From Candidatus Peribacteraceae bacterium (GTDB lineage Bacteria; Patescibacteriota; Gracilibacteria; Peribacterales; Peribacteraceae): DNA of 64,000 nt. Location of the stretch: the NCBI GenBank assembly GCA_028707875.1, contig JAQWAC010000001.1, positions 13,829-77,828 on the forward strand, written 5' to 3'. Positions within the stretch are counted from its first letter, which is position 1; each line of letters opens with the position of its first letter. Below are positions 1 through 64,000 of this stretch, in pieces. Below the pieces are notes generated by a model. That model was given only the letters and a program-made list of their open reading frames with translations. It did not search any database and had not been told where the DNA came from. Made by a program: the position numbers and the translations under genes.

Positions 1-1152
1 GAACGGAGCATCATCGCGGCCCTCGACGTTGAAGATGGGAAAGTGAAGATCAACGGCTGGCGGCGGAGCAGCGGTGCAAGTCTCCTGAGGGCGGTACGGC
101 TGGCCCGTGAATGCGGAATACTGCGGATATTGGTGACGGATATTTGTCGGGATGGTATGGAGAACGGGCCCAATGACGCGTTGTATGCCGCCCTGATGAA
201 ACAATTTCCCGATATGGAAATCATTGCGAGCGGCGGAATCCGGAATCTTCAGGACATTCGCACGTTGCGCGAATCAGGAGTGCAATCCGTTGTGGTGGGG
301 AAAGCGTTGCTGGAAAATCCTTCATTGCTCATGTCGTTCATTGATGCGAGAAGGGGATTATTGTCATCGAATGTTTCGCGGATCGAACGATATGACGGTC
401 TGGCGATTCGTGTCATTCCCTGTCTGGACGTGATGCGGGGGCGGGTCGTAAAGGGCACGTGCTTCGCCGATCTCCGCGATGCGGGTGATCCTGTTGAGCT
501 TGCGAAACGTTATGCGGAAGAGGGAGCTGATGAGTTGGTGTTCCTTGATATCACTGCGACATCCGACGGCAGGAAGACCGTTTTGGATCTCGTTTCGAAA
601 GTGGCGGATGCCGTGAATATTCCTTTCACCATCGGCGGAGGTGTCCGGAGTGCTGATGACGCGCACGCTCTCCTCGGTGCGGGGGCGGACAAAGTGGCGG
701 TGAACTCTGCCGCGGTCGGGAATCCTTCGTTGCTGAATGACATTGCGAAGGAGCTTGGGAGAGCCAATACCGTCTGTGCGATCGATGCACGGAGGAAGGG
801 GGGGGGCTGGACGGTGCTCACACGTGGCGGAAGAGACGATGCTTGCATGGATGCTGTTGTCTGGGCGGAGGAGGCGGTGGCGCGCGGGGCGGGGGAGCTC
901 CTCGTGACATCCTTCGACCGGGACGGGACCGGCAGGGGATTCGATACGGACTTGCTTGCCTGCATCAAAGAAAAAGTCTTCGTGCCAGTCATCGCATCGG
1001 GCGGCGGCGGGGAGCTCCGTTCCTTCGTGGATGCCGTGCGCTTTGGGCGGGCGGACGCCGTGCTTGCGGCAAGCGTTTTCCACTTCGACAGATTCTCTGT
1101 GCGCGATGTAAAAAACAGTCTTCGTACTTCTTCCTTCCCCGTTCGACTATGA
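1..1152 (+). CDS. hisF: HisA (C-terminal half, 5' end cut by window edge) fused in frame to HisF (imidazole glycerol phosphate synthase cyclase subunit)
   Basis: Frame 1 is open from nt 1. The first ~100 aa (ALDVEDGKVKINGW, ILVTDICRDGMENGPN, IIASGGIRNLQDI, VVVGKALLEN) look like the C-terminal half of HisA. With no stop, a ~25-aa linker leads into a complete HisF (RVIPCLDV, GDPVELAKRY, GADELVFLDITAT, IPFTIGGGV, VTSFDRDGT, IASGGGG). Stop TGA 1150-1152. Confidence 0.8.
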   Translation, partial: ERSIIAALDVEDGKVKINGWRRSSGASLLRAVRLARECGILRILVTDICRDGMENGPNDALYAALMKQFPDMEIIASGGIRNLQDIRTLRESGVQSVVVGKALLENPSLLMSFIDARRGLLSSNVSRIERYDGLAIRVIPCLDVMRGRVVKGTCFADLRDAGDPVELAKRYAEEGADELVFLDITATSDGRKTVLDLVSKVADAVNIPFTIGGGVRSADDAHALLGAGADKVAVNSAAVGNPSLLNDIAKELGRANTVCAIDARRKGGGWTVLTRGGRDDACMDAVVWAEEAVARGAGELLVTSFDRDGTGRGFDTDLLACIKEKVFVPVIASGGGGELRSFVDAVRFGRADAVLAASVFHFDRFSVRDVKNSLRTSSFPVRL

Positions 1153-1757
1153 CTTCTCCTCTCTCCATGCCGCTCTGGCAAAACAATCCCGACACGCTGC
1201 TTCCTGCAATCGTGCAGGATCAGAACACCGGGCAGGTGCTCATGCTCGGTAACATGAATGAAGAAGCATTCATGCGAATGCAGAAAACCGGAAAGGTGAC
1301 ATTCTTCAGCCGCTCGAGGCAGCGGCTCTGGGAGAAGGGGGAGACCTCGGGAAACACTCTTCGCTTCATCTCCGCTTCCGTCGATTGTGACGGAGATGCC
1401 CTCCTCATTCGTGCGATTCCTGTCGGTCCGACATGTCACACGGGAGATCGTTCGTGCTTTTCTGCGGAAGAAACAGCCCCCGAGACCATCGGGAATCTGG
1501 CGGCAACCATTCGCAGGAGGGCGGAGACCGGTTCGTCGGTCTCATACACCAAGCAGCTGCTTACGGGCGGAGTCGCTTTCTATGGAGCGAAAGTACTGGA
1601 GGAGGCGGAGGAAGTTGTCCGAGCGGCAAAACAGGAGGGAAAGCGGCGCACAATCGAGGAAGCCGCTGATCTGCTTTATCACTTGCTGGTTCTGTTGGAG
1701 GGGGAGGGGATCTCCTTGGACGAAATTGCGGGAGAATTGCGCAAGCGGAGGCGCTGA
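1149..1757 (+). CDS. hisIE: bifunctional phosphoribosyl-AMP cyclohydrolase / phosphoribosyl-ATP pyrophosphatase HisIE
   Basis: ATG at 1149 overlaps the hisF stop (ATGA). N-terminal PRA-CH motifs (LLPAIVQD, FFSRSRQRLWEKGETSGN, DCDGDALL, GPTCHTG) and C-terminal PRA-PH helix pair (KVLEEAEEV, EAADLLYHLLVLL). The longer ORF from 843 only overlaps hisF. Confidence 0.9.
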   Translation: MTSPLSMPLWQNNPDTLLPAIVQDQNTGQVLMLGNMNEEAFMRMQKTGKVTFFSRSRQRLWEKGETSGNTLRFISASVDCDGDALLIRAIPVGPTCHTGDRSCFSAEETAPETIGNLAATIRRRAETGSSVSYTKQLLTGGVAFYGAKVLEEAEEVVRAAKQEGKRRTIEEAADLLYHLLVLLEGEGISLDEIAGELRKRRR

Positions 1758-1799
1758 TATGCGATTGTCTCCTGCGGGGCCCTTCGTTACAGTGACCTC

Positions 1800-3065
1800 G
1801 TGCACCAGTCCCGCTTCAGGAAATTTCTGAAAGCCGTCGGTCCCGGGTTCATCACCGGATCCGCCGATGATGATCCGTCCGGCATCGCCACGTATTCGCA
1901 GACGGGAGCGCAATTCGGCTACACCCAGTTGTGGTTTGTGCTTTTTGTGATGCCGTTTATGATCGCCATTCAGGAGATGTGCGGGCGGATCGGTCTCGTC
2001 ACGGGAAGCGGTCTTTCCGGCGTCATCCGGAAGCATTACTCAAAGCCGCTGCTCTATTGCGCCGTTGCGACCCTCCTCATTGCAAACACGATCAACATCG
2101 GTGCGGATCTGGGGGCGATGGCGTCCTCCGCGGAACTGGTGCTCGGTCTTCCGTACATCTTCTGGCTCATCGGCATGACGGCTTTGATTATTTTCCTCGA
2201 AGTATTCGTTGCATACCGTACGTACGTCAAGGTGCTCAAGTATCTCTGCTTCTCCCTCTTCGCCTATATCATCGCGGCCTTCAGCGTCACGCAGCCGTGG
2301 GGGGAGATTCTCCGTTCGCTCTTCGTGCCCTTCTTCTCCTTCTCCAAGGAGTATCTCTTCAACCTCGTCGCGCTCTTCGGCACCACGATCTCGCCCTACC
2401 TTTTCTTCTGGCAATCGGACGAGGAGGTGGAAGAGGAGATCCTGCATCACCAGATCAGGGATTTCGGCACGGGGATGCCCCATGTCAGCAGCAGGACGAT
2501 GCATGAGATGCGTCTGGACACCTCCATGGGGATGTTCTTCAGCAATCTCATCACATTCTTCATCATCACGACCACGGCATCGACGCTCGGTGCCAACGGG
2601 ATCCGGACCGTCGCGACGGCCACGGAGGCGGCGGAAGCCCTTCAGCCTCTTGCCGGTCCGTTCGCATCGCTCCTGTTCGCCGCAGGCGTCATCGGAACGG
2701 GGCTCCTTGGCGTGCCCATTCTTGCCGCTTCCGCGTCATATGCGATCTCCGAGGCGGTGGGGTGGAAGCCGGGGCTTTTCCGTACGTTCAAGCAGGCGCC
2801 GGGGTTCTATCTGGTGATCGTTCTTTCCACGGTCGTGGGACTTACGGTGAACCTCCTGGGGGTCCCCTCCTTCACCATGCTCTACTACGCGGCCGTTCTT
2901 AACGGAATCATGGCCCCTCCGCTCATGATGTTCATTTTGCTTGTGGCGAACAACCGCGCCATCATGGGGCGCAATACGAACGGATGGTTCTCCAATGTGG
3001 CCGGATTCATTCTGACGATGGCGATGTCGATCGCTGCAGCCGCTCTCATTGTCATGCTCTTCTAG
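1800..3065 (+). CDS. Nramp-family divalent metal cation transporter
   Basis: GTG start. N-terminal GPGFITGSADDDPSGIATYSQTGAQFGY signature of Nramp-like transporters; about 11 hydrophobic segments across 421 aa. Confidence 0.8.
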   Translation: MHQSRFRKFLKAVGPGFITGSADDDPSGIATYSQTGAQFGYTQLWFVLFVMPFMIAIQEMCGRIGLVTGSGLSGVIRKHYSKPLLYCAVATLLIANTINIGADLGAMASSAELVLGLPYIFWLIGMTALIIFLEVFVAYRTYVKVLKYLCFSLFAYIIAAFSVTQPWGEILRSLFVPFFSFSKEYLFNLVALFGTTISPYLFFWQSDEEVEEEILHHQIRDFGTGMPHVSSRTMHEMRLDTSMGMFFSNLITFFIITTTASTLGANGIRTVATATEAAEALQPLAGPFASLLFAAGVIGTGLLGVPILAASASYAISEAVGWKPGLFRTFKQAPGFYLVIVLSTVVGLTVNLLGVPSFTMLYYAAVLNGIMAPPLMMFILLVANNRAIMGRNTNGWFSNVAGFILTMAMSIAAAALIVMLF

Positions 3066-3086
3066 AAAGGCTCCGGATATGCAGGA

Positions 3087-3100
3087 CAGGAATATTCCTG
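3087..3100. terminator. perfect palindrome CAGGAATATTCCTG between convergent genes (possible bidirectional terminator)
   Basis: Lies between the Nramp stop (3065) and the FMN-reductase stop (3119). Short stem and weak U-run. Confidence 0.3.
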
Positions 3101-3118
3101 CCCTACGTCTATAGCTTT

Positions 3119-3793
3119 TCAAAAAAATCGTTCGGCAAAGGAGCGGATGATGCGGTTTGCGAGGTTTGCGAGCGAGCGTTTCAGCGGGAGCTTGCCGGTT
3201 CTCGCATACTCAGAGACGAGCCTTGAGAATTTCTCGCCTTCTGACCGGACTTTCTTCAGGCTCCCGGGTCGTTCATGGACCACGAGTCCGAAGACGCCGC
3301 GCCCTTTGGTGCATCTGGGTTCAAAGTGCGTTCCGCAGTGTGCCGCGCCGAAATATTTGAAAGCCTCCGCGACGGAACTCGTGGTTTTCTTCAGAAGTGC
3401 GGTCCATGCGGGTGCCGGTGCCCCGCCGGTGAAAATCAGGAAGAAAGGCAGTCCCGTGAGTGCCGCGCGGGTGTGGTTTTCCCCCAGACCGAAGGCTCCG
3501 ATACGATCGATCAGATTCTTCAAATGTGCCGGGACGGAGAAATTCCAGACGGGGGAGGCGATGACGAGTCCGTTGAGATTCCGGAATGCCTCTTTGAGGC
3601 GGCGAAAGTCTTCCTCTTCCGGGGCATCGGGTGCGTAGTGCTTGAGGGAGAAGTGTTCCAGACCGAGATCCCTCACGAACAATTTTGTCACTTCCGAAGC
3701 GGGATTCAGCCGTATGCCTTCGATGAATGCATCCGCCAGCACGTTCGCATTGCTCGGATCATTCGTGCCGGCGAGGAGGACAAGAATCTTCAT
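3119..3793 (-). CDS. NAD(P)H-dependent FMN reductase / flavodoxin-like fold oxidoreductase
   Basis: Start chosen at MKILVLLAGTNDPSNANVLA (ATG at 3793). LVIASPVWNFSVPAHLKNLIDRI is typical of the FMN_red family. Confidence 0.8.
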   Translation of the reverse strand: MKILVLLAGTNDPSNANVLADAFIEGIRLNPASEVTKLFVRDLGLEHFSLKHYAPDAPEEEDFRRLKEAFRNLNGLVIASPVWNFSVPAHLKNLIDRIGAFGLGENHTRAALTGLPFFLIFTGGAPAPAWTALLKKTTSSVAEAFKYFGAAHCGTHFEPRCTKGRGVFGLVVHERPGSLKKVRSEGEKFSRLVSEYARTGKLPLKRSLANLANRIIRSFAERFF

Positions 3794-4052
3794 GGAAGGA
3801 ATGTAAAGCAATTGAAGAAAGCCATGATTGCGGGAGCTCTCGATGCACATCATAGCGTGTGCTGATCATTGTTGCTTGTTTCGCTTTCATTGCTTTCTTC
3901 GATCACTTCTTCGCATTAATTTCCACTTTACTCTTCCTTGGAAATGGTACGGCGCTCTCATTTGAAAAGGGTTTGATTTTGTGACTTCCTGTGAGAGGAT
4001 AGCCCCCATTTTCCATTCGGGGCCCGGTCATGTTTGCTTACGGACGAATTCA

Positions 4053-4081
4053 TTGACCGGATACCAGACACTCAATATCTT
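4053..4081 (+). promoter_or_regulatory. candidate sigma70-type promoter of nrdJ (TTGACC-N17-TATCTT)
   Basis: TTGACC at 4053-4058, 17-nt spacer, TATCTT at 4076-4081. The -10 overlaps the first palindromic operator. Confidence 0.4.
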
Positions 4082-4117
4082 GTGTCCTTGGTTCAGGACA
4101 CACACAAGATGCTGTGT
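4068..4117 (+). promoter_or_regulatory. tandem NrdR-box-like palindromic operators
   Basis: ACAC-TCAATATCTT-GTGT (4068-4085) and ACAC-ACAAGATGCT-GTGT (4100-4117), starts 32 bp apart (three helical turns), directly upstream of a ribonucleotide reductase gene. The core is N10, not the N8 of the published NrdR consensus. Confidence 0.45.
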
Positions 4118-4153
4118 TCTTCACTTTTCTGCCTCTCTTCCGTTCCCGTTCCC

Positions 4154-7100
4154 ATGCAGCCCCGATCCGCCTCCGTTCCGCAGGCAGCAGCCGCTCCGCG
4201 CAAAGAGTCCGCCTCTCACTTTCATCGTGGGAAGGGTCTTGCCGTCCCGCGTGTCTTCACGACTCCCGGGAGTGATCCTCTGGAGGAAGTGAAGTACGAG
4301 AAGCGCACCAGTCGCATCAAGAACCCCGACGGGTCCGTCGTCTTTGAGATGGAGGGTGCCGAGGTGCCCGTGGAATGGAGCCAGATGGCGACGGATATCA
4401 TGGTGAGCAAGTATTTCCGCAGGGCCGAAGTGCCCCAGACCGATGCGCACGGGAATGTCCTGCGCGACGAGCAGGGCGTCGTCGTCACGGGGCCCGAGCG
4501 CAGCGTGAAGCAGGTGATCCGCAGGCTTGCGGGGTGCTGGCGGCACTGGGGGCAGCAGGAGGGATACTTTGAGACGGCACAGGATGCTCAGGCCTTCGAA
4601 GACGAACTTTCCTACATGCTCGTGCATCAGATGGCGGCACCCAACAGTCCCCAGTGGTTCAACACAGGTCTTAAGTATGCCTACGGCATCACGGGGCCGG
4701 CACAGGGTCATTACTATTGCGATCCCAAGACGGGTGAGATGAAGCAGAGCGAGGATGCCTACACACATCCGCAACCGCATGCGTGCTTCATTCTCTCGGT
4801 GGCGGATGACATGGTGAATCCGGGCGGCATCATGGATCTCTGGGTCCGCGAGGCGCGCCTCTTCAAGTACGGATCGGGGACGGGCACGAACTTCAGCAAG
4901 CTTCGTGGCGGCAAGGAACCCCTCTCAGGCGGCGGGATGAGTTCGGGGCTCATGAGTTTCCTCAAGATCGGTGATCGTGCCGCAGGAGCCATCAAATCAG
5001 GCGGAACGACACGTCGGGCAGCCAAGATGGTCTGTCTGGATCTGGATCATCCGGATATCGTCGAATTTATCGACTGGAAGGCAAAGGAGGAGAAGAAGGT
5101 CGAGGCGCTCGCGGATGCGGGCTACTCCACCGACTTCAACGACGAGGCGTATCAGACGGTTTCCGGTCAGAACTCCAATAACTCCGTCCGCGTGCCGCAT
5201 GCGTTCTTCGAAGCGGTGGAGAAGGACGGCGACTGGAACCTCTACTGGCGCACGGAGCTCCGGAAGGCCGCCAAGGAGGGGAGAGAGCCTGCGCCCTGCA
5301 ACGTTCTGCGTGCACGGGATCTCTGGGACAAGATCGGGTTCGCCGCGTGGGCGTGCGCCGATCCGGGCGTGCAATACGACACCACCATTAACGACTGGCA
5401 CACGTGTCCCGCGGACGGTCGTATCAATGCGAGCAATCCCTGCAGTGAGTACATGTTCCTCGACAACACCGCCTGCAACCTCGCGTCCATCAATGCGCTG
5501 AAGTTCTACGATGAGGAACACGCGAGCTTCCGGGCGGAGGAATTCAAACACGCGGTGCGTCTCTGGACGATCGTGCTCGAGATCTCCGTTCTGATGGCGC
5601 AGTTCCCGAGCAAGGAGATCGCCGATTTGAGTTACCGCTACCGCACACTGGGGCTCGGACATGCGAATCTGGGTGCCATGCTCATGCGCATGGGGATCCC
5701 GTACGACTCCGATGCCGCGCGGGCGCTCGCCGGCGTCATCACGGCGATCATGACGGGGGAGTCCTATGCCGCCTCGGCGGAGATGGCCGGCAAGCTCGGG
5801 ACATTCTCCGCCTTCGCAAGCAACCGCGAAGACATGCTCCGTGTCATCCGCAATCACCGACGTGCCGTCTACGACGCGCCCGGACGGGAATATGAGGGAC
5901 TGCACGTCGTGCCGGTCGGCATCGACCAGCGCACGGCACCCGCAGACCTCCTGTCCGTCGCCAAGGAGTGCTGGGATCGCGCACTCGCGCTCGGGGAGCA
6001 GAATGGCTTCCGCAACGCGCAAGTGAGTGTCATCGCGCCCACGGGGACGATCGGGCTCCTCATGGACTGCGACACGACGGGCATTGAGCCGGATTTCGCC
6101 CTTGTGAAGTTCAAGAAGCTTGCGGGCGGCGGCTACATGAAGATTGTCAACCAGTCCGTGGAGTCCGCTCTGCGTGCGCTCGGGTACACCGATGACCGGA
6201 TGCGCGACATCATGCGCTATGTCATGGGCACATTGAGTCTGGAGGGGGCCCCCCACGTGAACCGCGATACGTTGAAGAGAAAAGGCTTCACGGATGAGGA
6301 CATCGCCAAAGTGGAGAAGAATCTGCCCTCTGTCTTCGACTTCCGTTCGGCCTTCAGCAAGTGGGCTCTCGGACCGGAACTGATGGAGCGATTGGGATTC
6401 TCCAAAGAGCGCACGGATGATCCTTCCTTCGATCTTCTCGCAACGCTCGGCTTCACTCCGCAGCAGGTGGAGGAGGCCAATGTCGTCGTCTGCGGTTACA
6501 TGACCGTGGAGGGCGCGCCGCTCCTCAAGCCTGAGCACCTGCCGGTCTTCGACTGTGCCAGCCGGTGCGGCAAGGAGGGCAAGCGCTATATCTCCGCGGA
6601 GGGGCATATCCGCATGATGGCCGCCATACAGCCGTTCATCACCGGTGCCATTTCCAAGACCATCAATCTTCCGAATGAGGCCACGGTGGAGGATATCAAG
6701 AATGCCTACTTGCTTTCATGGAAGCTCGGTCTCAAAGCGAATGCGCTCTACCGGGACGGCTGCAAACTGAGCCAGCCGCTCTCCGGTCAGTCAAAAAAGG
6801 CCAGGAAGAAAGACGAAGAGAAGGTGCCCGAAGTGCGCCGTGAAGTGGTGGAGAGGGTCATTGTGAAGGAGGTGCCGCGTCGCCGGAAGCTCCCCGATGA
6901 GCGGCCGTCCCTGACGCACAAATTCTCCGTGGGCGGGCATGAGGGGTACCTGCACGTCGGTCTGTATGAAGACGGAAAGCCCGGAGAGATCTTTATCAAG
7001 ATAGCCAAAGAAGGTTCCACGCTCTCCGGCGTGATGGATACGTTGGCGCTCTCGCTCTCCATGAATCTGCAGTACGGCGTCCCGCTGGAAGTTCTCTGCG

Positions 7101-7540
7101 AGAAGCTGGTGCGCACGCGCTTCGAGCCCATGGGCATGACGAGCAACAAGGAGATTCCGATGGTACAAAGTCTCATGGATTACCTCGGACGGTGGCTTGC
7201 GCTCAAGTTCCTCACAAAGGACATGGCCATGCGCTTCCATAACGCCGATCTGGTTGAGCGTGCCTATCATGAAGGCTCCAAGAGCAAAGATGCCTTTGCG
7301 ATGTCACTTCCCATTGTCGACGAAGGCGCGCAGGCAAACGGTTTTGCGCACATTGTCTCCGTCGGCATGCCCAAGGAGGATCTCTCCGTTCTCAGTAAGC
7401 CTCTCACGTCGCATGTGGACAGCGCCCGTCAGCAGGGATTCACGGGGTCGATCTGCTCCGGATGCGGCAGCATCCGCATGAAGCGCAACGGATCGTGCGA
7501 AGTGTGTCTGGATTGCGGCGCAACGAGCGGCTGCAGCTAA
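4154..7540 (+). CDS. nrdJ: class II (adenosylcobalamin-dependent) ribonucleotide reductase NrdJ
   Basis: Typical N-terminus (VEWSQMATDIMVSKYFRR), NPCSEY active-site region, TGIEPDFALVKFKKLAGGG, ISKTINLP, C-terminal Cys cluster. Start set at ATG 4154, downstream of the operator pair; 4034 and 4109 are alternatives. Confidence 0.9.
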   Translation: MQPRSASVPQAAAAPRKESASHFHRGKGLAVPRVFTTPGSDPLEEVKYEKRTSRIKNPDGSVVFEMEGAEVPVEWSQMATDIMVSKYFRRAEVPQTDAHGNVLRDEQGVVVTGPERSVKQVIRRLAGCWRHWGQQEGYFETAQDAQAFEDELSYMLVHQMAAPNSPQWFNTGLKYAYGITGPAQGHYYCDPKTGEMKQSEDAYTHPQPHACFILSVADDMVNPGGIMDLWVREARLFKYGSGTGTNFSKLRGGKEPLSGGGMSSGLMSFLKIGDRAAGAIKSGGTTRRAAKMVCLDLDHPDIVEFIDWKAKEEKKVEALADAGYSTDFNDEAYQTVSGQNSNNSVRVPHAFFEAVEKDGDWNLYWRTELRKAAKEGREPAPCNVLRARDLWDKIGFAAWACADPGVQYDTTINDWHTCPADGRINASNPCSEYMFLDNTACNLASINALKFYDEEHASFRAEEFKHAVRLWTIVLEISVLMAQFPSKEIADLSYRYRTLGLGHANLGAMLMRMGIPYDSDAARALAGVITAIMTGESYAASAEMAGKLGTFSAFASNREDMLRVIRNHRRAVYDAPGREYEGLHVVPVGIDQRTAPADLLSVAKECWDRALALGEQNGFRNAQVSVIAPTGTIGLLMDCDTTGIEPDFALVKFKKLAGGGYMKIVNQSVESALRALGYTDDRMRDIMRYVMGTLSLEGAPHVNRDTLKRKGFTDEDIAKVEKNLPSVFDFRSAFSKWALGPELMERLGFSKERTDDPSFDLLATLGFTPQQVEEANVVVCGYMTVEGAPLLKPEHLPVFDCASRCGKEGKRYISAEGHIRMMAAIQPFITGAISKTINLPNEATVEDIKNAYLLSWKLGLKANALYRDGCKLSQPLSGQSKKARKKDEEKVPEVRREVVERVIVKEVPRRRKLPDERPSLTHKFSVGGHEGYLHVGLYEDGKPGEIFIKIAKEGSTLSGVMDTLALSLSMNLQYGVPLEVLCEKLVRTRFEPMGMTSNKEIPMVQSLMDYLGRWLALKFLTKDMAMRFHNADLVERAYHEGSKSKDAFAMSLPIVDEGAQANGFAHIVSVGMPKEDLSVLSKPLTSHVDSARQQGFTGSICSGCGSIRMKRNGSCEVCLDCGATSGCS

Positions 7541-7622
7541 GCTGTATGAGGTATTTTGTATCCTGTATTATGTATTGATTGGGGGATACTTCATACGTCA
7601 TACGAAATACGTCATACTGCAG
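7541..7622. repeat. word-periodic imperfect hairpin (GTATG/GTATT words), element A
   Basis: Left arm CTGTATGAGGTATTTTGTATCCTGTATTATGTAT. The reverse complement of the right arm reads CTGCAGTATGACGTATTTCGTATGACGTATGAAGTAT. Loop TGATTGGGGG. The right arm ends in CATACT, 6 nt before the ATG at 7625. Confidence 0.6.
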
Positions 7623-7624
7623 TC

Positions 7625-8068
7625 ATGTCCGACTCCTGGCTCGATCACATCCCCTCGCACGAACGCCAGCGCATCCTGAAGAGGCTACGCAGTCCGGAGG
7701 AATACGAGAAATTGCGTGAGAAGGTGAAAGGGCCGGAGGATCTGGAGCGGGAGATGGAGAGAAATGAGCGCATGGCCGAGCTGAAGTTTGCGATGGAGAC
7801 CGAACCGAAGTTGAAGAGCGCTCTGAAGGAGCAGGTGGTGGAGGATATCCAGGAACATGGGCTGGAGGAGGTTGTGGAAACAAGTGCATTACCCAAGGAA
7901 GCCAGATCGGCGTTGGAGGCAAGGAAATTCACTCTGACCATTGATGCCAACAAGGTAACGCACGAAGACCAGATCATGGTGGTTCCGGAGGGGAATGTGC
8001 AGGAAGCGGTTCCCGTGAAGCCGACTTTCAGTGACCGGTACGTCGGGCAATTCTCGCGTGACGTCTAA
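7625..8068 (+). CDS. hypothetical protein, highly charged (Glu/Lys-rich)
   Basis: ORF from MSDSWLDHIPSHERQRILKRL; no recognisable family. Confidence 0.55.
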   Translation: MSDSWLDHIPSHERQRILKRLRSPEEYEKLREKVKGPEDLEREMERNERMAELKFAMETEPKLKSALKEQVVEDIQEHGLEEVVETSALPKEARSALEARKFTLTIDANKVTHEDQIMVVPEGNVQEAVPVKPTFSDRYVGQFSRDV

Positions 8069-8251
8069 AGATGATGCGTGCACAGAGAGGCCGCCCGTCC
8101 CGGATTTTCAGAGAGACAGGAACAAGACCCCGAATGCACAGATAAAAAGGAATAGGCGCATGAGGCCGCGCAGCCTACGGCAATTCCGTCCAAATTTTCA
8201 AGTCCGTGAGGAAAAGAGCCCTTGCGTAAGCGCTTCCAACTGAACAAAATA

Positions 8252-8566
8252 TTATTTCAAAAAATCCTTTTGCAATCCCGAGAGTTTGGCCATGTCATCA
8301 TCAGGAGCGGTCTTGTTGGCGATCGTTTTTCCGCAGGTGATGCACCGGTGGACGATCATCCAGCCCTTGCTGCTGCGATGGTCCACTCCCACGGGTTCCA
8401 TGAGGCCGCCGCACGTGGATTCCCGGTCGCCCGGACCACGGTCATCCACATGCTTGGAGAACAGACATTGCGGACAGTGGTTGCGGTAGCTTCCTTTTAG
8501 GAGCGGTTTCACTTCGGCGCCGCAGTGTTCGCAGATGAAGGGCTCTTGGCGAGCAATGAAGGTCAT
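8252..8566 (-). CDS. RNHCP domain-containing protein
   Basis: Contains the literal SYRNHCPQC motif plus CEHC and CITC cysteine pairs. Start at MTFIARQ (ATG 8566). Confidence 0.75.
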   Translation of the reverse strand: MTFIARQEPFICEHCGAEVKPLLKGSYRNHCPQCLFSKHVDDRGPGDRESTCGGLMEPVGVDHRSSKGWMIVHRCITCGKTIANKTAPDDDMAKLSGLQKDFLK

Positions 8567-8567
8567 A

Positions 8568-8607
8568 GGAAACCGAAGAAACCAAAGATGCCGAAGAATC
8601 CGAGGAG
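8568..8607. repeat. left arm of the inverted repeat flanking the four-helix-bundle gene (CCGAAGA words)
   Basis: GGAAACCGAAGAAACCAAAGATGCCGAAGAATCCGAGGAG matches the reverse complement of 9081-9130. Confidence 0.65.
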
Positions 8608-8722
8608 TTCCATAAACTTGCAGAACCGATTGTACCGCTTCCAGATTCACAAAGAAGCAAAAATGAAATATTTGGCAATTTGATGATGAAGATATTTCTT
8701 CGGTTCTCAGTACAGTTATTGC

Positions 8723-9079
8723 ATGCATATTCGCCCATACGAGAAGATAATTGCATGGCAGGAAGCTCATCAGCTGACTCTGTATATTTATAAACTGACA
8801 TCTGGATTTCCTTCACACGAACGATTCGGCCTAATTTCTCAAATGCGTCGTTCAAGCGCCAGTGTTCCTATCAATATTGCCGAGGGGAATGCAAAACGTT
8901 CGCATCGTGAGCGGGCATGTTATCTAGAAAGGGCATCTGCCTCACTTGAAGAACTGCACTATGAATGCGTTCTTGCGCGGGACCTTAGTTACCTGTCCTT
9001 TGCCGAGTACGGAATGTGTGATGATCATATTCAGCGTACGAGTTATCTTCTTACAAAACTTCGATCCAGTATTTGTTAA
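8723..9079 (+). CDS. four-helix-bundle protein (23S rRNA intervening-sequence protein / Avd-like family)
   Basis: AWQEAHQLTLYIYKLTSGFPSHERFGLISQMRRSSASVPINIAEGNAKRS and LEELHY are the family hallmarks. Confidence 0.85.
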   Translation: MHIRPYEKIIAWQEAHQLTLYIYKLTSGFPSHERFGLISQMRRSSASVPINIAEGNAKRSHRERACYLERASASLEELHYECVLARDLSYLSFAEYGMCDDHIQRTSYLLTKLRSSIC

Positions 9080-9080
9080 A

Positions 9081-9130
9081 GCCCTTCGGCTTCATTGGCT
9101 TCTTCGGCATCTTCGGCATCTTCGGCTTCC
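9081..9130. repeat. right arm of the inverted repeat flanking the four-helix-bundle gene
   Basis: Its reverse complement, GGAAGCCGAAGATGCCGAAGATGCCGAAGAAGCCAATGAAGCCGAAGGGC, aligns with 8568-8607. It ends at the ychF stop codon. Confidence 0.65.
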
Positions 9131-10225
9131 TCACACGTTGAACCGGAAATGCATCACGTCCCCGTCACGCACCACATATTCCTTTCCCTCCGCGCGCATC
9201 TTGCCGGCCTCCTTGGCCTTGAGCTCGCCTCCGAGCGTCACGTAATCCTGATAGGCGATCGTTTCCGCACGGATGAAGCCTTTCTCGAAGTCCGTGTGGA
9301 TGACGCCTGCGGCCTGCGGGGCCGTCCAGCCTTTGCGGATGGTCCACGCACGCACCTCCTGCGGTCCGGCGGTGAAGTAGGTCTGGTAGCCGAGGGCGGC
9401 ATAGGCGGCTTGGATGAGTTGTGAGAGGCCCGAGGAGTTCACGGAGAACTGCTTCAGGAAGGCCGCCGCCTCCTCTTCCGGAAGCTCCTGCACATCTTCT
9501 TCGATCTTGGCGGAAACAGTGATCACCTGCGCCGTGTCCGGGAGCTTCAGTTGCCTGCGGGCTTCGTGGATGCTCACGGTGTGCAGCTGGTCCTCGGCCA
9601 CATTGGCCGCGTAGACGACGGGCTTGAGCGTGAGGAGGTTGAACTGTTTCGCAATCAATTCCTCATCGGCGGGGAGCGGTGCGGTGATCGCCATCTGTCC
9701 GGCCTTCAGTGCGGTGAGAATCTTTTCGAGAACGACGAGCTCCTTCACCTTCTCTTTATCTCCTGTGCGTGCTTCGCTCTGCAACTTCTTCTGCCTTTTC
9801 TCGAGCGAATCCATGTCGGAGAGGATCAGTTCCACTTCCACGGTCTCGCGGTCACGGGCGGGGTCCACGGATCCTTCCACATGGATGACATCGTTGCCGG
9901 GGAAGAGACGTACCACTTCGCAGAGCGCATCGACTTCCCGGATGGCGGCGAGGAATTTATTTCCGAGACCTTCCCCTTTGCTGGCGCCGCGGACGAGGCC
10001 GGCGATATCCACGAATTCGATGGCGGCGGGGATGATCTTCTCGGGCTGCACGAGATCGGCAAGTTTCTTCAGGCGTTCATCCGGCACCTCCACAATGCCC
10101 ACATTCGGTTCGATGGTGCAGAACGGATAGTTTGCCGCCTGGGCGCCGCGGGTGCGCGTGAGTGCGTTGAAGAGCGTCGATTTGCCGACGTTTGGCAGGC
10201 CTATGATTCCGATTCGAAGTGCCAT
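9131..10225 (-). CDS. ychF: redox-regulated ribosome-binding ATPase YchF
   Basis: MALRIGIIGLPNVGKSTLFNALT, FCTIEPN, FVDIAGLV, C-terminal TGS-like domain. Confidence 0.95.
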   Translation of the reverse strand: MALRIGIIGLPNVGKSTLFNALTRTRGAQAANYPFCTIEPNVGIVEVPDERLKKLADLVQPEKIIPAAIEFVDIAGLVRGASKGEGLGNKFLAAIREVDALCEVVRLFPGNDVIHVEGSVDPARDRETVEVELILSDMDSLEKRQKKLQSEARTGDKEKVKELVVLEKILTALKAGQMAITAPLPADEELIAKQFNLLTLKPVVYAANVAEDQLHTVSIHEARRQLKLPDTAQVITVSAKIEEDVQELPEEEAAAFLKQFSVNSSGLSQLIQAAYAALGYQTYFTAGPQEVRAWTIRKGWTAPQAAGVIHTDFEKGFIRAETIAYQDYVTLGGELKAKEAGKMRAEGKEYVVRDGDVMHFRFNV

Positions 10226-10290
10226 GGAGGAGCACGGGATTATTGATGCCTGAGGGCGATTTGTCCAAGGATTTCAGGGGGAGGGGACAG

Positions 10291-10318
10291 TTGACAAATC
10301 TAAGAAAAAAGTTAATAT
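10291..10318 (+). promoter_or_regulatory. candidate promoter TTGACA-N16-TAATAT
   Basis: TTGACA at 10291-10296 and TAATAT at 10313-10318, 16 nt before the ATG at 10335. Confidence 0.4.
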
Positions 10319-10334
10319 ATCTACCTTTGTTTCT

Positions 10335-11522
10335 ATGCATTTCAAGCGCCTCTTCACCACGATCCCGGCGATTCTTCTCCTGCTGACGGGCTTCGCGCCC
10401 ACGGCGTCAGCCGTGACGTTCTCCGATGCCGTCGGTACGGTCTACGATTCCTCTTTCTCCTATCTTTCCGATCGCAACATCATTCAAGGGTATTCGGACG
10501 GCTCCGGACGCCCTGATTCTCCGTTGAACCGTGCCGAAGCGCTGAAGGTTGTCTTGAATCTCGACAGCGAAACACAGTCGCGCGTCACGTGGTTTCAGTC
10601 ACACATGCCTCCGCTCTCCCTCTTCACGGATGTGAGCCAGTCGGAATGGTATGCGCCCTATGTGGAGACAGCGTTCGAGAAGAATCTGATCACCGGTTAT
10701 CCGGACGGTTCTCTTCGGCCGGGCCAACTCCTTCGCGTGGAAGAGGCCGTGGCTCTTCTCATGCGTTCCACGGGTGAGGACAGCAAGGCCGCCGAGCCCG
10801 CGGATCTTTCACTCTACATCGAGAATCGCGGCAATGAGTGGTTTACCTCTTCCATCAATGCGGCCGTCCGTAAGAATCTTATCATGCACTACGGTCGTCT
10901 CCGCCTGAATGCCGCCATCACGCGCGGCCAATTCTTCGACATGGCGTACCGTCTCCATTCCATCCGTGCCGGCAACGAGACCGCCTATACGGGACATGAA
11001 CCTGCGGATCTTCCTCCGTCACTCCCGATGCATGCACGGGATTCCGAAGTTGCGGCCGGCGGTTTTGCATACGGGTCGGAGAAGTACTTTGCGATCTCCA
11101 TGCCTTCTCTCGGCATCAGCGATCTCACCATTACGCATCCGCAGGATCCCTTCTCCAAAGAAGGCATTATGGAACCGCTTCAGTACGGCGTCGGGCATCT
11201 TTTCGGCTATCCCGGTGCGGGAGGCAAGGCGATGATCTACGGCCATTCGAGCGGTTATCCGTGGGACCTTTCCCAATTCACAAAGATCTTCCGTCAGATC
11301 AATAAGCTCAAGCAGGGAGATCGTGTCTATGTGACCTATGAGGGGACGGTCTACACGTACGAGGTGACCTACAACGAGACGGTGGAAGCGTCGGATACCT
11401 CGCCTTTCAATGACAACGGTTCGGGGGAGGAGTTGATTCTCTACACCTGCTGGCCGCCGGACAGCATTTCGCAGCGGTATCTGGTGCATGCGTTGCCGGT
11501 GGGGGCGGTGGCGGCACGCTGA
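10335..11522 (+). CDS. secreted SLH-domain (x3) / sortase fusion protein
   Basis: Signal peptide. Three SLH-like repeats (FSDAVG..IIQGYSDGSGRPDSPLNRAEAL; FTDVSQSEWYAPYVE..LITGYPDGSLRP; a third degenerate). C-terminal sortase fold with catalytic His (IYGHSSG), Cys (LILYTCWPP) and Arg (QRYLVHA). Confidence 0.8.
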   Translation: MHFKRLFTTIPAILLLLTGFAPTASAVTFSDAVGTVYDSSFSYLSDRNIIQGYSDGSGRPDSPLNRAEALKVVLNLDSETQSRVTWFQSHMPPLSLFTDVSQSEWYAPYVETAFEKNLITGYPDGSLRPGQLLRVEEAVALLMRSTGEDSKAAEPADLSLYIENRGNEWFTSSINAAVRKNLIMHYGRLRLNAAITRGQFFDMAYRLHSIRAGNETAYTGHEPADLPPSLPMHARDSEVAAGGFAYGSEKYFAISMPSLGISDLTITHPQDPFSKEGIMEPLQYGVGHLFGYPGAGGKAMIYGHSSGYPWDLSQFTKIFRQINKLKQGDRVYVTYEGTVYTYEVTYNETVEASDTSPFNDNGSGEELILYTCWPPDSISQRYLVHALPVGAVAAR

Positions 11523-11526
11523 TTCA

Positions 11527-11928
11527 ATGGATGCCGAGAATAATCCGTCGGCAGCCAGTCGCCTTCATGACGTATTTCACAATGCTTCATGTGATATTTC
11601 GGTGAAGTGCGCCGTTTACAAAACTCTGGCGGATCTGGTCTGGCTTCTTGTGATGCTTTACGACCGTGACTATCCCGATTGTCCCTGTACGACGTATAAC
11701 GTCGTCGGATTATCCCCCAAATTCCATCGACTGGTGGGGAGTACCTACCCCTCCTTTGAAATGTCCTATCTGGATTCCTATCTTCACTCAAAAGGAACGC
11801 AGCGCGATGACGTCATGCGAAGAGTGGACCATGATGTGGATGTCATTGAGCAACGTTGCATCGATGTTCTGGAAGGTCGTACAACGCTGGATCGGCTGGA
11901 GTGCATGCTCGATCAAGACGGAGCGTAA
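11527..11928 (+). CDS. hypothetical Cys-rich protein
   Basis: ORF starts 5 nt after the sortase stop and is followed by a strong terminator. No family recognised. Confidence 0.55.
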   Translation: MDAENNPSAASRLHDVFHNASCDISVKCAVYKTLADLVWLLVMLYDRDYPDCPCTTYNVVGLSPKFHRLVGSTYPSFEMSYLDSYLHSKGTQRDDVMRRVDHDVDVIEQRCIDVLEGRTTLDRLECMLDQDGA

Positions 11929-11955
11929 AAAAAGAGCGGGTTGCCCGCTCTTTTT
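11929..11955. terminator. bidirectional rho-independent terminator
   Basis: AAAAAAA-GAGCGGG-TTG-CCCGCTC-TTTTT between convergent genes. Confidence 0.8.
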
Positions 11956-11978
11956 GCATGAACATTTGTGTGAATGTA

Positions 11979-12347
11979 TTACTGGTTTTCGGCTTCCTCA
12001 AGGTCCTGCACAACGTTATTGAGCTCATTGAGCAGACAACGCGAGCGGCGCAGGGCACTCTGGCCCGGGCAGTACATCTGGATGATCTCGGGGGCCGCGG
12101 TGTGGGTGTCGATCGGGTTGCCGATACGCTGCGTGCGCCACTCGTAGTTCGGACGTGGCTGACCTTCGTCTTCGATGCCGAGCATCTTCGCCGCATTCAC
12201 GCTGCGGGGATTGCGGTAGACGGTATCGGCGCGGGCGACGAGCATCGCGCTCCATTCATTGTATTGTGAGGCTGCGGCACCGAGCAGCAGTCCCACGAGA
12301 ATCCCGCCGAGGAAGGCGAGGAGGGTGACTTGATGGCGTTTTGCCAT
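11979..12347 (-). CDS. small membrane-anchored protein, paralog 2 (YRNxRS and YCxGxSxxRRxRCL motifs)
   Basis: N-terminal TM (VTLLAFLGGILVGLLLGAAA). Shares YRNPRS and MYCPGQSALRRSRCLLNELNNV with the upstream paralog. Confidence 0.7.
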   Translation of the reverse strand: MAKRHQVTLLAFLGGILVGLLLGAAASQYNEWSAMLVARADTVYRNPRSVNAAKMLGIEDEGQPRPNYEWRTQRIGNPIDTHTAAPEIIQMYCPGQSALRRSRCLLNELNNVVQDLEEAENQ

Positions 12348-12386
12348 GGGAGAGAGAGGAAAAGAAATAAGAAATGGAGATAATGA

Positions 12387-12758
12387 TCAATTGCCGTTCA
12401 GGCGATAGAGGACGCCATTCAGATACTGGATGAGGCACCGCGTGCGGCGCTGATGCGATGTTCCCGCGCAATAATCGGGAACGGGCGTGATGGACGCCGG
12501 CTCGTGACGGCTGTCCGCAGGTTGATCATCCGCGGAACGGACTCCCGGAATCTCCGCGCTGGTCCCGTGAATCGTTTCATTCTGAATGCTGCGCGAATTT
12601 CTGTATTCGGTTGTATTCGTGCGTGAAACCCCCTGTGCGGCGCCGGGGTTCATACCGGAATAGGCGACTTGTGCGAGCTGTGTGACGCTCGCGGAGACGA
12701 GCGCTCCCGCGACGACACTCGCCATAATCGCCACGAGGAGGTGTGTACGTTTGACCAT
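12387..12758 (-). CDS. small membrane-anchored protein, paralog 1 (YRNxRS and YCxGxSxxRRxRCL motifs)
   Basis: N-terminal TM (LLVAIMASVVAGALVSA), YRNSRS, DYCAGTSHQRRTRCLIQYLNGV. Confidence 0.7.
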   Translation of the reverse strand: MVKRTHLLVAIMASVVAGALVSASVTQLAQVAYSGMNPGAAQGVSRTNTTEYRNSRSIQNETIHGTSAEIPGVRSADDQPADSRHEPASITPVPDYCAGTSHQRRTRCLIQYLNGVLYRLNGN

Positions 12759-12793
12759 AAGAGAGATTGGTATGAATGTAAGAAGACATGGAT

Positions 12794-12831
12794 ATTATAA
12801 CATAAAGTATTAATTTAGTAAAATATGTCAA
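12794..12831 (-). promoter_or_regulatory. candidate minus-strand promoter with extended -10 (TGTTATAAT)
   Basis: The minus strand reads TTGACA (12831-12826), then TTACTA-N16-TGT-TATAAT (-10 at 12799-12794), about 35 nt before the ATG at 12758. Confidence 0.4.
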
Positions 12832-12844
12832 ATATGCAATTTGG

Positions 12845-12899
12845 ACGAAGAAATGAAGCTTGTTAGGTTGTAGCTGGTTAGCTTCTTAGAGTACTTCGT
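12845..12899. repeat. word-periodic imperfect hairpin (GAAG/AGCT words), element C; likely terminator of the ATPase gene
   Basis: ACGAAG..GAAGCT-loop-AGCTTC..CTTCGT. AT-rich spacer downstream of the ATPase-1 stop. Confidence 0.45.
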
Positions 12900-12942
12900 A
12901 AAAGATAAGAAGCAAGGAAGCTTAAGAAGCTCTCAGCCGAAA

Positions 12943-15423
12943 TTATCCGATTCTCCGCAGGATCTCTCTGTTGACGAACTCCTTTTGCCTTCCGTATGTC
13001 AGGCGTGACAGTTGCTTAAAGGCTTCGGACGCCTGCGGATCTTTGGCGTAGGTGGTTTCCAGCCACGGACGCGGGACTTCGATGGTGAAGGGGCGGGAGG
13101 GTTTGCCGTCGATGCAGAGCTTCATGGATCCCTTGAAGGCATCCATATTCACGAGATCCTGTTCCGAGAAGACCGGTGCCATTTCCTTGGCACAGACTTC
13201 CGCATCCTGCGGACCGATTTTGTAGAACATCATCGTTCCGATGTTGCCGAAGATCGCACCCTTCAGGCTCGTCTTGCCGGAGAGTTTGTCGTCCTTCTCC
13301 AACTGGTCGATATACTGGTGAGCGAGGATGAGGCCCAGACGGTATTTGCGTGCCTCGGAGAGGATGGATTCGATCGATTCCGTGATGAAGTTCTGGAACT
13401 CGTCGATGTAGAGGAAGAAGTCCCTGCGCTTGCTGTTGTCCTGCTGCTGGCGGCGCATGGCGGCCACCTGAATCTTGTTCACGAACATCATGCCCAGCAG
13501 TTGCGAGTTGATGTCGCCGATGAGACCTTTGCTGAGGTTTGCAAGCAGAATCTTGCCCGAGTTCATCACCTCCGAAATATCGAAGGCGCTCTTGGTCTGC
13601 CCCACGATGTTGCGGATGAGCGTGTTGGTCGTGAATTGTCCGAACTTGGCGGCGAAGTAGGGGATCATCTCCTGCTTCTCCCTCTGGCCTGTCATGGTCA
13701 TCTGCTTCTCCCAGAAGGAGCGGACGATGGGATTCTTCACGCGGGAGACCTTGTATTTCTGCCACTCCTCGTCGGTGAAGAGCTTCACGAGGTCGGTGAT
13801 CGCGCCGCCCTCCTCTTCGTCGTCCATGAGCGTCAGACAGCCGTTGCGGAAGTAGTCCTGAATGCGCGGGCCGAAGACTTCGTTGCCGAACATCTTCACC
13901 ATCATGTTCATCGCATCGAGGGCGATGAGGTCTTTTTCCTCCGGCGTCTTTCCTTCCAGAAGGTTCAGGCCCATGGGGCGCTCGGTATCCGCCGGATTGA
14001 AGTAGATCACGTCATCGGCACGCTCACGCGGAATGTAGGGCAGAAGGTCTTCGATGAGCGAACCGTGCGGATCCACGACGCACATGCCTTTGCCCTGATG
14101 GAAGTCCTGCCGCGCCATGATCTGGAGAATCGAGGATTTGCCCGTACCCGTTTGTCCGATGATGTAGAAGTGGCGGAAACGGTCCTCGTTCTTCATGAAG
14201 ATCTTGCGCTTTTCGCCGCGATAACTGTTGATGCCGAGGAAGAGTCCCTCTTCGGGGATATCCTTCGGGGAAGTCGCAATCTTAAAGTTCTGCCACTTGA
14301 TTGTTTCCACTTTGTTGTATTTGGTGTTCGGCAGATGGAAGAAGCTCGTGAGTTCGCTCGCACCCAACAGCATCTTTGGCGAGGCGATCGCCTGGAGGAG
14401 GGAACGTCTGGGACTGCGCCGGATGAAACGTTCGACGATGGTCCGCTGGTTCACGAAGTGAGGTTTCCGGAAGCTGTTTCCACGCACGTCATCGAACTGC
14501 GCGAATGCGGCGAGGACGGTCTCCAGCAGAATCTTCGAGCGCGCCTGCGTCTCCGCGGACGTCACGATGCGCACGACGCAGTGGAAGCCGGGACTGCCTG
14601 CCTTCTCATCCACGGCTTTGCTGTACTCCTCAGCCATCTGCGAGACCCGTTCGCCGGTGGATTGATTCTCCTGCTGCGGGGTGAGATCGCTGCCCGGAAG
14701 AAACATGCTTGCGACGGCGCCGAGCCAGGTGAGGGGATTCAGGAAACTTCCGTGCTTCTTCTTCGGATTGATCAGACGGATGGCCTCGTCCTGCAGTTTC
14801 TTCTGCCAGCCTCCATCGGCGGGGGTGAGGACGAACTGGATCGCAGCACCTTCGGAGATTTTCAGTTTCGAGAATGCATTGGTGATGGTGTTGAGCGGAT
14901 CGCTCTTGAGTTGCTGATAGGTCCGGAAGACGGACGTGAAGGGTTTCTTCGGGAGAACAACCTGTGCGGAGACCACGGAGGTGTCCGTGAAAATGTTGTA
15001 GTCCTCGACTTCATCGATGATGGTATCCGGATAGAAGGAGGTGAATTGCTTCTCGATCAGATGTGCGACCTTCCGCGGGCAGACGACGAAGAAAAGAATT
15101 TCGCCTGCGAGTGCGGCGTACTCCATCGAGAAGAACGGATGCCCTTTCCAGAAGCGGTCGAAATCGGACGAATGAAGGCTGTGGAGGGACTGATAGAGGT
15201 GATCCATGACTCCGAGCACTTCCTTGAAATCCTGCCCGGTGGAGAACTTTTCCGACTCTCTCTCCTTATCCTCCTTGCTCTCCTTCTTCGGCACCAGCAG
15301 TTGCAGGAAGACGAGGTCCTGCTCGCGTTTGAGATCCGCGCGAAATCTCAGAAACCAGAGGATTCCCCAGCCGAGTGCGGCGGCTGCAAGAATGCCGATG
15401 AGCAGGAGGACGAAGTCCATCAC
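12943..15423 (-). CDS. membrane-anchored VirD4/TraD/TrwB-like P-loop ATPase (T4SS coupling-protein-like), paralog 1
   Basis: N-terminal TM, an uncharacterised ~400-aa middle region, Walker A (HFYIIGQTGTGKSS), VVDPHGSLIEDLL, Walker B (FFLYIDEFQNF), AHQYIDQL. Full-length paralog of 38661-41330. Confidence 0.8.
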   Translation of the reverse strand: MMDFVLLLIGILAAAALGWGILWFLRFRADLKREQDLVFLQLLVPKKESKEDKERESEKFSTGQDFKEVLGVMDHLYQSLHSLHSSDFDRFWKGHPFFSMEYAALAGEILFFVVCPRKVAHLIEKQFTSFYPDTIIDEVEDYNIFTDTSVVSAQVVLPKKPFTSVFRTYQQLKSDPLNTITNAFSKLKISEGAAIQFVLTPADGGWQKKLQDEAIRLINPKKKHGSFLNPLTWLGAVASMFLPGSDLTPQQENQSTGERVSQMAEEYSKAVDEKAGSPGFHCVVRIVTSAETQARSKILLETVLAAFAQFDDVRGNSFRKPHFVNQRTIVERFIRRSPRRSLLQAIASPKMLLGASELTSFFHLPNTKYNKVETIKWQNFKIATSPKDIPEEGLFLGINSYRGEKRKIFMKNEDRFRHFYIIGQTGTGKSSILQIMARQDFHQGKGMCVVDPHGSLIEDLLPYIPRERADDVIYFNPADTERPMGLNLLEGKTPEEKDLIALDAMNMMVKMFGNEVFGPRIQDYFRNGCLTLMDDEEEGGAITDLVKLFTDEEWQKYKVSRVKNPIVRSFWEKQMTMTGQREKQEMIPYFAAKFGQFTTNTLIRNIVGQTKSAFDISEVMNSGKILLANLSKGLIGDINSQLLGMMFVNKIQVAAMRRQQQDNSKRRDFFLYIDEFQNFITESIESILSEARKYRLGLILAHQYIDQLEKDDKLSGKTSLKGAIFGNIGTMMFYKIGPQDAEVCAKEMAPVFSEQDLVNMDAFKGSMKLCIDGKPSRPFTIEVPRPWLETTYAKDPQASEAFKQLSRLTYGRQKEFVNREILRRIG

Positions 15424-15621
15424 AAACGTATCCTACCATTGTACCACAAAATCCACTCATTCAGTAGGGAGTGATATGCCGTTCTTTGGCATCCCTCAGT
15501 CATTCTTCAATGTTTCTAATGTGAGTATTCGTTGGAGTAACTGCAAGTTTCTACTTTTCAATAATGCGCGAAGACAAGCTTTGCTTGTCTGGAGCGCCTC
15601 CTCTAAAGGGAAAGGATAGCT

Positions 15622-15655
15622 CGTGAAAGGGAAACCGCCAGGTTTCTCTTTCACG
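15622..15655 (-). terminator. hairpin downstream of the response-regulator gene
   Basis: CGTGAAAGGGAAACC-GCCA-GGTTTCTCTTTCACG. The loop region resembles the hairpin after dnaG (55068-55103). Confidence 0.35.
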
Positions 15656-15659
15656 CTTC

Positions 15660-16052
15660 TTATTTGTTCCACATCTCCCTCGCCTTCATCAGCGTCATCA
15701 CCTTGTCGAGCAGCGTCTTGATCGTCATTTCGCTCTTGATGAAAAAGTCATCGGCTCCAAGCTCAATGCTGCGTTCCTTATTCTTGGTATCTCCGAAGTT
15801 CGTGAGGACGATCACCGGGAACTTCCGCTGCTCGCGCGGGAAGCGTTCCAGAACACCGAAACCGTCGAGAATCGGCATGTTCAGGTCCAGAATGAGGAGG
15901 TCCGGAACCTGCTTTGTGATCTCGTCGATCGCCTCCTGTCCGTTCTTCACCGTACGCAGCTGAAAGCCCGCAAGCGAGAACTTCTTCACATAGACGTCCC
16001 GGAGGACGGCATCGTCTTCGGCGATAATGATGTTGGCTTGGGCGGGCATCAA
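15660..16052 (-). CDS. stand-alone response regulator receiver domain (CheY-like)
   Basis: IIIAEDD, LLILDLNMP (phospho-acceptor Asp), VLTNFGD, FFIKS. No output domain. Confidence 0.85.
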   Translation of the reverse strand: MMPAQANIIIAEDDAVLRDVYVKKFSLAGFQLRTVKNGQEAIDEITKQVPDLLILDLNMPILDGFGVLERFPREQRKFPVIVLTNFGDTKNKERSIELGADDFFIKSEMTIKTLLDKVMTLMKAREMWNK

Positions 16053-16115
16053 CTATCATTATAGACCTTTTCTTGCCGATAGTGAAGAGCATCTTTCCGC
16101 TACAAGCCGCGTAAA

Positions 16116-16892
16116 TTACGCGATTGCCAGCCGAACATAGGCCAGAACCTTGGCGTTTCCGAGGAATTGTTCGACGGACTTGGTCGGGTCCTTCACGAAC
16201 GGTTGCTTCAGGAGGGCATTCTCTTCACGAAACTTTTTTTCCTTTCCCAGCATGATCTTGTCGAACATCGCCTCGGGCTTCCCCTCTTTCCTGAGCTGTT
16301 CGCGCCAGATCTCCTTCTCCTTCTCCACTTTGTCCGCGGTGACTTCTTCGGGGCGCGTATACAGCGGGCCCATCGCTGCGGCGTGCATGGCGACGTCGCG
16401 GGCGGCCTCCACGGAACCTCCTTCCAGACTGATGATGACACCGATCTTGTTGTTCGTGTGCAGGTACGTTCCGATCGTCGCACCGGAGATCAGGCGCATC
16501 TCGCCGACGGTGATGTTCTCTCCGAGCTTCTGCACGAGTGCCGGAGCGGTCTCCTCTGCGAGCGTCTTGGCGGCCGCTTCCCCCTTCTTCAGAAGGGTTT
16601 CCGCGAGAGCGGTCCCGGCGGCACGGAATGCATCCGCGCGGGAAACGAAGTCCGTCTCGCATTTCAACTGCACGATGGCGGCTTTTCCCGCTTCCTGCGC
16701 AAGGAAGATCACACCCTCGAACTGATCGCGTGCGGCCTTCTTGGCGGCCTGAGCGATACCGCGCTTGCGGAGGATTTCGATGGCCTGTTCTTCATTACCG
16801 TTCGCTTCGTCAAGCGCTTTCTTGCATTCCAGCATGGGGACACCGGTGCGTTGGCGGAGGGAGGCGACGGCGGCGGCGGAGACGGGGGTCAT
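16116..16892 (-). CDS. tsf: translation elongation factor Ts
   Basis: LRQRTGVPMLECKKALDEANGNEEQAIEILRKRG (UBA-like N-terminus). Start at ATG 16892. The longer ORF to 17354 runs through rpsB and is not credible. Confidence 0.9.
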   Translation of the reverse strand: MTPVSAAAVASLRQRTGVPMLECKKALDEANGNEEQAIEILRKRGIAQAAKKAARDQFEGVIFLAQEAGKAAIVQLKCETDFVSRADAFRAAGTALAETLLKKGEAAAKTLAEETAPALVQKLGENITVGEMRLISGATIGTYLHTNNKIGVIISLEGGSVEAARDVAMHAAAMGPLYTRPEEVTADKVEKEKEIWREQLRKEGKPEAMFDKIMLGKEKKFREENALLKQPFVKDPTKSVEQFLGNAKVLAYVRLAIA

Positions 16893-16930
16893 AAAGCGAG
16901 GGGGAAGGGGATAGGGCGTAGGGCGTAGGG

Positions 16931-17641
16931 TCAGGCTTTGAGTTCTTCGGGGGAGCGCTCTTTGGAGGAACCTCCGAGGGAATCGCGGACCGTGAGGAGA
17001 ATCTTGCCGATCGATTTCACGGCGTCGTCGTTGGCGGGGATGAAGATTTTGAAGAGGGAAGGGTCCACGTTGCTGTCGCAAATGCCGTAGACGGGGATCT
17101 TCAGGATATTCGCTTCCAGGACCGCCACGCGATCGCGCAGGGCATCGATGACGAAGACGGCATCGGGGATCTTGTTCATGCCGGAAACGCCTCCGAGGGC
17201 GGTCTCGAGTTTTGCCAGCTTCTTGCGGAGGGAGGTCTGCTCCTTCTTCGTATACTTCTCCACCTCGCCGGAACGGAAAGATTCCTTCAGATCGAGGAAG
17301 TACTTGATGCGCTTCTTCAGAGTGGACCAGTTCGTGAGGAGGCCCGGGATCCACTTCTTGGTGACGGTGGGCTGACGGAGCGATTCGCCGATCTCTTCAA
17401 TCAGCGGGATGCTCTGTTGCTTTGTGGAAATAAAGAGGATCGACTTGCCCTCATTCTGGAGCTTCTTCAGCTCGTTCACGGTCCTTTCCAGATGCGCACA
17501 CGTTTGCGTGAGGTCGAAGATATGGATGCCTTTGCGGACGCCGAAGAGGTACGGCGCCATCTTGGGGTGCCATTTGTTCTTCGGGTGACCGATGTGGCAG
17601 GCGGCGGCGAACAGGTCTTTTTCCGTGGGGAGGGACGACAT
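16931..17641 (-). CDS. rpsB: 30S ribosomal protein S2
   Basis: LFAAACHIGHPKNKWHPKMAPYLFGVRKGIHIFDL. Start at ATG 17641. Confidence 0.9.
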   Translation of the reverse strand: MSSLPTEKDLFAAACHIGHPKNKWHPKMAPYLFGVRKGIHIFDLTQTCAHLERTVNELKKLQNEGKSILFISTKQQSIPLIEEIGESLRQPTVTKKWIPGLLTNWSTLKKRIKYFLDLKESFRSGEVEKYTKKEQTSLRKKLAKLETALGGVSGMNKIPDAVFVIDALRDRVAVLEANILKIPVYGICDSNVDPSLFKIFIPANDDAVKSIGKILLTVRDSLGGSSKERSPEELKA

Positions 17642-17949
17642 AAGGACGAAGGGGAATGGAAAGAGGTTAGGAAGGTAAGGAAGGGGAGTAAGGGCAGGAA
17701 GGTGCTTCATCATTCCTGATTCCTGCACGGCGCAAGGATAACAAGGGAGAACCGGAGCGGTGATGCAACGTCCTTATCTTCCTTCCGGCGTCATCTTGCG
17801 TGGAGCGGAGGTTTCCCCGAAGGGCCAGGACCGCAGCAATCAGTCGGAAGTGCAGGGGGTTTATACAGAAAGTCCGGGGGTCCCGCAACGCAAATTGGAG
17901 GAAAATTTCGGCTGATCCGATAGAATGACGCCTCATTTCCCCATTCATC

Positions 17950-18498
17950 ATGCCCTCCACTTCCTCCATCATTCAGGCGCTCTCGCTTGCCACTTTGGTC
18001 GGAAATATCTTTATTGTGTTAGCCCTCATGGCTGTTACGGTACGGTATTTGCAGAAGAAGCCTTGTTTTCTCACGGCGTTCATCCGGCGCCACGGGTTAC
18101 TTCTCCTCTTCGTTGTGGCGCTCTTTGCATCTGCGGGGAGTTTGTACTTCTCCGAAATCGCGAAGTATACGCCGTGCAAAGAGTGCTGGTTTCAGAGAAT
18201 TTTCATGTATTCGCAGGTGCCCGTTCTCCTTGTGGCGCTGATCCGGAAGGATCGCGGAATCGCTCCGTACATTCTGACGCTCTGTGTGATCGGTGCGGTC
18301 ATTTCTTTGAAGCAGTATGGCAGTCAGGTGCAGGCGATTCTCATCCCCGCACTCACCGGAAGTTGCGGCGACCCCGCGGCCAATTGCGCCTCCACGCAGA
18401 TTTTCAAGTACGGCTATATCACCATTCCCTTCATGGCCTTCACGGGATTCCTCATGAATGCACTCATGAGCCTGGTGGTGATGCGCAAGCAGGCTTGA
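17950..18498 (+). CDS. disulfide bond formation protein B family (DsbB/BdbC-like)
   Basis: Four TM segments. PCKECWFQRIFMY (CxxC plus WxQR) and a second Cys pair (GSCGDPAANC). Confidence 0.75.
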   Translation: MPSTSSIIQALSLATLVGNIFIVLALMAVTVRYLQKKPCFLTAFIRRHGLLLLFVVALFASAGSLYFSEIAKYTPCKECWFQRIFMYSQVPVLLVALIRKDRGIAPYILTLCVIGAVISLKQYGSQVQAILIPALTGSCGDPAANCASTQIFKYGYITIPFMAFTGFLMNALMSLVVMRKQA

Positions 18499-18507
18499 TG
18501 TCCGTGA

Positions 18508-19080
18508 TCATTCCGGCCTGAATCGCACCGTGGAGAGGATGTTCCGATGGAGCCGCCTCCCCTCGGCCGTGATCTGCGGTGCATCCTCAAAGAGGGTGGA
18601 GAAGCGATAGATCTTTCCTCCGTCGAACGCCATGGTTTCCATAGCGGAGAATCCTGCGGCGTTGACGCGGAACTCGCGTTCCTGAGCGGAGAGTCCGTCG
18701 ACGGAAGCTCTTCGTGCTTCAACGATGGTGACGGAGGGCTGCCCCTCAAATCCGGTGGCACGTTCCGTATCCAGATCCCTCAGATAGGCTTTCAAGGAGG
18801 CGGCCTGTGTGACATAGGCTTCAAATATCGTGCCGCTTGCCCGATAGCGCATGAGTTCGTCGGCGTCGGATTTGCTGACGAGGGAGAAGGATGCGGGGAG
18901 CTTGAAGTTGTAGGACCAGTGGGAATTGATGACGGGTTGCCAGTCCGGGAACGTGTCCGCGGGCGCGGACGTCTTGTGAAGAACGGCGTAGCCACCCGCA
19001 GCCACAGTCATCACGAGGACGAGAGTGACCGCCGCCGCTTTCGGCGGACAGCGGCATATGTGGGGGAGAGGGAACTGCAT
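18508..19080 (-). CDS. hypothetical membrane-anchored or secreted protein
   Basis: N-terminal hydrophobic segment AAAVTLVLVMTVAAGGYAV; no family recognised. Confidence 0.55.
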   Translation of the reverse strand: MQFPLPHICRCPPKAAAVTLVLVMTVAAGGYAVLHKTSAPADTFPDWQPVINSHWSYNFKLPASFSLVSKSDADELMRYRASGTIFEAYVTQAASLKAYLRDLDTERATGFEGQPSVTIVEARRASVDGLSAQEREFRVNAAGFSAMETMAFDGGKIYRFSTLFEDAPQITAEGRRLHRNILSTVRFRPE

Positions 19081-19099
19081 GGGACGAAGGCGGACTTGA

Positions 19100-20506
<1,407 letters not shown>

Positions 20507-20555
20507 GGTGCCGCTACGTTAGCGGAGACAAAGAAAAATGGCTATCACCCTCATG

Positions 20556-20664
20556 AGCACGAAGAGCGAAGTGGAAAGTGCCATAAGTGGAAAGTATTCT
20601 TCGTGCTGATTCTCAGCTGATTTGCTTTCCACTTCGTCACTTTTCCGCTTCCCACTTCTTCCGG
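20556..20664. repeat. word-periodic imperfect hairpin (GAAGTGGAAAG words), element D
   Basis: Arms 20560-20594 and 20625-20664. The reverse complement of the right arm, CCGGAAGAAGTGGGAAGCGGAAAAGTGACGAAGTGGAAAGC, is homologous to the left arm of element E. Confidence 0.65.
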
Positions 20665-20715
20665 AAAAGCTTTGGAATAGGCAAAAACATGGCTATTCCT
20701 AGAAACAGATAAATA

Positions 20716-20724
20716 TGTTATAAT
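20716..20724 (+). promoter_or_regulatory. extended -10 element TGTTATAAT, 13 nt upstream of the ATG
   Basis: TG at 20716-20717, TATAAT at 20719-20724, ATG at 20738. Implies a very short leader. Confidence 0.4.
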
Positions 20725-20737
20725 TATATCAAAGTAC

Positions 20738-22405
20738 ATGAACACCCTTCTTCGCCGCATAGGCCCCGCCTGTGTCACCCTCGGTGCGATCCTGGCGCCG
20801 GCTTCCGTGCTGGCACAGGCGGCCGCGGAGTCGAGCGCCGCGAGCAAGGGGGCTTTCATGGTGATGGGAATGCTCATTGCATTCCTGTTGCTCTGCGTGC
20901 TGCTCACGCGGATATGGGTGGGCATCGTCAATGTCTCTCTCCTTGATGTGGAGCCGATTTCCTCCATAGAGCGTCGCCATCCGTATCTTCCGTCTTTCCG
21001 CATCATCATCGGAACGGTGCTGGCGACGGTGATTCTTTTCGTCTTGTCGATCAGAGCATTCGGAACCATCGCGCCGTTTTCCGGTGCGGGCGGCATGGAG
21101 CGTGCCATCGGAATTTTCGGTGTTCTTACGCCGCTCGCCATTCTCGCACTCCTCCGATGGAAGCATGCGAAGGAGTATGTCTTTGCGTGTGGCATCGGCA
21201 CGATCGTGGGACTCATTCTCATCGGTTTTCAGGCGAAGCTTCTGGATCAGACCGGACAGCCCGATCCGTTCCTGATGGCGCTCGGAGTCACCGGCATCGC
21301 GCTCGCGTGGCGCTTCCTCTTCGGGCCGTGGTTGCCACACATCAAGGCGACGGTGCTCGGAACGTTCATCTTCTGGATTGCGTTCCATCTTCTCTGGAAG
21401 GAGGCGCCGATGGCACGGATGGCTCATATGCTCGCGATCGCGGTTGCGCTCATCCCGGCCGTGATCTGGTGTGCGCTCTTCCTCAAGTATCATCGGGAGC
21501 GCATGACGCTCGTGCTCCTCATGTTCTTCTCGGGGATGCTCTCCACCGCTCCGATTCTCTTCTACGATGCGCTCGTGCGCAGGGGGGTGGAACTGCAATT
21601 CTTCCTCTTCAAGATCGTGCCCGAGAACTTCTCGCGTTCCTCAAGTGCGTTCGTGAGCGGGAACATCTCGACATCCACGAGCATTCAAAGTTCACTCCTC
21701 TCCACCCTTCTCGCTTTTCTCATCGTGGGCCTCATTGAGGAGGGCAGCAAGCTGTGGGTGCTGCGCAAGAGCGGAACGGAATTCTTCCGCAGCATCAATG
21801 ACGTGGTGGAGCTTGCGATCATCGTTGCGATCGGGTTCGCATTCGCAGAGAACGTCATCAATCCCACTTACTTCGTCGGATTCGTGCAGCAGTATCTTCT
21901 GGCGCCCTCTTCCGCCGACTGGGAGGCGTTCATCGGGAATGTCGTCGGCCGTTCCATCCTGACAACCATGGTGCACATCGTCTCCACGGGCGTGATGGGA
22001 TACTTCCTGGGTCTTGCGATCTTTGCGGGTCCGTATCTGGAGGAAGCGCATATGCGGGGGAAGACGTCGCTCGTCGCCGTGATCGTCCGCACGATCCTGC
22101 GATTGCCGGAGAAAGCGGTCTTCCGGAAGCAGGTGCTGTTCACGGGGTTCGTGATCAGCGTCGTGCTGCACGGTCTCTTCAACTTCATGGTCTCTCTGCC
22201 GGATCTGTTGCCGGGCAATCCGCGGACGCTCGGTGATCTCTTCGGCGCATCATCCGGATCGTGGTTACACCTCTTCTCGATCATTCTGATTCCTTCCCTC
22301 TTCTACGTGCTCGGCGGATTCTGGATCCTGAGTGCTCTCTTCTATGAAGGGGAAAATCGCAAAGATCACGGACATCTCATTTTAACCGATACGTTTGTTC
22401 ACTGA
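20738..22405 (+). CDS. PrsW-family intramembrane glutamic/metallo-protease with long N-terminal polytopic extension
   Basis: EEGSKLWVL, FAFAENV and HGLFNF motifs in TM helices. Confidence 0.75.
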   Translation: MNTLLRRIGPACVTLGAILAPASVLAQAAAESSAASKGAFMVMGMLIAFLLLCVLLTRIWVGIVNVSLLDVEPISSIERRHPYLPSFRIIIGTVLATVILFVLSIRAFGTIAPFSGAGGMERAIGIFGVLTPLAILALLRWKHAKEYVFACGIGTIVGLILIGFQAKLLDQTGQPDPFLMALGVTGIALAWRFLFGPWLPHIKATVLGTFIFWIAFHLLWKEAPMARMAHMLAIAVALIPAVIWCALFLKYHRERMTLVLLMFFSGMLSTAPILFYDALVRRGVELQFFLFKIVPENFSRSSSAFVSGNISTSTSIQSSLLSTLLAFLIVGLIEEGSKLWVLRKSGTEFFRSINDVVELAIIVAIGFAFAENVINPTYFVGFVQQYLLAPSSADWEAFIGNVVGRSILTTMVHIVSTGVMGYFLGLAIFAGPYLEEAHMRGKTSLVAVIVRTILRLPEKAVFRKQVLFTGFVISVVLHGLFNFMVSLPDLLPGNPRTLGDLFGASSGSWLHLFSIILIPSLFYVLGGFWILSALFYEGENRKDHGHLILTDTFVH

Positions 22406-22581
22406 ATGGGATCGTTAATTCGGCATGCATTGCCTGAAGGAACTTAAGGTGGACAGAGCGCCTCTCATTCCCTGCCGTAGCGTTGTTACACGGGGCAAGG
22501 GTGAGTACAATGCGCGGGCACTCATTTCGGAGTTTACGGAGCGTGGATGCATTCCGTGCTCCCTGTTTTCCCGCCCTCACT

Positions 22582-24243
22582 ATGCACACCCGCTTCCCGC
22601 TTCTCCGTTCCCGTATCGGTTTCCTCTCCGTGACGGCGACGATGCTCTTTCTCATTCCGTGTTCGCTCTTCGCAGCCGATGTGGCTGATGTTCTGAAAAC
22701 ACCCGATCAAACGTTCGTGACACGGGGGGAGTTCATCCGCGCAGCGGTGAAGTTGCTCGGCATTCCGGAGGAGGCGGGAGCGACGCTTCCGTACAGACGC
22801 GTCCCGAAGAATCTGGAAAAGGTCGTCTCTGCGGCGTACGCGCGCGGGGCACTCGCAACATTCGGCAAAGAACTCTTTCCCGGCCAACCGGTCAACCTCG
22901 GTCAGGCATTGGAAGTGCTCACGGTCCTGAAGGGGCTTACGGCGGATAGCGCAGAGGATTATCGTGATCTGAACGGCGCGACAGCGGGACTCAAACGGGC
23001 GGTGCAGGCGGCACTCGACCAGCAGTGGGTCGAGCCGAAGAGTTCCTCGATCTTCGGCGTGAAAGATCTTCTTACGGGCAAAGAAGCGCGCATTCTTCTG
23101 AGGAAAGTGATGGGCGAAGGCGGTGCCGAGGACGGCGGCACGCAGGAGGATGCCATTCCGACCATTCGCATCGAATTCAAGTCGCCGGGTTCTCAGCCGG
23201 CGGGAGAGCTGCCCAAATCGCAAATTCTTGAGGCGCTCTGGAAAATCGTCAACGATGATTATCTCTACTCCGACAAGATCAGCCAGGAAGATGCCGCGTA
23301 TCGGGCGGCCGAAGGTCTGGTGGAGAGTCTCAATGATCCGTACTCCACATTCTTCCGTCCTGCGACGGCGCGGAATTTCCAGACGCGCATCAACGGAGAG
23401 ATCAGCGGCATCGGAGCTCAAGTGGAGGATCGTGCGGGAGTTCTGACGATCGTGACGCCGCTCACGGGTTCTCCGGCCGAGAAAGCCGGTCTCAAGCCCA
23501 ATGATGAGATCCTGTCCGTGGACGGCGTGAGCATCGTGGGACTTCCTTATGAGGAGGCTGTGGACAAGGTCCGCGGCCCCAAAGGGAGCCCGGTCAAGCT
23601 CCATATCCGCAGGAACGGCAGCGAGTTCGATGTTTCCGTCATCCGCGATATGATCAAGGTGCCGGAGATTGATGTGAAGTGGCGGGAGCAGATTGCGGTC
23701 GTGCAGCTGATGCAGTTCGGCAAGCTCACGGACACCGATCTCCGATCGATTATGCAGGATGTGGCCAAGAAGAAGCCTCTGGGTGTCATCCTCGATCTTC
23801 GCAATAATCCGGGCGGTCTGCTGCATGCGGCGGATGTGGTGGTGAGCAATTTCCTCCCCGTCGGAAGTCCCGTCTCGATCATCAAATCCCGGACGGGTGA
23901 GAAGACCGAAGTGACGGATCTCCCCGCGACGATCGACGCCTCCGTGCCGATGGTCGTGCTGGTGAACAAGGGGTCCGCTTCCGCCTCCGAGATCGTCGCA
24001 GGCGCTCTGCAGGATGCCGGTCGCGCAACCGTCGTGGGCGAGCAGTCATTCGGCAAAGGGACCGTGCAGGAGATTCTTGAATTCTCCGACCATTCCAGTC
24101 TGAAGCTCACGATTGCGGAGTGGCTCACGCCCAAGAGGCGCAAGATCGACGGCATCGGGGTGAAGCCGGATATCATCGTCCCCGCCTCCGAACGCGATGA
24201 TCAGCTTCTCAAGGCGGTGGATATCATAAAAAGGACACGCTGA
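22582..24243 (+). CDS. S41 carboxy-terminal processing peptidase with N-terminal SLH-like region and PDZ domain
   Basis: Signal peptide. PDZ (GSPAEKAGLKPNDEILSVDG), catalytic region LDLRNNPGGLL and GSASASEIVAGALQD. Start at MHTRF (22582). Confidence 0.85.
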   Translation: MHTRFPLLRSRIGFLSVTATMLFLIPCSLFAADVADVLKTPDQTFVTRGEFIRAAVKLLGIPEEAGATLPYRRVPKNLEKVVSAAYARGALATFGKELFPGQPVNLGQALEVLTVLKGLTADSAEDYRDLNGATAGLKRAVQAALDQQWVEPKSSSIFGVKDLLTGKEARILLRKVMGEGGAEDGGTQEDAIPTIRIEFKSPGSQPAGELPKSQILEALWKIVNDDYLYSDKISQEDAAYRAAEGLVESLNDPYSTFFRPATARNFQTRINGEISGIGAQVEDRAGVLTIVTPLTGSPAEKAGLKPNDEILSVDGVSIVGLPYEEAVDKVRGPKGSPVKLHIRRNGSEFDVSVIRDMIKVPEIDVKWREQIAVVQLMQFGKLTDTDLRSIMQDVAKKKPLGVILDLRNNPGGLLHAADVVVSNFLPVGSPVSIIKSRTGEKTEVTDLPATIDASVPMVVLVNKGSASASEIVAGALQDAGRATVVGEQSFGKGTVQEILEFSDHSSLKLTIAEWLTPKRRKIDGIGVKPDIIVPASERDDQLLKAVDIIKRTR

Positions 24244-24260
24244 AACAAGCGTTCATTATC

Positions 24261-24302
24261 GAGCGACCGGTAATGAGCACAAAGGCTCCGCTGGTCGCTT
24301 TT
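24261..24302. terminator. interrupted hairpin plus T-run between convergent ctp and rpsU
   Basis: AGCGACC / GGTCGCT outer stem, GAGC/GCTC inner stem, followed by TTTT. Confidence 0.4.
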
Positions 24303-24516
24303 ACATGTTGCTGTAAAACTTCTTCTGTCTGTTCACCGTACGGAACTCCTCGCGCTTGAGGGCCTTGATGCGGATGAGACGCTTGTTGGGCTTGCGGGCA
24401 TGATGGGCGCGCTGGCGGAGCAGCTTCATGAGTCCCGTTTTCTGCACCTGGGATTTGAAGCGCTGCTGCAAGCGGTCATTGCTTTCATCGCCGTGCTTGT
24501 GTGCGTGAATCGTCAT
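24301..24516 (-). CDS. rpsU: 30S ribosomal protein S21
   Basis: 71-aa basic protein with RFKSQVQKTGLMKLLRQRAHHARKPNKRL. Start at ATG 24516. Confidence 0.85.
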   Translation of the reverse strand: MTIHAHKHGDESNDRLQQRFKSQVQKTGLMKLLRQRAHHARKPNKRLIRIKALKREEFRTVNRQKKFYSNM

Positions 24517-24518
24517 AG

Positions 24519-26792
<2,274 letters not shown>

Positions 26793-26856
26793 TCCCTATT
26801 CCTTTGAAATTGTCACCCCGAGCTGTCGCGAGCATCGCGAGCGACAAGACGAGGGG

Positions 26857-26895
26857 CAGACGCACGCCAAGACGGTGAAGAATCTGGATATATGA
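26857..26895 (+). repeat. relic second copy of the gyrB 3' terminus ([12 protein letters not shown]-stop)
   Basis: 39 nt, with 32 of 39 identical to 26754-26792. All 7 differences are synonymous. Out of frame with gyrB. Confidence 0.8.
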
Positions 26896-27104
26896 TTTCA
26901 GATTTTCTTGTTGTTGGCTTCTTTGTACTGGTAGTTGCTCTATCTGTATTGGTCCCTTACTTCGTTCTTCGTAGCTCCTTTCGCCAGTACAGCGGTCCAC
27001 GTAATTTCATACAAGCTTTGATTTTGTTCATTGTGGCTGTTGCCAGTGTATCGATTCTTTCTTTTCTCATCATTTGTGGATTCCATCGGAGTGGCTGTAT
27101 GTGA
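26892..27104 (+). CDS. small hydrophobic protein with two predicted TM helices (low GC)
   Basis: The ATG overlaps the stop of the relic gyrB end (ATATGA). Two clear hydrophobic helices. No homology recognised. Confidence 0.35.
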   Translation: MISDFLVVGFFVLVVALSVLVPYFVLRSSFRQYSGPRNFIQALILFIVAVASVSILSFLIICGFHRSGCM

Positions 27105-27136
27105 TGAAGAGAGAAGGCTTCGCAGCTCCCTTTGCT

Positions 27137-27167
27137 GGACCTTCCCTTTACCCTCCCGTGGCGGCGG
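27137..27167 (+). repeat. partial (3' part only) copy of the GC-rich multi-hairpin element
   Basis: GGACCTTCCCTTTACCCTCCCGTGGCGGCGG resembles GGGCCTTCCCCTCGCACCCCCCGTGGCGGCGG at 43434-43464. Confidence 0.45.
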
Positions 27168-27218
27168 GCTCCTCCACGATTATGAAAAAATCCGTGCCGA
27201 AGCATTGGGTCTCATGAA

Positions 27219-28565
27219 TCAGTCGTCCGTCGGTCCCACAAACTGATCCCGCAGCGTATACGTATCCAGATTCTTCTCGCCCAGCAGCTCAATCACCTTC
27301 TCGATGATGCCTGCGAAGGGCACTTCCTGCTGCTTGCCGGCCTTCATATCTCTGAGGATGATCGTCTCGCGCTTCACTTCCATCTTGCCGAGCAGGAGCG
27401 CGAATTTGGCCTCGAACTTGTCGGCAAGTCTCATCTGGCTTTTGAGTGAAGCCTCGCCGAGTGCGCCGACGCTGTGCACGCCTTTCTCGCGGAGATCGGC
27501 AATGAGCCTGAGGCAGGTCTTTTTGGCTTCCGGACCCAGCTGCGCGACGAAGACATCCATCTGGTCCTTGTGAGGTGCCTGCACGCCCGCTTCCTTCATG
27601 TGCCACATGATGCGCTCCATGCCGCCCGCGAATCCGACTCCCGGAGTCGGTTTGCCGCCGAGCAGTTCAATCAGTCCGTCGTAGCGGCCGCCGCCGCCCA
27701 CCGCGTTCTGGGCACCGGTGTTGGAATCCCAGAATTCAAAGACGGTCTGCGTGTAGTAATCCAGTCCGCGCACCAGCCCCGGATTTGGAACGTACGAGAC
27801 ACCCAGTGCATCCAGATACTCAAGCAGGGTCGCATGGAACTGCCTGCTCTCCTCATCCAGAAACTGTTCCAGCTTTGGGGCGTTCTTCACGAGGATTTGC
27901 GTGTCTTCCTCCTTGGAATCGAGCAGGCGCAGGGGATTGGTTTCCAGCCTGCTGCGATCCAGCTCGGGGAGCTGGCGTTCCTTCCCGACGAAGAAGTCCT
28001 TGATGGCCTGCACGTAGGCTTTGCGGTTCTCGGCCGTGCCGATGTTGTTGATCTGCAGCGTCAGGCGATCGAGAATCCGGATATCTGCGAAGATGTTTGT
28101 GATCACGTGAATGAGTTGGGCATCCAGACTGGGATCCTTGAGTCCGATCACTTCCAGATCGAACTGGTGAAACTGGCGGTAGCGCCCCTTCTGTGGACGG
28201 TCGTGACGGAAGCACGGCCCGATGGCGAAGAACTCCACGGGCTGCGGCAACTGCTGCATGCCGTGCTCGATGTAGGCGCGACAGATGCCGGCGGTGAATT
28301 CCGGCCGGAGAGCAAAGGTGCCGGCCTTGTCCGCTTCCGCACTCTTGCCGCTCACGGCGAACAGCTCCTTCTCCACGATGTCCGTGTGCTCGCCGATGCC
28401 GCGCTCGAAGATGGAGCGATACTCGAAGATGGGCGGATCAATGCGCTTGTAGCCCGCCTGACGGGCGCGGTGTCGCACGGCCTTCTTGATGTAGGTCATG
28501 TAACGCTGTTCCTCGGGGAGGACATCGTGCGTGCCTTTCGGTGTGCGGAATTGGGGCTCAGCCAT
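27219..28565 (-). CDS. hisS: histidine--tRNA ligase
   Basis: PKGTHDVLP, class II motifs, RGLDYYT, GGGRYD. Start at MAEPQF (28565); 28592 is an alternative. Confidence 0.92.
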   Translation of the reverse strand: MAEPQFRTPKGTHDVLPEEQRYMTYIKKAVRHRARQAGYKRIDPPIFEYRSIFERGIGEHTDIVEKELFAVSGKSAEADKAGTFALRPEFTAGICRAYIEHGMQQLPQPVEFFAIGPCFRHDRPQKGRYRQFHQFDLEVIGLKDPSLDAQLIHVITNIFADIRILDRLTLQINNIGTAENRKAYVQAIKDFFVGKERQLPELDRSRLETNPLRLLDSKEEDTQILVKNAPKLEQFLDEESRQFHATLLEYLDALGVSYVPNPGLVRGLDYYTQTVFEFWDSNTGAQNAVGGGGRYDGLIELLGGKPTPGVGFAGGMERIMWHMKEAGVQAPHKDQMDVFVAQLGPEAKKTCLRLIADLREKGVHSVGALGEASLKSQMRLADKFEAKFALLLGKMEVKRETIILRDMKAGKQQEVPFAGIIEKVIELLGEKNLDTYTLRDQFVGPTDD

Positions 28566-28648
28566 ACGAGAGATGAGTGTACCAGTCGTCATGTGAGTTG
28601 AGAAGGGTCGATTGGGATTTACATAAGAAGAAATGCGCGTGCAGCACG

Positions 28649-28674
28649 CAGCTGGGGTTCACGAACCCCAGCTG
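28649..28674. other. perfect 9-bp hairpin CAGCTGGGG-TTCACGAA-CCCCAGCTG upstream of hisS
   Basis: Read directly. An adjacent second hairpin is GCGTGC-A-GCACGC (28636-28648). Confidence 0.5.
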
Positions 28675-28920
28675 TAGACTTCGTCTTGGAACTCTCTTAT
28701 GCGACGGCGTGCACCGCATCGGCCACCTGCGCGGAACATGATGTGATGAATCGTCGCGTAGCTTCCTGATTTGACGAGGTCTCATCCACTGCAAAGGTGC
28801 CGTCGGCATGGCGTCTGAGCGCGACGCCGCGTGGCACTTCGCGCTGATTCACATAGGCGACCTCATCGCCGGTGCGGATAGGGAGAATATTGACCATGAG
28901 ATAAAGGGGGAAAAATGGGT

Positions 28921-28951
28921 AAAAAAGAAAAAACCCTCGGGTGAGCGAGGG
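28921..28951 (-). terminator. rho-independent terminator (minus strand)
   Basis: The minus strand reads CCCTCG-CTCACC-CGAGGG followed by TTTTTTCTTTTTT. Confidence 0.7.
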
Positions 28952-29312
28952 CTGATTCGCAAGTTGGAAATTGTCTACACCAACTCACGCCCTCGCAACG
29001 AGTGCATCATCATGTGCATCATGCCGAAGGAGTGGGACTGCTGAATCACGGGCGCAGTGTAAGCCGAGTTCGGCTTCTGTCAATGGAATAGTGGGGAGTG
29101 GGCGCAGCAAGATTACTATTTGTTTGGGGTGAGGATGAGGGTGGGTTTTCGAGGGAACAATCAATGGAAGGCGGGGATGAATATCTGTGCAAAGAACAAG
29201 GTATCAACGGGAGAGGTGTAATGGTTTCCCGGTACTCGCCCCAAGCCCTTGCACATTACAGGATCATACGTGAAGGGCTGGAGCGAAATTCCGGGCGTAG
29301 TGACGCCTTCGA

Positions 29313-30197
29313 TCATGCCGCGTGCTCATGGGAATGAGCCTGTGACAATGCCGTTCTTACAATTTCATTGCGTCGTTCGCGAACGTATTCCCAGATCATT
29401 GCCTCCACCAATTCCGTCGCCGATACAGAATCGATATTTACTTGCGAAGGCGGAGTCACTTCCCTCCCTCCCGATCCCCATGCACTCGAGCGTCTTGCCA
29501 CCGCAAGTCTACTGAGGGAATCGCGGTCGGCATTTGCAGCCCAGAGAACAAAGCGTGCACGTTCCGCGTCTATGAGCTGTCGCACATCATAGCGAATGCC
29601 AATGTCGTCGCCCCAAGGATTTTCATCGATTTCTGTCATTTCCGTGAACGGGTGAAGGTCATGGGTAGCGACAGAAATATCTGTCCCCCGACGAGTCACA
29701 ACGCCGACACGCGCTCTTTGCCACTCATTCAATCGCGTGATCACTGCATTCATACAGGTCTCAATTCTGGTTTGAATTTCCCCCTTCTCTCTTCTGTTGT
29801 AATAACGAGATTCTGCTCCGCCATCGATCAGTATCACACCCCCGGGATCGATACCGAGGAAGCCGGGGAGTTGCTGCGTCCCCTCTGGCACGATGTAACT
29901 CGGGGGAAGATCGTGCATGGCGGCAGATGTGCCAGACGTATCACCATGAGCCAAGACGCCGACGCGTGCTCTTTGTCCTTCAAGTAATCTCTCGGTCACT
30001 GTTCTAAGAAAGATATGGATTCTCGCCTGAATCAATGCTTGGTTACAGAATTCAGATTCTTCTCCGGGGTCGATCAGTATCACCCCTCTGGGATCGATGC
30101 CGACAAATTCAGAGAGCTGTTCCACCCCTTGTGGTACGACGTAGTTCGGTACGGGTGGTTGTCCGGGGATGCCGTTGATTGTTTCGGGACTATTCAT
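29313..30197 (-). CDS. hypothetical protein with an internal ~85-aa tandem duplication
   Basis: Repeat 1 is PNYVVPQGVEQLSEFVGIDPRGVILIDPGEES...QRARVGVL. Repeat 2 is PSYIVPEGTQQLPGFLGIDPGGVILIDGGAES...QRARVGVV. No family recognised. Confidence 0.6.
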   Translation of the reverse strand: MNSPETINGIPGQPPVPNYVVPQGVEQLSEFVGIDPRGVILIDPGEESEFCNQALIQARIHIFLRTVTERLLEGQRARVGVLAHGDTSGTSAAMHDLPPSYIVPEGTQQLPGFLGIDPGGVILIDGGAESRYYNRREKGEIQTRIETCMNAVITRLNEWQRARVGVVTRRGTDISVATHDLHPFTEMTEIDENPWGDDIGIRYDVRQLIDAERARFVLWAANADRDSLSRLAVARRSSAWGSGGREVTPPSQVNIDSVSATELVEAMIWEYVRERRNEIVRTALSQAHSHEHAA

Positions 30198-30290
30198 AAT
30201 TAAATTGGGAAAGAAATATGCTCATATCATTTGCGCAGAGAGCCTCTGAGATGAAATATCTATAAATAATTGCTATAAATTAATATTATA

Positions 30291-30299
30291 TGTTATATT
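30291..30299 (+). promoter_or_regulatory. extended -10 (TGTTATATT) 6 nt upstream of the ATG: candidate leaderless promoter
   Basis: TG at 30291-30292, TATATT at 30294-30299, ATG at 30306. AT-rich divergent spacer. Confidence 0.35.
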
Positions 30300-30305
30300 C
30301 ATAAC

Positions 30306-30965
30306 ATGATTACTCTCACGGATGTCCTTCGGGACATTATTGCCGATAACCCGTTCCTGCAGTTCGGGATACAGAAACGGATCTTCAATCTCTCGAGTCT
30401 CAGTCGAGAACTGCAACCGCAGGTCGAAATTCGAGCCAAGAAGGATGTGCGCAGCAGTGCAATCCTGATGGCATTATCACGCCTGCAGCGTGCGGAGCAG
30501 AAAAAAGTTCCCCAACGTGAGCAAATTCATGCCAAGAGTGTCACTATTCAAACAGGTCTTTCGATTTACACGTTTACAAAAACAAAAGATGTCCATAAAG
30601 GCATGAATATGCTTTTCATCGAGCTGCAAAAGAACAATGGTTACATCACGATTTGTGAAGGAACTCAGGAAATTACCATCCTGCTGGATAGCGCGCATGC
30701 ACATCGTGTGAAGCATTTCATGCCCCAGCAGCCAAAATATCATCAAGATCGTCTTGCGGCGCTTGGCCTTTCGTTCGATGAGAAACTGTACCTGCCGACG
30801 CCAGGGATGATTTACCTTGTTCTTCAGCAGCTCATGCTGCAGAGCATCAACCTCATTGAAGTATCATCGACTTACACGGAACTGACGCTCTATGTCGCTG
30901 AACAAGACGCGAAGCTTGCATTTGAAACGCTCTATCGGCTCATTAATGCCGGAAAAGATTTTTAA
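30306..30965 (+). CDS. hypothetical protein (weak ACT-like C-terminal region)
   Basis: 219-aa ORF in a lower-GC stretch. The ACT-like assignment is only an impression from GMIYLVLQQL...IEVSSTYTELTLYV. Confidence 0.6.
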   Translation: MITLTDVLRDIIADNPFLQFGIQKRIFNLSSLSRELQPQVEIRAKKDVRSSAILMALSRLQRAEQKKVPQREQIHAKSVTIQTGLSIYTFTKTKDVHKGMNMLFIELQKNNGYITICEGTQEITILLDSAHAHRVKHFMPQQPKYHQDRLAALGLSFDEKLYLPTPGMIYLVLQQLMLQSINLIEVSSTYTELTLYVAEQDAKLAFETLYRLINAGKDF

Positions 30966-30990
30966 TGAAAAAGAATAACCAATGATGGAG

Positions 30991-31105
30991 TGGGGCGAGC
31001 GAAGGGTTTCGAACCCTCGATCCCGCGTCTGCGGGAGCCACAACTTGGCGTTTATTATTCATTCGCCACAGCATACTGCGGCGTGGCCAACTGAGCTACG
31101 CCCAC
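30991..31105 (-). pseudogene. degenerate 115-nt tRNA-His-like copy
   Basis: Its 3' terminal 30 nt (T-arm, acceptor, CCA) are identical to the tRNA-His, as are 17 nt of the 5' acceptor/D region. It keeps the TTGTGGC loop string, but the D-stem and anticodon-stem partners are missing and about 37 extra nt are inserted. No G-1. Confidence 0.5.
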
Positions 31106-31129
31106 AGGTATATGTAATTGAATTGATAG

Positions 31130-31207
31130 TGGGGCGAGCGAAGGGTTTCGAACCCTCGACCTCCAGGGCCACAACCTGGCGCTCTAACCAACTGAGCTAC
31201 GCCCGCC
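31130..31207 (-). tRNA. tRNA-His (GUG) with encoded G-1 and CCA
   Basis: GGCGGGCG-TA-GCTC-AGTTGGTTA-GAGC-G-CCAGG-TTGTGGC-CCTGG-AGGTC-GAGGG-TTCGAAA-CCCTT-CGCTCGC-C-CCA folds as a cloverleaf. G-1 pairs with C73. Confidence 0.9.
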
Positions 31208-31253
31208 ACGTGAAAGGCATGGTACTGAGAGTGGGCACCGAATTCCAGTGAGC

Positions 31254-33563
31254 TTATGCCGATTTCTTCCGATCATCGGAGATATTGTCCGCGCGAATGA
31301 TCGCGATGGTGCTGTCCGTCGCCTCGCCTGTCGGTGCCGGAGGTGTGACAGGAGATTTTCCGGGGTGTGTTTCCGACTTCGCGGGTGCGGCGGGTGCCGG
31401 CGGTTTCGGTACAGCAGGCTCGGCGATCGCCTGTTCCTCACGGATCATTTCCTGTTCCAGATCATCGGCTTCCGATTCCGCGGATTTTTGTGCGGTATCG
31501 GTTGCAGAGGGTGCGGCGGATCCCGCCGCTTTTTCCTCCTGTTCGCGCTTTCGCTTGTTCGTCTTGTAGCGTTGTCGCTTCTTCTTTCTGCGCTCCCTCT
31601 CCTCGGGCGAAATTTCCTGTACCGGAGATTGAGTCTGGGACGGAGTAGGAACAGCCGGTGATGCGGTGATTGCAGAAACCGGTGACGGTTCCGAAGGAGG
31701 CAACGAAGATTGCGCCGGAGGCGCACCGGCCGGTTCGGGCGGGTTCGCGGGTTTCACAACTTGTGGCGGGGCGACCGGCTCGGGAGCCGGAGTCATGGCG
31801 GCGATCACCGGCGGCGGGGGAGGGGCAGTCGGTTCCTGAACGGGCTCCGGAGACGGGTGAGGAGCGGATGCCTGTGCAAGCCAGGGGGGAATGGAAGCAT
31901 CATTGTCGGACGAAGAAGCAGCAGGGGGAGGAATCGATTCTGTGGCCGTCATCGATGTATTTCCCGACGGAGGAGTGGAAGGCGGAGGAGGGGGCGGTGA
32001 CGAAGGCGTCTCTTCCTGCAGCGTCGGGGGAGGAGGTGTGGTGAATGTGTGTCCGGAACGCGTCGCTTCCTCATGCGCCTGTTTGAGCCAACTGGGAGCC
32101 TGGTTTTCATCAAATTGCAGGGTCGATGGCGGTTCAACGGACGAAATCTCTTCCACCTTCGGCACCTCCTCCGCAGGCGCTCTCTCCGCCTTGGGCGTCC
32201 TTCGCACGGGGGCCTCTTCTTCACGCATTGCGGAGACATCGATCACCGGCATCGGAGGCGCATGATCGAGTGACGAAGACTTTCGCTCTCCGGACGCGGT
32301 GCGGCTCTTCTGCGGTGTGGTGGGGGTTTTGTCCGTATCGAGATTGCGCTTCACGATTCGTGCGATGATGAACATCGCCATGAATCCGAGAATCAGGGAG
32401 GCGATCACCACGAGCAGAATCACGCCGATGGTTCCCCACATTCCGCTTGGAACACCCGTTGCGGCTACGCTTGATTGAGCCGAGGATGCGGCGGAGGAAG
32501 ATGAGACGGACGAAGCGGATTGTCCCGAGGAGGAGGCACTGCCCGTTTCCCCCGAGAGAACAGATGTGACTTGAAGGGCGCCGCCGGTATCAAGAACGTT
32601 TTGTGCCGTCTTCAGATCCCGCACCGTGAGTCGCACGGTGTAGGAGTTGTTTTTCGAGAAGGTGTGCATCGGACGGTCGAGCATGCTCTGCCGTCCGTCC
32701 CCGAAGTCCCAGAGGAAGAGGAGTGCGCGCCCGGATGCGGTGAGTGCGTTTTCTTTCAGGGAGAAACCGAAGACGCCATTCCCGCGGTCATCGACGGCAA
32801 TGAGAGGGGTGCCACCCGAATTCGGAAGCGAGGGGGTGGAATCGGGACGGGGAACCGTGACGGCGGCGGTCGTGACACGCAGCGTCTGTGCGGTCGTTCC
32901 CTGCGCCCCCATGCTCATGATGGTGATCGTTCTGTCCGTGGAGAATTCCGGGAACCAGATCCGGAGAGGTGTTCCGTCGGTGAGGAAGAACGTTCCTTCG
33001 TCATCCGTATCGTTGGAGGGATTTCCGTCCCGATTGTTGTCGATGGTATGGTCCAGATCGAGCGAGAGGCGTGCGGTGCCCGGAGAGAGTGGTGAGAGGA
33101 GAATCGTCTGCTGGTTTCCCAGAACAACATTGTTTCCTTCCTCGACGGGCGGGTCGGTCCGGACTATCGGCGTCCCCGTCATGATGCCTGGTGTCGAGGG
33201 AAGCGGAAGAGCCGCGGAACTCACGTGAATGAAAAATGTGCGCACCAGCATCGCCGGAGACGCGGCGTTTCCCACTTCGGCTTTCAGCGAGAAATTGCCC
33301 GTTTCGACGAACCGTTCATGGAAGATCCGTCCCCGGTCCGCCTGCACGAATGAGCCGTCCTCCTTCAGGAGCGTCCAGGAAACGGATGAATCCGTGCCGG
33401 GCAGAGCTGCGAGGATCTCGAAAATGGAACCGACGCTGAGGGTGATGTCCTCTGTCGTGCTTGTCGAAGCGGCGGAAGCGCCACCTGCAAAGAATGTCGT
33501 GAAGAGCAGCCCGGCGAGAATGACGGGAAGGGGGAGCCGATGGCGAAGGCGCGAGAAAATCAT
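31254..33563 (-). CDS. single-pass membrane protein: extracellular PKD/Ig-like domains, Ser-rich linker, TM, long Pro-rich plus Lys/Arg/Glu-rich tail
   Basis: Signal peptide MIFSRLRHRLPLPVILAGLL. PKD signature LWDFGDG...YTVRLTV. TM WGTIGVILLVVIASLILGFMAMFII. Tail has PPPPPP runs and EERERRKKKRQRYKTNKRKRE. An alternative GTG start at 33587 overlaps the upstream pilin stop (GTGA). Confidence 0.8.
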   Translation of the reverse strand: MIFSRLRHRLPLPVILAGLLFTTFFAGGASAASTSTTEDITLSVGSIFEILAALPGTDSSVSWTLLKEDGSFVQADRGRIFHERFVETGNFSLKAEVGNAASPAMLVRTFFIHVSSAALPLPSTPGIMTGTPIVRTDPPVEEGNNVVLGNQQTILLSPLSPGTARLSLDLDHTIDNNRDGNPSNDTDDEGTFFLTDGTPLRIWFPEFSTDRTITIMSMGAQGTTAQTLRVTTAAVTVPRPDSTPSLPNSGGTPLIAVDDRGNGVFGFSLKENALTASGRALLFLWDFGDGRQSMLDRPMHTFSKNNSYTVRLTVRDLKTAQNVLDTGGALQVTSVLSGETGSASSSGQSASSVSSSSAASSAQSSVAATGVPSGMWGTIGVILLVVIASLILGFMAMFIIARIVKRNLDTDKTPTTPQKSRTASGERKSSSLDHAPPMPVIDVSAMREEEAPVRRTPKAERAPAEEVPKVEEISSVEPPSTLQFDENQAPSWLKQAHEEATRSGHTFTTPPPPTLQEETPSSPPPPPPSTPPSGNTSMTATESIPPPAASSSDNDASIPPWLAQASAPHPSPEPVQEPTAPPPPPVIAAMTPAPEPVAPPQVVKPANPPEPAGAPPAQSSLPPSEPSPVSAITASPAVPTPSQTQSPVQEISPEERERRKKKRQRYKTNKRKREQEEKAAGSAAPSATDTAQKSAESEADDLEQEMIREEQAIAEPAVPKPPAPAAPAKSETHPGKSPVTPPAPTGEATDSTIAIIRADNISDDRKKSA

Positions 33564-33583
33564 GGGAAAGGACCGGTTCCCGG

Positions 33584-33928
33584 TCACTTGATGCTGAGCA
33601 CGAAGTTCACAATGGCCGATGCGAGCATGATCACGAGGAGGCCGACAATGGTATAGATAATCATCTTCTTTCCCGTTTGCTTCACCTGCTCGTTTCCGAC
33701 GATGATGGCGATACCTGCGAAGATGATCATGGCGACGGCAAGAATCGCCACGAATGTCAGGACTTTCTGGACGATATTGATGATGGTTGTCTTGAGGTTG
33801 TCGCCGCTTCCACCGACTTGTATTCCGCCCGCATCACCGATGCTGATCGCAGCGAGGGCGATGCGCGGGATAAATACGAGGGTGAATGCGCAGAGGCGCA
33901 ACCAGGCGTGATGGAAAAAGTGTCTCAT
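33584..33928 (-). CDS. TrbC/VirB2-like T4SS pilin family protein, paralog C
   Basis: Signal peptide, short exposed segment, two TM helices. IINIVQKVLTFVAILAVAMIIFAG...KKMIIYTIVGLLVIMLASAIV. Confidence 0.75.
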   Translation of the reverse strand: MRHFFHHAWLRLCAFTLVFIPRIALAAISIGDAGGIQVGGSGDNLKTTIINIVQKVLTFVAILAVAMIIFAGIAIIVGNEQVKQTGKKMIIYTIVGLLVIMLASAIVNFVLSIK

Positions 33929-33932
33929 ATAG

Positions 33933-34283
33933 TTATGAAACGAAGGAGAGAACAAGGGCGACGATTGCTTTGGAAAGCAGGATGATGAGGAGGCCGATCA
34001 CAGTATAGATGATCATCTTCTTCGCCTTTTCCTTGGAGCTTTCATCGTACGATCCCACGATCATCCAGACACCGGCGAAGATGATCATGGCAACGGCAAG
34101 CAGAGCCACATACGTGAGGACCGTATTGACGATCTTGGTGATGGATGCTTTCAAATCCCCGCCGCCCCCCACATTGATCTCCCCCGCACCTCCGAGCGTC
34201 GACGCTGCAGCGACGCGTGGAACGGTTATGAGCGTCAGTGCGCAAAGACGTGCCCACATTCGGGAGGAAAACACCTTCTTCAT
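33933..34283 (-). CDS. TrbC/VirB2-like T4SS pilin family protein, paralog B
   Basis: ITKIVNTVLTYVALLAVAMIIFAG...KKMIIYTVIGLLIILLSKAIV. Start at MKKVFSS (34283). Confidence 0.75.
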   Translation of the reverse strand: MKKVFSSRMWARLCALTLITVPRVAAASTLGGAGEINVGGGGDLKASITKIVNTVLTYVALLAVAMIIFAGVWMIVGSYDESSKEKAKKMIIYTVIGLLIILLSKAIVALVLSFVS

Positions 34284-34284
34284 G

Positions 34285-34689
34285 TTATTCGGCAAAGGAA
34301 ATAAAGAGGGAGACGATTCCTTTTGAGAGGAGAATGATGAGAAGTCCGATACCGGTATACAAGATGACCTTCTTGGCCGTTTCTTTCGCCTGGTCATTGC
34401 CGAAGCTGACGATCATATAGAAGCCGGCAAAGATAATGACACTCACGGCGATGATGGCGACGTAACTCAGGACCGTGTTCACAATTTTCCCGATCACCGC
34501 ACGGGGGCTCCCGCTTTTCACTCCCTGGATGTTTTCTCCCGCATTGATTCCAGCTTCCAATCCTCCGCTGTACACGGCGGCGGAGAGATGTTCGAATTCC
34601 GGCGCGACCTGAACGGCCGAGAACGCGAGCGCCGCGATGAAAAACATGACGGAGAGCAATGATCGCATGGGAGATGAGGTGGTTGTCAT
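34285..34689 (-). CDS. TrbC/VirB2-like T4SS pilin family protein, paralog A
   Basis: IGKIVNTVLSYVAIIAVSVIIFAG...KKVILYTGIGLLIILLSKGIV. Confidence 0.75.
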   Translation of the reverse strand: MTTTSSPMRSLLSVMFFIAALAFSAVQVAPEFEHLSAAVYSGGLEAGINAGENIQGVKSGSPRAVIGKIVNTVLSYVAIIAVSVIIFAGFYMIVSFGNDQAKETAKKVILYTGIGLLIILLSKGIVSLFISFAE

Positions 34690-34751
34690 GGAGTGTTGGT
34701 ATTTCGCTAGTATGATAGCATAAAACGCGTTTCCTCGCTACTCTTTGCTGC

Positions 34752-35759
34752 ATGCGTCCGATTCAGCCAAAAACGGCCTTGAGACGGGCAGACAACCTGT
34801 CTGCATTATTGATAACAAACCTCATCAATATTCGTTACCTCACGGGGGTCGATGTGAGTGCGGGGGCCATGCTCGTGACGCCGCGCAGCTGGCGCCTCTT
34901 TGTGGATGCCCGGTATGGGGAAATGGCGCAATCCCACATTCGAACGGGAATAAAAGTGGAAGAGCGGGAATTATTGGCACGATTTCTTGAGTCCGTTCCT
35001 CTGTGCGGTTGCGAGGAGGAGACGGTGACGCTTGCGCAATATAGGCGATGGAAGAAGAATTTTAAGAACACAAAATTTGTTCAATTATCCGGAATGATTG
35101 AGGACTTCCGGCGATCCAAAGACACGGAGGAGCTCAGAAAGTTCAGAAGGGCCCAAAAGATCACGCAACAAATGCTCACGAGAGTTCCCGCAGTGCTTCG
35201 ACCGGGAATCACGGAGCGTGCTCTTGCCTGGAAACTGACGGAGTGGGCGCACGAACTCAAGGCCGACGGACTCGCATTTGAGCCCATTGTCGCCTTCGGG
35301 CCCCACACGAGTCGTCCGCATCATCATGCGACTGATCGGGAATACAGGGAGGGCGATCTTGTGCAGGTGGATACCGGTGCGCGTTTCGGCGGCTACTGCG
35401 CGGATCAGAGCAGGGTGTTTTTTACGGGACCGAAAACTTCCGAGCAGGCGCATGTGTTTCAAGCGGTCGAGGAAGCGAAGGATGCAGCGACAAAAATGGT
35501 GCGTGCGGGGGTCGGGACGCACGAGCTCGATCGAGTCGCGCGCGCGGTGTTGAAGAAACACGGGCTTGAAAAGTATTTTGTGCACTCGCTCGGGCACGGC
35601 GTCGGTCTGGAAATCCATGAGGGGGTGACTTTGAGTCAGAAGCGCCCGAACGAAAAACTTCTGAAAAACGAAATCATCACCATCGAGCCGGGCGTGTATC
35701 TCCCGGGGAAATTCGGGATGCGTCTCGAAGATGAGATTGTGGTGGAGAAAGAAGGTTAA
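34752..35759 (+). CDS. Xaa-Pro aminopeptidase (M24 family)
   Basis: DLVQVDTGARFGGYCADQSR, HSLGHGVGLEIHE, IEPGVY, RLEDEIVV. Confidence 0.9.
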   Translation: MRPIQPKTALRRADNLSALLITNLINIRYLTGVDVSAGAMLVTPRSWRLFVDARYGEMAQSHIRTGIKVEERELLARFLESVPLCGCEEETVTLAQYRRWKKNFKNTKFVQLSGMIEDFRRSKDTEELRKFRRAQKITQQMLTRVPAVLRPGITERALAWKLTEWAHELKADGLAFEPIVAFGPHTSRPHHHATDREYREGDLVQVDTGARFGGYCADQSRVFFTGPKTSEQAHVFQAVEEAKDAATKMVRAGVGTHELDRVARAVLKKHGLEKYFVHSLGHGVGLEIHEGVTLSQKRPNEKLLKNEIITIEPGVYLPGKFGMRLEDEIVVEKEG

Positions 35760-35865
35760 TCCTCATGATAAAGCCAAGAACAGTAGTGTTAAAAATTCTT
35801 TTCCATGTACTGTAAGAGAATAAAGAGGTTCTTGCCTGAAGGAGACCGGCATCGGTATTCATGCT

Positions 35866-37287
35866 ATGATGACCGGAAAAATGCACATCCACAGAACACC
35901 TCTCCATCGGCCGTGCCGCGCTCCGGTCCCTCTGCACATTCGCGTCCTTCTCGTTCTGATTTCCGTGTTCGCTCCCGTGATGGCGGTGGGCGTGAGTAAG
36001 AATGCGGCCCATGAGCAGGAATTTATCATCACGGCGTACTATTCGCCGGTTCCCGGTCAGTGTTGTTATGTCATGGGCGGTCTGCAGGCGGACAAAGTAT
36101 TGAACGGAAACGGAGTCCGCGGCGCCGACGGGACCGAAGTGCATCCGGGCATGATCGCGGCACCCGCGAGCTACGCATTCGGCACGGTTGTCGTGTTACC
36201 GGGAGTCGGACGCTTCACGGTTCACGACCGCGGCGGGGCGATTCAGGAACTCGATTCGGGCGCGCATCGTCTGGATATCTGGGTGGGCTACGGCGAAGAA
36301 GGATTGGCGCGCGCCCTCGCGTTCGGCGTGCAGCATATCCGCGGGACGGTCTATCCCGTCGGGGGCAATCAGCCGAAGGAGAAGTTTGTGATGGAGAATC
36401 TTCCGGCAGTCATCGCGCGTCTGCGACCGTTCCAAGTTGCCGGGAATTCCCTGCTTTCGGTGACGCCGCGGAGCGGAGAACAAGGTCTCTCCGTTGAGCT
36501 TCTGCAACGTTCCTTGAAGGATGCGGGGTACTTCTCCCAGCGCGTCACCGGAAAATTCGGATCGACGACAGCGGAAGCTCTGCGTGCATTCAACGATGCA
36601 TTCGGTCTCTCGAATGAACCGTCGGATCGTCTTTCGGAGAAGAGTGCCGCCACACTCACGGCCGCGGTGCAACGCATCGCCGCCCGCCCTCCGGTGCAGA
36701 AAGCCGTTGATAAAACCGCATCGGCCCAGGCGATACGCTCCGCCCAGAGGACACTCCGGTTCCTCGGCTTCTACAGCGGACGAACCAACGGTACCTATGA
36801 TGACAATCTGTTTGACGCCATTCTTCGATTCCAGCAGAAGAAAGGTCTTGTCGGGTCGGCGGAGAATGCCGGAGCGGGACGTATCGGTCCGCTCACGCGC
36901 GGCAAGCTCACCGAATCATGGGACAGAAGGATTGTCGCTGCGATGGCCCGGCGTCTTCTGGCACTGCATCGCGTGGAAACGGTGCTCGATGAACGCGGAA
37001 AAAACGTCGCACGTTTTCTCGAAACGGGTGACAATGGCGATCAGGTGGCGCTTCTCCAGCGTCTCCTCTCCGATCGCGGATTCTTCCCGTCGGAAAAAAT
37101 CAACGGGAATTACGGTGCACTCACACAGTCGGCCGTCCTGAAATATCAGATGGCCCGCAAACTCATCACATCCGAGAGCGATGCGGGTGCGGGGCAGGTG
37201 GGGCCGCTGACGCTCAGAGCACTTCGTTCCGAGGAGCGCAAAGAGTTGTATTTGCTCGTGCGCAGTGAAGGATGGAGGGCGCTATAG
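35866..37287 (+). CDS. secreted 3D-domain (MltA-like barrel) protein with three peptidoglycan-binding (PG_binding_1-like) repeats
   Basis: ITAYYSPVPGQ...GADGTEVHPGMIAAP...HDRGGAI...LDIWVG, then three repeats of the type GDxGxxVxxLQxxLxxxGxxxxxxxGxxGxxTxxAV. Confidence 0.8.
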   Translation: MMTGKMHIHRTPLHRPCRAPVPLHIRVLLVLISVFAPVMAVGVSKNAAHEQEFIITAYYSPVPGQCCYVMGGLQADKVLNGNGVRGADGTEVHPGMIAAPASYAFGTVVVLPGVGRFTVHDRGGAIQELDSGAHRLDIWVGYGEEGLARALAFGVQHIRGTVYPVGGNQPKEKFVMENLPAVIARLRPFQVAGNSLLSVTPRSGEQGLSVELLQRSLKDAGYFSQRVTGKFGSTTAEALRAFNDAFGLSNEPSDRLSEKSAATLTAAVQRIAARPPVQKAVDKTASAQAIRSAQRTLRFLGFYSGRTNGTYDDNLFDAILRFQQKKGLVGSAENAGAGRIGPLTRGKLTESWDRRIVAAMARRLLALHRVETVLDERGKNVARFLETGDNGDQVALLQRLLSDRGFFPSEKINGNYGALTQSAVLKYQMARKLITSESDAGAGQVGPLTLRALRSEERKELYLLVRSEGWRAL

Positions 37288-37357
37288 GGGGCAGGATGAG
37301 GGGGGAGGACGTAGGTCAATTGCTCTTTGGTCATGATATCGGCAAGATGCCCTGGCC

Positions 37358-38398
37358 ATGCAGAAGTTCATTCTGACACTCCTCGTATTTACCGTGTGCG
37401 TTCCTGCGGTTTCCGCCGCGGAAAATGTCTCACGTCGTGACGGATTTCTTCTCCTTTGGGAGGGGATTGCCCGCAGTGCGGATGAGACGAGGGAGAAGCC
37501 GTTCACCGACGTTCCGGGAGGGTCGGGGGGCTTTACGGAAATCACGTACGCCAAAGCACGCGGACTCATCGATGACGGAGAGAGTTTTCGTCCGGAGGAT
37601 TCTCTGACACTCGGCGACGCTCTGCTCTGGCTTTTCAGAACACGAAATGTCGATGATATCGACGCCATGACGCCGGAATCGCTTCCGACACTGCTCGGCA
37701 ACTATCCGATTGCGGGTCAGGATGCGGAAACGGACGAACCGGTTGGAACTTCGGAAAAACTGCTTGCCTTAGCGAATAAACTGGACACGATGCTCGCGGA
37801 GGAGGTGCATGAAGTGAGTCTGTATTCGGAGAAGTTCCACGGGAAGGGGACGGCCTTCGGCGAGTCGTTCGACATGTACGCACTCACTGCGGCACATCGC
37901 ACCTTCCCCGCGAACACTCTCGTGAAGGTGACGAATGTGGAGAACGGCAAGAGCGTCATTGTGCGCATCAATGACCGCGGCCCGTACGTGGAAGGTCGCG
38001 ATATGGATCTGAGTCTGGCGGCCTTCACGATGATCGCACCGCGCGGACAGGGAGTCGCACGGGCCCGCTTCCAGCGACTCGGGGATGCATCTCTCGTGGA
38101 TGCCTGCACGGGGGAGACGCGTCGCTATCAGAAACGCATCACGCGTGACGTGCGTTTTCATCGCGGAGTGCCGTGGAAATCCGCCATCGGCGAACCGCTC
38201 GTGCTCGGGGCCAATCGTCCGTTCGTCGTTCGCGATGTCACCTATCCGGACGGGACCGTTGAGTGGTTTGAGGATTGGATCCTTCCCGAGGAGGCCTTCA
38301 CGTTGACCGCTTCCATCCCGGGAATCTACACATTCCGTTTCTCAAACGGAACGGGGCATACACGCAAAATGCAGATGGAGATGTGGCAGTGTCGATAA
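37358..38398 (+). CDS. RlpA-like double-psi beta-barrel lytic transglycosylase with N-terminal SLH-like segment
   Basis: YSEKFHGKGTAFGESFD, TAAHRTFPANTLVKVTNVENGKSVIVRINDRGPY. Signal peptide present. Confidence 0.8.
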   Translation: MQKFILTLLVFTVCVPAVSAAENVSRRDGFLLLWEGIARSADETREKPFTDVPGGSGGFTEITYAKARGLIDDGESFRPEDSLTLGDALLWLFRTRNVDDIDAMTPESLPTLLGNYPIAGQDAETDEPVGTSEKLLALANKLDTMLAEEVHEVSLYSEKFHGKGTAFGESFDMYALTAAHRTFPANTLVKVTNVENGKSVIVRINDRGPYVEGRDMDLSLAAFTMIAPRGQGVARARFQRLGDASLVDACTGETRRYQKRITRDVRFHRGVPWKSAIGEPLVLGANRPFVVRDVTYPDGTVEWFEDWILPEEAFTLTASIPGIYTFRFSNGTGHTRKMQMEMWQCR

Positions 38399-38505
38399 CG
38401 CGGAAGGGCAACTTGCGGTTTCTCTCCCGCGAACCCTGGTTCGTCTGTGCTCACCACGGTCTTTTTCCTTATAGGAGTCGCTTCAGGCAGTCCCGAGCCT
38501 GACGA

Positions 38506-38533
38506 GGGCTGCCTTCGCGAGGCAGTCTTTTTG
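38506..38533 (+). terminator. rho-independent terminator after the RlpA-like gene
   Basis: GGGCTGCC-TTCGCGA-GGCAGTC-TTTTT. An upstream duplicate GGCAGTC (38486-38492) can pair with the same 5' strand. Confidence 0.55.
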
Positions 38534-38660
38534 AAGAATTATACAAATGATTCACAGATCGATTGTTTATTTGCAGAGCAATGCCGATTTGTACACGGGG
38601 GGAAATAATAGATCAAAACCACAATAAATAAATGTATCAAGTTGCCACTACGGGCGTCCG

Positions 38661-41330
38661 ATGCCCAAATCTGCTATAATTATTCGAATTCTTCTCTATC
38701 CTTTTGATCGAACCCATTTGATTCCATTCCTCGACATCGCATTCTGGCCTCTCCTCTGGATCGCTGCCGCAGCGATCGGCACTGCGACAGTGCCGGATTT
38801 CTGGGGATCCGTCGGGGGATGGTATATGTCCGCGCCACTGCGGAACACCGGCATCATTATTCTTACGTATCTCGTGTGGAAGTGGTGTAAGTGGAACTTT
38901 CGCTATGTCTACGCTGTCTACCGGTCGCGAACACTCGTGACGATGAAGATTCTTCTTCCGCGTTCGGATTCCAAGATTGATCAGGAAAAAAGGACGGAGA
39001 AGGACTTCAAGGAGAAAGTGGCCGCCATGGAGCAGTTATACCGTGCACTCTGGGAAGTACAGAGCCTCACCTTCTGGCAGGAACTGCATTACTGGTTCTT
39101 TCAGTACCTCACGATCAGTCTGGAGCTCTATGTGGAGAAGAACCAGCTCATGCTCTACGTCGTCACACAACCGAGTCTCGTCTCCGTCGTGGAGAAGCAG
39201 ATTACCGCCTTCTATCCTGCGGCGGAGGTGACCAATCATCCGACGCCCAATCTCTGGCCGAAGGGACTCAAGTTCATCGGATACAACATGATTCCCGGAA
39301 AATCCTTCATGTACCCGATCCGGAGTTATGAGCACATGCAGGACGATCCGCTGAACGGCATTGCAAACGTTCTCAGTAAAATGGAGGAGGGGGAGACGGC
39401 GGGGGTCCAGATTGTGCTTTCGCCGTCTTCTGAAAAAAAGTGGGGCAGGCGCACGAAGCACTTCGCATCCGAAAAATTCAAGGGGAAGAGCGAGAATATG
39501 TTCAGTCATATTCCGATTCTCGGATCGCTTCTGACAGTGCTCGGAGGGGTGGCGACGGGGACCGAAGGCTCATCGTTCGCTCCCGGCGCGACCAAAGGCG
39601 ATTCATTTGTCCGCATGATTCAGCCTGAGGAGGAGCTCTACAAGCGCATGGGCGAGAAGGCCGGCATGAGTTACTTCTTCGCTTCCGTGCGCATCGCCGC
39701 CGCCGCCAAGACGTGGAAGCGCACGTTTGAGATCACGAACAACCTTCAGGTCGCATTCAACGCCTTCAAAGATGTCTACGGCAACTACTTCCAGAATCGA
39801 CGCATGTTCGTGGATTTCTTCCCGCTCTCACTCAATGCGCCGATCATTTACTCGCTCTGGAAGCAGCGCATCAATGGATTCTGGCATCGGCGTTCTCTTC
39901 TGGTTGAGAAGGAACTGGCGGCCCTCTACCACTTCCCGGACAGCCGCTACAACAAGATGCCGATCATCGAGTGGATCACCTATCGCGTCCTTCCGCCGCC
40001 GCCCAATGTGCCCGCCGAAGGCATTGTCATCGGTGTCAGCAAATTCCGCGCGCAGGAAACGAAGATCCGTTTCATGGATACGGATCGCACGCGTCACCAT
40101 TACATCATCGGAAAATCCGGAACGGGAAAATCCGCGCTGCTCTCATGGATGAGCCGTCAGGACATCGCCCACGGCGACGGCGTGTGCATGGTCGATCCGC
40201 ACGGAGACCTCATCGAGGATGCGCTCGCCCATACGCCCAAAGAGCGTGCGAAGGAGATCGTGCTCTTCGATCCGGCGGACGGCGAGCGGCCGATGGGTCT
40301 GAATCTTCTGGAGGCCAAGACGCCCGAGGAGAAGGATCGCGCCGCCATCGATGCGATGGAAATCTTCATCAAGCTCTTCGGAAACGAAATCTTCGGTCCG
40401 CGCATTCAGCACTACTTCCGCAACGGTTGTCTGACGCTCATGGACGACGAGGAGGAAGGTGCGACGCTTATCGATGTGCCGAGGCTGTTCGTGGACGACG
40501 AGTTCCAGCACTTCAAGGTCGCCAAGTGCAAGAATCCCGTGGTGCGGAGCTTCTGGGAGCACGAGATCGCCAAGACCGGTGCACGCGAAAAAGAGGAGAT
40601 GATCCCGTACTTCTCCGCGAAGTTCGGGCCCTTCATCACGAATACGACGATGCGCAACATCATCGGACAGCCGAAGAGCGCCTTCAACATCCGCGAGATT
40701 ATGGACACGGGCAAGGTGCTCCTCGTGAACCTCTCCAAGGGGAAGATCGGCGATGTCAACGCGCAGCTTCTCGGCCTCATCTTCGTGAACAAGGTGAACA
40801 TGGCCGCGCTCTCCCGCGCCGATGTCCCGCGCGAGAAGCGTCGCCGCTTCTACCTGTATGTCGACGAATTCCAGAACTTCGTGACGGATGCCTTCGCCAC
40901 GATCCTGTCGGAGGCACGCAAGTACGAACTCGGTCTGATCATGGCGCACCAGTACATCGGGCAGCTCGTGGGGAAAACGGAGTCGTACGGTCAGGCGAGT
41001 ACCAAAATGCGCGATGCGGTCTTCGGTAACGTCGGCACGATCTCCAGCTTCAAGATCGGCGCGGAGGACGCCGAGTACATGGCCAAGGAATACGCGCCGG
41101 ATCTCTCCGAACAGGACGTCATCGGCATCCCGAACTTCAATTGCTACGTGAAGCTTTCCATCAACAACGTCCCCTCGCGTCCCTTCAGTATGGCGACGAT
41201 CTGGGACGAGTCGGACCGCAACGAGGAGCTCGGGGCACTGATCAAGGAATACAGCCGCATGAAGTACGGCAGGAAGAAGGTCTTCGTCGATCAGGAAATT
41301 GAGGATCGCATCGGGATCGTGAGAGGTTGA
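38661..41330 (+). CDS. membrane-anchored VirD4/TraD/TrwB-like P-loop ATPase (T4SS coupling-protein-like), paralog 2
   Basis: Several N-terminal TM segments, Walker A (HHYIIGKSGTGKSA), MVDPHGDLIEDAL, Walker B (FYLYVDEFQNF), AHQYIGQL. In the 81-aa Walker-A stretch I aligned by hand, 53 positions are identical to paralog 1. Confidence 0.8.
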   Translation: MPKSAIIIRILLYPFDRTHLIPFLDIAFWPLLWIAAAAIGTATVPDFWGSVGGWYMSAPLRNTGIIILTYLVWKWCKWNFRYVYAVYRSRTLVTMKILLPRSDSKIDQEKRTEKDFKEKVAAMEQLYRALWEVQSLTFWQELHYWFFQYLTISLELYVEKNQLMLYVVTQPSLVSVVEKQITAFYPAAEVTNHPTPNLWPKGLKFIGYNMIPGKSFMYPIRSYEHMQDDPLNGIANVLSKMEEGETAGVQIVLSPSSEKKWGRRTKHFASEKFKGKSENMFSHIPILGSLLTVLGGVATGTEGSSFAPGATKGDSFVRMIQPEEELYKRMGEKAGMSYFFASVRIAAAAKTWKRTFEITNNLQVAFNAFKDVYGNYFQNRRMFVDFFPLSLNAPIIYSLWKQRINGFWHRRSLLVEKELAALYHFPDSRYNKMPIIEWITYRVLPPPPNVPAEGIVIGVSKFRAQETKIRFMDTDRTRHHYIIGKSGTGKSALLSWMSRQDIAHGDGVCMVDPHGDLIEDALAHTPKERAKEIVLFDPADGERPMGLNLLEAKTPEEKDRAAIDAMEIFIKLFGNEIFGPRIQHYFRNGCLTLMDDEEEGATLIDVPRLFVDDEFQHFKVAKCKNPVVRSFWEHEIAKTGAREKEEMIPYFSAKFGPFITNTTMRNIIGQPKSAFNIREIMDTGKVLLVNLSKGKIGDVNAQLLGLIFVNKVNMAALSRADVPREKRRRFYLYVDEFQNFVTDAFATILSEARKYELGLIMAHQYIGQLVGKTESYGQASTKMRDAVFGNVGTISSFKIGAEDAEYMAKEYAPDLSEQDVIGIPNFNCYVKLSINNVPSRPFSMATIWDESDRNEELGALIKEYSRMKYGRKKVFVDQEIEDRIGIVRG

Positions 41331-41373
41331 TACTCCTGTTGCGTCCATTCTCTTCTGCAGGGACAATTTCCCC

Positions 41374-42207
41374 ATGTCATGGGGTCTCGTCCTCTCCGGC
41401 GGAGCCGCGTTCGGGATTGCGAACGGAGGAGTGATCGAAGTGCTGGAGCGCGAGAAGCTCAAGCCGGATTGCGTTGCAGGCAGCAGCATGGGGGCGATCA
41501 TCGCGGCGACGTATGCGATGGGGATTCCGGTTTCGGAACTTCATGCATGTGTACGCAAGCTGACGTTGGGCAATGTTGCGTGCTTGAGCAAACATCCGCT
41601 GAAAGGAGGCTTATGTGGCGGGATTCTCCGTCAAAATCTGGAGCATCACCTCGAACCGCTCCTCGGAGATGCACGAATTGCGGATTGCAAAATTCCGTTT
41701 GTCTGCACGGCCGGTCGGGTCAAAAAACCCATTCAATGGCTTCATATCCTGAAGAAAGGATTTACGGAGGAGATCCTTTCCGGAGTGGAGTTCCACGTGT
41801 TCTCTCCGGAAACACGCCTCCTCGATGCGGTGATGGCATCGAGTGCCATTCCGGTGGTGTTTTCGCCCGTGGAGATCGACGGAAAACAGTATGTGGATCT
41901 CTGCCACTTCGGCCCCATTCCCGCGAGAGCGCTTCAGTCGAAGTGCCATCCTGAGAAAATTATTGCGACGGACACCTATCCCACATACGAGGCTTTGCGG
42001 AATTTCCTGCCCGGAGGCTGGAATGAATTTCTGGAGGCGGGTTATGCGGAGATCAGGAAGAGCAAAGCGGTGTGTGATCTCCTCATCAAACCTGTCATGC
42101 CTTTCGCCCTGTTCCGTTTCGACAAAGGCGAGGAATTCTGGCAGGCGGGCAAAAAAGCGGCCGCAAAATGCATTGCGGATGTGCGTGCGATCATTCAAAG
42201 ACAGTGA
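41374..42207 (+). CDS. patatin-like phospholipase
   Basis: LSGGAAFGIANGGV glycine-rich loop and the GSSMG (GxSxG) nucleophile motif. Confidence 0.8.
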   Translation: MSWGLVLSGGAAFGIANGGVIEVLEREKLKPDCVAGSSMGAIIAATYAMGIPVSELHACVRKLTLGNVACLSKHPLKGGLCGGILRQNLEHHLEPLLGDARIADCKIPFVCTAGRVKKPIQWLHILKKGFTEEILSGVEFHVFSPETRLLDAVMASSAIPVVFSPVEIDGKQYVDLCHFGPIPARALQSKCHPEKIIATDTYPTYEALRNFLPGGWNEFLEAGYAEIRKSKAVCDLLIKPVMPFALFRFDKGEEFWQAGKKAAAKCIADVRAIIQRQ

Positions 42208-42275
42208 AAATGATCGGGAAGCAGGTTCGTTCATTGTCAATCGAAGAGCGGACATGCCCGCGCTAGAGTGAGAGC

Positions 42276-42680
42276 ATGAGTATCCTCCAGGATTTCAAGC
42301 AGTTTGCTTCCCGCGGCAACGTCGTCGACCTTGCCGTCGGAGTCATCATCGGCGCCGCATTCGGCAAAATCATCTCGTCGCTGGTCAACGACATGCTCAT
42401 GCCGCTCATCGGCATCCTCCTCAGAGGGGTCGACTTCTCCACGCTTGTCCTCTCGGTCGGCGGGGCGCAGGTGAAGTATGGCATGTTCATCCAGTCCGTC
42501 GTGGACTTTCTCATCGTCGCCTTTTCGGTCTTTTTGCTCGTGAAATACCTGAATAAGTTGCAGAACTTTGGTAAGAAACCGTCAGTCCCCGTCGAGCCGA
42601 CGACCAAGGAGTGTCCTCACTGCTGCTCCGTCATCCCGCTCAGGGCGACGCGGTGCTCGGGCTGCACGGCACAGTTATAG
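42276..42680 (+). CDS. mscL: large-conductance mechanosensitive channel MscL with C-terminal Cys4 tail
   Basis: FKQFASRGNVVDLAVGVIIGAAFGKI signature. Tail is ECPHCCSVIPLRATRCSGC. Confidence 0.9.
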   Translation: MSILQDFKQFASRGNVVDLAVGVIIGAAFGKIISSLVNDMLMPLIGILLRGVDFSTLVLSVGGAQVKYGMFIQSVVDFLIVAFSVFLLVKYLNKLQNFGKKPSVPVEPTTKECPHCCSVIPLRATRCSGCTAQL

Positions 42681-42752
42681 CTTTCCGCCGCACCTGTTAA
42701 ACTCCGGTGAAATTGTTCGCCGGAGATCACTCTTCCTGTACCATGGATCCAT

Positions 42753-43064
42753 ATGGTTTCCTTCTCACAACTCAAAGACATGTTCCGCCTTCAGCGTGAG
42801 GCGAAAAAAGTGAAGAAAGAACTTCGCAAGATTCAGGTCGAGGCGGAGGCACAGGGCGTCAAAGTGGTTGTCTCTGCCGAGATGGAAGTGGTGAGTATCG
42901 AGATTGCGCCGGATGTTCCGCACGAAAAGATCGCATCGCTCCTCACGGATGCCCTGAACCGCGCACTGAAGAAGGCGCAGATCGTCTCTTCGGAGAAGAT
43001 GCAGGGCGTGATGGGCGAGATGGGATTCCCGACGGACAAGGGAATGAGGGGGATGGCGCAATAA
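42753..43064 (+). CDS. YbaB/EbfC-family nucleoid-associated protein
   Basis: ~100 aa with a KKELRKIQVEAEAQGVKVVVSAEMEVVSIEI pattern. Confidence 0.8.
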   Translation: MVSFSQLKDMFRLQREAKKVKKELRKIQVEAEAQGVKVVVSAEMEVVSIEIAPDVPHEKIASLLTDALNRALKKAQIVSSEKMQGVMGEMGFPTDKGMRGMAQ

Positions 43065-43288
43065 GGATGAATTGCGTCATAGTTCGAAGATACAAAACAT
43101 CAAACAACCCATGGGAGGACCGCCGCTTTGTGGAATGAAAACACAAACAACCAACAAAATCTCCGTGCTTGGCCGTCAGGAGGGTGAGGGGGTGTCGGGG
43201 GCCAGAGGGAACCGGACAAGGTGCCCTAGGCCCCCGACCAAAGAAAGAGGTGACGAATACGTTGGGGAAATCAACGGACAAATGATCT

Positions 43289-43470
43289 CCTCTTTCTTTG
43301 TCAGGGCGACAAAGAAAGAGGGAAAGAAAGCGCTCCGCCGCCAACTCACCTCCACCCGGCCCTGTGCCTCCTCATCGATGCCTACAGGGATTCGGCATCG
43401 ATTCGTCGGCTCGATCCCGCTGCGGCGGGACAGGGCCTTCCCCTCGCACCCCCCGTGGCGGCGGACCACC
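43289..43470 (+). repeat. GC-rich multi-hairpin element, copy 1 (candidate structured RNA or MITE-like repeat)
   Basis: Hairpin CCTCTTTCTTTGTC-AGGGC-GACAAAGAAAGAGG. Closing stem CCGCCGCC (43335-42) / GGCGGCGG (43457-64). Stem GGCCCTG/CAGGGCC. Hairpin ATCGATGCC-TACAGGGATTC-GGCATCGAT. Hairpin CCCGC-TGCG-GCGGG. Strand inferred only from context. Confidence 0.6.
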
Positions 43471-43581
43471 CGGATGATATTCATTCGTATTAACAAATCT
43501 TTCCTTTCTGGTTCTACCTGAATCATTTTGTCTAAAACTCTCACTGTATCCAATCGGATCCTTCAGCTAGAGTGGCTCGGC

Positions 43582-44586
43582 ATGAAGAAAATTCTGCTCG
43601 TCATTGTCGTGCTCGTGTTCGGAACTTTCCTCTGGTACAAATTCGAGCTGCGTCCGCTCGAGAGAGGAAGCGAGAAGCGTCAGAAAGTGGAGATCACGGC
43701 GGGCTCATCGGTTTCGGACATTGCGGATGAGTTGTCGGAGAAGGAGATCATCCGTTCTCCTCTCGCCTTCAAAGTCTTCGTGCGGATGAACGGAAGGGAG
43801 AAGGGACTGCAGGCCGGAACATTCCTTCTCCGTCCTTCCATGTCCGTCGCAGAGATCGTGGAGGTGCTGCGGGCGGGGAAGTCCGAGGAGGTGAGCATCA
43901 CGATCCCCGAGGGGTGGACGCTCAAAGACATCGACACGCTCTTTGCGCGCAAGGGAATCACCGAATCCGGGAGTCTGATCATCTGTGCCAATTCGTGCGA
44001 TTTCTCCTCGTTTGAATTCCTGACGAACGTCACGGGTCTCGCTCCCCGCGGCGGGAAGGTGGAGGGTTATCTCTTCCCCGACACGTACTTCGTTTCCACG
44101 CAGGACTTCGTTCCCAAGTTCTTCCTCGAGCGCATGCTTACGACGTTCCGGAAGAGCGTTCTTTCCAAGTACGGCGAGGAGATGGCGAAGTCCGGTCACT
44201 CACTTCAGGAAATCATGACCATGGCGTCTCTCATCGAGGCGGAGACGCGCACGGATACCGAGCGGCCGATCGTTGCGGGGATCCTGTGGAAGCGCTACAA
44301 GGAGGGCATGGGACTCGGAGTGGATGCGACAGTTCGTTACATTCTGGATAAGCCGTCGGATACGATCACCGTGGAGGATCTGGAAGTGCAGAGTCCGTAT
44401 AACACGCGGAAATTCAAGGGGCTTCCGCCCGGGCCCATCGCAAGTCCGGGCCTTTCCAGCGTTCTTGCCGCCCTGCGTCCCGAGGAGAGTCCCTACTGGT
44501 TTTACCTCCATGATACGAAGGGGCTCATTCATTACGCCGTGACGAACGAGGAGCATAATACGAACAGGGCGCGGTATTTGAAATAG
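43582..44586 (+). CDS. mltG: endolytic murein transglycosylase MltG (YceG-like)
   Basis: N-terminal TM, PEGWTLKDI, ASLIEAE, YNTRKFKGLPPGPIASPG. Start at MKKILLV (43582). Confidence 0.88.
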   Translation: MKKILLVIVVLVFGTFLWYKFELRPLERGSEKRQKVEITAGSSVSDIADELSEKEIIRSPLAFKVFVRMNGREKGLQAGTFLLRPSMSVAEIVEVLRAGKSEEVSITIPEGWTLKDIDTLFARKGITESGSLIICANSCDFSSFEFLTNVTGLAPRGGKVEGYLFPDTYFVSTQDFVPKFFLERMLTTFRKSVLSKYGEEMAKSGHSLQEIMTMASLIEAETRTDTERPIVAGILWKRYKEGMGLGVDATVRYILDKPSDTITVEDLEVQSPYNTRKFKGLPPGPIASPGLSSVLAALRPEESPYWFYLHDTKGLIHYAVTNEEHNTNRARYLK

Positions 44587-44606
44587 TGCATGAAATGTTG
44601 TATAAT
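44578..44606 (+). promoter_or_regulatory. candidate promoter TTGAAA-N17-TATAAT
   Basis: TTGAAA at 44578-44583 (overlaps the mltG stop), TATAAT at 44601-44606. Confidence 0.5.
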
Positions 44607-44688
44607 ATGAATAACATTCAATCCCCATCCCTGTTTCTCCACAAGTGACTCTTCCGTGGAGAATCCCATACACTTCCCTCATATATCT

Positions 44689-45327
44689 ATGTCTGCCCAT
44701 CACAAACTGAAGATCGGCGTCATGGGATCCGCAAGCGGTCCGCAGATCGTGGATCCGCATGCGAGGGCCATGGCGAAACTTTTGGGGCAGGAGATCGGGA
44801 AGCGCGGACACATTTTCATCAACGGCGCCTGTCCGGGGCTTCCGCATGACGCGCTTCTCGGTGCCAAAGAAAACGGGGCGCTCACCATCGGAATCTCTCC
44901 GGCGTTCTCCGAATATGAGCATGCGAACGAATATAATTCACCGCTCGATAATGACATGATGATCTATACGGGGCAGGGGTTCATGGAGCGGGACATCATC
45001 AACATCCGTTCTTCCGACGGCGTGGTTTTCATCGCGGGGGGCATCGGCACCCTGAATGAGCTCACTATCGCGTACGATGAAGGCAGACCGATGGCGGTGC
45101 TCACGGGAACGGGCGGCATCAGCAATGTCATCCCCGACATCATCACCAAGTATTGTCTGCGCACCATTCCGCCCAATATGGTCTTTGATGATGATCCGGC
45201 GAAGCTGCTCGAGAAGCTCGAAGTCGCCATCCGCGCATTTCCGCTCCCGATTCATGAGGACGGGCGCGTGATTGACAGGCCGGAGGGCAACCGCGAGGAC
45301 CTGATGAACGAGAAACACCCGGGATAA
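44689..45327 (+). CDS. TIGR00725/LOG-like (SLOG superfamily) Rossmann-fold protein
   Basis: KIGVMGSASG...INGACPGLPHDALLGAKENGALTIGISP...VVFIAGGIGTLNELTIAY. Confidence 0.7.
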   Translation: MSAHHKLKIGVMGSASGPQIVDPHARAMAKLLGQEIGKRGHIFINGACPGLPHDALLGAKENGALTIGISPAFSEYEHANEYNSPLDNDMMIYTGQGFMERDIINIRSSDGVVFIAGGIGTLNELTIAYDEGRPMAVLTGTGGISNVIPDIITKYCLRTIPPNMVFDDDPAKLLEKLEVAIRAFPLPIHEDGRVIDRPEGNREDLMNEKHPG

Positions 45328-45421
45328 GTAAGGACGTAAGTGAATAGGAACGAAGGGGAAAGCAACTTCGAGATTTCGAAGTGCTTATAGCACTTTCCAC
45401 TTTCCACTTATTCACTTCTCA
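45328..45421. repeat. word-periodic imperfect hairpin (GTGGAAAG/GTGAATA words), element F
   Basis: Left arm GTAAGTGAATAGGAACGAAGGGGAAAGC. The right-arm reverse complement reads GTGAGAAGTGAATAAGTGGAAAGTGGAAAGTGC. Central CTTCGAGATTTCGAAG. Lies between convergent genes and overlaps the last der codons. Confidence 0.6.
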
Positions 45422-46764
45422 CGGTTTGAGTCCTTCGCAATCCACTTGATCGGCGTTCCCGTAAAGTCGAAGGTGCTCCGCATCCGGTTTTCCAGATAAC
45501 GCAGGTGGCTGGCCGCCACGTTCCGCGGATTCTTCACGAAGACGACGAAGGTGGGGGGAATGGCATCCGCCTGCGTGATATGTTTGCTCTTGCCGAGCTC
45601 TCCGAGCGGAGGACCGACCAGTGCATCGCGGTACCACTGATTCAAATCATGGGCCCCGATGCGTCGCGTGCGGTTCAATTGCACTTTCTCGATCAGGGGG
45701 AAGATCTTCAGGAGTCCCTCGCGCGTCACGGTGGAGCAGGGGAGCAGCGGAGCGAAGCGGGCGAAGTCGAGTGTGCGCTCAATTTCCCCGATGCGATTCT
45801 TCTTCTCCTCGCCCTTCAGGAGGTCGATCTTGTTGAGGAGGATGATGAGTCCTTTTCCTTCCTCCATCGCCATGCCCGCAATCCGCTGGTCCTGATGGCT
45901 GATCGGTTCCGTGGCGTCCAGAAGCAGGACGGCAACATCGCACTCCTGCAAAGCCTGGATGCTGCGGAAGTAGGCGAACGTTTCGATGCCTTCGTCCATT
46001 TTGGTGCGGCGACGGATGCCCGCCGTATCGATGAACAGGTAGTCGCGATCGTTGAAGCGGATCGTGCGGTCGGAGGCGTCGCGCGTCGTTCCGGCGATTT
46101 CGGAGACGAGGAGAGGGGAGTGAGCGCGGTCCGGCTCGGCCATGAGCGTGTTGATGAGCGAGCTCTTGCCCACGTTCGGCTTGCCGATCACGGCGATCTT
46201 CGGGAGATCGGTCTCCGTTGAGCGCGGCACCTTCCCGAAGTGCAGTTTCTTCAGTTCCTGTTCGATGTGTTCCATGAGTTCCCCTATTCCGGTGTTCTGC
46301 GGAGCACTCACGGGAATAATGACATCCGCGATGCCGAGCGCGAGGTACTGCGGCAACGTCGGCTCGACTTTCTTGGGATTGTCGCACTTGGTTACGACGA
46401 GCAGCACGGGGACGTGTCTGCGCCGCTTCCTGCGGAGGAGGTTCACCACTTCATGATCGCTCGCGGTGAGTTCCTCTTTGCCGTTGATCGTGAAGAGGAT
46501 CAGATCGGCCTGCTCCAGTGCGAGGAGCGATTGCCTGTGCACATCCCCCTCGAAGTCCTTGTCCTTCGTTCCGCCGCCCATGCCGCCGGTATCGACGAGC
46601 AGAAAATCCGCGGAATCCGTCTCGATCCGTTCGGCGATATGATCGCGCGTCGTGCCGGCCACCTCGCTCTCGATGGCCTTCCTCTTCCCGATGAGGCGGT
46701 TGAAGAGAGTGGATTTTCCCGTATTCGGCCTGCCGATGATTGCGACTGTGGGGAGTTGTGACAT
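45412..46764 (-). CDS. der: ribosome-associated GTPase Der (EngA)
   Basis: Two tandem G domains (GRPNTGKST and GKPNVGKSS) plus a KH-like C-terminus. Confidence 0.95.
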   Translation of the reverse strand: MSQLPTVAIIGRPNTGKSTLFNRLIGKRKAIESEVAGTTRDHIAERIETDSADFLLVDTGGMGGGTKDKDFEGDVHRQSLLALEQADLILFTINGKEELTASDHEVVNLLRRKRRRHVPVLLVVTKCDNPKKVEPTLPQYLALGIADVIIPVSAPQNTGIGELMEHIEQELKKLHFGKVPRSTETDLPKIAVIGKPNVGKSSLINTLMAEPDRAHSPLLVSEIAGTTRDASDRTIRFNDRDYLFIDTAGIRRRTKMDEGIETFAYFRSIQALQECDVAVLLLDATEPISHQDQRIAGMAMEEGKGLIILLNKIDLLKGEEKKNRIGEIERTLDFARFAPLLPCSTVTREGLLKIFPLIEKVQLNRTRRIGAHDLNQWYRDALVGPPLGELGKSKHITQADAIPPTFVVFVKNPRNVAASHLRYLENRMRSTFDFTGTPIKWIAKDSNREK

Positions 46765-46770
46765 TGGTTT

Positions 46771-46886
46771 GTGCGGTACGCAGAACCAAGTATGCAGTAC
46801 GCAGGGGCTTTGGAGAAACGGTTGTTAGGGAAAACAGAGGTTTCCGCTCTGTATACTGAATACCGTATACCGTATACTTTCCGTGC
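46771..46886. repeat. word-periodic imperfect hairpin (GTACGCAG / CGTATAC words), element G
   Basis: Left arm GTGCGGTACGCAGAACCAAGTATGCAGTACGCAG. Right arm TGTATACTGAATACCGTATACCGTATACTTTCCGTGC. The arms place CATACT (minus strand) and TATACT (plus strand, 46873-46878) upstream of der and leuS. Confidence 0.5.
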
Positions 46887-46887
46887 A

Positions 46888-49278
46888 ATGGAACCATCTT
46901 TCAACCCGACCATCATCGAGGATAAGTGGCAGAAGAAGTGGGAGGAAGCCAGGATCTACGAAGCGGATCTGAAGAAAGCCAAGAATCCCTTCTACGCGCT
47001 CGTGATGTTCCCGTACCCGAGCGGGGACAAGCTCCACGTGGGGCACTGGTACAACTTCGCTCCGGCGGACAGTTACGCGCGCTTCATGCGGATGCACGGG
47101 AAGGATGTCATGGCGCCCATGGGCTTCGATGCATTCGGGCTGCCTGCGGAGAACTATGCCATCAAGAGCGGCATCCATCCGGACACGTCCACGCGCAGTA
47201 ACGTGCAAACCATGGTGAAGCAGCTGCGACGTATGGGCTGCATGTACGACTGGTCCAAGATGGTGAACACGTCCACGCCCGAGTACTACCGTTGGACGCA
47301 GTGGCTCTTCCTCCAGATGTACGAGCGCACGTTGGCTTACAAGAAGGAGGCGCCGGTGAATTTCTGTCCGAGTTGCCAGACGGTGCTGGCCAATGAGCAG
47401 GCGCAGGACGGCAAGTGCGAACGATGCGGGACAGAAGTGATCCAGAAGAACCTGAGTCAGTGGTTCTGGAAGATCACGGATTATGCCGAACGGTTGCTGA
47501 ACGGTCTCGAGGATCTGGACTGGCCGGAAAAAACCAAGATCATGCAGAGGAACTGGATCGGGAAGAGCGAAGGAGCAGAGATCACGTTTGATATCGTCGG
47601 TCACGATGAGCGGATCACCGTCTTCACCACGCGCCCCGACACGCTCTTCGGCGCCACGTATATGGTCTTGGCTCCGGAGCACCCGCTGGTGGAGAAGATC
47701 ACGCCCAAGTCGCACTGGGGCGCTGTGCATGCATATCGTGAGGGAGTGAAGAAGAAGACGGAACTCGAGCGGACAGATTTGGCAAAAGTGAAAACCGGCG
47801 AACCGACGGGCGCGTTTGCGGTCAATCCCGCGACGGGCGAGGAGATTCCCATCTGGATTGCGGACTACGTGCTCTCCACGTACGGAACCGGAGCGATCAT
47901 GGCGGTGCCGGCGCATGACGAACGCGACTTCGCATTTGCCAAAAAGTTCAACCTGCCGATCAAAGAAGTGGTGGCGGGAGGAAATGTGGAGGAGGCGGCC
48001 TTTTGCGACGAGGGCCCTGCGGTGAATTCGGAATTCCTGAATGGACTGAAAACCTCCGATGCCAAGAAGCGCATGATCGCGTGGCTGGAGGATGCGGGGA
48101 AGGGGAGGGAGCGGACCACGTACCGACTCCGTGACTGGCTGGTCAGCCGCCAACGGTACTGGGGCGCGCCGATTCCCATTGTCTACGATCCCGAGGGGAA
48201 ACCGCATCCGGTTCCGGAGAAGCATTTGCCGTGGCTGCTTCCGGATGATGTGGAGTTCAAACCGACGGGCAAGTCTCCGCTCATGGAGAGCAAGGAATTC
48301 ATCCGCCGCACCGAGAAGATCTTCGGCAAAGGGTGGACGCCCGAGTTCGATACGATGGATACCTTCGTTTGCAGCAGCTTCTACTACCTCCGGTATCTGG
48401 CCGGGGGTGACGAGAAGCGCATTGTGGATCCAACGATTGAGCGGAAGTGGATGCCGGTGAGCATGTACATCGGCGGACCGGAGCATGCGTGCATGCACCT
48501 GATCTACGCACGATTTGTGATGATGGCACTCAAAGATTTTGGCTTCGTGTCGCATGAAGAACCGTTCAAAAAATTAGTTCACCAAGGTCTGATCACCCAC
48601 AAGGGGGCCAAGATGAGCAAGAGCAAAGGCAACGTCGTGAGTCCGGACAGCTTCGTGGACCGCTACGGGTCCGATGTCTTCCGCATGTACCTGATGTTCA
48701 TGGGTCCCTTCACCGACGGAGGGGACTGGAATGATCTGGGGATCAAGGGGATTGATCGCTTCGTGAGGCGCTTGTACGCGCTTTGCACGGAGAGTGTGAA
48801 TAAAAAAGTAGATCAACAGAAAGTCATTGCGACCGTGCATCGGACGGTGAAGAAAGTCACGAGAGATATCGGGGAAATGCACTTCAACACCGCCATCTCC
48901 GCGCTCATGGAACTCCTCAATCTTCTGGAAGAGGAAGGGGGAGTGAGCAAGGAATCTGCGAAGACCATGGTCCTTCTGCTCGCTCCGCTCGCCCCGCACC
49001 TGAGCGAGGAGCTCTGGGAAGTTCTCGGCGGGAAGGGCTTTGTGATCGAGCAGCACTGGCCGCTCTTCGAGGAAGCACTCACCAAAGAGTCGATGGTGGT
49101 TCTTGCGATTCAGGTGAACGGGAAAGTCCGCGGCGAGATCGAGGTGGAGGCGAATGCCGCGAAGGACGATGTTCTCGCGAAAGCGAAGGAGCACCCGAAT
49201 GTGCACAAGTTTCTGGAGGGAATGGTTATTAAGAAGGAAATATATGTACCTTGTAAATTAGTTAGTATTGTTGTTTAA
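46888..49278 (+). CDS. leuS: leucine--tRNA ligase
   Basis: PYPSGDKLHVGHWYNF (HIGH region), editing domain, GAKMSKSKGN (KMSKS). Start at MEPSFNP (46888). Confidence 0.95.
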   Translation: MEPSFNPTIIEDKWQKKWEEARIYEADLKKAKNPFYALVMFPYPSGDKLHVGHWYNFAPADSYARFMRMHGKDVMAPMGFDAFGLPAENYAIKSGIHPDTSTRSNVQTMVKQLRRMGCMYDWSKMVNTSTPEYYRWTQWLFLQMYERTLAYKKEAPVNFCPSCQTVLANEQAQDGKCERCGTEVIQKNLSQWFWKITDYAERLLNGLEDLDWPEKTKIMQRNWIGKSEGAEITFDIVGHDERITVFTTRPDTLFGATYMVLAPEHPLVEKITPKSHWGAVHAYREGVKKKTELERTDLAKVKTGEPTGAFAVNPATGEEIPIWIADYVLSTYGTGAIMAVPAHDERDFAFAKKFNLPIKEVVAGGNVEEAAFCDEGPAVNSEFLNGLKTSDAKKRMIAWLEDAGKGRERTTYRLRDWLVSRQRYWGAPIPIVYDPEGKPHPVPEKHLPWLLPDDVEFKPTGKSPLMESKEFIRRTEKIFGKGWTPEFDTMDTFVCSSFYYLRYLAGGDEKRIVDPTIERKWMPVSMYIGGPEHACMHLIYARFVMMALKDFGFVSHEEPFKKLVHQGLITHKGAKMSKSKGNVVSPDSFVDRYGSDVFRMYLMFMGPFTDGGDWNDLGIKGIDRFVRRLYALCTESVNKKVDQQKVIATVHRTVKKVTRDIGEMHFNTAISALMELLNLLEEEGGVSKESAKTMVLLLAPLAPHLSEELWEVLGGKGFVIEQHWPLFEEALTKESMVVLAIQVNGKVRGEIEVEANAAKDDVLAKAKEHPNVHKFLEGMVIKKEIYVPCKLVSIVV

Positions 49279-49306
49279 TACAATTACTTCTACCCCAATC
49301 CTTCTG

Positions 49307-49863
49307 ATGGAACGAGAGGTTCCCATTGTTCAAATTCCTCTTGGACTTCCTGAAAAGAAGCTCGTTATATGTCAGGGGTTTCATGGACCTTTTCATCGTC
49401 GCATGCCTACATCCATTCAGTTGGATTACGCAGTGGATTTGCAACTCCCGTCGGTTCCATTGTCCTGGCAGCCCGTGACGGTATCGTGCGCGAGCTCTCT
49501 ATGTCCTCAAACCACTTTTCACGAGACCTCGACCTCGCCCCGGACAAAGTCGCTGACTATGTGGCCTTTGTCACGAATTGGATTTCACTCGAGCATGATG
49601 ATGGTTTGCAAACGGTCTATGCTCACCTGATGAGTGAGAGTCAACGTGTTGAGAGAGGGCAGCGGGTTCATGCCGGTCAGATACTGGCGCGAACAGGTCT
49701 TAGCGGATGGATGGGGGATATTGATAACCTGCATTTTCATGTTCAGGAGTGGCAACTTCCGGCAGAACACGGCGGAAGAGGAAGAACGGCCACGGTGCGG
49801 TTCTTTCTCAATGGATACAAGGGGCCTTTGGAGCATGGAGAGCTCTTCCCGCAAAATAAGTGA
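49307..49863 (+). pseudogene. M23-family metallopeptidase interrupted by a 1-nt frameshift
   Basis: The N-terminal part (GFHGPFHRR...QLDYAVDLQLP) is in the frame of ORF 49268-49630. The rest (PVGSIVLAARDGIV...YAHL...GDIDNLHFHVQ) is in ORF 49369-49863. One extra C in the CCC run at 49447-49449 would restore DLQLPVGSIV. Confidence 0.6.
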
Positions 49864-49866
49864 TCG

Positions 49867-50310
49867 TCAATTCCTCGAGACATTGATGCCGAGCTCTTTC
49901 AGTCTCCTGCAGACGGCTTTTTGAAGTCGATGAAGGAAGATAACTCTTTTGACGCATCCGAACTGTGCTGCGATGGCAAGCTCTTCGCGTAAGTTCAACG
50001 TAAAATCATTGTTAGTGAGATCGTGGAGAATATCCGATTCGGGATCTTCATGGTCCACGCGGGAAATACATAAGGAGATGATTTCCTTTTCATCTGCACG
50101 GATTTGATCGATGAGTTGGCGGATACTCTCTTCCGTACGTTGTTCCACATAGTGATCGAGTCTCCGCCACAGAATGAAGATTCGTCGCTCAATATCGTCG
50201 AGTGCATCCGTCAGTTCATTTTTCTCCGCATTCGGGTCATCGGATTGTCTGGCCTGCAGAGTTATTTGCACAGCCCGATCGGGAGTCCATGGGGCGAGGG
50301 TGGATTCCAT
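49867..50310 (-). CDS. hypothetical protein
   Basis: 147-aa ORF in a lower-GC stretch; no family recognised. Confidence 0.5.
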   Translation of the reverse strand: MESTLAPWTPDRAVQITLQARQSDDPNAEKNELTDALDDIERRIFILWRRLDHYVEQRTEESIRQLIDQIRADEKEIISLCISRVDHEDPESDILHDLTNNDFTLNLREELAIAAQFGCVKRVIFLHRLQKAVCRRLKELGINVSRN

Positions 50311-50360
50311 TGTGCGGGCATTCTATTCGTGCGGAACCCGTTGTCCACAACGGGGGGAGA

Positions 50361-51830
50361 ATGCCGTATGCTGCTCCGGTGGATCATCCCTTCGACCGTT
50401 ATGCGGCGTTCACGGATCTTGCAGCTTTGAAGGAAGCAAGCATCCGGCCTCTGCGCAAGTGCGTGCGCGTGAACACACTTAAATGTTCCGTGGAAACGTT
50501 CAAAGCATGGGCGAAGGAAAAGGGGTGGAAACTCACGCCCGTTCCATGGAGCAGGGAGGGATTTTTTGTGGAGCGCGAGGATCATGCGACGGCATTGGGG
50601 CGTGACTTGCGGCATTTGCTCGGACACTTTTACATGCAGGAGGCCTCCAGCATGCTGCCGGTTTCATTGCTTGATCCCCAACCCGGTGAGGCGGTGCTCG
50701 ATTTGTGTGCGGCCCCCGGGAGCAAGACGACGCAGATGGCGGATGCCATGCAGGGAAGGGGAGTCATCATTGCGAATGACATGCAGGAGAAACGTCTCCG
50801 CATTCTCTGCGATGCGCTGCAGCGGACGGGAGCGGCGAGCGTGGTTGTCACGCGCAAGGTGGGGCAGTGGTTTGGCAATCACATGACCGAGCGCTTTGAT
50901 CGCGTGCTCTGTGATGCGCCATGTACCGCGCAGGGAACGTCGCGCAAGGATCCGACGGCGCTCACATACTGTTCCACGGCATCCATCATCAGTGCGGCGC
51001 GCCTGCAGCATGAGCTTCTGGAAGCGGCGGTCCATGCGGCCAAAGTCGGAGGGCGCATCGTCTATTCCACCTGCACGCTCACGCCGGAGGAGAACGAAGC
51101 CGTTGCACTCGATATATTGAACAAATATTGTGATCAATTGGAAGTCGTTCAGCCGCCTGAGTTCGCAATGGAAAATGGAAAATGGACAATGGAAAATGCC
51201 GTCGAGGATTCATTGAAAGTGCAGAAATATCTTCAGAAGGAGCATAATGATCAATCATCCATTATCCATTATCCATTTCTTCGCTTGTGGCCCCAGACCT
51301 ACAACACCGAGGGATTCTTCTGTGCTGTCTTCAGGAAAGTGAAACGGACGAAGGAGCCGCAACACACGGATCTGGCGAAGAGAACCTCTGCGCCGCTTCC
51401 CAAAGCGAAGCGTGTAACACTCCAAAAATTGATGAAGGAACAGTTTGGGACGGATTTTCTTCAGGAAGGCGATGCTCTGGTCGAGCGCATGCAGCAGGTG
51501 CTTCTGACGACGGAAATGGCGGACGGCTTCCCGTTGCCTGTCACGGATTACGCCTGCGGGATTCCCTTTTCGAAGATGCTTCCCGACGGACGCTTCCGCG
51601 TGACGAATGAACTTGTTTCCTTGCGCGGCGAAATGGCGAAGAAGCAGACGATGGATCTGAGTGATGATCAGCTTTCCCTGCTCCTTTCCGGCAGAGACCT
51701 CACCTGCAGCGGTTCATTGAAGGGCGATACGATTCTCACCTTCCGCGGCATCTCCTTGGGGTTGGGACTTGCGAAGGAAGGAGTGCTTTTGAATCGATTG
51801 CCCAGATGGGTGGTGAAGCTGGGCAGCTGA
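50361..51830 (+). CDS. NOL1/NOP2/Sun (RsmB/RsmF-like) rRNA cytosine-C5 methyltransferase
   Basis: DLCAAPGSKTTQ (SAM motif), DAPCTAQGT, YSTCTLTPEENE. Start at MPYAAPV (50361). Confidence 0.85.
   Translation: MPYAAPVDHPFDRYAAFTDLAALKEASIRPLRKCVRVNTLKCSVETFKAWAKEKGWKLTPVPWSREGFFVEREDHATALGRDLRHLLGHFYMQEASSMLPVSLLDPQPGEAVLDLCAAPGSKTTQMADAMQGRGVIIANDMQEKRLRILCDALQRTGAASVVVTRKVGQWFGNHMTERFDRVLCDAPCTAQGTSRKDPTALTYCSTASIISAARLQHELLEAAVHAAKVGGRIVYSTCTLTPEENEAVALDILNKYCDQLEVVQPPEFAMENGKWTMENAVEDSLKVQKYLQKEHNDQSSIIHYPFLRLWPQTYNTEGFFCAVFRKVKRTKEPQHTDLAKRTSAPLPKAKRVTLQKLMKEQFGTDFLQEGDALVERMQQVLLTTEMADGFPLPVTDYACGIPFSKMLPDGRFRVTNELVSLRGEMAKKQTMDLSDDQLSLLLSGRDLTCSGSLKGDTILTFRGISLGLGLAKEGVLLNRLPRWVVKLGS
51165..51284. 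repeat. in-frame word-periodic palindromic insertion (AATGGAAA words) inside the methyltransferase CDS
   Basis: Left arm GCAATGGAAAATGGAAAATGGACAATGGAAAATGCC. The right-arm reverse complement reads GAAATGGATAATGGATAATGGATGATTGATC. Encodes AMENGKWTMENA...SSIIHYPFL. Lower GC than the flanks. Confidence 0.65.
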
Positions 51831-53222
51831 TCAGGCAGTTTTCCGTCTCAGCAGAGCTGAGAGCACCGGTGGCGTGAGCAGGGTTGTCATGATGATCACG
51901 ATCACGATGACGGAGAACATCTCGTCGGATACCACGCCCAGTCCCTTTCCGATGGTCGCGAAGATCAGTCCCACTTCGCCGCGCGGCACCATGCCCCAGC
52001 CCACAAGCCACTTCCGCTTGCCTTTACCCGCTGCAGCCCCCGCAACGATCTTCCCTGCGAATGCGATGACGGTGATCCCGAGAGCGGTGAGGAGGATGGG
52101 GCCGTTAAACATCGTCTCCAGCTTGACTCCCATTCCCGTCATTATGAAGAAAAGCGGTACAAGCAGGTGGCCCACGGGTTCAATGAGATCCTCGATGTGC
52201 CGGTGCGCATGCGGCTCGATGACAGCATGGACTCGTTCCTGCAAAAGTTGATCGGAACTGCCCACCAATTCCTTCACATCGGAGATCACTTTGGGATCCT
52301 TGAAGTAGCGGAAGTGTACGGGGTCAAGAACAAGGCCGGCCGCGAAGGCACCGACGATCGGGGCCAGTCCGACCCATTGTGCCGCAGCGGCAAAAATCAG
52401 ACAGAAGCTGATGGCCAGCGTGAATTTCATCCCCACGCCGGTGTGGATCTTGGAGAAAGCCTTGCCGAGCGGGTGCGCGGAGAAGTGTCCGATGACGATG
52501 GCGCCTACAAGAAAGGCGAGGGCTTTTCCCGTGATGATGCCGATCTGCGCCATGCTCACGTTGCCGGTGGTGGCAATGGCGGAGACAATGGCAAGGATGA
52601 TGAGTCCGAGCACGTCATCGATGACGGCCGCACCCAGCACGATCTGCGCTTCCGGTGTCTGGAGTTTTCCCAGATCCTTGAAGACGCGCGCTGTGATGCC
52701 CACGGAGGTGGCGGTAAGAGCCGCGCCGAGGAAGAGATACGCCGGCATGGGAAGCCCCGGCAGGAGCCATGGTCCGACCAGCCACGTTCCCGTGACGAAC
52801 GGGACGATTACACCCACCATGGCCACGAGAAAAGCGGGAATGCCCACCTTACCCATTTTTTGGATGTTTGACTCCAGCCCTATCTGGAAGAGCAGGATCA
52901 CCACGCCCAATTCCGCAAGAAAAGCGATCGTGTCGTTTTCTTTCACCGGTTCGAAGATATGTATGTTGAGAAGAACAAGGTTCCCCAATATCACACCCAT
53001 CACCAGTTCACCCAGCACAGATGCCTGCCCAACGCGTTCCACCAAACTGGCGATCTTGGCGGCGATCAACAGCACGGCGATCCAGAGGAAGGTGGAGGCG
53101 TACGAGTGCGCACCGGCTTCCGCTCCTTCGGATGCGAATGCGGTGGATGCACAGAGGAAGGTCAGGGCCGCGATCCACGGGAAGCATTTGTTGCGGATGA
53201 AGCGTTGGAGCAGGTGTGTCAT
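51831..53222 (-). CDS. cation:proton antiporter (CPA2, Kef/NapA-like)
   Basis: About 12 TM helices with the typical ELGVVILLFQIGLE segment. Start at MTHLLQRF (53222). Confidence 0.8.
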   Translation of the reverse strand: MTHLLQRFIRNKCFPWIAALTFLCASTAFASEGAEAGAHSYASTFLWIAVLLIAAKIASLVERVGQASVLGELVMGVILGNLVLLNIHIFEPVKENDTIAFLAELGVVILLFQIGLESNIQKMGKVGIPAFLVAMVGVIVPFVTGTWLVGPWLLPGLPMPAYLFLGAALTATSVGITARVFKDLGKLQTPEAQIVLGAAVIDDVLGLIILAIVSAIATTGNVSMAQIGIITGKALAFLVGAIVIGHFSAHPLGKAFSKIHTGVGMKFTLAISFCLIFAAAAQWVGLAPIVGAFAAGLVLDPVHFRYFKDPKVISDVKELVGSSDQLLQERVHAVIEPHAHRHIEDLIEPVGHLLVPLFFIMTGMGVKLETMFNGPILLTALGITVIAFAGKIVAGAAAGKGKRKWLVGWGMVPRGEVGLIFATIGKGLGVVSDEMFSVIVIVIIMTTLLTPPVLSALLRRKTA

Positions 53223-53305
53223 GAGAGAGGGGAAAAAAGGTTTGGCGAATTGTAAAGATTCCTTTTGAATCATTCAAGGCTCTCACGTTTATCTTTGCAA
53301 TCGGG

Positions 53306-53311
53306 TATACT
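53306..53311 (+). promoter_or_regulatory. -10-like TATACT, 9 nt upstream of the dnaG ATG
   Basis: Same hexamer and spacing as at leuS (46873) and rpoD (55281). No good -35. Confidence 0.3.
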
Positions 53312-53320
53312 CTGCCCCCC

Positions 53321-55066
53321 ATGGACGAGGTTTCCGAAATCAAAGCGCGGCTCCCGATCGAACAACTGGTCGGGCAGTACTGCCAGCTCAAGAAGAAGGG
53401 CAGGAACTTCGTGTGCCTCTGCCCCTTCCACAACGACACGCACCCGAGTCTTCTCGTCTCACCGGATAAAGGCATCGCGTACTGCTTCGCGTGCAGCAAG
53501 GGCGGGGACATTTTCAAGTTCTACGAGGAGATCGAGCATGTGGACTTCAAGCAGGCGCTCCATGACCTTGCGGAGAAAACGGGCGTGAAGCTCGAGGAGC
53601 GTGCCGGGAAGCCCGCCATGCCGAAGGATGAGAAGGAGCGGCTCCGTGAGTGCCTCAACGCGGCGCAGAAATTCTTCCGGCAGCAGCTCACCGTCATGCC
53701 GGTCGCGCAGGAATACATCAGGAAGCGACAGGTGACGCCGCAGGAAATCGAGTTCTTCGGGCTCGGGTTCGCACCCGATTCTTTCTCGCTGACATACGAT
53801 CATCTGCTCAAAGAAGGCTTCAGCAGGAGCGAAATCGTCGCGGCGGGTCTGGGGGTCCAGCGTGATCTGGCGGACGGTCGCATCTTTGACCGCTTCCGCA
53901 ACAGACTCATGTTCCCGATTTGGGATCATCAGGGCAATCTGGTCGCCTTCGGCGGACGCGCCATCGGCGAGGAGGATGCGAAGTACGTGAACTCCTCGGA
54001 CGGTCCGCTCTACAGCAAGTCGCAGGTGCTCTACGGACTCAATCTCGGTCGCGAAGCAATCAGGGAAAAGAACGCCGTGATCATGGTGGAGGGATACTTC
54101 GATCTTCTGGCCTGTCACAAGGTCGGCTGCCCGCATGCGGTCGCCGTCAGCGGAACCGCTCTGACGGAGCAGCATGTGAAGCTCCTCAAGCGCTATGCGG
54201 AGACGGCGATTCTCTGTCTGGATCAGGACAGAGCGGGGCGCGATGCGGCGGAGCGGTCGTTTCAGCTCCTCGCGCACGAGGGATTCCAGGTGCACGTCGT
54301 CTCGATGGCGGAGAAGGATCCCGATGAGGCGGCGAAGGCGAATCCGGTCCTGTTGAAGCAGTTGCTCAGTGACGGAGGCATGCCCTACCTTGATTTCGTA
54401 CTGGAGGAGATCGGCAAAGGCGATGTCCATTCCGCGCAGGGAAAAAGAGCGGCGCTCCAGCGCGTTCTCCCCCTCATTCAGTCCATCGTCTCTTCGGTGG
54501 AGCAGACGCACTACATGGGACGCGTGGCGTCGACACTCGGCACCACGGAAACGGCTCTTCGCGATGATCTGAAGCGTCTTCCCACCGTCACTTTTACACA
54601 GAAACAGGAAACGACCGATGTGACCGCCGTGAAGAGTGACCAGTTCTCTCCTCTGGAAATCGCACTCGGTCTCTTTCTGCTCTATCCGCAGCATCGCTCT
54701 CTTCTTGCGGAACTCATCGAGCCGCATGATGGATTCCCCGCCGCCCTGTATCGCGCACTGAAGAATGTTCCAGAGGGTGAGGCGTGGTCGCTTGCCTCTC
54801 TGGACCTTCCTCAGCAGGAGAAAGAACGTGCCTCCATCCTTCATCTGTTCTGCGAAGTGCACGGCTTCACCGACTGGTCCGACAATCTGGCCTCCCGTGA
54901 AATTCGCAAGAATTGCATGCGTGCCAATCACCTCACTCTGCGGATCAAGCAGATCCAGATCGCCGCGCAGCTCAAGGAGGCGCACGCACAGGGGCGATTC
55001 GTCGAGGAGTCGCAGCTCTCCACCCAGTATCAGCAGGTTCTGAAACTGGCGAAGATGGCGGGATAA
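53321..55066 (+). CDS. dnaG: DNA primase
   Basis: CHC2 zinc finger CPFHNDTHPS...CFACSKGGD, RNA polymerase core, TOPRIM (VEGYFDLL, LDQDRAGR). Confidence 0.95.
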   Translation: MDEVSEIKARLPIEQLVGQYCQLKKKGRNFVCLCPFHNDTHPSLLVSPDKGIAYCFACSKGGDIFKFYEEIEHVDFKQALHDLAEKTGVKLEERAGKPAMPKDEKERLRECLNAAQKFFRQQLTVMPVAQEYIRKRQVTPQEIEFFGLGFAPDSFSLTYDHLLKEGFSRSEIVAAGLGVQRDLADGRIFDRFRNRLMFPIWDHQGNLVAFGGRAIGEEDAKYVNSSDGPLYSKSQVLYGLNLGREAIREKNAVIMVEGYFDLLACHKVGCPHAVAVSGTALTEQHVKLLKRYAETAILCLDQDRAGRDAAERSFQLLAHEGFQVHVVSMAEKDPDEAAKANPVLLKQLLSDGGMPYLDFVLEEIGKGDVHSAQGKRAALQRVLPLIQSIVSSVEQTHYMGRVASTLGTTETALRDDLKRLPTVTFTQKQETTDVTAVKSDQFSPLEIALGLFLLYPQHRSLLAELIEPHDGFPAALYRALKNVPEGEAWSLASLDLPQQEKERASILHLFCEVHGFTDWSDNLASREIRKNCMRANHLTLRIKQIQIAAQLKEAHAQGRFVEESQLSTQYQQVLKLAKMAG

Positions 55067-55067
55067 A

Positions 55068-55103
55068 TCATGAGAGACAAACCTGCGGTTTTTCTCTCAT
55101 GAG
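55068..55103 (+). terminator. hairpin after dnaG
   Basis: TCATGAGAGACAAACC-TGC-GGTTTTTCTCTCATGA, followed by a T-rich tract. Confidence 0.5.
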
Positions 55104-55258
55104 CTCTCTTTTCCCTTAGCGGTGTGCCTCCAGGCAGGCGAAGCCTGCCTTCGGCACAATTATCACGAATTGAAGAAATGGCAGGTAGCTGCGTACCCGT
55201 ATCCTCTTGGAATGAGGGGGTATATTGCTTTCCAGAGAACTCTAAAAGCATTTTTTCC

Positions 55259-55286
55259 TTGGCGAACCGCCAAATTCTCCTATACT
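55259..55286 (+). promoter_or_regulatory. candidate rpoD promoter TTGGCG-N16-TATACT
   Basis: The -10 ends 10 nt before the ATG at 55297. Confidence 0.35.
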
Positions 55287-55296
55287 GCCTGCGCCC

Positions 55297-56754
55297 ATGG
55301 CCTCGCATCCGCGGAAGTTCATCGCGCAACCGACAGATGAGGATTTGAAAAAGTTTCCCGAATCGGTGAAACATCTCATCAAGAAAGGACGCGAACAGCG
55401 CTATGTGACGCATCAGGAAATCATGTCGGTGGTTCCCAATGCCGAAGAGAACGTTGATCTCCTCGATGAGATTTACACGTTGCTCACGGATCTGGGTATT
55501 CAGGTGATCGATGTGAAGGATGTGCTCATCTGGGAGAAGAAGGGAACGGCCAAGGCCGCTCTTCCCATCCCCGAGCCGGCGGAGGACCTTACGGAAATCG
55601 CGGCATCGGATCTGGATGAGGATGACGATGCCGACGGTGATGACAAAGTCGAGAAGCTCGAAGAAGAGGATACGATGCAGGTGGTGGCGACGGCGGGTAT
55701 CGAGATCGATGATCGTGATATTTCGGACGAGGAGAAGAAGAAGCGCCGCCGCGAGCGCGAAGTGGACCTTCTGGAAATTTCCAACGACTCCGTGCGCATG
55801 TATCTCTCGGAGATCGGTCGCGTGCCGCTCATTGACGGTCGCAAAGAGATCGAGCTGGCGCGCCGCATTCGCAAGGGCGATGCCTCCGCCAAACAGCAGC
55901 TTGCCGAGGCGAACCTCCGTCTCGTCGTGTCCATCGCGAAGAAGTATATCGGACGCGGGCTCTCGTTCCTCGATCTGATTCAGGAGGGGAACATCGGTCT
56001 CTTCCGCGCCGTGGAGAAGTTCGATCCGGATCGCGGGTTCAAATTCAGCACCTACGCAACATGGTGGATCCGTCAGGCGATCACGCGTGCCATCGCCGAT
56101 CAGGCCCGTACCATCCGTATTCCGGTGCACATGGTGGAGACGATCAACAAGCTTACGCACACCCAGCGCCGTCTGGTGCAGGAGCTCGGCCGCGAGCCGA
56201 CGGTGGAGGAACTGGCCGTGGAAATGGAGATGGACATCAAGAAGGTGCGCCACATCCAGAAGATCAGTCAGGACATCATTTCTCTCGAGTCACCCGTGGG
56301 TTCCGAGGAGGACAGCAAGCTGGGGGACTTCATCGAGGACGAGGATGCCGTGAATCCGTTCGACGCAACCAACAGGCAGCTGCGCAAGGAGAACGTCCAC
56401 GCGATGCTCGAGTTCCTCACTCCCCGCGAGCGCAAGATCATCGAGATGCGCTTCGGGCTTAAGGACGGCATCGGACACACGCTGGAGGAAGTCGGGAAGG
56501 AATTCGGCGTCACCCGCGAGCGCATCCGTCAGATCGAGGCCAAGGTGCTCCAGAAGATGCGTGATCACCCGCGTTCCATGACGATCCGCGAACATGGAGG
56601 TTCTCCCAAGCGGGTGGGCTTCTCGCCCGTGCAGACGTTCGTTCAGGGGCGTCTGTGTCCGGAGTGCCGCAAGGGCACGCTCGTCGATGTGATCCGTGAG
56701 GGCAAGGCACTGAAGAAGTGCGATCACTGCGCCTACGAGCTGAAGAGCTTCTAA
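55297..56754 (+). CDS. rpoD: primary sigma factor RpoD with a ~59-aa C-terminal zinc-ribbon extension
   Basis: Region 2 ([15 protein letters not shown]), region 3, region 4.2 ([23 protein letters not shown]), then an extra tail with CPEC...CDHC. Confidence 0.92.
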
Positions 56755-56817
56755 GATGATTCCGGTGTTCGCATGTTCGATCATTATTTACTTCAGCATG
56801 CGTGCTATGCTTTCAAT

Positions 56818-59800
56818 ATGTCAAAGAAGATCCAAAAGGCAGGCTCCGAATCCCCAAAAACGTTCGAAGAGCGTTATGCGATTCTGAATGACGGTCAGAA
56901 GCGTGCCGTGGATACGATTGAGGGGCCTGTGATGGTGGTGGCGGGGCCGGGGACGGGCAAGACGGAGGTGGTTGCCTTGCGTGTTGCCAACATCCTCCGG
57001 AAGACCCATGCACGCCCCTCCAATATCCTCTGCCTCACCTTCTCCGTGAGCGGGGCCACCGCCATGCGGGAACGTCTCCGGAATCTCATCGGTCCGGATG
57101 CCTATGGAGTGACCGTACGCAACTTTCATGGGTTCTGCAGTGATCTCATTGCGGAAAATCCGCTCGTATTCGATACGTGGTCCGCACTGGAGCCGATCAG
57201 CGATATTGAGCGTTACAGATGTGTGAACAAAATAATTGATCAGATGATGCCGGATTGCATACTCGTTAATCGCAAACAGCCCTATATGAAGACAAAAGAA
57301 CTGATTGGCAGGATATCGGAACTGAAGCGGGAGGGAGTGACTGATCGGGGGCAGTTACTGAAGATTTCTGATCAATATGAGCAGATGATGGCTGGAAAAA
57401 GTAAGGAGGGAACCAAGATTCATGAGAAGAATCTGCTTGCTGCACGCAAATTTAAACAGCTTCTGGAGCTCTTCTTCCGTTATCAGCAGATGCTCACGGA
57501 ATCCAAGCGCTATGATTATGAGGATATGATCTTGTATGCGGTGCGGGCGCTGGAGGAAGAAGATTGGCTTCTGTCAGGGCTCCAAGAGAAATACCAATAC
57601 ATTCTTGTCGATGAATTTCAGGATACGAACGGCGCCCAGTACCGGCTGGTGGAGCTTCTATCACAACCGCGTACGCCCGAGGACAACCCCAATCTCTTCG
57701 TGGTCGGCGATGACGATCAGGCAATCTATCGTTTTCAGGGTGCCAACCTCGCGAATATCCTACAGTTCCATGCACGTTTCCCCAAAGCACCGGTCATTCC
57801 TCTCACGGTGAGTTACCGATGCACACAGCCGATTCTTGATGCGGCGGAATCACTTATAAAAAACAATTCGGAGCGGCTTGTCGGACGCATAGAAGGGCTT
57901 GATAAGCATATGGTATCGGGCGCAAAAATGAAGAATGGACCCGAACCGTTCCTTCTCTTCTCCCCCGGCGACTCCACGGAACATTGGATGGTTGCTGATC
58001 TGGTGGAGGAGCGGATGAAGGAGGTTCCTCCGGAGGAAATTGCCATTCTGTGCCAGACCAATGCGGAGGTGCTCGGACTTCACGAAGTGCTGACGGCACG
58101 CGGCATTCCGGTGGAAGTGAGGGGAAAGGCCGATCTTCTTGCGCATCCATTCGTGAAGCAGGCCATTGCCATCCTGAGAGGAGTTGAGCATCCGCAATCG
58201 GACGGAGCCCTTGCGGGAGCCATTGCCTGTTCCTGTTTCGGATGTCATCCCGCCGATCTCGGACGTCTCTATGCACGCATACGGGAGGAGAAAAGTGGAC
58301 TCATGGATATTCTTCTTTCCCTCGATGATCCCGCTGTTCAGGACAAGCTCCCTTATCTTGTTGGCAGAGACGCACTGTCCAAGGCCCGTGACGTAGTTCT
58401 TGATCTTCATCAGAAGCTCCCGAGTCGGACCGTCGTGGAAACGTTGGAGCACCTCATCAAGGATTCCGGTTTGCTTACGTTGGCCAGAGGAGGCAAGGAC
58501 GGGAAGAGTTTTGACGCCCGGAGCTTTGCCTCTCTGCAGGAATTCTTTGACCGTCTGAAGAACCGCGCCTACGAGCAGCAGAACTTCTCGTTCGAAGGAT
58601 TTCTGGATGATCTGAGTCTGTATGAGGACGCAAATTATTCCGATATCCGGCTGAGCTACAGTCTTCCGCATCTGACGGAGAAAGGAGTTGCGCTCATGAC
58701 GGCGCATCAGAGCAAAGGAATGGAATTCGACGTGGTGATCCTCCCGAATTTCCGCGAGGGGCATTGGGACAAAAGAAGGAATCCTTCGTCGCTCTCCATG
58801 CCGGAAGATCTGCTCTTCGGGTGGGAGAAGGAGCAGAAATCCTACGAGAGGAATCAGGATGAGCGTCGACTGGCTTACGTCGCTATGACAAGGGCTCGCC
58901 GCGAATTGATCTTCACCTGTCCGAAGGAGCTGACAACCGGAGATAAGGCCCGTTCCGTTTCGCCGTCGGGCTTCTTTGCAGAAGCCGGAAAGTTACCGGA
59001 GCAAGTTCGTGACCTGAAGGATCCCGAACAGGCTATGCTTCTCCTTCATACGCCCTCCCCTGATTTTGATGAAGAAATGAAGGCCTTTCTGAAGGAGCGG
59101 CTAGAGAATTATTCGTTGTCCGTGACCGCATTGAATCACTTTCTTGAAGATCCGAAGCTGTTCCTTGAGCTTGATCTCCTGCAGACACCCCAGACGAAGG
59201 AATCCAGTCTGGTGTACGGAAATGCCGTTCACGATGCATTGCGGAAGTGGGGCCTCTCGGTCATGGAGGGGGAGCCCATGGATGAGGCGGCATTCCTGCA
59301 TGCTTTCCGGAAGTATCTTGACGAACGCGAAATTCTCACGGAGCCCCAACGTAAGCGCTTAGCGAAGGTTGGAGAGGAGGCGTTGCCCCGATACTTCGAT
59401 CAGAGATTCTCCGGCAAGATTCCCTTTGTTCATAAAGTGGAATACTCCGTTTCCACCCATCTGGATGACGTGCCCCTCAAAGGCAAGATCGATCGTATCG
59501 ACCTGATCCAGCCGGATGCATCGGATGTCGTGATCATCGATTACAAGACCGGACGGCCGAAGTCGGAGAATGAAATCCGTACGGACGGCGATTATTTCCG
59601 CCAGCTCGTCTTCTACGCGTTGCTCCTTGAGGAGAGAGGCGCGCTTCTGACTCCGCGGGAATTTGTTCTGGATTTCATAGGGGAGGGGAGTGAGCACCCC
59701 GTTCAGAGATCGTTTGTCATTTCGGAGGCGGAGATCGGTGCATTGAAGAAGATTGTGAAGGCGGTGTGGGCGAAGGTTCTGGCTCTTGATTTTTCACCAC

Positions 59801-59832
59801 TGGAACAATCTATCCCCCCCAATAATCGTTGA
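56818..59832 (+). CDS. UvrD/PcrA-family helicase fused to a C-terminal PD-(D/E)XK nuclease domain
   Basis: AGPGTGKTEV, DEFQDTN, VGDDDQAIYRFQGA, TAHQSKGMEFD. C-terminal GKIDRIDL...VVIIDYKTG...QLVFYALLL. Confidence 0.9.
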   Translation: MSKKIQKAGSESPKTFEERYAILNDGQKRAVDTIEGPVMVVAGPGTGKTEVVALRVANILRKTHARPSNILCLTFSVSGATAMRERLRNLIGPDAYGVTVRNFHGFCSDLIAENPLVFDTWSALEPISDIERYRCVNKIIDQMMPDCILVNRKQPYMKTKELIGRISELKREGVTDRGQLLKISDQYEQMMAGKSKEGTKIHEKNLLAARKFKQLLELFFRYQQMLTESKRYDYEDMILYAVRALEEEDWLLSGLQEKYQYILVDEFQDTNGAQYRLVELLSQPRTPEDNPNLFVVGDDDQAIYRFQGANLANILQFHARFPKAPVIPLTVSYRCTQPILDAAESLIKNNSERLVGRIEGLDKHMVSGAKMKNGPEPFLLFSPGDSTEHWMVADLVEERMKEVPPEEIAILCQTNAEVLGLHEVLTARGIPVEVRGKADLLAHPFVKQAIAILRGVEHPQSDGALAGAIACSCFGCHPADLGRLYARIREEKSGLMDILLSLDDPAVQDKLPYLVGRDALSKARDVVLDLHQKLPSRTVVETLEHLIKDSGLLTLARGGKDGKSFDARSFASLQEFFDRLKNRAYEQQNFSFEGFLDDLSLYEDANYSDIRLSYSLPHLTEKGVALMTAHQSKGMEFDVVILPNFREGHWDKRRNPSSLSMPEDLLFGWEKEQKSYERNQDERRLAYVAMTRARRELIFTCPKELTTGDKARSVSPSGFFAEAGKLPEQVRDLKDPEQAMLLLHTPSPDFDEEMKAFLKERLENYSLSVTALNHFLEDPKLFLELDLLQTPQTKESSLVYGNAVHDALRKWGLSVMEGEPMDEAAFLHAFRKYLDEREILTEPQRKRLAKVGEEALPRYFDQRFSGKIPFVHKVEYSVSTHLDDVPLKGKIDRIDLIQPDASDVVIIDYKTGRPKSENEIRTDGDYFRQLVFYALLLEERGALLTPREFVLDFIGEGSEHPVQRSFVISEAEIGALKKIVKAVWAKVLALDFSPLEQSIPPNNR

Positions 59833-60235
59833 GCATCTCAGGATCAGATTTTACTTTTGTTCCTGCGATGTTCGTGCCGTTCCCGTTCAGTTGTGCGGCA
59901 ATGAGTGAGACGAATCTCTCCAGTAGAACTTCGGGGACGGAACCGAAGCTTCCCGAAAAATCGCCGAGCGTTAGACGATTGTCCGGATCCAGATAGAGAA
60001 AACCTCCGCCCCGAATATCCTCTCTCTTCAATTCTAATGCACATACAACACTGTTGTGACTGCGCTGATCTCCGACGAATATGGACGCGATGTGACCGCG
60101 CACTTCGATGACAAAGAGGTGGTACGGTCCGTTGGCCGTTTCCCTGTTCATTTTGTCGGTGTCGTCATAGGGGAGAAATTGGGGGTTGATCCCGAGCTTG
60201 CCGATGCGGCATTCCATGGATTCGGCTTTGGACAC
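59810..60235 (-). CDS. hypothetical protein
   Basis: 141-aa ORF. Its 3' end overlaps the helicase 3' end by 23 nt. No family recognised. Confidence 0.45.
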   Translation of the reverse strand: MSKAESMECRIGKLGINPQFLPYDDTDKMNRETANGPYHLFVIEVRGHIASIFVGDQRSHNSVVCALELKREDIRGGGFLYLDPDNRLTLGDFSGSFGSVPEVLLERFVSLIAAQLNGNGTNIAGTKVKSDPEMLNDYWGG

Positions 60236-60304
60236 GGGAACATCGTAGGAGATCCTTTTTCCGGTACAAGGGAATGAGACGCGGATTCTCCGCTACGACG
60301 CTAA

Positions 60305-60901
60305 TCAGTCGATCTTGTCCGAAAGGAATTTTGCGAACTTCTGCGAAGCTTTTCCCCTGTGACTTGTACTATTTTTTTGATCAATAGTTAAGGCTGAGAA
60401 TACGGCTGAATGGCCATCGGGCCTGAAGCAGGCGGAGATCGGAAGGCCCGGCAGATAGTCCGCCTCCAGCGTCGGTGTGATGATTCCTTCGCAGCGGCCT
60501 TCAAACGTGTAGGTGACACCGAGGGAATCGACGTAGGCGAGGACGCAGACGAACCGTGCGCGCTTGTTCTTTTCCTTCCGCATGCGTTCGAGGAAGTGCT
60601 CAATCCATTCTTCGTCGCTCGCAGCCGGTCCCGCTCCCCAGCGGCGCGTGTGGAGTCCCAGCTCGTCCGCAATCGCCTCCACGATGATGCCGGAATCATC
60701 GGCGACCGTGGGAAGTTTGGACTTCTCGTAGTAGAACAACGCCTTCTCAATGGCATTCTCCTCGAAGGTCGAACCGGTTTCCTTGGGGGCAGCCAGGATC
60801 GACAAATGCTTGGGTGTAATAATATTCACGGGGAGATCACGCAGAACTTCGGAGATCTCGATGATCTTGCCTTCGTTATTGCTTCCGAGGAGGAGTTCCA
60901 T
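60305..60901 (-). CDS. rdgB: non-canonical purine NTP pyrophosphatase (RdgB/HAM1 family)
   Basis: LLGSNNEGKIIEI, TFEENAIEKA, DDSGI, FRPDG...SHRGKA. Confidence 0.88.
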   Translation of the reverse strand: MELLLGSNNEGKIIEISEVLRDLPVNIITPKHLSILAAPKETGSTFEENAIEKALFYYEKSKLPTVADDSGIIVEAIADELGLHTRRWGAGPAASDEEWIEHFLERMRKEKNKRARFVCVLAYVDSLGVTYTFEGRCEGIITPTLEADYLPGLPISACFRPDGHSAVFSALTIDQKNSTSHRGKASQKFAKFLSDKID

Positions 60902-60907
60902 TTGCGG

Positions 60908-63166
60908 TTACGGAGTAGCCATCTTCTCGATATAGACCTTCCGCGCCTTGGCCCCCTCCGTCGGCCCGATGAGACCCTTCTGTTCCATGATGTCGAGGAG
61001 TTTTGCGGCACGCGCGTACCCCACGCTCATGCGGCGCTGGAGCAGGCTCGCGGAGGCCTTGCCCGTCTCCTGCACCACGCGCACGGCTTCGAAGAAGAGA
61101 TCATCGCCGCCGTTGTCATCCGCTTCCAGATCGATCTGCGCGTACGGTTTGGAAAGGCTCTGCTCACCTTCTTCTTCGCCCGCGTTCTCTTCATCGGAGC
61201 TCAGGGCGATCTGTTCCGTCATCTTGCCGCCGCCGGCGATCTTCACGGCGTTGATGACACGTTCCACTTCCTTGGTGGAGACAAAGATGCCCTGAATGCG
61301 CACGGGATTGGGAGTGGATGCCGTCAAGTAGAGCATGTCCCCCTTACCGAGGAGGTCTTCCGCTCCGATGCCGTCGAGAATGGTGCGTGAGTCGACGGAG
61401 CTCACCGTACGGAACGCGATGCGTGTGGGGATGTTCGCTTTGATCAGTCCCGTGATGACATCCACGCTGGGGCGCTGGGTGGCGATGACGAGGTGCATCC
61501 CGACGGCACGGGCCATCTGGGCGATACGGGCGATCATCGTTTCCGTATCACGCCGGTACTGGCGCATCATGAGGTCTGCAAGCTCGTCCACCACCACGAC
61601 GATGCGCGGGAGCATATCCACCTCCTCCGTCTGCTTGGCGTTGAATTCATCGAGGTTGCGGGCGCCTGCATCCGAGAAGCGGTGGAGGCGTCGTCCCATC
61701 TCCGCCACGGCCCACCGGAGGGCCTGCAGCGCCTTCTCCGATTCGCTGATGACAGGAGTGAGAAGATGAGGAATCCCGTCATAGGGAGTCAATTCCACGC
61801 GCTTGGGGTCGATGAGGATCAGTTTGAGTTCGTTCGGGGCGTTCTGGTAGAGGAGAGACGCGAGGAGCGTGTTCATACAGACGGACTTTCCCGAACCCGT
61901 GGCGCCAGCGATGAGGAGATGCGGCATGTCTTCCAGACACGCGACGACGGCCGCTCCGCCCACGTCGCGCCCGAGCGGGAAGGTGAGCTGGGAGGTGCTC
62001 TGCGTGAACTCGGGGCTCTCCAGAATCTCGCGCATGTGCACGATGGTGCGCACCGAATTCGGCATCTCGATGCCGACGAGGGACTTGCCCGGAATGGGGG
62101 CCTGAATGCGCAGGCTGTGGGCCGAGAGGGCCAGAGCCAGGTCGTCCTTGAGGGATTCGATTTTGCTGAGGCGCACGCCCTCCGCGGGCTTCAGCGTGAA
62201 TTGCGTGACGGTTGGTCCGGGGTGCGCGTCGCGCATCGTCACGTCGATCTCGAATTCCTTCAGCTTCTCCTCGATCTGCTTGGCCTGCATCTTCAATTCC
62301 TCATCGTCGATGGCAAGTTCGCTCTGCGTGCCATCCAGAAGATCGAGCGAGGGGAATGTCCACTCTTCAAAGCGCTTATCCGTCATTTCCAGAAGATCTT
62401 TGATCTTGTTCTTCACGATCTTGCCCGTCTTCTCCGAGGCGATCTTCTTGGCCATCGCTTTCTTGTCCTTCTCCCGTGCGAAAGCCGGTCGCACGATATT
62501 GAGTTCCGGCGCCTCGCGATCTTCTTCCACAAGGTCTTCCATCGGTTCTTCCTCCTCCTCAGTTTTCTCCGCAATCGTTTGACGTTCCATTCTCGGAGTG
62601 CGGATTCGTTCGGGTTGCTTTCGCATCCGTTCGCGGATTGCCTGAGCAATGGCACCCAGATTCGGCTCAAAGGCGACCACAAAGCCGATCAGGAAGAGCG
62701 CCGAGAGGACGGTGTAGCCGACCGGACGGGAGAAGAAGAGCAGGAACGGCACGCTTGCGAGGAAACCGATGGCGCCTGCGAGTTCATCCCGTCGCATGCC
62801 TATCTCCTCGATGGGTGCGCCGATGTGCATGAGTCCGAGGAACGTGACGAGGCAGAGGACGAGTCCGACATTGCGCTTCACCTTGAAGCGGTCTTCCGAC
62901 GTGAGCCAGTGGAGCGCTCCCGCGATCACGAGGACGACGGGGAAGATCATGCTCCACTTCCCGAAGAAGAACGTAAGGACGCCATTCGCCGTGCTTCCGG
63001 CTGTTCCGGCACGGTTCATGAGTGACAGGAAGAGCAGGATGCCGACAGTGATCTGAAGTGTTCCGGATATCTGCCGTTGGGCACGGGGATTGAGTTCCAG
63101 TCCGGGGGACGGGCGACGCTTGGTGCGGTGTTTCAGTTTCCTTCGGTGACGCGGCATTGATGTCAT
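60908..63166 (-). CDS. ftsK: DNA translocase FtsK
   Basis: N-terminal TM helices, GATGSGKSVCMN, VVVDELADLMM, gamma-domain wHTH (SASLLQRRMSVGYARAAKLLDIMEQKGLIG). Confidence 0.95.
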   Translation of the reverse strand: MTSMPRHRRKLKHRTKRRPSPGLELNPRAQRQISGTLQITVGILLFLSLMNRAGTAGSTANGVLTFFFGKWSMIFPVVLVIAGALHWLTSEDRFKVKRNVGLVLCLVTFLGLMHIGAPIEEIGMRRDELAGAIGFLASVPFLLFFSRPVGYTVLSALFLIGFVVAFEPNLGAIAQAIRERMRKQPERIRTPRMERQTIAEKTEEEEEPMEDLVEEDREAPELNIVRPAFAREKDKKAMAKKIASEKTGKIVKNKIKDLLEMTDKRFEEWTFPSLDLLDGTQSELAIDDEELKMQAKQIEEKLKEFEIDVTMRDAHPGPTVTQFTLKPAEGVRLSKIESLKDDLALALSAHSLRIQAPIPGKSLVGIEMPNSVRTIVHMREILESPEFTQSTSQLTFPLGRDVGGAAVVACLEDMPHLLIAGATGSGKSVCMNTLLASLLYQNAPNELKLILIDPKRVELTPYDGIPHLLTPVISESEKALQALRWAVAEMGRRLHRFSDAGARNLDEFNAKQTEEVDMLPRIVVVVDELADLMMRQYRRDTETMIARIAQMARAVGMHLVIATQRPSVDVITGLIKANIPTRIAFRTVSSVDSRTILDGIGAEDLLGKGDMLYLTASTPNPVRIQGIFVSTKEVERVINAVKIAGGGKMTEQIALSSDEENAGEEEGEQSLSKPYAQIDLEADDNGGDDLFFEAVRVVQETGKASASLLQRRMSVGYARAAKLLDIMEQKGLIGPTEGAKARKVYIEKMATP

Positions 63167-63275
63167 TGTAGCGCATGATGAGAGTGTGCAAAGGCCTCAT
63201 GTAAGGCTTGTAAAAGCAAAATGCGTGGATTCATTTTCTCTCTTGAAGATCAGAAAGAAGTTCTGAACGGTGTTT

Positions 63276-63445
63276 CCACCTTTGTCCGGCGACAAAGGTG
63301 GAGCCAAAACGCCGGCGCGCCAACCCCAACCCGCCCGGCCCTGTGTCTCCTCGTCAGCTCCTACAAGGATTCGGAGCCGACTCGTCGGCACGCCCCGCAG
63401 CCGCGGGGCAGGGCCTTCCCCTTCACCCCCCGTGGCGCGCCACCT
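63276..63445 (+). repeat. GC-rich multi-hairpin element, copy 2
   Basis: Same architecture as 43289-43470: CCACCTTTGTC-CGGC-GACAAAGGTGG; GGCGCGCC (63314-21) / GGCGCGCC (63434-41); GGCCCTG/CAGGGCC; GTCAGCTCC-TACAAGGATTC-GGAGCCGAC; CCCCGC-AGCC-GCGGGG. Confidence 0.6.
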
Positions 63446-63521
63446 CCCAATTAATCTTCCAACAGCGCCGATTTTGTAAATTCTTTTTATGTCTTTCTCA
63501 TCTTCCTGATACGATGCTGCC

Positions 63522-64000
63522 GTGAAGATTCTTCTCTTCGGCGGCCGCGGGTTCATGGGGCAGCAGTTTCTGTCCGTCTATCCCGATGCCATTGCGCCGT
63601 CGGTGGATATCGCCGATGCCCCCGCCGTGATCCGCACGCTCGATGAGGTGAAGCCGGATATCGTCATCAATGCGGCGGGCAAGACGGGCAAACCGAATGT
63701 GGACTGGTGCGAGGATCACAAAATCGAGACGATCCGCAGCAACGTGACGGGGCCGCTCGTGCTTCTGGAGGAGTGCGGCAAGCGCAATCTCTACTGGGTG
63801 CACCTGAGTTCGGGATGCGTCTACAGCGGGGATAACGGCGGCAGGGGATTCACCGAAGACGATCCCCCGAACTTCTACGGGAGTTTCTATTCGCGCACCA
63901 AGGCATGGAGCGAGGCGCTCCTGAGGGAATTTCCCGTTCTCATCCTGCGACTCCGCATGCCGTTCGACAAAGCGCCGCATGCCCGCAACCTCATCATGAA
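63522..64000 (+). CDS. NAD-dependent sugar-nucleotide reductase, dTDP-4-dehydrorhamnose reductase-like (NRS/ER type), 3' end cut by window edge
   Basis: GTG start. VKILLFGGRGFMGQQF (Rossmann), NAAGKTGKPNVDWCEDHK, SGCVY, FYSRTKAWSEALL (YxxxK). Open to the window end. Confidence 0.75.
   Translation, partial: MKILLFGGRGFMGQQFLSVYPDAIAPSVDIADAPAVIRTLDEVKPDIVINAAGKTGKPNVDWCEDHKIETIRSNVTGPLVLLEECGKRNLYWVHLSSGCVYSGDNGGRGFTEDDPPNFYGSFYSRTKAWSEALLREFPVLILRLRMPFDKAPHARNLIM

Follow-up and report, generated by a model that had tools for sequence, protein, structure and literature searches.

Candidate scattered parts of a Patescibacteria-type T4SS-like surface apparatus, with two DUF8128 core ATPases, in a Peribacteraceae genome

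A 64-kb stretch of Peribacteraceae DNA (the window, ~5% of a genome of ~1.1 to 1.4 Mb) encodes VirB2-like pilins, two cell wall proteins, and two ATPases with coupling-protein-like motors (Table 1). Its best matches carry the names Peribacteraceae or Peregrinibacteria, within the CPR/Patescibacteria. On balance, we lean toward reading these genes as scattered parts of a nonconjugative, Patescibacteria-type T4SS-like surface apparatus and not as a self-contained minimal machine. Since VirB4, VirB6, and VirB8 were not seen in the loci examined, the link to a complete T4SS comes from the literature on other CPR classes. What is new here is the ATPases: they form a very large family, are conserved at close to the level of GyrB, and carry a DUF8128 domain whose predicted fold resembles the N-terminal domain of VirB4.

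Table 1. Genes of interest in the window, in order of position
Feature	Position	Strand	Basis and remarks
SLH-domain sortase	10335..11522	+	Profile match; convergent neighbor of ATPase 2
Two small paralogous TM + Cys-motif ORFs	11979-12347, 12387-12758	-	ORF inspection
ATPase 2 (paralog)	12943..15423	-	Pfam; one TM helix + DUF8128 + same motor domain as ATPase 1
Stand-alone response-regulator receiver protein	15660..16052	-	Response_reg E = 1e-22; immediately upstream of ATPase 2
PKD protein	31254..33563	-	ORF 31254-33587, start more likely 33563; last gene of pilin operon
VirB2-like pilin 1 (T4SS_pilin/TrbC)	33584..33928	-	PF18895 36.6 bits; TrbC E = 4e-6
VirB2-like pilin 2	33933..34283	-	PF18895 32.5 bits
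VirB2-like pilin 3	34285..34668	-	PF18895 33.2 bits; coordinates corrected
M24 Xaa-Pro aminopeptidase	34752..35759	+	Peptidase_M24 E = 3e-63
Secreted cell wall protein, three PG_binding_1 repeats	35866..37287	+	PG_binding_1 E = 2e-28
RlpA-family DPBB protein	37358..38398	+	TIGR00413 rlpA 116 bits (NCBIfam cut-off, 82); DPBB_1 E = 1e-21
ATPase 1	38661..41330	+	TrwB_AAD_bind / T4SS-DNA_transf
Patatin-like phospholipase	41374..42207	+	Patatin E = 9e-27

Results

The initial annotation had described three pilins and a PKD protein on the minus strand, and all four genes are present. Proteins were assigned to the VirB2/TrbC pilin class if they matched PF18895 or PF04956 above the gathering score and were small, with a signal peptide and two hydrophobic helices. 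All three pilins exceed the Pfam gathering score of PF18895 (26.6 bits) with scores of 32.5 to 36.6 bits, and the hydrophobic hairpin is visible in their translations. Pilin 2 also weakly resembles the Mbov_0395 family of pilin-like conjugal transfer proteins (E = 1.6e-6). The ORF at 34394-34753 was rejected as the third pilin, which was re-placed to 34285-34668. The genes run in the order pilin 3, pilin 2, pilin 1, PKD with spacings of 1 to 20 nt; the gaps of 1 to 4 nt between pilin genes indicate a single operon, and 20 nt separate pilin 1 from the PKD start. A profile search places a PKD domain in the last product (E = 7e-11), and its translation, inspected by eye, shows a signal peptide, a single TM helix, and a Pro-rich tail of ~350 aa. 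We regard this single-pass protein, whose PKD/Ig-like domain is extracellular, as a candidate adhesin or a surface protein associated with the pilus. Immediately 3' of its gene is a tRNA-His gene.

An M24 peptidase gene, missing from the initial annotation and probably a housekeeping bystander, separates the pilin operon from the cell wall genes. The cell wall gene that follows had been called a 3D-domain/PG-binding hydrolase; its three PG_binding_1 repeats bear out the second half of that name, while the 3D domain is subthreshold (E = 0.005; 17.4 bits against a cut-off of 23.8), and the sequence weakly suggests a 3D/DPBB-like N-domain. The proposed RlpA-like protein on the plus strand does have a DPBB domain above the NCBIfam cut-off; it is lytic-transglycosylase-like, with a weak SLH-like N terminus, and a weak terminator-like hairpin separates its gene from ATPase 1. 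The two cell wall proteins may be functional analogues of VirB1-type lytic transglycosylases, as putative openers of peptidoglycan whose genes adjoin those of T4SS parts. They differ from the VirB1 type in combining DPBB/RlpA, weak 3D-like, and PG_binding_1 domains, with no SLT or CHAP domain in either protein, and a housekeeping role in the wall is just as plausible for them. On the far side of ATPase 1, a patatin-like gene starts 43 nt 3' of the ATPase (44 nt had been given), as first described. It was absent from this slot in 80 of 80 related loci, and in other genomes the slot is occupied by unrelated genes. The slot is therefore variable and the patatin no conserved part of the system; with MscL, the M24 peptidase, and the small Cys proteins discussed below, it is a bystander.

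ATPase 1 had been proposed as a VirD4-like protein with a polytopic N terminus. The TrwB_AAD_bind ATPase assignment holds, and "polytopic" proved overstated: two predicted TM helices lead into a ~370-aa soluble cytoplasmic domain (PF26449, DUF8128), after which comes a P-loop motor of the TrwB/VirD4 type that contains an all-alpha insert (Walker A, GKSGTGKS, 484 to 491; Walker B, DEFQ, 735 to 738). ATPase 2, 23 kb away, is 43% identical over its full length. Both score 39.6 to 44.1 bits against PF10412 (cut-off, 20.5), which identifies a coupling-protein motor. Comparison of the motor with TrwB gave a phmmer E value of 5.5e-6, an hhalign probability of 95% over 255 columns, and a Foldseek TMt of 0.62 to 0.68, and the family profile matches both TrwB and DotL. 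With TrwB, VirD4, and TraD, the ATPases thus share an N-terminal TM anchor, a P-loop motor with an all-alpha insert, and significant similarity in sequence and fold. They differ in the extra 370-residue cytoplasmic domain between anchor and motor: coupling proteins, typically of ~500 to 750 aa, pass from the TM anchor directly to the NBD, whereas DUF8128 intervenes here in proteins of 826 to 889 aa. They also fall far below all NCBIfam T4CP cut-offs (TraD, CD1115, and others; best scores of 34 to 39 bits against 250 to 650), have no relaxase or oriT partner in the window, and are core genes of GyrB-like conservation, not mobile-element genes. Searches of the window, the 80 related loci, and 8 distant loci turned up neither a relaxase nor VirB4.

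The predicted DUF8128 N-domain points toward a different relative. Its 14 best Foldseek matches in the PDB were TrwK/VirB4 without exception (E = 3e-6 to 1e-3), and those that followed had E ≥ 0.02, so that VirB4 (TrwK of R388) alone matched among PDB chains at E < 0.01; the likeness is structural only (TM, 0.37 to 0.43; model pLDDT, 70). VirB4 structures were also the top matches of the full-length model, and the ATPases share with VirB4 a length of ~830 to 890 aa and, putatively, a two-domain layout. In contrast to VirB4, they lack its sequence signature (no notable Pfam or NCBIfam match to CagE_TrbE_VirB or VirB4 profiles; hhalign probability with TrwK of 5 to 11%, with no sequence-profile signal in the N-domain), have TM helices of their own rather than relying on VirB3, and adjoin no VirB3 or VirB6 gene. 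By sequence, then, the motor is coupling-protein-like, and the modeled fold of the N-domain most closely resembles the VirB4 N-terminal domain.

At 50% identity, the family resolves into at least 5,343 clusters (E ≤ 1e-30). ATPase identity to a Gracilibacteria orthologue is 57%, compared with 63% for GyrB, and ATPase 2 orthologues across Peribacteria are 73 to 86% identical and share contigs with ATPase 1. The two ATPases belong to the slowly evolving core genes of the whole lineage, are conserved at about the level of GyrB, and are under strong purifying selection.

We compared these parts with the T4SS described for other Patescibacteria. In the survey, VirB4 is present in 2,417 of 3,035 Patescibacteria genomes (~80%; 18 of 20 classes), and only 148 of 5,713 VirD4-like T4CPs (in 2,918 genomes) lie near virB4; arrays of VirB2-like pilins are widespread, relaxases almost absent, and in Gracilibacteria the components are dispersed and VirB6 was undetected in the class (PMC12102498). 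Chromosomal T4SS genes free of relaxases, together with VirB2-like pilin arrays and some two VirD4-like genes per genome away from virB4, are already on record (PMC12102498, PMC10633639, PMC12857230). The initial suggestion of an "undescribed composition" must therefore be dropped, while VirB2-like pilins and TrwB-like ATPases uphold its view that the parts are T4SS related. With the Patescibacteria T4SS (Wang et al. 2023, PMC10633639; Quinonero-Coronel et al. 2025, PMC12102498), the Peribacteraceae genes share a CPR host, a chromosomal location amid core genes, sequence-divergent VirB2-like pilin arrays in a monoderm with no relaxase (here, within the window), about two VirD4-like ATPase genes per genome away from virB4, and nearby cell wall hydrolases other than canonical VirB1; the window thus matches the Patescibacteria type in its pilin array, host, location, and freedom from relaxase. 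It differs from those systems in containing no VirB4, VirB3, TrsD, or VirB6, in coupling its pilins to a PKD membrane protein, and in the VirB4-NTD-like DUF8128 of its ATPases, of which the available text of the two reports makes no mention.

Profile searches across all large ORFs of the 64-kb window detected no member of the VirB4, VirB6, VirB8, or relaxase families, in agreement with the initial annotation, and no VirB4, VirB6, or VirB8 in ~1.4 Mb of related (redundant) loci or eight distant neighborhoods. Considering that the window spans only 64 kb and that CPR virB4 is usually far off, the absence of VirB4 is uninformative about the genome. This bears on whether the window could represent a self-contained minimal T4SS, with VirB4, VirB6, and VirB8 missing genome-wide and the DUF8128 ATPases, with their VirB4-like N-domain, as sole motors. 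Such a system would be consistent with the lack of a VirB4-type gene in the window and in every related or distant locus examined, with the VirB4-like length and two-domain layout of the ATPases, and with the reported nondetection of VirB6 in class Gracilibacteria (PMC12102498). We nevertheless consider it unlikely, given that the window is ~5% of the genome, that the survey places VirB4 in ~80% of Patescibacteria genomes and 18 of 20 classes and describes dispersed components in Gracilibacteria (PMC12102498), and that the motor domain is by sequence T4CP-like and not VirB4-like.

The arrangement around ATPase 1 recurs in other Peribacteria. An RlpA-like gene lies upstream of the ATPase in 60 of 65 loci, usually with a gap of ~60 to 200 nt (>900 nt in seven loci); the PG-binding gene is present in 47 of 53 loci, a pilin in 37 of 50, and a PKD gene (~28% identity) upstream of the ATPase in 33 of 47. 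M24, however, is syntenic in 40 of 50, and across Peribacterales the housekeeping genes M24, YbaB, and YceG keep their place to much the same degree as the pilin, PKD, and cell wall genes, so the adjacency is largely genome collinearity and weak evidence of function. It is kept within Peribacterales and mostly dissolved in more distant relatives, where most orthologues are solitary among housekeeping genes (L075, L080, L105, and L107).

A possible, if doubtful, alternative is that collinearity is all there is: the DUF8128 ATPases would be exapted coupling-protein relatives with a core role unrelated to pilins (e.g., moving DNA or protein through the membrane), the wall proteins ordinary growth or division enzymes, and only the pilin-PKD operon T4SS-like. 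The equal synteny of housekeeping genes, the solitary orthologues, and the GyrB-like conservation of the ATPases all fit, as do the membership of RlpA in a septal-ring family and the nearby YceG/MltG and FtsK genes. In Southlakia, moreover, where pilins and T4SS are essential (PMC10633639), the VirD4-like gene, one of a type present in about two copies per genome and usually far from virB4, was reported nonessential, and exaptation for another role was considered possible (PMC12102498). Against this reading, a T4SS_pilin-domain surface protein is encoded 44 nt downstream (immediately 3') of a 34%-identical family member (L103), a PKD protein adjoins the distant member at L104, the gap between RlpA-like gene and ATPase is short in most of the 60 of 65 loci, and a canonical FtsK is already encoded in the window. 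A PKD protein and a PG enzyme lie beside the ATPase in L104 and L108.

The initial annotation placed these modules among core genes rather than in a mobile element, and the window agrees: the neighbors include RNR, GyrB, HisRS, LeuRS, EF-Ts, DnaG, sigma-70, and FtsK, and there is no relaxase or mobile-element signature. With no relaxase or integrase Pfam match in the window and synteny conserved across Peribacteria, the window does not have the makeup of a conjugative element. The tRNA-His gene directly 3' of the PKD gene, and ATPase-domain relatives on mobile-element-like IMG/VR contigs, would suit a remnant of an integrated conjugative element; the absence of integrase, relaxase, or repeats seen in the window, the uniform GC content along it, the retention of the arrangement amid core genes in dozens of Peribacteria species, and the purifying selection on the ATPases make such an origin highly improbable.

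Around ATPase 2, the genes first grouped with it (two Cys proteins and an SLH-sortase) are all present, and the Cys proteins turn out to be unconserved neighbors. These small ORFs have no Pfam match and no counterpart between the ATPase 2 and sortase genes of 3 of 3 other Peribacteria (L082 to L084); the pair is a genome-specific insertion and no conserved part. The sortase-ATPase 2 adjacency is kept in the same three loci, and any functional link is putative. A response regulator is also found near ATPase 2 in L082 to L084 and directly upstream of ATPase 1 orthologues in L041, L064, and L076.

Discussion

If the window does hold scattered parts of a Patescibacteria-type apparatus, the ATPases would form hexameric rings at the cytoplasmic membrane and use ATP to extract pilins, assemble a pilus, or pass protein or DNA substrates to a channel. 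A short pilus or conduit across the wall would be made of the VirB2-like pilins, with the PKD protein as a surface or adhesive partner, and the RlpA-like and PG-binding proteins might open peptidoglycan locally, as VirB1 does elsewhere.

A bolder idea, which we hold to be improbable, is that Peribacteria, and perhaps many CPR lineages, make a VirB2-type pilus without canonical VirB4, driven by the ubiquitous DUF8128 ATPases with their VirB4-like N-domain, own anchor, and coupling-protein-like motor. If true, the DUF8128 ATPase could be an evolutionary intermediate of VirB4 and T4CP that, as a core motor of slow evolution, powers pilus biogenesis or else uptake or export at the host interface.

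CPR bacteria rely on other cells, and T4SS-like genes are essential in the sole genetically tractable species. Our finding extends known biology and reveals no new system: the Peribacteraceae hold the same kind of scattered parts, and they, like Peregrinibacteria, apparently fall outside the data set of the published survey (PMC12102498). The "VirD4-like" ATPases, about two per CPR genome, are core genes with an extra VirB4-N-domain-like module and not ordinary coupling proteins. This module could explain their location away from virB4 and could hold clues to the divergence of VirB4 and coupling proteins.

Gene content of the pilin operon and the ATPase loci

The initial annotation read a block of pilin, cell wall, and ATPase genes as a minimal, noncanonical type IV secretion system (T4SS) lacking VirB4, VirB6, VirB8, and relaxase. 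ORF listing together with Pfam and NCBIfam scans confirmed its gene list, and Pfam scans of all large ORFs in the window detected no VirB4, VirB6, VirB8, or relaxase family, bearing out their absence from this stretch. On the minus strand, three pilin genes and a PKD-domain gene form a compact operon, with gaps of 1, 4, and 20 nt between pilin 3, pilin 2, pilin 1, and the PKD gene. Inspection of its translation gave the PKD protein a signal peptide, an extracellular PKD domain, one transmembrane (TM) helix, and a Pro-rich tail of ~350 residues. A candidate conserved ORF downstream of this gene was rejected as tRNA-His read as protein. Divergent from the operon, the plus strand carries an M24 Xaa-Pro peptidase (missing from the earlier list), a protein with three PG_binding_1 repeats and a subthreshold 3D domain (E = 0.005), an RlpA-family DPBB protein, ATPase 1 (889 aa), and a patatin, in that order. 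ATPase 1 starts 262 nt after the RlpA-like gene and is followed by the patatin gene after 43 nt. In the former gap, a weak terminator-like hairpin with a T-rich tail hints that the RlpA-like gene and ATPase 1 are separate transcription units.

ATPase 2 (826 aa) is 43% identical to ATPase 1 over its full length and is flanked upstream by a response regulator and downstream by two small Cys-motif ORFs and an SLH-sortase. The two small proteins are paralogs with an N-terminal TM helix and a common C-terminal C-x8-9-R(T/S)RCL motif, and neither matched any family. The remaining large ORFs are core genes, such as those for class II RNR, YchF, EF-Ts, GlyRS, GyrB, HisRS, YceG, Der, LeuRS, DnaG, sigma-70, an AddA-like helicase, and a canonical FtsK, and GC content is uniform across the window. 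A role of the ATPases as FtsK substitutes was rejected given this canonical FtsK.

Features of the window and of homologous loci (L numbers) from other genomes
Feature	Locus	Position	Strand	Remark
Small Cys proteins (two)	Window	11979-12758	-	
ATPase 2	Window	12943-15423	-	
Rejected ORF	Window	30982-31251		
tRNA-His	Window	31130-31206	-	Anticodon GTG; directly downstream of PKD gene
PKD-domain protein	Window	31254-33563	-	3' end of pilin operon
Pilin 1 (VirB2-like)	Window	33584-33928	-	Above T4SS_pilin gathering score
Pilin 2 (VirB2-like)	Window	33933-34283	-	Above T4SS_pilin gathering score
Pilin 3 (VirB2-like)	Window	34285-34668	-	Above T4SS_pilin gathering score
Hairpin	Window	38445-38459	+	
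ATPase 1	Window	38661-41330	+	
Variable slot	Window	41331-42752		ATPase 1-ybaB interval; same slot in L002-L079
FtsK	Window	60908-63166		
ATPase paralogs	L031	10001-12610; ~15824		
ATPase 1 orthologue	L075	9974-12580		
PLDc_2 gene	L082-L084	~8240-9910		
Double-pilin pair	L082	1-1227		
Double-pilin pair	L086	6994-8725		
Double-pilin pair	L087	9166-10897		
Double-pilin pair	L088	762-2371		
ATPase relative	L089	7938-9236		IMG/VR
ATPase relative	L095	1170-4253		IMG/VR
Secreted surface protein	L103	12558-14579		

A coupling-protein-like motor with a possibly VirB4-like N-terminal domain

By sequence, the C-terminal half of the ATPases is assigned to the coupling-protein (T4CP, VirD4-type) family. 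Both ATPases score above the Pfam cutoffs for TrwB_AAD_bind and T4SS-DNA_transf, the best PDB sequence match is TrwB, the coupling protein of R388, and ATPase 1 retains intact Walker A and Walker B motifs. With hhalign, TrwB was matched at 95% probability over 255 columns and TrwK, the VirB4 of R388, at 5 to 11%; a broad profile of the family matched TrwB and DotL. All NCBIfam T4CP models were missed by a wide margin.

Precomputed annotations place DUF8128 (PF26449) at residues ~85 to 455 of ATPase 1, a region that had no match in the Pfam copy searched. A Foldseek search with an AlphaFold2 model of the full-length protein (pLDDT 78) ranked TrwK/VirB4 of R388 first, with alignments spanning ~940 columns, ahead of TrwB. 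Since the motor domain by itself could account for their TM-score (0.30), we also modeled the N-domain in isolation (pLDDT 70). All of the 14 top PDB matches to this model were TrwK/VirB4 chains (E = 3e-6 to 1e-3, probability 0.99 to 1.00, TMq 0.37 to 0.43), and the next were unrelated ferredoxin-like folds with E values of at least 0.02. Sequence homology between DUF8128 and the VirB4 N-domain was not detectable. The models suggest, with moderate confidence, a protein in which a T4CP-like motor is joined to an N-terminal domain resembling that of VirB4 and to a TM anchor of its own.

Conservation of the block within Peribacterales

An exhaustive HMMER search (E ≤ 1e-30) placed at least 5,343 50%-identity clusters in the ATPase family, many of them full-length matches of ~800 to 860 aa and some with long extensions. 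ATPase 1 has a 100%-identical NCBI counterpart in a Candidatus Peribacteraceae MAG. Its orthologues number in the hundreds at 70 to 82% identity, under the names Peribacteria or Peregrinibacteria, and those of ATPase 2 have the same distribution, on contigs common to both paralogs. We scanned GTDB species genomes for ATPase 1 orthologues, obtaining 80 loci, and compared the window proteins with them by tblastn. Among Peribacterales loci with enough flank, the RlpA-like gene lay upstream of the ATPase in 60 of 65, usually at a distance of 60 to 200 nt, followed in frequency by the PG-binding gene (47/53), the M24 peptidase (40/50), a pilin (37/50), and the PKD gene (33/47). Downstream, YbaB and YceG were as constant as the upstream genes. 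Because the housekeeping genes for M24, YbaB, and YceG are as syntenic as the supposed system genes, adjacency of the block in Peribacterales is mostly genome collinearity. Between the window and L080, a more distant locus, the ATPase is 57% identical overall (its motor half clearly above its N-terminal half) and GyrB 63%, which makes the DUF8128 ATPase a slowly evolving core gene rather than a mobile-element gene.

From ATPase 1 to ybaB runs a hot spot of variation, 52 nt to 7.9 kb long in Peribacteria, which holds patatin and MscL in the window and DUF1622, HhH-GPD glycosylases, dCTP deaminase, AbiEii, HTH_17, and other genes elsewhere. None of the related loci has a patatin at this position, and the patatin was rejected as a T4SS effector. 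Beside ATPase 2, the response regulator and SLH-sortase are kept in three other Peribacteria genomes; the small Cys proteins, an insertion found in the window genome only, are missing there and were rejected as partners of ATPase 2. Loci L082 to L084 carry a PLDc_2 (cardiolipin-synthase/PLD-like) gene directly upstream of ATPase 2, a place where the window has none, and in one Peribacteria genome (L031) the paralogs lie ~6 kb apart with ybaB and yceG between them.

Four Peribacteria loci encode pairs of 261- to 298-aa "double pilin" membrane proteins, each with several T4SS_pilin-like hairpins, flanked by genes for Bax1-I and a pterin-binding protein. Such a pair is a further isolated T4SS-like islet; in a Peribacteria genome other than that of the window, no VirB4 was found within 10 kb of the pair lying near ATPase 2.

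Family members beyond Peribacterales

Beyond Peribacterales, the pilin/PKD/cell wall/ATPase block dissolves. Gracilibacteria orthologues (L080 and L075; 57 to 58% identity) have gatCA or pyrH/frr on one side and unrelated genes on the other, and other members are preceded by a ribosomal-protein operon (L105) or recJ (L107). The L075 orthologue is intact only with UGA translated as Gly (code 25); under table 11 it falls into several ORFs. In L103, a 673-aa secreted protein that looks like a pilin-adhesin fusion, with a central T4SS_pilin-like TM hairpin between two large extracellular domains, begins 44 nt downstream of the gene for a distant DUF8128 ATPase. L104 and L108 have a PG_binding_4/YkuD enzyme upstream of the ATPase, and L104 also has a PKD protein just downstream. 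This recurrence lends modest independent support to a functional tie of the DUF8128 ATPases to surface proteins of the pilin or PKD type.

Relatives of the ATPase domain (~30 to 41% identity) also occur on IMG/VR "viral" contigs, most without the DUF8128 N-domain. Domain-only relatives (~40% identity) occur next to M23 peptidase and PLD-like genes, as in L089, where a PLD-like gene follows the ATPase gene, and a 1,027-aa version (L095) has an AAA ATPase and a subtilase as neighbors.

In the favored reading, the ATPases would be membrane-anchored hexameric motors, with the VirB4-like N-domain between membrane and ring, that power pilin extraction or pilus growth, or else substrate transfer. The surface structure would consist of the VirB2-like pilins and the cotranscribed PKD protein, with the DPBB and PG-binding proteins as possible VirB1 analogues. 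The main rival reading is that the ATPases were exapted to an unrelated core role and that the cell wall enzymes are housekeeping.

Relation to known Patescibacteria T4SSs

Pfam searches found no VirB4 in variable-slot ORFs of related loci or, among the first 25 of 120 families, in 57 novel large ORFs from 80 related loci. When all 81 novel ORFs ≥400 aa long from related loci were screened for Walker A and by phmmer with TrwK and TrwB, the only matches were a PilB and one likely secretion-type ATPase, and VirB4 was absent from the neighborhoods of distant relatives (L075, L080, L103, L104, L105, L107, and L108). A minimal T4SS lacking VirB4 genome-wide, as first proposed, is possible but unsupported, because only ~5% of the genome was seen.

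By the names of its orthologues, the window belongs to CPR/Patescibacteria, class Gracilibacteria in GTDB. Literature searches returned no match for DUF8128, nor for Peregrinibacteria together with VirB4. In a survey of 3,035 Patescibacteria genomes from the NCBI "Patescibacteria group" (Quinonero-Coronel et al. 2025; PMC12102498), VirB4 occurs in 2,417 genomes as a clade nested within the monoderm MPF-FATA class, VirB2-like pilins occur in 1,948 assemblies in arrays of 2 to 11 genes, and relaxases are almost absent. Of 5,713 VirD4-like T4CPs in 2,918 genomes, only 148 lie near virB4; a pair of VirD4-like genes apart from virB4 is the normal CPR pattern. In class Gracilibacteria, the components are scattered and no VirB6 is detectable (PMC12102498). 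None of the genome-table rows listed, which covered the accession ranges expected to hold them, bears a Peregrinibacteria or Peribacteria name, and the lineage probably lies outside that survey. Epibiotic growth of Southlakia requires the T4SS and its pilin array (Wang et al. 2023; PMC10633639), and a 2025 review singles out Patescibacteria systems as the newcomers of note in the T4SS superfamily (PMC12857230).

The observation behind the initial annotation thus stands, and its interpretation is supported only in part: the patatin and Cys-protein partners fell away, as did the "undescribed composition," a kind already described. The window represents, in a Peribacteraceae genome, the T4SS-like gene set known from Patescibacteria. 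In the portions of the Patescibacteria T4SS literature consulted, we found no description of a VirB4-like N-domain paired with a T4CP-like motor, and this structural observation on the ATPase is a potentially useful addition to that set.

Follow-up and report, generated by a model that had tools for sequence, protein, structure and literature searches.

The window, the whole 64,000-nucleotide stretch of Candidatus Peribacteraceae DNA that we analysed, holds two intact copies and two remnants of an intergenic element, and its only match to Rfam 15 at gathering threshold is tRNA-His. The features considered below, with neighbouring genes given for context, are as follows.

27128 to 27172, + strand: remnant of the element's 3' tail (CTGGACCTTCCCTTTACCCTCCCGTGGCGGCGGG) between convergent genes (pattern match, alignment, gene calls).
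42753 to 43064, + strand: ybaB-like gene upstream of copy 1 (context; Pfam YbaB_DNA_bd).
43165 to 43285, - strand: degenerate partial element, head-to-head with copy 1 (covariance model, 25.8 bits; inverted repeats).
43283 to 43472, + strand: copy 1, full-length element of subfamily A (sequence, fold, covariance model at 173.1 bits; boundaries from the family flank profile).
Copy 1 helices: P1 43289-43302/43308-43321; P2 43335-43342/43457-43464; P3 43358-43364/43431-43437; P3a 43366-43368/43408-43410; P4 43374-43382/43394-43402 with its loop at 43383-43393; P5 43415-43420/43425-43430.
43582 to 44586, + strand: mltG, downstream of copy 1 (context; translation, named homologs, Pfam YceG).
60908 to 63166, - strand: ftsK, divergent upstream neighbour of copy 2 (context; homologs named DNA translocase FtsK).
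63270 to 63449, + strand: copy 2, full-length element of subfamily B (sequence, fold, covariance model at 182.9 bits).
Copy 2 helices: P1 63276-63286/63291-63301; P2 63314-63321/63434-63441; P3 63337-63343/63409-63415; P4 63353-63361/63373-63381 with its loop at 63362-63372; P5 63393-63398/63403-63408.

The first-pass annotation of this DNA had proposed a multi-helix element in two copies with a common layout. We located both copies on the + strand, where they show 81% column identity when aligned, and folding each one confirmed the shared architecture. A perfect 5' hairpin, P1, is followed by an A-rich linker and a GC-rich closing stem, P2, which encloses P3, a P4 hairpin with an 11-nt loop, and a small hairpin, P5. 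These leading parts read CCTCTTTCTTTGTC (P1), GAAAGAAAGCGC (linker) and CCGCCGCC (P2) in copy 1, and CCACCTTTGTC, CCAAAACGC and GGCGCGCC in copy 2. As had been claimed, the helices differ between copies in a manner that preserves pairing: copy 1 has the P1 arms CCTCTTTCTTTGTC/GACAAAGAAAGAGG and copy 2 has CCACCTTTGTC/GACAAAGGTGG, the P2 arms are CCGCCGCC/GGCGGCGG and GGCGCGCC/GGCGCGCC, respectively, and P4 carries four double compensatory changes, along with an A-C mismatch in copy 2 (n=1) that had been missed. The P3 stem GGCCCTG/CAGGGCC (GGCCCUG/CAGGGCC as RNA) is the same in both copies and is lengthened in each by GCC/GGC; the P4 loop TACA(G/A)GGATTC is kept in both, and the P5 sequences agree with those first reported. 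The distances of about 110 and 80 nt to the downstream genes came out at 112 nt for mltG, with its ATG at 43582, and 77 nt for the rmlD-like gene. Both folds are more stable than those of dinucleotide shuffles (z = -4.0 for copy 1 and -4.9 for copy 2). A covariance model built from 11 curated copies scored the two at 173 and 183 bits, with the next independent match in the window at 10 bits. The helix pattern of the window copies far exceeds chance.

Scanning an annotated collection of species-representative genomes with a 29-nt pattern that spans the loop and a joiner returned 14 loci, all in metagenome-assembled genomes (MAGs) of Candidatus Peribacteria/Peregrinibacteria, with 2-4 loci per MAG. 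An independent scan of metagenomes, with the P1 palindrome alone as query, returned 83 loci, of which about 60 had a full body scoring 100-186 bits and some others had a 98-nt short form. Four P1-palindrome matches from the metagenomes (L015, L023, L025 and L050) proved to be terminator-like hairpins of unrelated, AT-rich organisms and were left out. Together, the pattern scans and the covariance model yielded about 75 distinct copies beyond the window pair. Since a query confined to P1 recovers full bodies, the conservation of the loop and joiners is free of ascertainment bias, and the single-stranded joiners thought to be conserved between the window copies recur in the loci from this independent scan. 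Unpaired nucleotides, including several loops, are invariant across the family, and the P4 loop has the consensus U(C/A/G)CA(A/G)GG(A/C/U)UUC among the unbiased copies.

The compensatory substitutions noted between the window copies are real. Among 77 distinct members, in an alignment fitted to the covariance model and hence somewhat favourable to the structure, 97.1% of cells are standard pairs, and both partners vary in 29 of 41 pairs. For the same sequences, none of 500 shuffles reached the observed pairing values, and the covariation score was 0.155 for the real structure versus 0.026-0.032 for slid controls. A plain MAFFT alignment of 11 sequences already shows covariation at 18 of the 41 pairs. 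P5 varies in length over 9-21 nt and beyond, in steps other than threes that break any reading frame, so the element is non-coding, in keeping with the earlier suspicion that the overlapping open reading frames are artefacts. The lack of a match to a known RNA family was also borne out against Rfam 15, both in the gathering-threshold scan of the window and in permissive scans of copy 1, and permissive scans of six further loci gave no meaningful match to the element. Neither the Peribacter genome paper nor literature searches on structured RNAs of CPR bacteria and on REP or MITE elements in Patescibacteria yielded a description of it. We conclude that the element is an undescribed structured repeat family of about 170 bases, limited to Peribacteria, a group of uncultured CPR bacteria.

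Comparison of family members revealed a modular organisation. The invariant scaffold consists of the perfect hairpin P1, the short A-rich linker, GC-rich P2, and the C-rich single strands that P2 encloses; within it lies an optional but conserved domain made up of P3-P4, with or without P5. P5 itself takes the form of a hairpin, variable in sequence, in about half of the members, the remainder having a short linker in its place. The 98-nt short form, found at several distinct loci, has P1, the linker and P2 around just two C-rich strands and lacks P3-P5, and an even shorter "mini" form adjoins full copies on the opposite strand. Three kinds of tiny perfect palindromes are nested in the element. 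They occupy the loops of P1 and P4, the linker and the 3' tail but never stems, and one is present in the Ca. P. riflensis copy (L029) and missing from the orthologous copy in L078.

Two subfamilies could be distinguished, in which P1, linker and P2 change jointly: CTTTCTTTG / AAAGAAAGCGC / CCGCSGCC in subfamily A and CCACCTTTGTC / CCAAAACGC / GGCGCGCC in subfamily B. Both recur in other genomes. Because the window copies belong to different subfamilies, the compensatory substitutions seen between them are subfamily differences. In the flank profile, conservation is sharply bounded, running from 6 nt before P1 (TYTTTK) to 8 nt after P2 (ACCCCYCC). The two ends of the element, 5'-TYTTTKCCACC and GCGCCACCCCYCC-3', do not form an inverted repeat, and inspection by eye of the printed flanks of about 65 copies revealed no target duplications.

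Two further pieces of the element lie in the window. The fragment reported at 27137-27167 does correspond to the 3' tail, over about 45 nt, but it is not a copy of the whole element; scored as such it reaches just 7.6 bits (E = 1.3), and we therefore regard 27128-27172 as a remnant rather than an intact copy. The degenerate partial element at 43165-43285 owes most of its 25.8 bits to the shared P1 palindrome. It has a P1-like arm, GACCAAAGAAAGAGG, on the + strand at 43237-43251 that could pair with the 5' arm of copy 1, a GGGGGCC/GGCCCCC hairpin at 43194-43203/43229-43238, and a C-rich tail on the - strand. Its arrangement with copy 1 resembles the mini-plus-full composite of L001, L004 and L013.

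Orthologous loci in relatives lack both window copies. The ybaB-mltG spacer is 517 nt long in the window. At five orthologous loci, drawn from four relatives whose MltG is 64-82% identical, it spans 108-173 nt, and the covariance model found no match in those five spacers. Similarly, the divergent spacer between ftsK and the rmlD-like gene is without the element in three relatives (FtsK 79-81% identical), and in Ca. P. riflensis it measures just 70 nt. Because synteny is kept in these relatives and yet the element is missing, the window copies are either lineage-specific gains or were lost in all the relatives sampled. Copy density is uneven, with none in 59 kb of related sequence versus the two intact copies and two remnants in the 64-kb window. 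The MAG STD1_181 carries three near-identical instances of a composite of about 400 nt, each with unrelated flanks, in which a full element is accompanied by a mini element on the opposite strand. Copies have thus been gained and lost at given loci and duplicated as units.

Several copies are retained at orthologous positions, and there they are more similar to one another than the coding DNA that flanks them: 87% versus about 70% identity in one comparison, 85% versus 66-71% in a second, and, in further pairs, 95% versus 77-83% and 77% versus 71%. This pattern argues for purifying selection or for homogenisation by gene conversion, and simple decay after insertion does not fit it. Conservation above that of coding flanks possibly points to a host function, and the long retention of conserved copies suggests that the host may tolerate or use the element.

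Genes at the fetched loci were called with a codon-usage model trained on those loci. Every copy is intergenic, and some sit between convergent genes. Both neighbours could be called for 75 copies, and with respect to these genes the element is oriented at random (+/+ 20, -/+ 19, -/- 19, +/- 17). The neighbours have unrelated functions, including mltG, an rmlD-like gene, a purQ-like gene, thyA, atpD, rplT, cysS and a gene for an acyl-CoA synthetase. No conserved promoter or terminator accompanies the family, the flank profile holding no information past -6 and +8, and consensus scans of the + strand, covering sigma-70 promoters and terminators, found none upstream or downstream of either window copy.

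Orientation tracks replication rather than transcription, with local GC skew as a proxy. For this test, loci with similar flanks were grouped so that each group counted as one independent site, and GC skew was computed from at most 6 kb of flank per side; the test covered flanks of 3-12 kb in total rather than complete genomes, their skew standing in for replication direction. Read in the orientation of the element, skew was positive at 41 and negative at 18 of 59 deduplicated loci (p = 0.004), and among the 37 sites with an absolute skew of at least 0.03 the split was 30 to 7 (p = 2e-4). As controls, tRNA genes at the same loci split 6 to 15, and 51% of the coding DNA there lies on the G-rich strand. 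All 16 four-kb bins of the window show positive skew on the + strand, which carries both copies. The C-rich strand of the element thus tends to fall on the G-rich, leading-strand sequence, which is the lagging-strand template. A G-quadruplex cause for this bias was rejected, as the canonical motif occurs on the G-rich strand of just 5-7 of 71 copies.

Two attempts to call the active strand from the fold were also set aside. Wobble pairs at first appeared to favour one strand (160 G-U versus 29 A-C), but three conserved terminal U-G positions, a product of folding the + strand, make up most of the excess; without them the counts are 23 G-U versus 14 A-C (p = 0.19), which is not significant. Predicted free energy is lower for the G-rich strand in 55 of 55 copies, an advantage that reflects composition and is uninformative.

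The explanation we favour, to which we give about an even chance of being correct, is that the element is a modular, non-autonomous intergenic repeat peculiar to Peribacteria, of the REP/BIME, REPIN or IS200/IS605-derivative kind, that acts as a folded single strand. Its helices would be kept because it is recognised in that folded form, most plausibly as single-stranded DNA exposed on the lagging-strand template. A strand-specific enzyme of the HUH/Y1 or a similar type, supplied in trans, would then act on the folded strand, and subfamilies A and B would represent two lineages of the same replicator.

Enzymes of the Y1 type do occur in Peribacteria: queries with IS200, IS608 and RAYT sequences identified an IS200-like TnpA in L056 and a RAYT-like gene in L022 that lies between rpsG and fusA with simple REPs of its own. 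Neither emerged as a partner of the element. The end hairpins of the L056 IS200-like element (CCGGCTCTGCCGG) are unrelated to the family, and the L022 gene, the one RAYT-like gene examined, is flanked by AGAGCRGGTCTTCGACCYGCGAT hairpins that are neither P1 nor the element. No transposase gene, tnpA and tnpB included, was noticed beside copies in the flanks of the first 16 loci, which we read in translation, and a query with ISDra2 TnpB had no match in 0.78 Mb. That no partner enzyme emerged from the Y1 genes of L056 and L022 or from the flanks read counts against a mobile repeat. So do other observations: IS200/IS605 ends and REPINs have two related hairpins and the element has just one P1-like hairpin, orthologous copies more conserved than their coding flanks speak against selfish decay, and known REP-type elements are far simpler than a 170-nt body whose loops are invariant.

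Comparison with known systems shows where a mobile-type repeat fits and where it does not. Like the REP/BIME and REPIN-RAYT systems of E. coli and Pseudomonas, the Peribacteria element is dispersed, strictly intergenic, hairpin-forming and mosaic or modular, and, as they do, it forms head-to-head pairs that are duplicated as a unit. Long persistence, which one preprint describes for REPINs within a lineage (bioRxiv 10.1101/2021.07.10.451892), is possible for both, and Y1 enzymes occur in the same organisms as the Peribacteria element. REPs, however, are characterised in PMC3733652 as simple 20-40 nt palindromes with a GTAG or CGTC tag; the Peribacteria element is about 170 nt long, with five helices, a multi-branch core and invariant loops, and its P1, a perfect hairpin of 11-14 bp that occurs in head-to-head pairs, has neither tag. 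The REP that flanks the RAYT-like gene of L022 is, moreover, a different, simple one.

Gene-less derivatives of IS200/IS605 elements (palindrome-associated transposable elements) share with the Peribacteria element the lack of terminal inverted repeats and of target duplications (the latter judged by eye in our case) and a hairpin near the left end after a short conserved flank, here TYTTTK. They are also strand-specific, as the Peribacteria element would be, and the active strand of IS200/IS605 elements lies on the lagging-strand template (PMC5027513), where the orientation bias, read from local GC skew, would also place one strand of the Peribacteria element. The latter differs in having no second, P1-related hairpin at its right end, no similarity to the end hairpins of L056 and no linked tnpA or tnpB noticed in the flanks of the first 16 loci.

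Other repeats offer partial parallels. The pneumococcal BOX elements, Correia elements and ERIC sequences are modular, highly structured, non-coding intergenic repeats in which the number of internal modules varies, and, as in our family, they stand in either orientation relative to genes. They fold mainly as one long imperfect hairpin, Correia elements are bounded by inverted repeats and a TA duplication, and the sequences and hosts of all three differ from those of the Peribacteria element; we know of no dedicated transposase for any of the three and of no orientation with respect to replication. The HEARO (IscB omega RNA) and IS605-orfB motifs were orphan structured RNAs later tied to mobile elements. 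They are multi-helix motifs of 150-250 nt, strongly covarying, that occur several times per genome with no consistent neighbour and a body that ends at the element boundary. The Peribacteria element is equally multi-helix, strongly covarying, multi-copy and sharp-ended, and has no consistent neighbouring gene, but it has no Rfam match to these motifs and no IscB or TnpB was found nearby. Elements of this kind are already known; what is new here is how large the element is, a multi-branch architecture whose loops are invariant, a host among the CPR bacteria and the retention of copies at orthologous sites. If mobile, it would be a structurally complex non-autonomous replicator with a replication-strand signature and would point to a further strand-specific enzyme in Peribacteria.

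A real but minority possibility is that the family is a structured non-coding RNA acting at the RNA level, transcribed from flanking promoters or by read-through from neighbours. It could act in trans like an sRNA, its C-rich, CCUCC-type anti-Shine-Dalgarno-like stretches pairing with G-rich ribosome-binding sites, or it could be a protein-binding RNA with the P4 loop as recognition hairpin. Strong covariation with invariant unpaired nucleotides is what functional RNAs display, orthologous copies are more conserved than the flanking genes, and each element has three or four conserved CCUCC-like or C-rich single-stranded segments. The orientation bias could equally be co-direction with replication, as highly expressed RNA genes are co-directional with replication in many bacteria. 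The tRNA genes at the same loci have no leading-strand preference (6 to 15), however, which weakens this argument. Because orientation relative to neighbours is random, one read-through transcript in two would be of the wrong strand. The element has neither a promoter-like signal at a constant upstream distance nor a terminator behind it, and the orthologous sites in relatives have neither window copy.

The protein-binding version finds support in the window P4 loop, where UACARGGAU corresponds, within a hairpin loop, to nine consecutive positions of the CsrA SELEX consensus RUACARGGAUGU (PMC4347634). At least one Peribacteria contig carries three csrA paralogs. As a role for the P4 loop, we nevertheless rejected the CsrA site: it is exact in the window copies and kept in only about 18% of the family. 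ACA and GGA occur together in just 10 of about 56 unbiased loops, the commonest loop being UCCAAGGCUUC. The likeness to the CsrA-sequestering RNAs CsrB and RsmZ, which rests on the consensus core in the window loop and the csrA paralogs, is limited in the same way. Each Peribacteria element has one such loop rather than multiple GGA loops, with ACA plus GGA in about 18% of unbiased copies and GGA in 48% of copies, and it has no promoter or terminator.

More broadly, it is conceivable, though we think it fairly unlikely, that the element is a host-retained structured nucleic acid of a new class. This could be either an RNA of about 170 nt, with anti-Shine-Dalgarno-like strands and a protein-recognition hairpin that is CsrA-like in one subfamily, or a functional, folded single-stranded DNA site that these reduced-genome CPR bacteria use on the lagging-strand template while replicating. 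Three results leave room for it: orthologous copies are conserved above coding DNA, several loops are invariant and the orientation is linked to replication. A retained RNA or single-stranded DNA device would constitute a new functional class of structure.

Quite improbable, in our estimation, is a non-selfish host site that works at the DNA level in a replication-oriented manner on the chromosome, for example a folded single-strand site where priming or restart takes place on the lagging-strand template, or an array to which a nucleoid or segregation protein binds. Such a site would suit an orientation that follows GC skew and not transcription, the exclusively intergenic placement, and the long retention and high conservation at some orthologous loci. 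It would not suit the uneven density (none in 59 kb of related sequence), the empty orthologous sites, or the near-identical composite duplicates inside one genome, and the remnants and nested insertions are typical of repeat turnover. We know of no precedent for a chromosomal site of this kind at 170 nt.

We consider a classical MITE derived from an insertion sequence with a DDE transposase highly improbable: the element is short, non-coding, multi-copy, intergenic and variably present, but its ends are not inverted repeats of each other and no direct duplication was seen by eye in the printed flanks of about 65 copies. Last, a cis-regulatory 5' leader of envelope genes such as mltG and the rmlD-like gene, whether a riboswitch or protein-binding, has a negligible chance of being right. 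In the window, each copy shares the orientation of an envelope-related gene that starts 77-112 nt downstream, and the architecture is complex, with conserved joiners. Across the family, however, orientation relative to neighbours is random, downstream genes include those for purine, thymidylate, ATP synthase and acyl-CoA synthetase functions, and convergent genes flank some of the copies. The element is missing at the orthologs of mltG and of the rmlD-like gene in relatives, and there is no expression platform. Given the random orientation, the unrelated neighbours and the element-free orthologous spacers, the co-orientation with envelope genes in the window is coincidental, and the leader or riboswitch role implied by the first-pass annotation does not hold. 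Its proposal of a candidate novel structured RNA stands as far as a conserved, covarying multi-helix element without an Rfam 15 family is concerned and falls, on these grounds and on the lack of a conserved promoter or terminator, with regard to a riboswitch or 5' leader.

The genomes of CPR bacteria are tiny and leave very little room for non-coding DNA; to our knowledge almost nothing is known of their non-coding elements. The family described here is lineage-specific, unusually elaborate and strongly covarying, and absent from both Rfam and the Peribacter genome paper. It could be mis-annotated as a riboswitch-like leader. The covariance model provides a marker for Peribacteraceae genomes. 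The element also breaks assemblies, as one contig ends beside copy 1.

The GC skew of the window's plus strand is positive in all 16 of the 4-kb bins that span positions 1-64000, and about 64% of the called coding DNA lies on this strand. We therefore place the window within one replichore, with the plus strand as leading-strand sequence. The sole RNA gene found by Rfam or ARAGORN in the 64 kb is carried by the minus strand, opposite the positively skewed one:

31130-31206, minus strand: tRNA-His (GTG), Rfam / ARAGORN

Copy 1 of the structured Peribacteria repeat lies in the spacer between ybaB and mltG. Two genes upstream of ybaB is a gene whose synteny is kept in relatives (L101, L102):

38661-41330, plus strand: product of 889 aa that carries DUF8128 and TrwB/T4SS coupling-protein domains

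The window's strain was also assembled independently (L098; logan:SRR22315502), in a contig of 11989 nt that stops about 100 nt past ybaB, immediately upstream of the spacer that holds the repeat. The position of this contig end suggests that assemblies are broken by the repeat.

Across the compared loci, the element's loops and linkers hold tiny nested inserts of three kinds:

about 25 nt: perfect palindrome of the CACSG...CSGTG type
34 nt: perfect palindrome, CCGCCCGTACCGAACGACGGTACGTTCGGGCGGG
about 25 nt: insert of the CCTTCG...GGCAGGC type

Element copies bearing nested inserts were found in three groups of loci:

first group: L003, L056, L068, L094, L032
second group: L027, L029, L040, L067
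third group: L001, L002, L005, L012, L013, L054, L059, L082

The 34-nt palindrome is present in the L029 copy of the element and missing from the orthologous copy in L078.

Peribacteria also carry Y1 transposase genes. In the str operon of one Peribacteria contig, with rpsG on one side and fusA on the other, sits a RAYT-like gene (L022:6881-7324) that matches Pfam Y1_Tnp (E = 1.5e-8). Simple REP hairpins (AGAGCRGGTCTTCGACCYGCGAT) surround this gene, five before it and a sixth after (flanks 6640-6860 and 7330-7375), and they are unlike the ~170-nt element. An IS200-like element adjoins tRNA-Thr in another locus (L056:7815-8450); its tnpA encodes 147 aa (Y1_Tnp, E = 5.7e-36), a hairpin ahead of tnpA overlaps the start region of the gene, and CCGGCTCTGCCGG hairpins are common to the left and right ends. 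Finally, the LeuRS product at L104:5852-6008, whose gene extends beyond the locus edge, is 967 aa long, compared with 835 aa for the window LeuRS (46771-49278), and has a precomputed Pfam Y1_Tnp match placed between tRNA-synt_1 segments. This leuS may contain a Y1-transposase-like insertion.

Upstream of cysS in L078, three csrA paralogs lie in tandem (1841-3244), each matching Pfam CsrA at E ~1e-25 and, as the ORFs are drawn, each with an N-terminal extension of ~75 residues. In L086, a weak 6S RNA-like Rfam match (2262-2415, plus strand; 31.1 bits against a gathering score of 46.4; E = 0.004) directly adjoins a short-form element, the 98-nt version that consists of P1, linker and P2.

Follow-up and report, generated by a model that had tools for sequence, protein, structure and literature searches.

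How did a palindromic tract of repeated words come to lie in frame within an rRNA methyltransferase gene of an uncultured Peribacteraceae bacterium? In the initial annotation of the window, that is, the whole stretch of 64,000 nucleotides analysed, it was taken for a single insertion of about 120 nt, built on an 8-nt word and suggested to be, or to have been, mobile, with the Rickettsia palindromic elements (RPE) as the known parallel. The tract, its host gene and the comparable features of the window are located as follows:

50361..51830, plus strand: RsmF-like NOL1/NOP2/Sun-family rRNA m5C methyltransferase gene, an intact ORF of 489 aa
51167..51198, plus strand: left arm, (AATGGAN)x4.6 in sense (TRF period 7, score 57), encoding A269-N279 (AMENGKWTMEN)
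51199..51256, plus strand: hairpin "loop" between the two arms, made up of an ancestral coding segment for helix 278-294 (AVEDSLKVQKYLQKE) and a short linker
51257..51277, plus strand: right arm, (NTCCATT)x3, reverse complement of AATGGAT units (TRF period 7, score 42), encoding S300-F306 (SIIHYPF)
7543..7617, unstranded: intergenic hairpin with words TGTATNN / ATACGTC (TRF), same architecture as the rsmF tract
46776..46877, unstranded: hairpin upstream of leuS with words GTACGCA / GTATACC (TRF), same architecture as the rsmF tract
8569..9129, unstranded: PF05635 (23S rRNA-IVS protein) gene, 8723-9079, with inverted 9-nt word arrays on either side (8569-8603 and 9084-9129)

The host protein carries the Pfam domains PF17125, PF01189 and PF13636, and the layout expected of RsmF is found in it: an RsmF N-terminal domain, an RsmB/F core with two catalytic Cys motifs, and a PUA-like C-terminal domain. 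Its top PDB match is E. coli YebU/RsmF (2frx, E = 1.7e-65), and the catalytic DAPC and STCT motifs show no variation across the orthologue alignment. Since the score against the NCBIfam RsmF equivalog (333.8) falls under the cut-off (588), the rRNA target can only be inferred from sequence, and is presumably m5C1407 of 16S rRNA, as for RsmF.

Both strings quoted in the initial annotation were recovered where it had placed them, AATGGAAAATGGAAAATGGACAATGGAAAATG at 51167-51198 and the reverse complement of GAAATGGATAATGGATAATGGATG at 51256-51279, and the tract is read in frame as AMENGKWTMENAVEDSLKVQKYLQKEHNDQSSIIHYPFL, residues 269-307 of the 489 aa; its lower GC content was also confirmed (0.41-0.43 vs 0.57-0.64 upstream). 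The repeated word, in turn, is a heptamer and not an octamer, given that TRF assigns period 7 to both arms, with consensus (AATGGAA)x4.6 on the left and (ATCCATT)x3.0 on the right. The single mismatch described for each word does exist, but it sits at the degenerate 7th base of the unit. At this base, T is absent from every left-arm unit, which is consistent with the avoidance of TAA. According to an inverted-repeat search, the arms amount to 21 nt with 90% complementarity. As regards the expectation that they should pair better than shuffled sequence, the exact element (51167-51277) folds at -28.9 kcal/mol (z = -2.76), a value matched by 4 of 200 dinucleotide shuffles, while with flanks included the structure is no longer significant (z = -1.57, 16 of 200 shuffles). 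The support given to a hairpin by folding alone is modest, and the family to which the tract belongs is better evidence that it is not due to chance.

In fact, a population of heptamer arrays pervades this genome. TRF detects 184 arrays of period 7, compared with 62 of period 8 and 48 of period 10, and 28 inverted array pairs of period 7 vs at most 2 for any other period. Among the period-7 arrays, words of the AATGGAN type account for about 85, ACGCCCT for 18 and AAAGTGG for 7. AATGGAN itself forms 85 arrays at 56 loci, including 29 hairpin pairs, with 3, 4, 5 or 6 units in 24, 50, 10 and 1 arrays, respectively. Outside genes, the arrays mostly occur as convergent pairs able to form hairpins, and the polarity of the AATGGAN pairs is absolute: in 29 of 29, AATGGA comes first and TCCATT follows, and divergent pairs number 0. 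The likeness which had been noted between the rsmF tract and the intergenic word hairpins holds, and the word of the tract is the dominant one genome-wide. In searches of the literature on Peregrinibacteria/Peribacteria, no description of such repeats was found. The possibilities of chance, of an assembly artefact or of a protein-level repeat selected for its peptide have nothing in their favour beyond the weak fold z-score obtained with flanks, and can be regarded as already refuted, their probability being practically nil: the pattern AATGGANAATGGANAATGGA, with up to one mismatch, has 120 matches in the genome and its reversed control 0, the same arrangement is present in two independently assembled relatives (L002 and L032), and the DNA word itself is seen in non-coding spacers too, as well as in both orientations.

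Whether the tract was inserted into rsmF as one unit is a different matter. The tract lies within the PF01189 match (residues 102-324), between strands 260-262 and 307-309, rather than in the interval separating catalytic core from C-terminal domain, where it was first placed. The arms encode two flexible linkers (residues 269-279 and 300-306) flanking a helix that is part of the beta6-beta7 excursion of the RsmF methyltransferase domain. In the structure model, this helix spans 278-294, residues 270-274 form a loop with pLDDT below 50, and the right arm makes up the linker ahead of strand 307-309, so that the arms are predicted to occupy low-confidence loop or linker regions, which agrees with the surface-loop placement that the initial annotation had proposed to check. 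The sequence between the arms consists of 58 nt of rsmF's own helix-coding sequence, with no PF05635 ORF, and its core, A-x-x-D-S-x-x-V-Q, is conserved among all Peribacteraceae orthologues, with or without the words; A280, D283, S284, V287 and Q288 are invariant or nearly so in 38 orthologues. Conservation in orthologues, which the initial annotation had named as evidence against an insertion, is thus found for that part of the tract. Moreover, the distance from YSTCT to EGFF is 86 aa here, within the 68-96 aa of the family. The tract is, then, a set of two short heptanucleotide arrays in two flexible linkers around an older alpha-helix, rather than one insert.

A mobile, RPE-like hairpin element of some 110-120 nt, inserted in frame as one unit, could draw on the presence of the word at 55 other loci, on the in-frame copies in ten unrelated genes (with whole hairpins in those for GT2, FemAB-like and O-antigen-ligase-like proteins) and on the GC dip across the tract. 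Nevertheless, the centre is ancestral, and the length of the segment does not exceed that seen in orthologues. The 29 paired copies have unrelated loops of 4-89 nt and arms of 3 to 6 units, no loop consensus common to them could be found, and their shared part is reduced to the AATGGAN unit, so that there is no element consensus. Target-site duplications were also missing from the 12-nt flanks of the 29 pairs. With only a 7-nt unit in common and no such duplications, transposition of the RPE type is not what the data show. No reverse transcriptase was found in the genome, and its sole Y1 transposase-like gene (C12:4154-4720; PF01797 match at C12:4406-4681, 29.2 bits) has no arrays within about 2.7 kb. 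At the rsmF locus, single insertion is largely refuted, and we consider it improbable.

The orthologous sites point in the same direction. In 25 RsmF orthologue CDSs, 20 of the 21 period-7 arrays were located at residues ~266-280, ~290-306 or ~127-132, and at least 9 different words are used at these three sites. In L031, the nearest relative, which elsewhere is 87% identical at the aa level, the two linkers hold (AAGTGGA)/(ACTTACC), with A:U to G:C changes on both sides. That other genera hold other heptamer words at orthologous sites, including these two linkers, speaks against an insertion and indicates resident arrays which evolve in place, with no recent insertion. Our preferred explanation, which we hold to be reasonably probable, is that the rsmF tract represents resident heptamer arrays which evolve jointly at their sites and whose peptides are tolerated in loops. 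The arrays would be long-term residents of the two RsmF linkers, their units may have been turned over in place via replication slippage or short-tract conversion, and what keeps the arms complementary would be hairpin-templated (quasi-palindrome) correction or, alternatively, selection for a hairpin at the nucleic-acid level. In-place turnover with coupled arms would account both for the different words of other genera and for whole-word changes affecting both arms together. Dominant words such as AATGGAN could have spread among loci by seeding at word-like sequence, without the transposition of a defined element.

Selection on an RNA (or DNA) hairpin can also be put forward as the whole explanation, the hairpin possibly serving rsmF expression as an RNase III-type processing or stability site, or as a translational pause before the last strands. 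In L031, the word has changed to AAGTGGN/NCCACTT in both arms, retaining complementarity with compensatory A:T (A:U) to G:C changes at two pairs, and the L007 orthologue provides a third complementary pair, AAGCGGT/ACCGCTY (P<0.005). Moreover, L002 and L032, which retain AATGGAA in RsmF, show a surplus of identical codons over the segment (22/26 vs 164/302, p = 0.003, and 20/24 vs 206/355, p = 0.017, respectively), an excess based on about 25 codons which also counts for arrays residing in place. The fold of the exact element (z = -2.76) also counts in its favour, as do arms of the same kind around PF05635 genes, a layout recalling the intervening sequences of 23S rRNA, themselves known substrates of RNase III. 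However, the 7th base never covaries between the arms of the pairs (34/100 identical vs 38 expected), the words of L017 and L022 are non-complementary, L004, L008, L009, L013 and L015 lack the arrays, nine other genes have solitary arrays unable to pair, and the significance of the fold is lost with flanks. As a full account of the tract, a selected hairpin is unlikely.

Returning to resident arrays tolerated in place, the rest of the genome indicates what kind of protein sequence accommodates them. In accordance with the suggestion that such elements are tolerated within proteins, and with the search for further in-frame copies that had been proposed, 17 of the 85 AATGGAN arrays were found in frame in ten Pfam-verified genes, with domains on both sides of the arrays; these genes include those for ValRS, SOD, CarA, MurD, MiaA, Dus, a GT2 glycosyltransferase and a FemAB-like protein. 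All solitary in-gene arrays (9/9) are in sense orientation, and there are signs that TAA-creating units are avoided in genes, since T occupies the 7th base in 27% of units in sense arrays vs 50% elsewhere (p = 0.002). In genes, arrays survive only where they can be read as loop peptides, N-G-K-W-K-M-E from the sense arm and I-H-Y-P-L-S-I from the antisense arm. In SOD, the array falls on an ancestral N-G-K turn and is only 6 aa longer than the PDB homologues. The CarA arrays behave like those of RsmF: period-7 arrays are found in the inter-domain linker, with six words in six genera, and the ancestral EWKDG (AATGGAAAGATGG) has here been enlarged to EWKMDNGKWIM. For RsmF, the arrays probably amount to loop extensions that are neutral or mildly tolerated. 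Phase variation (contingency) was considered and rejected for these arrays, which are imperfect and lie within essential single-copy genes.

In-place drift alone leaves unexplained that one word is common to 56 loci, and also that the same word and polarity recur across phyla. A lineage-specific AATGGAN word, an idea which had held in 41 relatives, was overturned by a scan of one genome per species, where the word was found with the same polarity in Chlorobi, Clostridia, Bacteroidota, Planctomycetota and other phyla. In these, polarity is 13:0 (80 loci), which together with this genome gives 42:0. Such strict polarity suggests a directional process, beyond what slippage and template switching would predict. 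Furthermore, the positional clustering in orthologues could also reflect repeated independent insertion filtered to a few permissive loops.

In this context, a trans-acting, directional "writer" of convergent heptamer pairs, able to overwrite resident arrays and perhaps linked to Avd-like PF05635 cassettes, deserves attention, although we judge it unlikely. Besides the polarity of pairs here and in other phyla, it would account for the simultaneous switch of the word in both L031 arms. The 7th base, non-covarying, has equal composition on both arms, so that these look like independent draws of one unit on opposite strands, a pattern that supports the resident-array reading too. Inverted word arrays bracket all four PF05635 genes of this genome and one in Odoribacter, the latter with AATGGAG arms, and 30 of 41 related genomes carry PF05635 in more than one copy. 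On the other hand, neither a reverse transcriptase nor any other candidate enzyme was found, selection could equally account for the polarity, and 58 nt of ancestral coding sequence could not have survived between the arms in a break-and-fill process. Nor is AATGGAN abundance paralleled by PF05635 copy number, as G016 has RsmF arrays and 17 pattern matches with zero PF05635 genes. In its broadest form, the proposal would be that a directional, word-specific, cross-phylum process, possibly tied to PF05635, writes heptamer words in convergent pairs, about either a point or a pre-existing segment, and may overwrite both arms of a resident site at once. The rsmF tract would then be the footprint of an unrecognised DNA-writing activity, as opposed to slippage or transposition; we give this rather low credence.

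Among known systems, the closest are the heptanucleotide repeats, namely the STRR of filamentous cyanobacteria and the GGGAATC and GGGGA(C/T)T repeats of Xanthomonas and Nostoc (Rehm et al. 2015, PMC4692102), which in Xanthomonas form 70-75 convergent stem-loop-capable pairs with one array per strand (PMC4692102). Like them, the present arrays are dispersed tandem 7-nt units, apparently mostly non-coding, with a dominant word, a preference for about 4 units, and convergent opposite-strand pairs (here 29, with 0 divergent). Unlike the Xanthomonas/Nostoc class, AATGGAN has no G-tract, its longest G run being GG, so that no quadruplex is possible. Further differences are that a fifth of the arrays are in frame in housekeeping genes of a 1.3-Mb CPR host, that the word changes while orthologous sites keep their arrays, and that PF05635 genes are bracketed. 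RPEs are ~150 bp long and fall into defined families, within each of which both the sequence and the encoded peptide are conserved (PMC10969869). The resemblance to them lies in palindromic repeats placed in frame in surface regions of unrelated metabolic and housekeeping genes, in an apparently structure-compatible way. In contrast, what is shared here is a 7-nt unit, with unrelated loops, variable arm lengths and common solitary arms, and the rsmF arms flank ancestral sequence and add no module, which is not a clean insertion. The 23S rRNA IVS and PF05635 (S23p / Avd-like four-helix-bundle) cassettes similarly have inverted arms around a cargo, but the "cargo" in rsmF is its own 58 nt of conserved coding sequence and the whole structure is translated. 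REP/BIME, REPIN-RAYT and MITEs are also short, dispersed, hairpin-forming repeats in small intergenic spaces; however, the present family has no palindrome consensus and a Y1-transposase-like gene not flanked by repeats, in contrast to REP/REPIN-RAYT, and, in contrast to MITEs, no terminal-repeat-plus-TSD signature and unrelated internal sequences. The best reading is that the AATGGAN arrays are STRR/Xanthomonas-type heptamer repeats in a new form, with an RPE-like tolerance in frame.

A 1.3-Mb genome under strong reduction still retains dozens of 7-nt arrays, including those in ValRS, CarA, MurD, SOD and RsmF. Ordinary microsatellite slippage and known mobile elements can hardly explain why the same loops are used family-wide while the word turns over in both arms together, why orientation is exceptionless (42:0), or why the same layout surrounds 23S-IVS/Avd-like genes. 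Should the generating process be identified, it would account for the heptamer repeats that have long been known from cyanobacteria and Xanthomonas, and would show one route for the growth of surface loops in essential proteins. In practical terms, gene calling, alignment and assembly of CPR genomes can all be misled by these arrays.

The tract at 51165-51284 is a pair of arrays belonging to a genome-wide heptamer family:

51167-51198, forward strand: left array, encoding residues 269-279 of the RsmF-like protein P0001
51257-51277, forward strand: right array, encoding P0001 residues 300-306

As initially annotated, the tract is in frame, within a 489-aa ORF (50361-51830), is lower in GC than the sequence upstream (0.41-0.43 against 0.57-0.64), and contains both quoted strings, at 51167-51198 and 51256-51279. 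The word, described as 8 nt long, was resolved by TRF into a 7-nt unit, (AATGGAA)x4.6 and (ATCCATT)x3.0. The best pairing of the arms covers 21 nt with 90% complementarity. The expectation that they pair better than shuffled sequence held for the exact element (-28.9 kcal/mol, z = -2.76, 4 of 200 shuffles as stable) and faded when the flanks were included (z = -1.57), so that folding by itself is weak evidence. A functional mRNA hairpin is considered unlikely.

P0001 comprises RsmF N-terminal, RsmB/F methyltransferase and PUA-like domains (Pfam), its closest solved structure being E. coli RsmF/YebU, and the names of its homologues point to Peribacteraceae (Peregrinibacteria, CPR). The tract is found inside the methyltransferase domain rather than between domains, where it had been placed. 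The suggested mapping onto a structure model (AlphaFold, mean pLDDT 83) puts the left array in a low-confidence loop after strand 260-262 (residues 270-274, pLDDT <50) and the right array in the linker between helix 278-294 and strand 307-309; the arrays occupy loops flanking an ancestral helix. The proposal of one clean insertion in rsmF had to be abandoned, since the centre is conserved in orthologues without the repeat and the length is within the family range. In fact, every family member, repeat-free ones included, has the core A-[IV]-x-D-S-x-x-V-Q, with A280, D283, S284, V287 and Q288 invariant or nearly so in an alignment of 38 orthologues, and YSTCT and EGFF lie 86 aa apart in P0001 and 68-96 aa apart across the family. 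The 38 residues of P0001 correspond to about 13 in E. coli RsmF. Linkers in the shortest orthologues measure 11-13 and 7-12 aa and show no periodicity, and the arrays therefore add only a few residues per side.

Relatives hold other words in the same RsmF loops. Among 25 orthologous rsmF CDSs, TRF detected 21 period-7 arrays, 20 of them at three sites (P0001 residues ~266-280, ~290-306 and ~127-132), with words varying among genera on the left (AATGGAA, GCGAATG, AAGCGGT, AGCGATT, AGATACA, ACTGGGA and AAGTGGA, among others) as well as on the right (including ATCCATT, GATCCGC, ACCCTAC, CTACACG and ACTTACC). Left/right complementarity was significant in three orthologues (L001, L002, L007) and marginal in four others. 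The nearest relative, L031, with 87% protein and 84% DNA identity outside the segment and only 53% inside, carries (AAGTGGA)3.4 and (ACTTACC)3.6 in the corresponding two linkers; with respect to AATGGAA/ATCCATT, A:T is replaced by G:C in unit after unit on both arms. L032 and L002, which are more distant, retain AATGGAA, and their similarity is higher within the segment than beyond it: codons at conserved residues were identical in 20/24 cases against 206/355 for L032 (p = 0.017) and in 22/26 against 164/302 for L002 (p = 0.003), few sequences standing behind both this test and that of compensatory changes.

The hot spot near residue 130, just after motif I (TTQxAA...), is empty in the window and occupied in L031, L021, L032, L017 and L002. 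L031 (1283-2830) has there a complete GC-rich hairpin, CCCTCTC CCCCTAC CCCTCCC ... GGGGAGG GGGGAAG GGGTGGG, read as SPYPSPDSGEGGRGGG, while L032 has (GGGATTC)x4 and L017 (AGGACTT)x4. In a further orthologue, L003 (G023:C5:268133-269581), the genome search indicates one in-frame TAG, which may reflect an error of sequencing, loss of the gene's function (a pseudogene) or recoding.

The 1.32 Mb of the source genome (G000) contain an excess of tandem arrays with period 7 (184, compared with 62 of period 8 and 48 of period 10), and inverted pairs are nearly all of period 7 (28, no other period exceeding 2). AATGGAN is the dominant word: its 85 arrays occupy 56 loci and have 3-6 units each, most commonly 4. 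Its pattern was matched 120 times and the reversed control never, and chance, an artefact of assembly or a protein repeat under selection is hardly credible. All 29 paired loci read AATGGA and then TCCATT. The seventh base is degenerate (T>A>C); with both arms read as AATGGAN, its composition does not differ between them. Loops (4-89 nt) are unrelated in sequence among copies, no target-site duplications were found at the paired loci, and seventh bases do not covary between arms (identical in 34 of 100, 38 expected); therefore, these are not copies of one element, but independent assemblies of one unit. Like the Rickettsia palindromic elements (RPE), the arrays are tolerated in frame; unlike them, they have no shared element consensus, the RPE-defining feature (PMC10969869), and a one-piece RPE-like insertion is rated slightly less likely still than a functional hairpin. 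Many loops hold an inner palindrome, CTTCG-N(5-8)-CGAAG (C13:1364-1444, C34:10109-10183, C52:12544-12619, C54:853-935), and left flanks frequently end in GGAACG or GCG; the hairpins may have a conserved inner module.

The suggested search for in-frame copies was fruitful: counting those of RsmF, 17 arrays fall within ten genes and are spanned or flanked by the Pfam domains of their hosts. The genes are ValRS, CarA and an O-antigen-ligase-like membrane protein (two each), Mn/Fe-SOD, a MurD-type ligase, MiaA, Dus, a GT2 glycosyltransferase, a FemAB-like protein and RsmF. Solitary arrays are sense-oriented (9/9), encoding the hydrophilic peptide N-G-K-W-K/I-M-E/D, and the antisense ones (4/4) are partner arms of complete hairpins. 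TAA occurs in every frame of (AATGGAT)n, whereas (AATGGAA)n and (ATCCATT)n can be read through, and sense arrays are poor in T at the seventh base (27% against 50%, p = 0.002), which explains the A-versus-T mismatch per word noted in RsmF. The arrays are translated and selected against stop codons. The FemAB-like gene (C2:9931-10986) holds a complete AATGGAN hairpin (loop of 89 nt) and also encodes SPTPLPRIGGGDGGGG, apparently a GC-rich word hairpin in frame that belongs to a second family.

The CarA inter-domain linker carries period-7 arrays of six words in six genera. At a second CarA site, the ancestral E-W-K-D-G (AATGGAAAGATGG) of four other genera is expanded in G000 to E-W-K-M-D-N-G-K-W-I-M, and the SOD array overlies an ancestral N-G-K turn, adding 6 residues; thus, dominant-word arrays tend to sit at pre-existing word-like sequence. 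We regard as reasonably probable a reading in which the arrays would be residents evolving in place through unit turnover, with arm complementarity presumably maintained either through correction templated by the hairpin or through selection on a hairpin, and dominant words spreading by seeding at word-like sites.

Among 41 relatives, AATGGAN was restricted to Peribacteraceae (0-17 matches per genome). The lineage-restricted word thus indicated was ruled out when one genome from each species was scanned: arrays of at least 4 units turned up in more than 120 stretches, belonging to Cyanobacteria, Bacteroidota, Chlorobi, Clostridia, Planctomycetota, Acidobacteriota and further phyla. The 80 loci fetched contained 13 inverted pairs, all AATGGA and then TCCATT, making the overall polarity 42 to 0. 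A directional writing process, improbable in our judgement, is kept alive mainly by this unbroken polarity and by the recurrence of the word across phyla, both left unexplained if the arrays are residents turning over in place. The closest described kind is the heptanucleotide repeats of cyanobacteria and Xanthomonas, which prefer four units and form convergent pairs (PMC4692102), as does the AATGGAN family; no paper describing such repeats in Peregrinibacteria was found. Very long convergent AATGGAT/AATGGAC arrays (9-14 units per arm, loops of 130-140 nt) were seen in MAGs of Chlorobaculum (L107:2521-2812) and Peptococcaceae (L113:7490-7780), the latter loop having its own ~45-nt tandem repeat.

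As regards candidate enzymes, no reverse transcriptase was found in G000, and its sole Y1 transposase-like gene, which could be RAYT-like, is not associated with arrays:

C12:4154-4720, reverse strand: IS200/IS605-type Y1 transposase-like ORF, 189 aa, HxH and Y motifs, between pyrF and a ComM/YifB-like gene, no word arrays nearby

The four PF05635 (23S rRNA-IVS protein, Avd-like) genes of G000 are all bracketed by inverted word arrays, with a different word each (7 or 9 nt):

C36:19537-19995: array-bracketed PF05635 locus, this copy with an in-frame TAG
C58:9045-9500: array-bracketed PF05635 locus
C29:7481-7933: array-bracketed PF05635 locus
Window 8569-9129: array-bracketed PF05635 locus

In Odoribacter sp. 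(L109:3325-3771), a member of Bacteroidota, a PF05635 gene lies between (AATGGAG/AATTGAG) and (TCCATTC) arrays, one of the 13 inverted pairs from other phyla, with word and polarity as in Peribacteraceae. PF05635 is multi-copy in 30 of the 41 related genomes, but G016 keeps the RsmF arrays with no PF05635 gene. Furthermore, PF05635 stands directly beside carA in four genera (G000 C58:9133-9444, G014 C13:9976-10275, G002 C4:29850-30164 and G031 C8:30674-30991), which gives this cassette the look of a long-standing resident passed on vertically rather than of a recent arrival.
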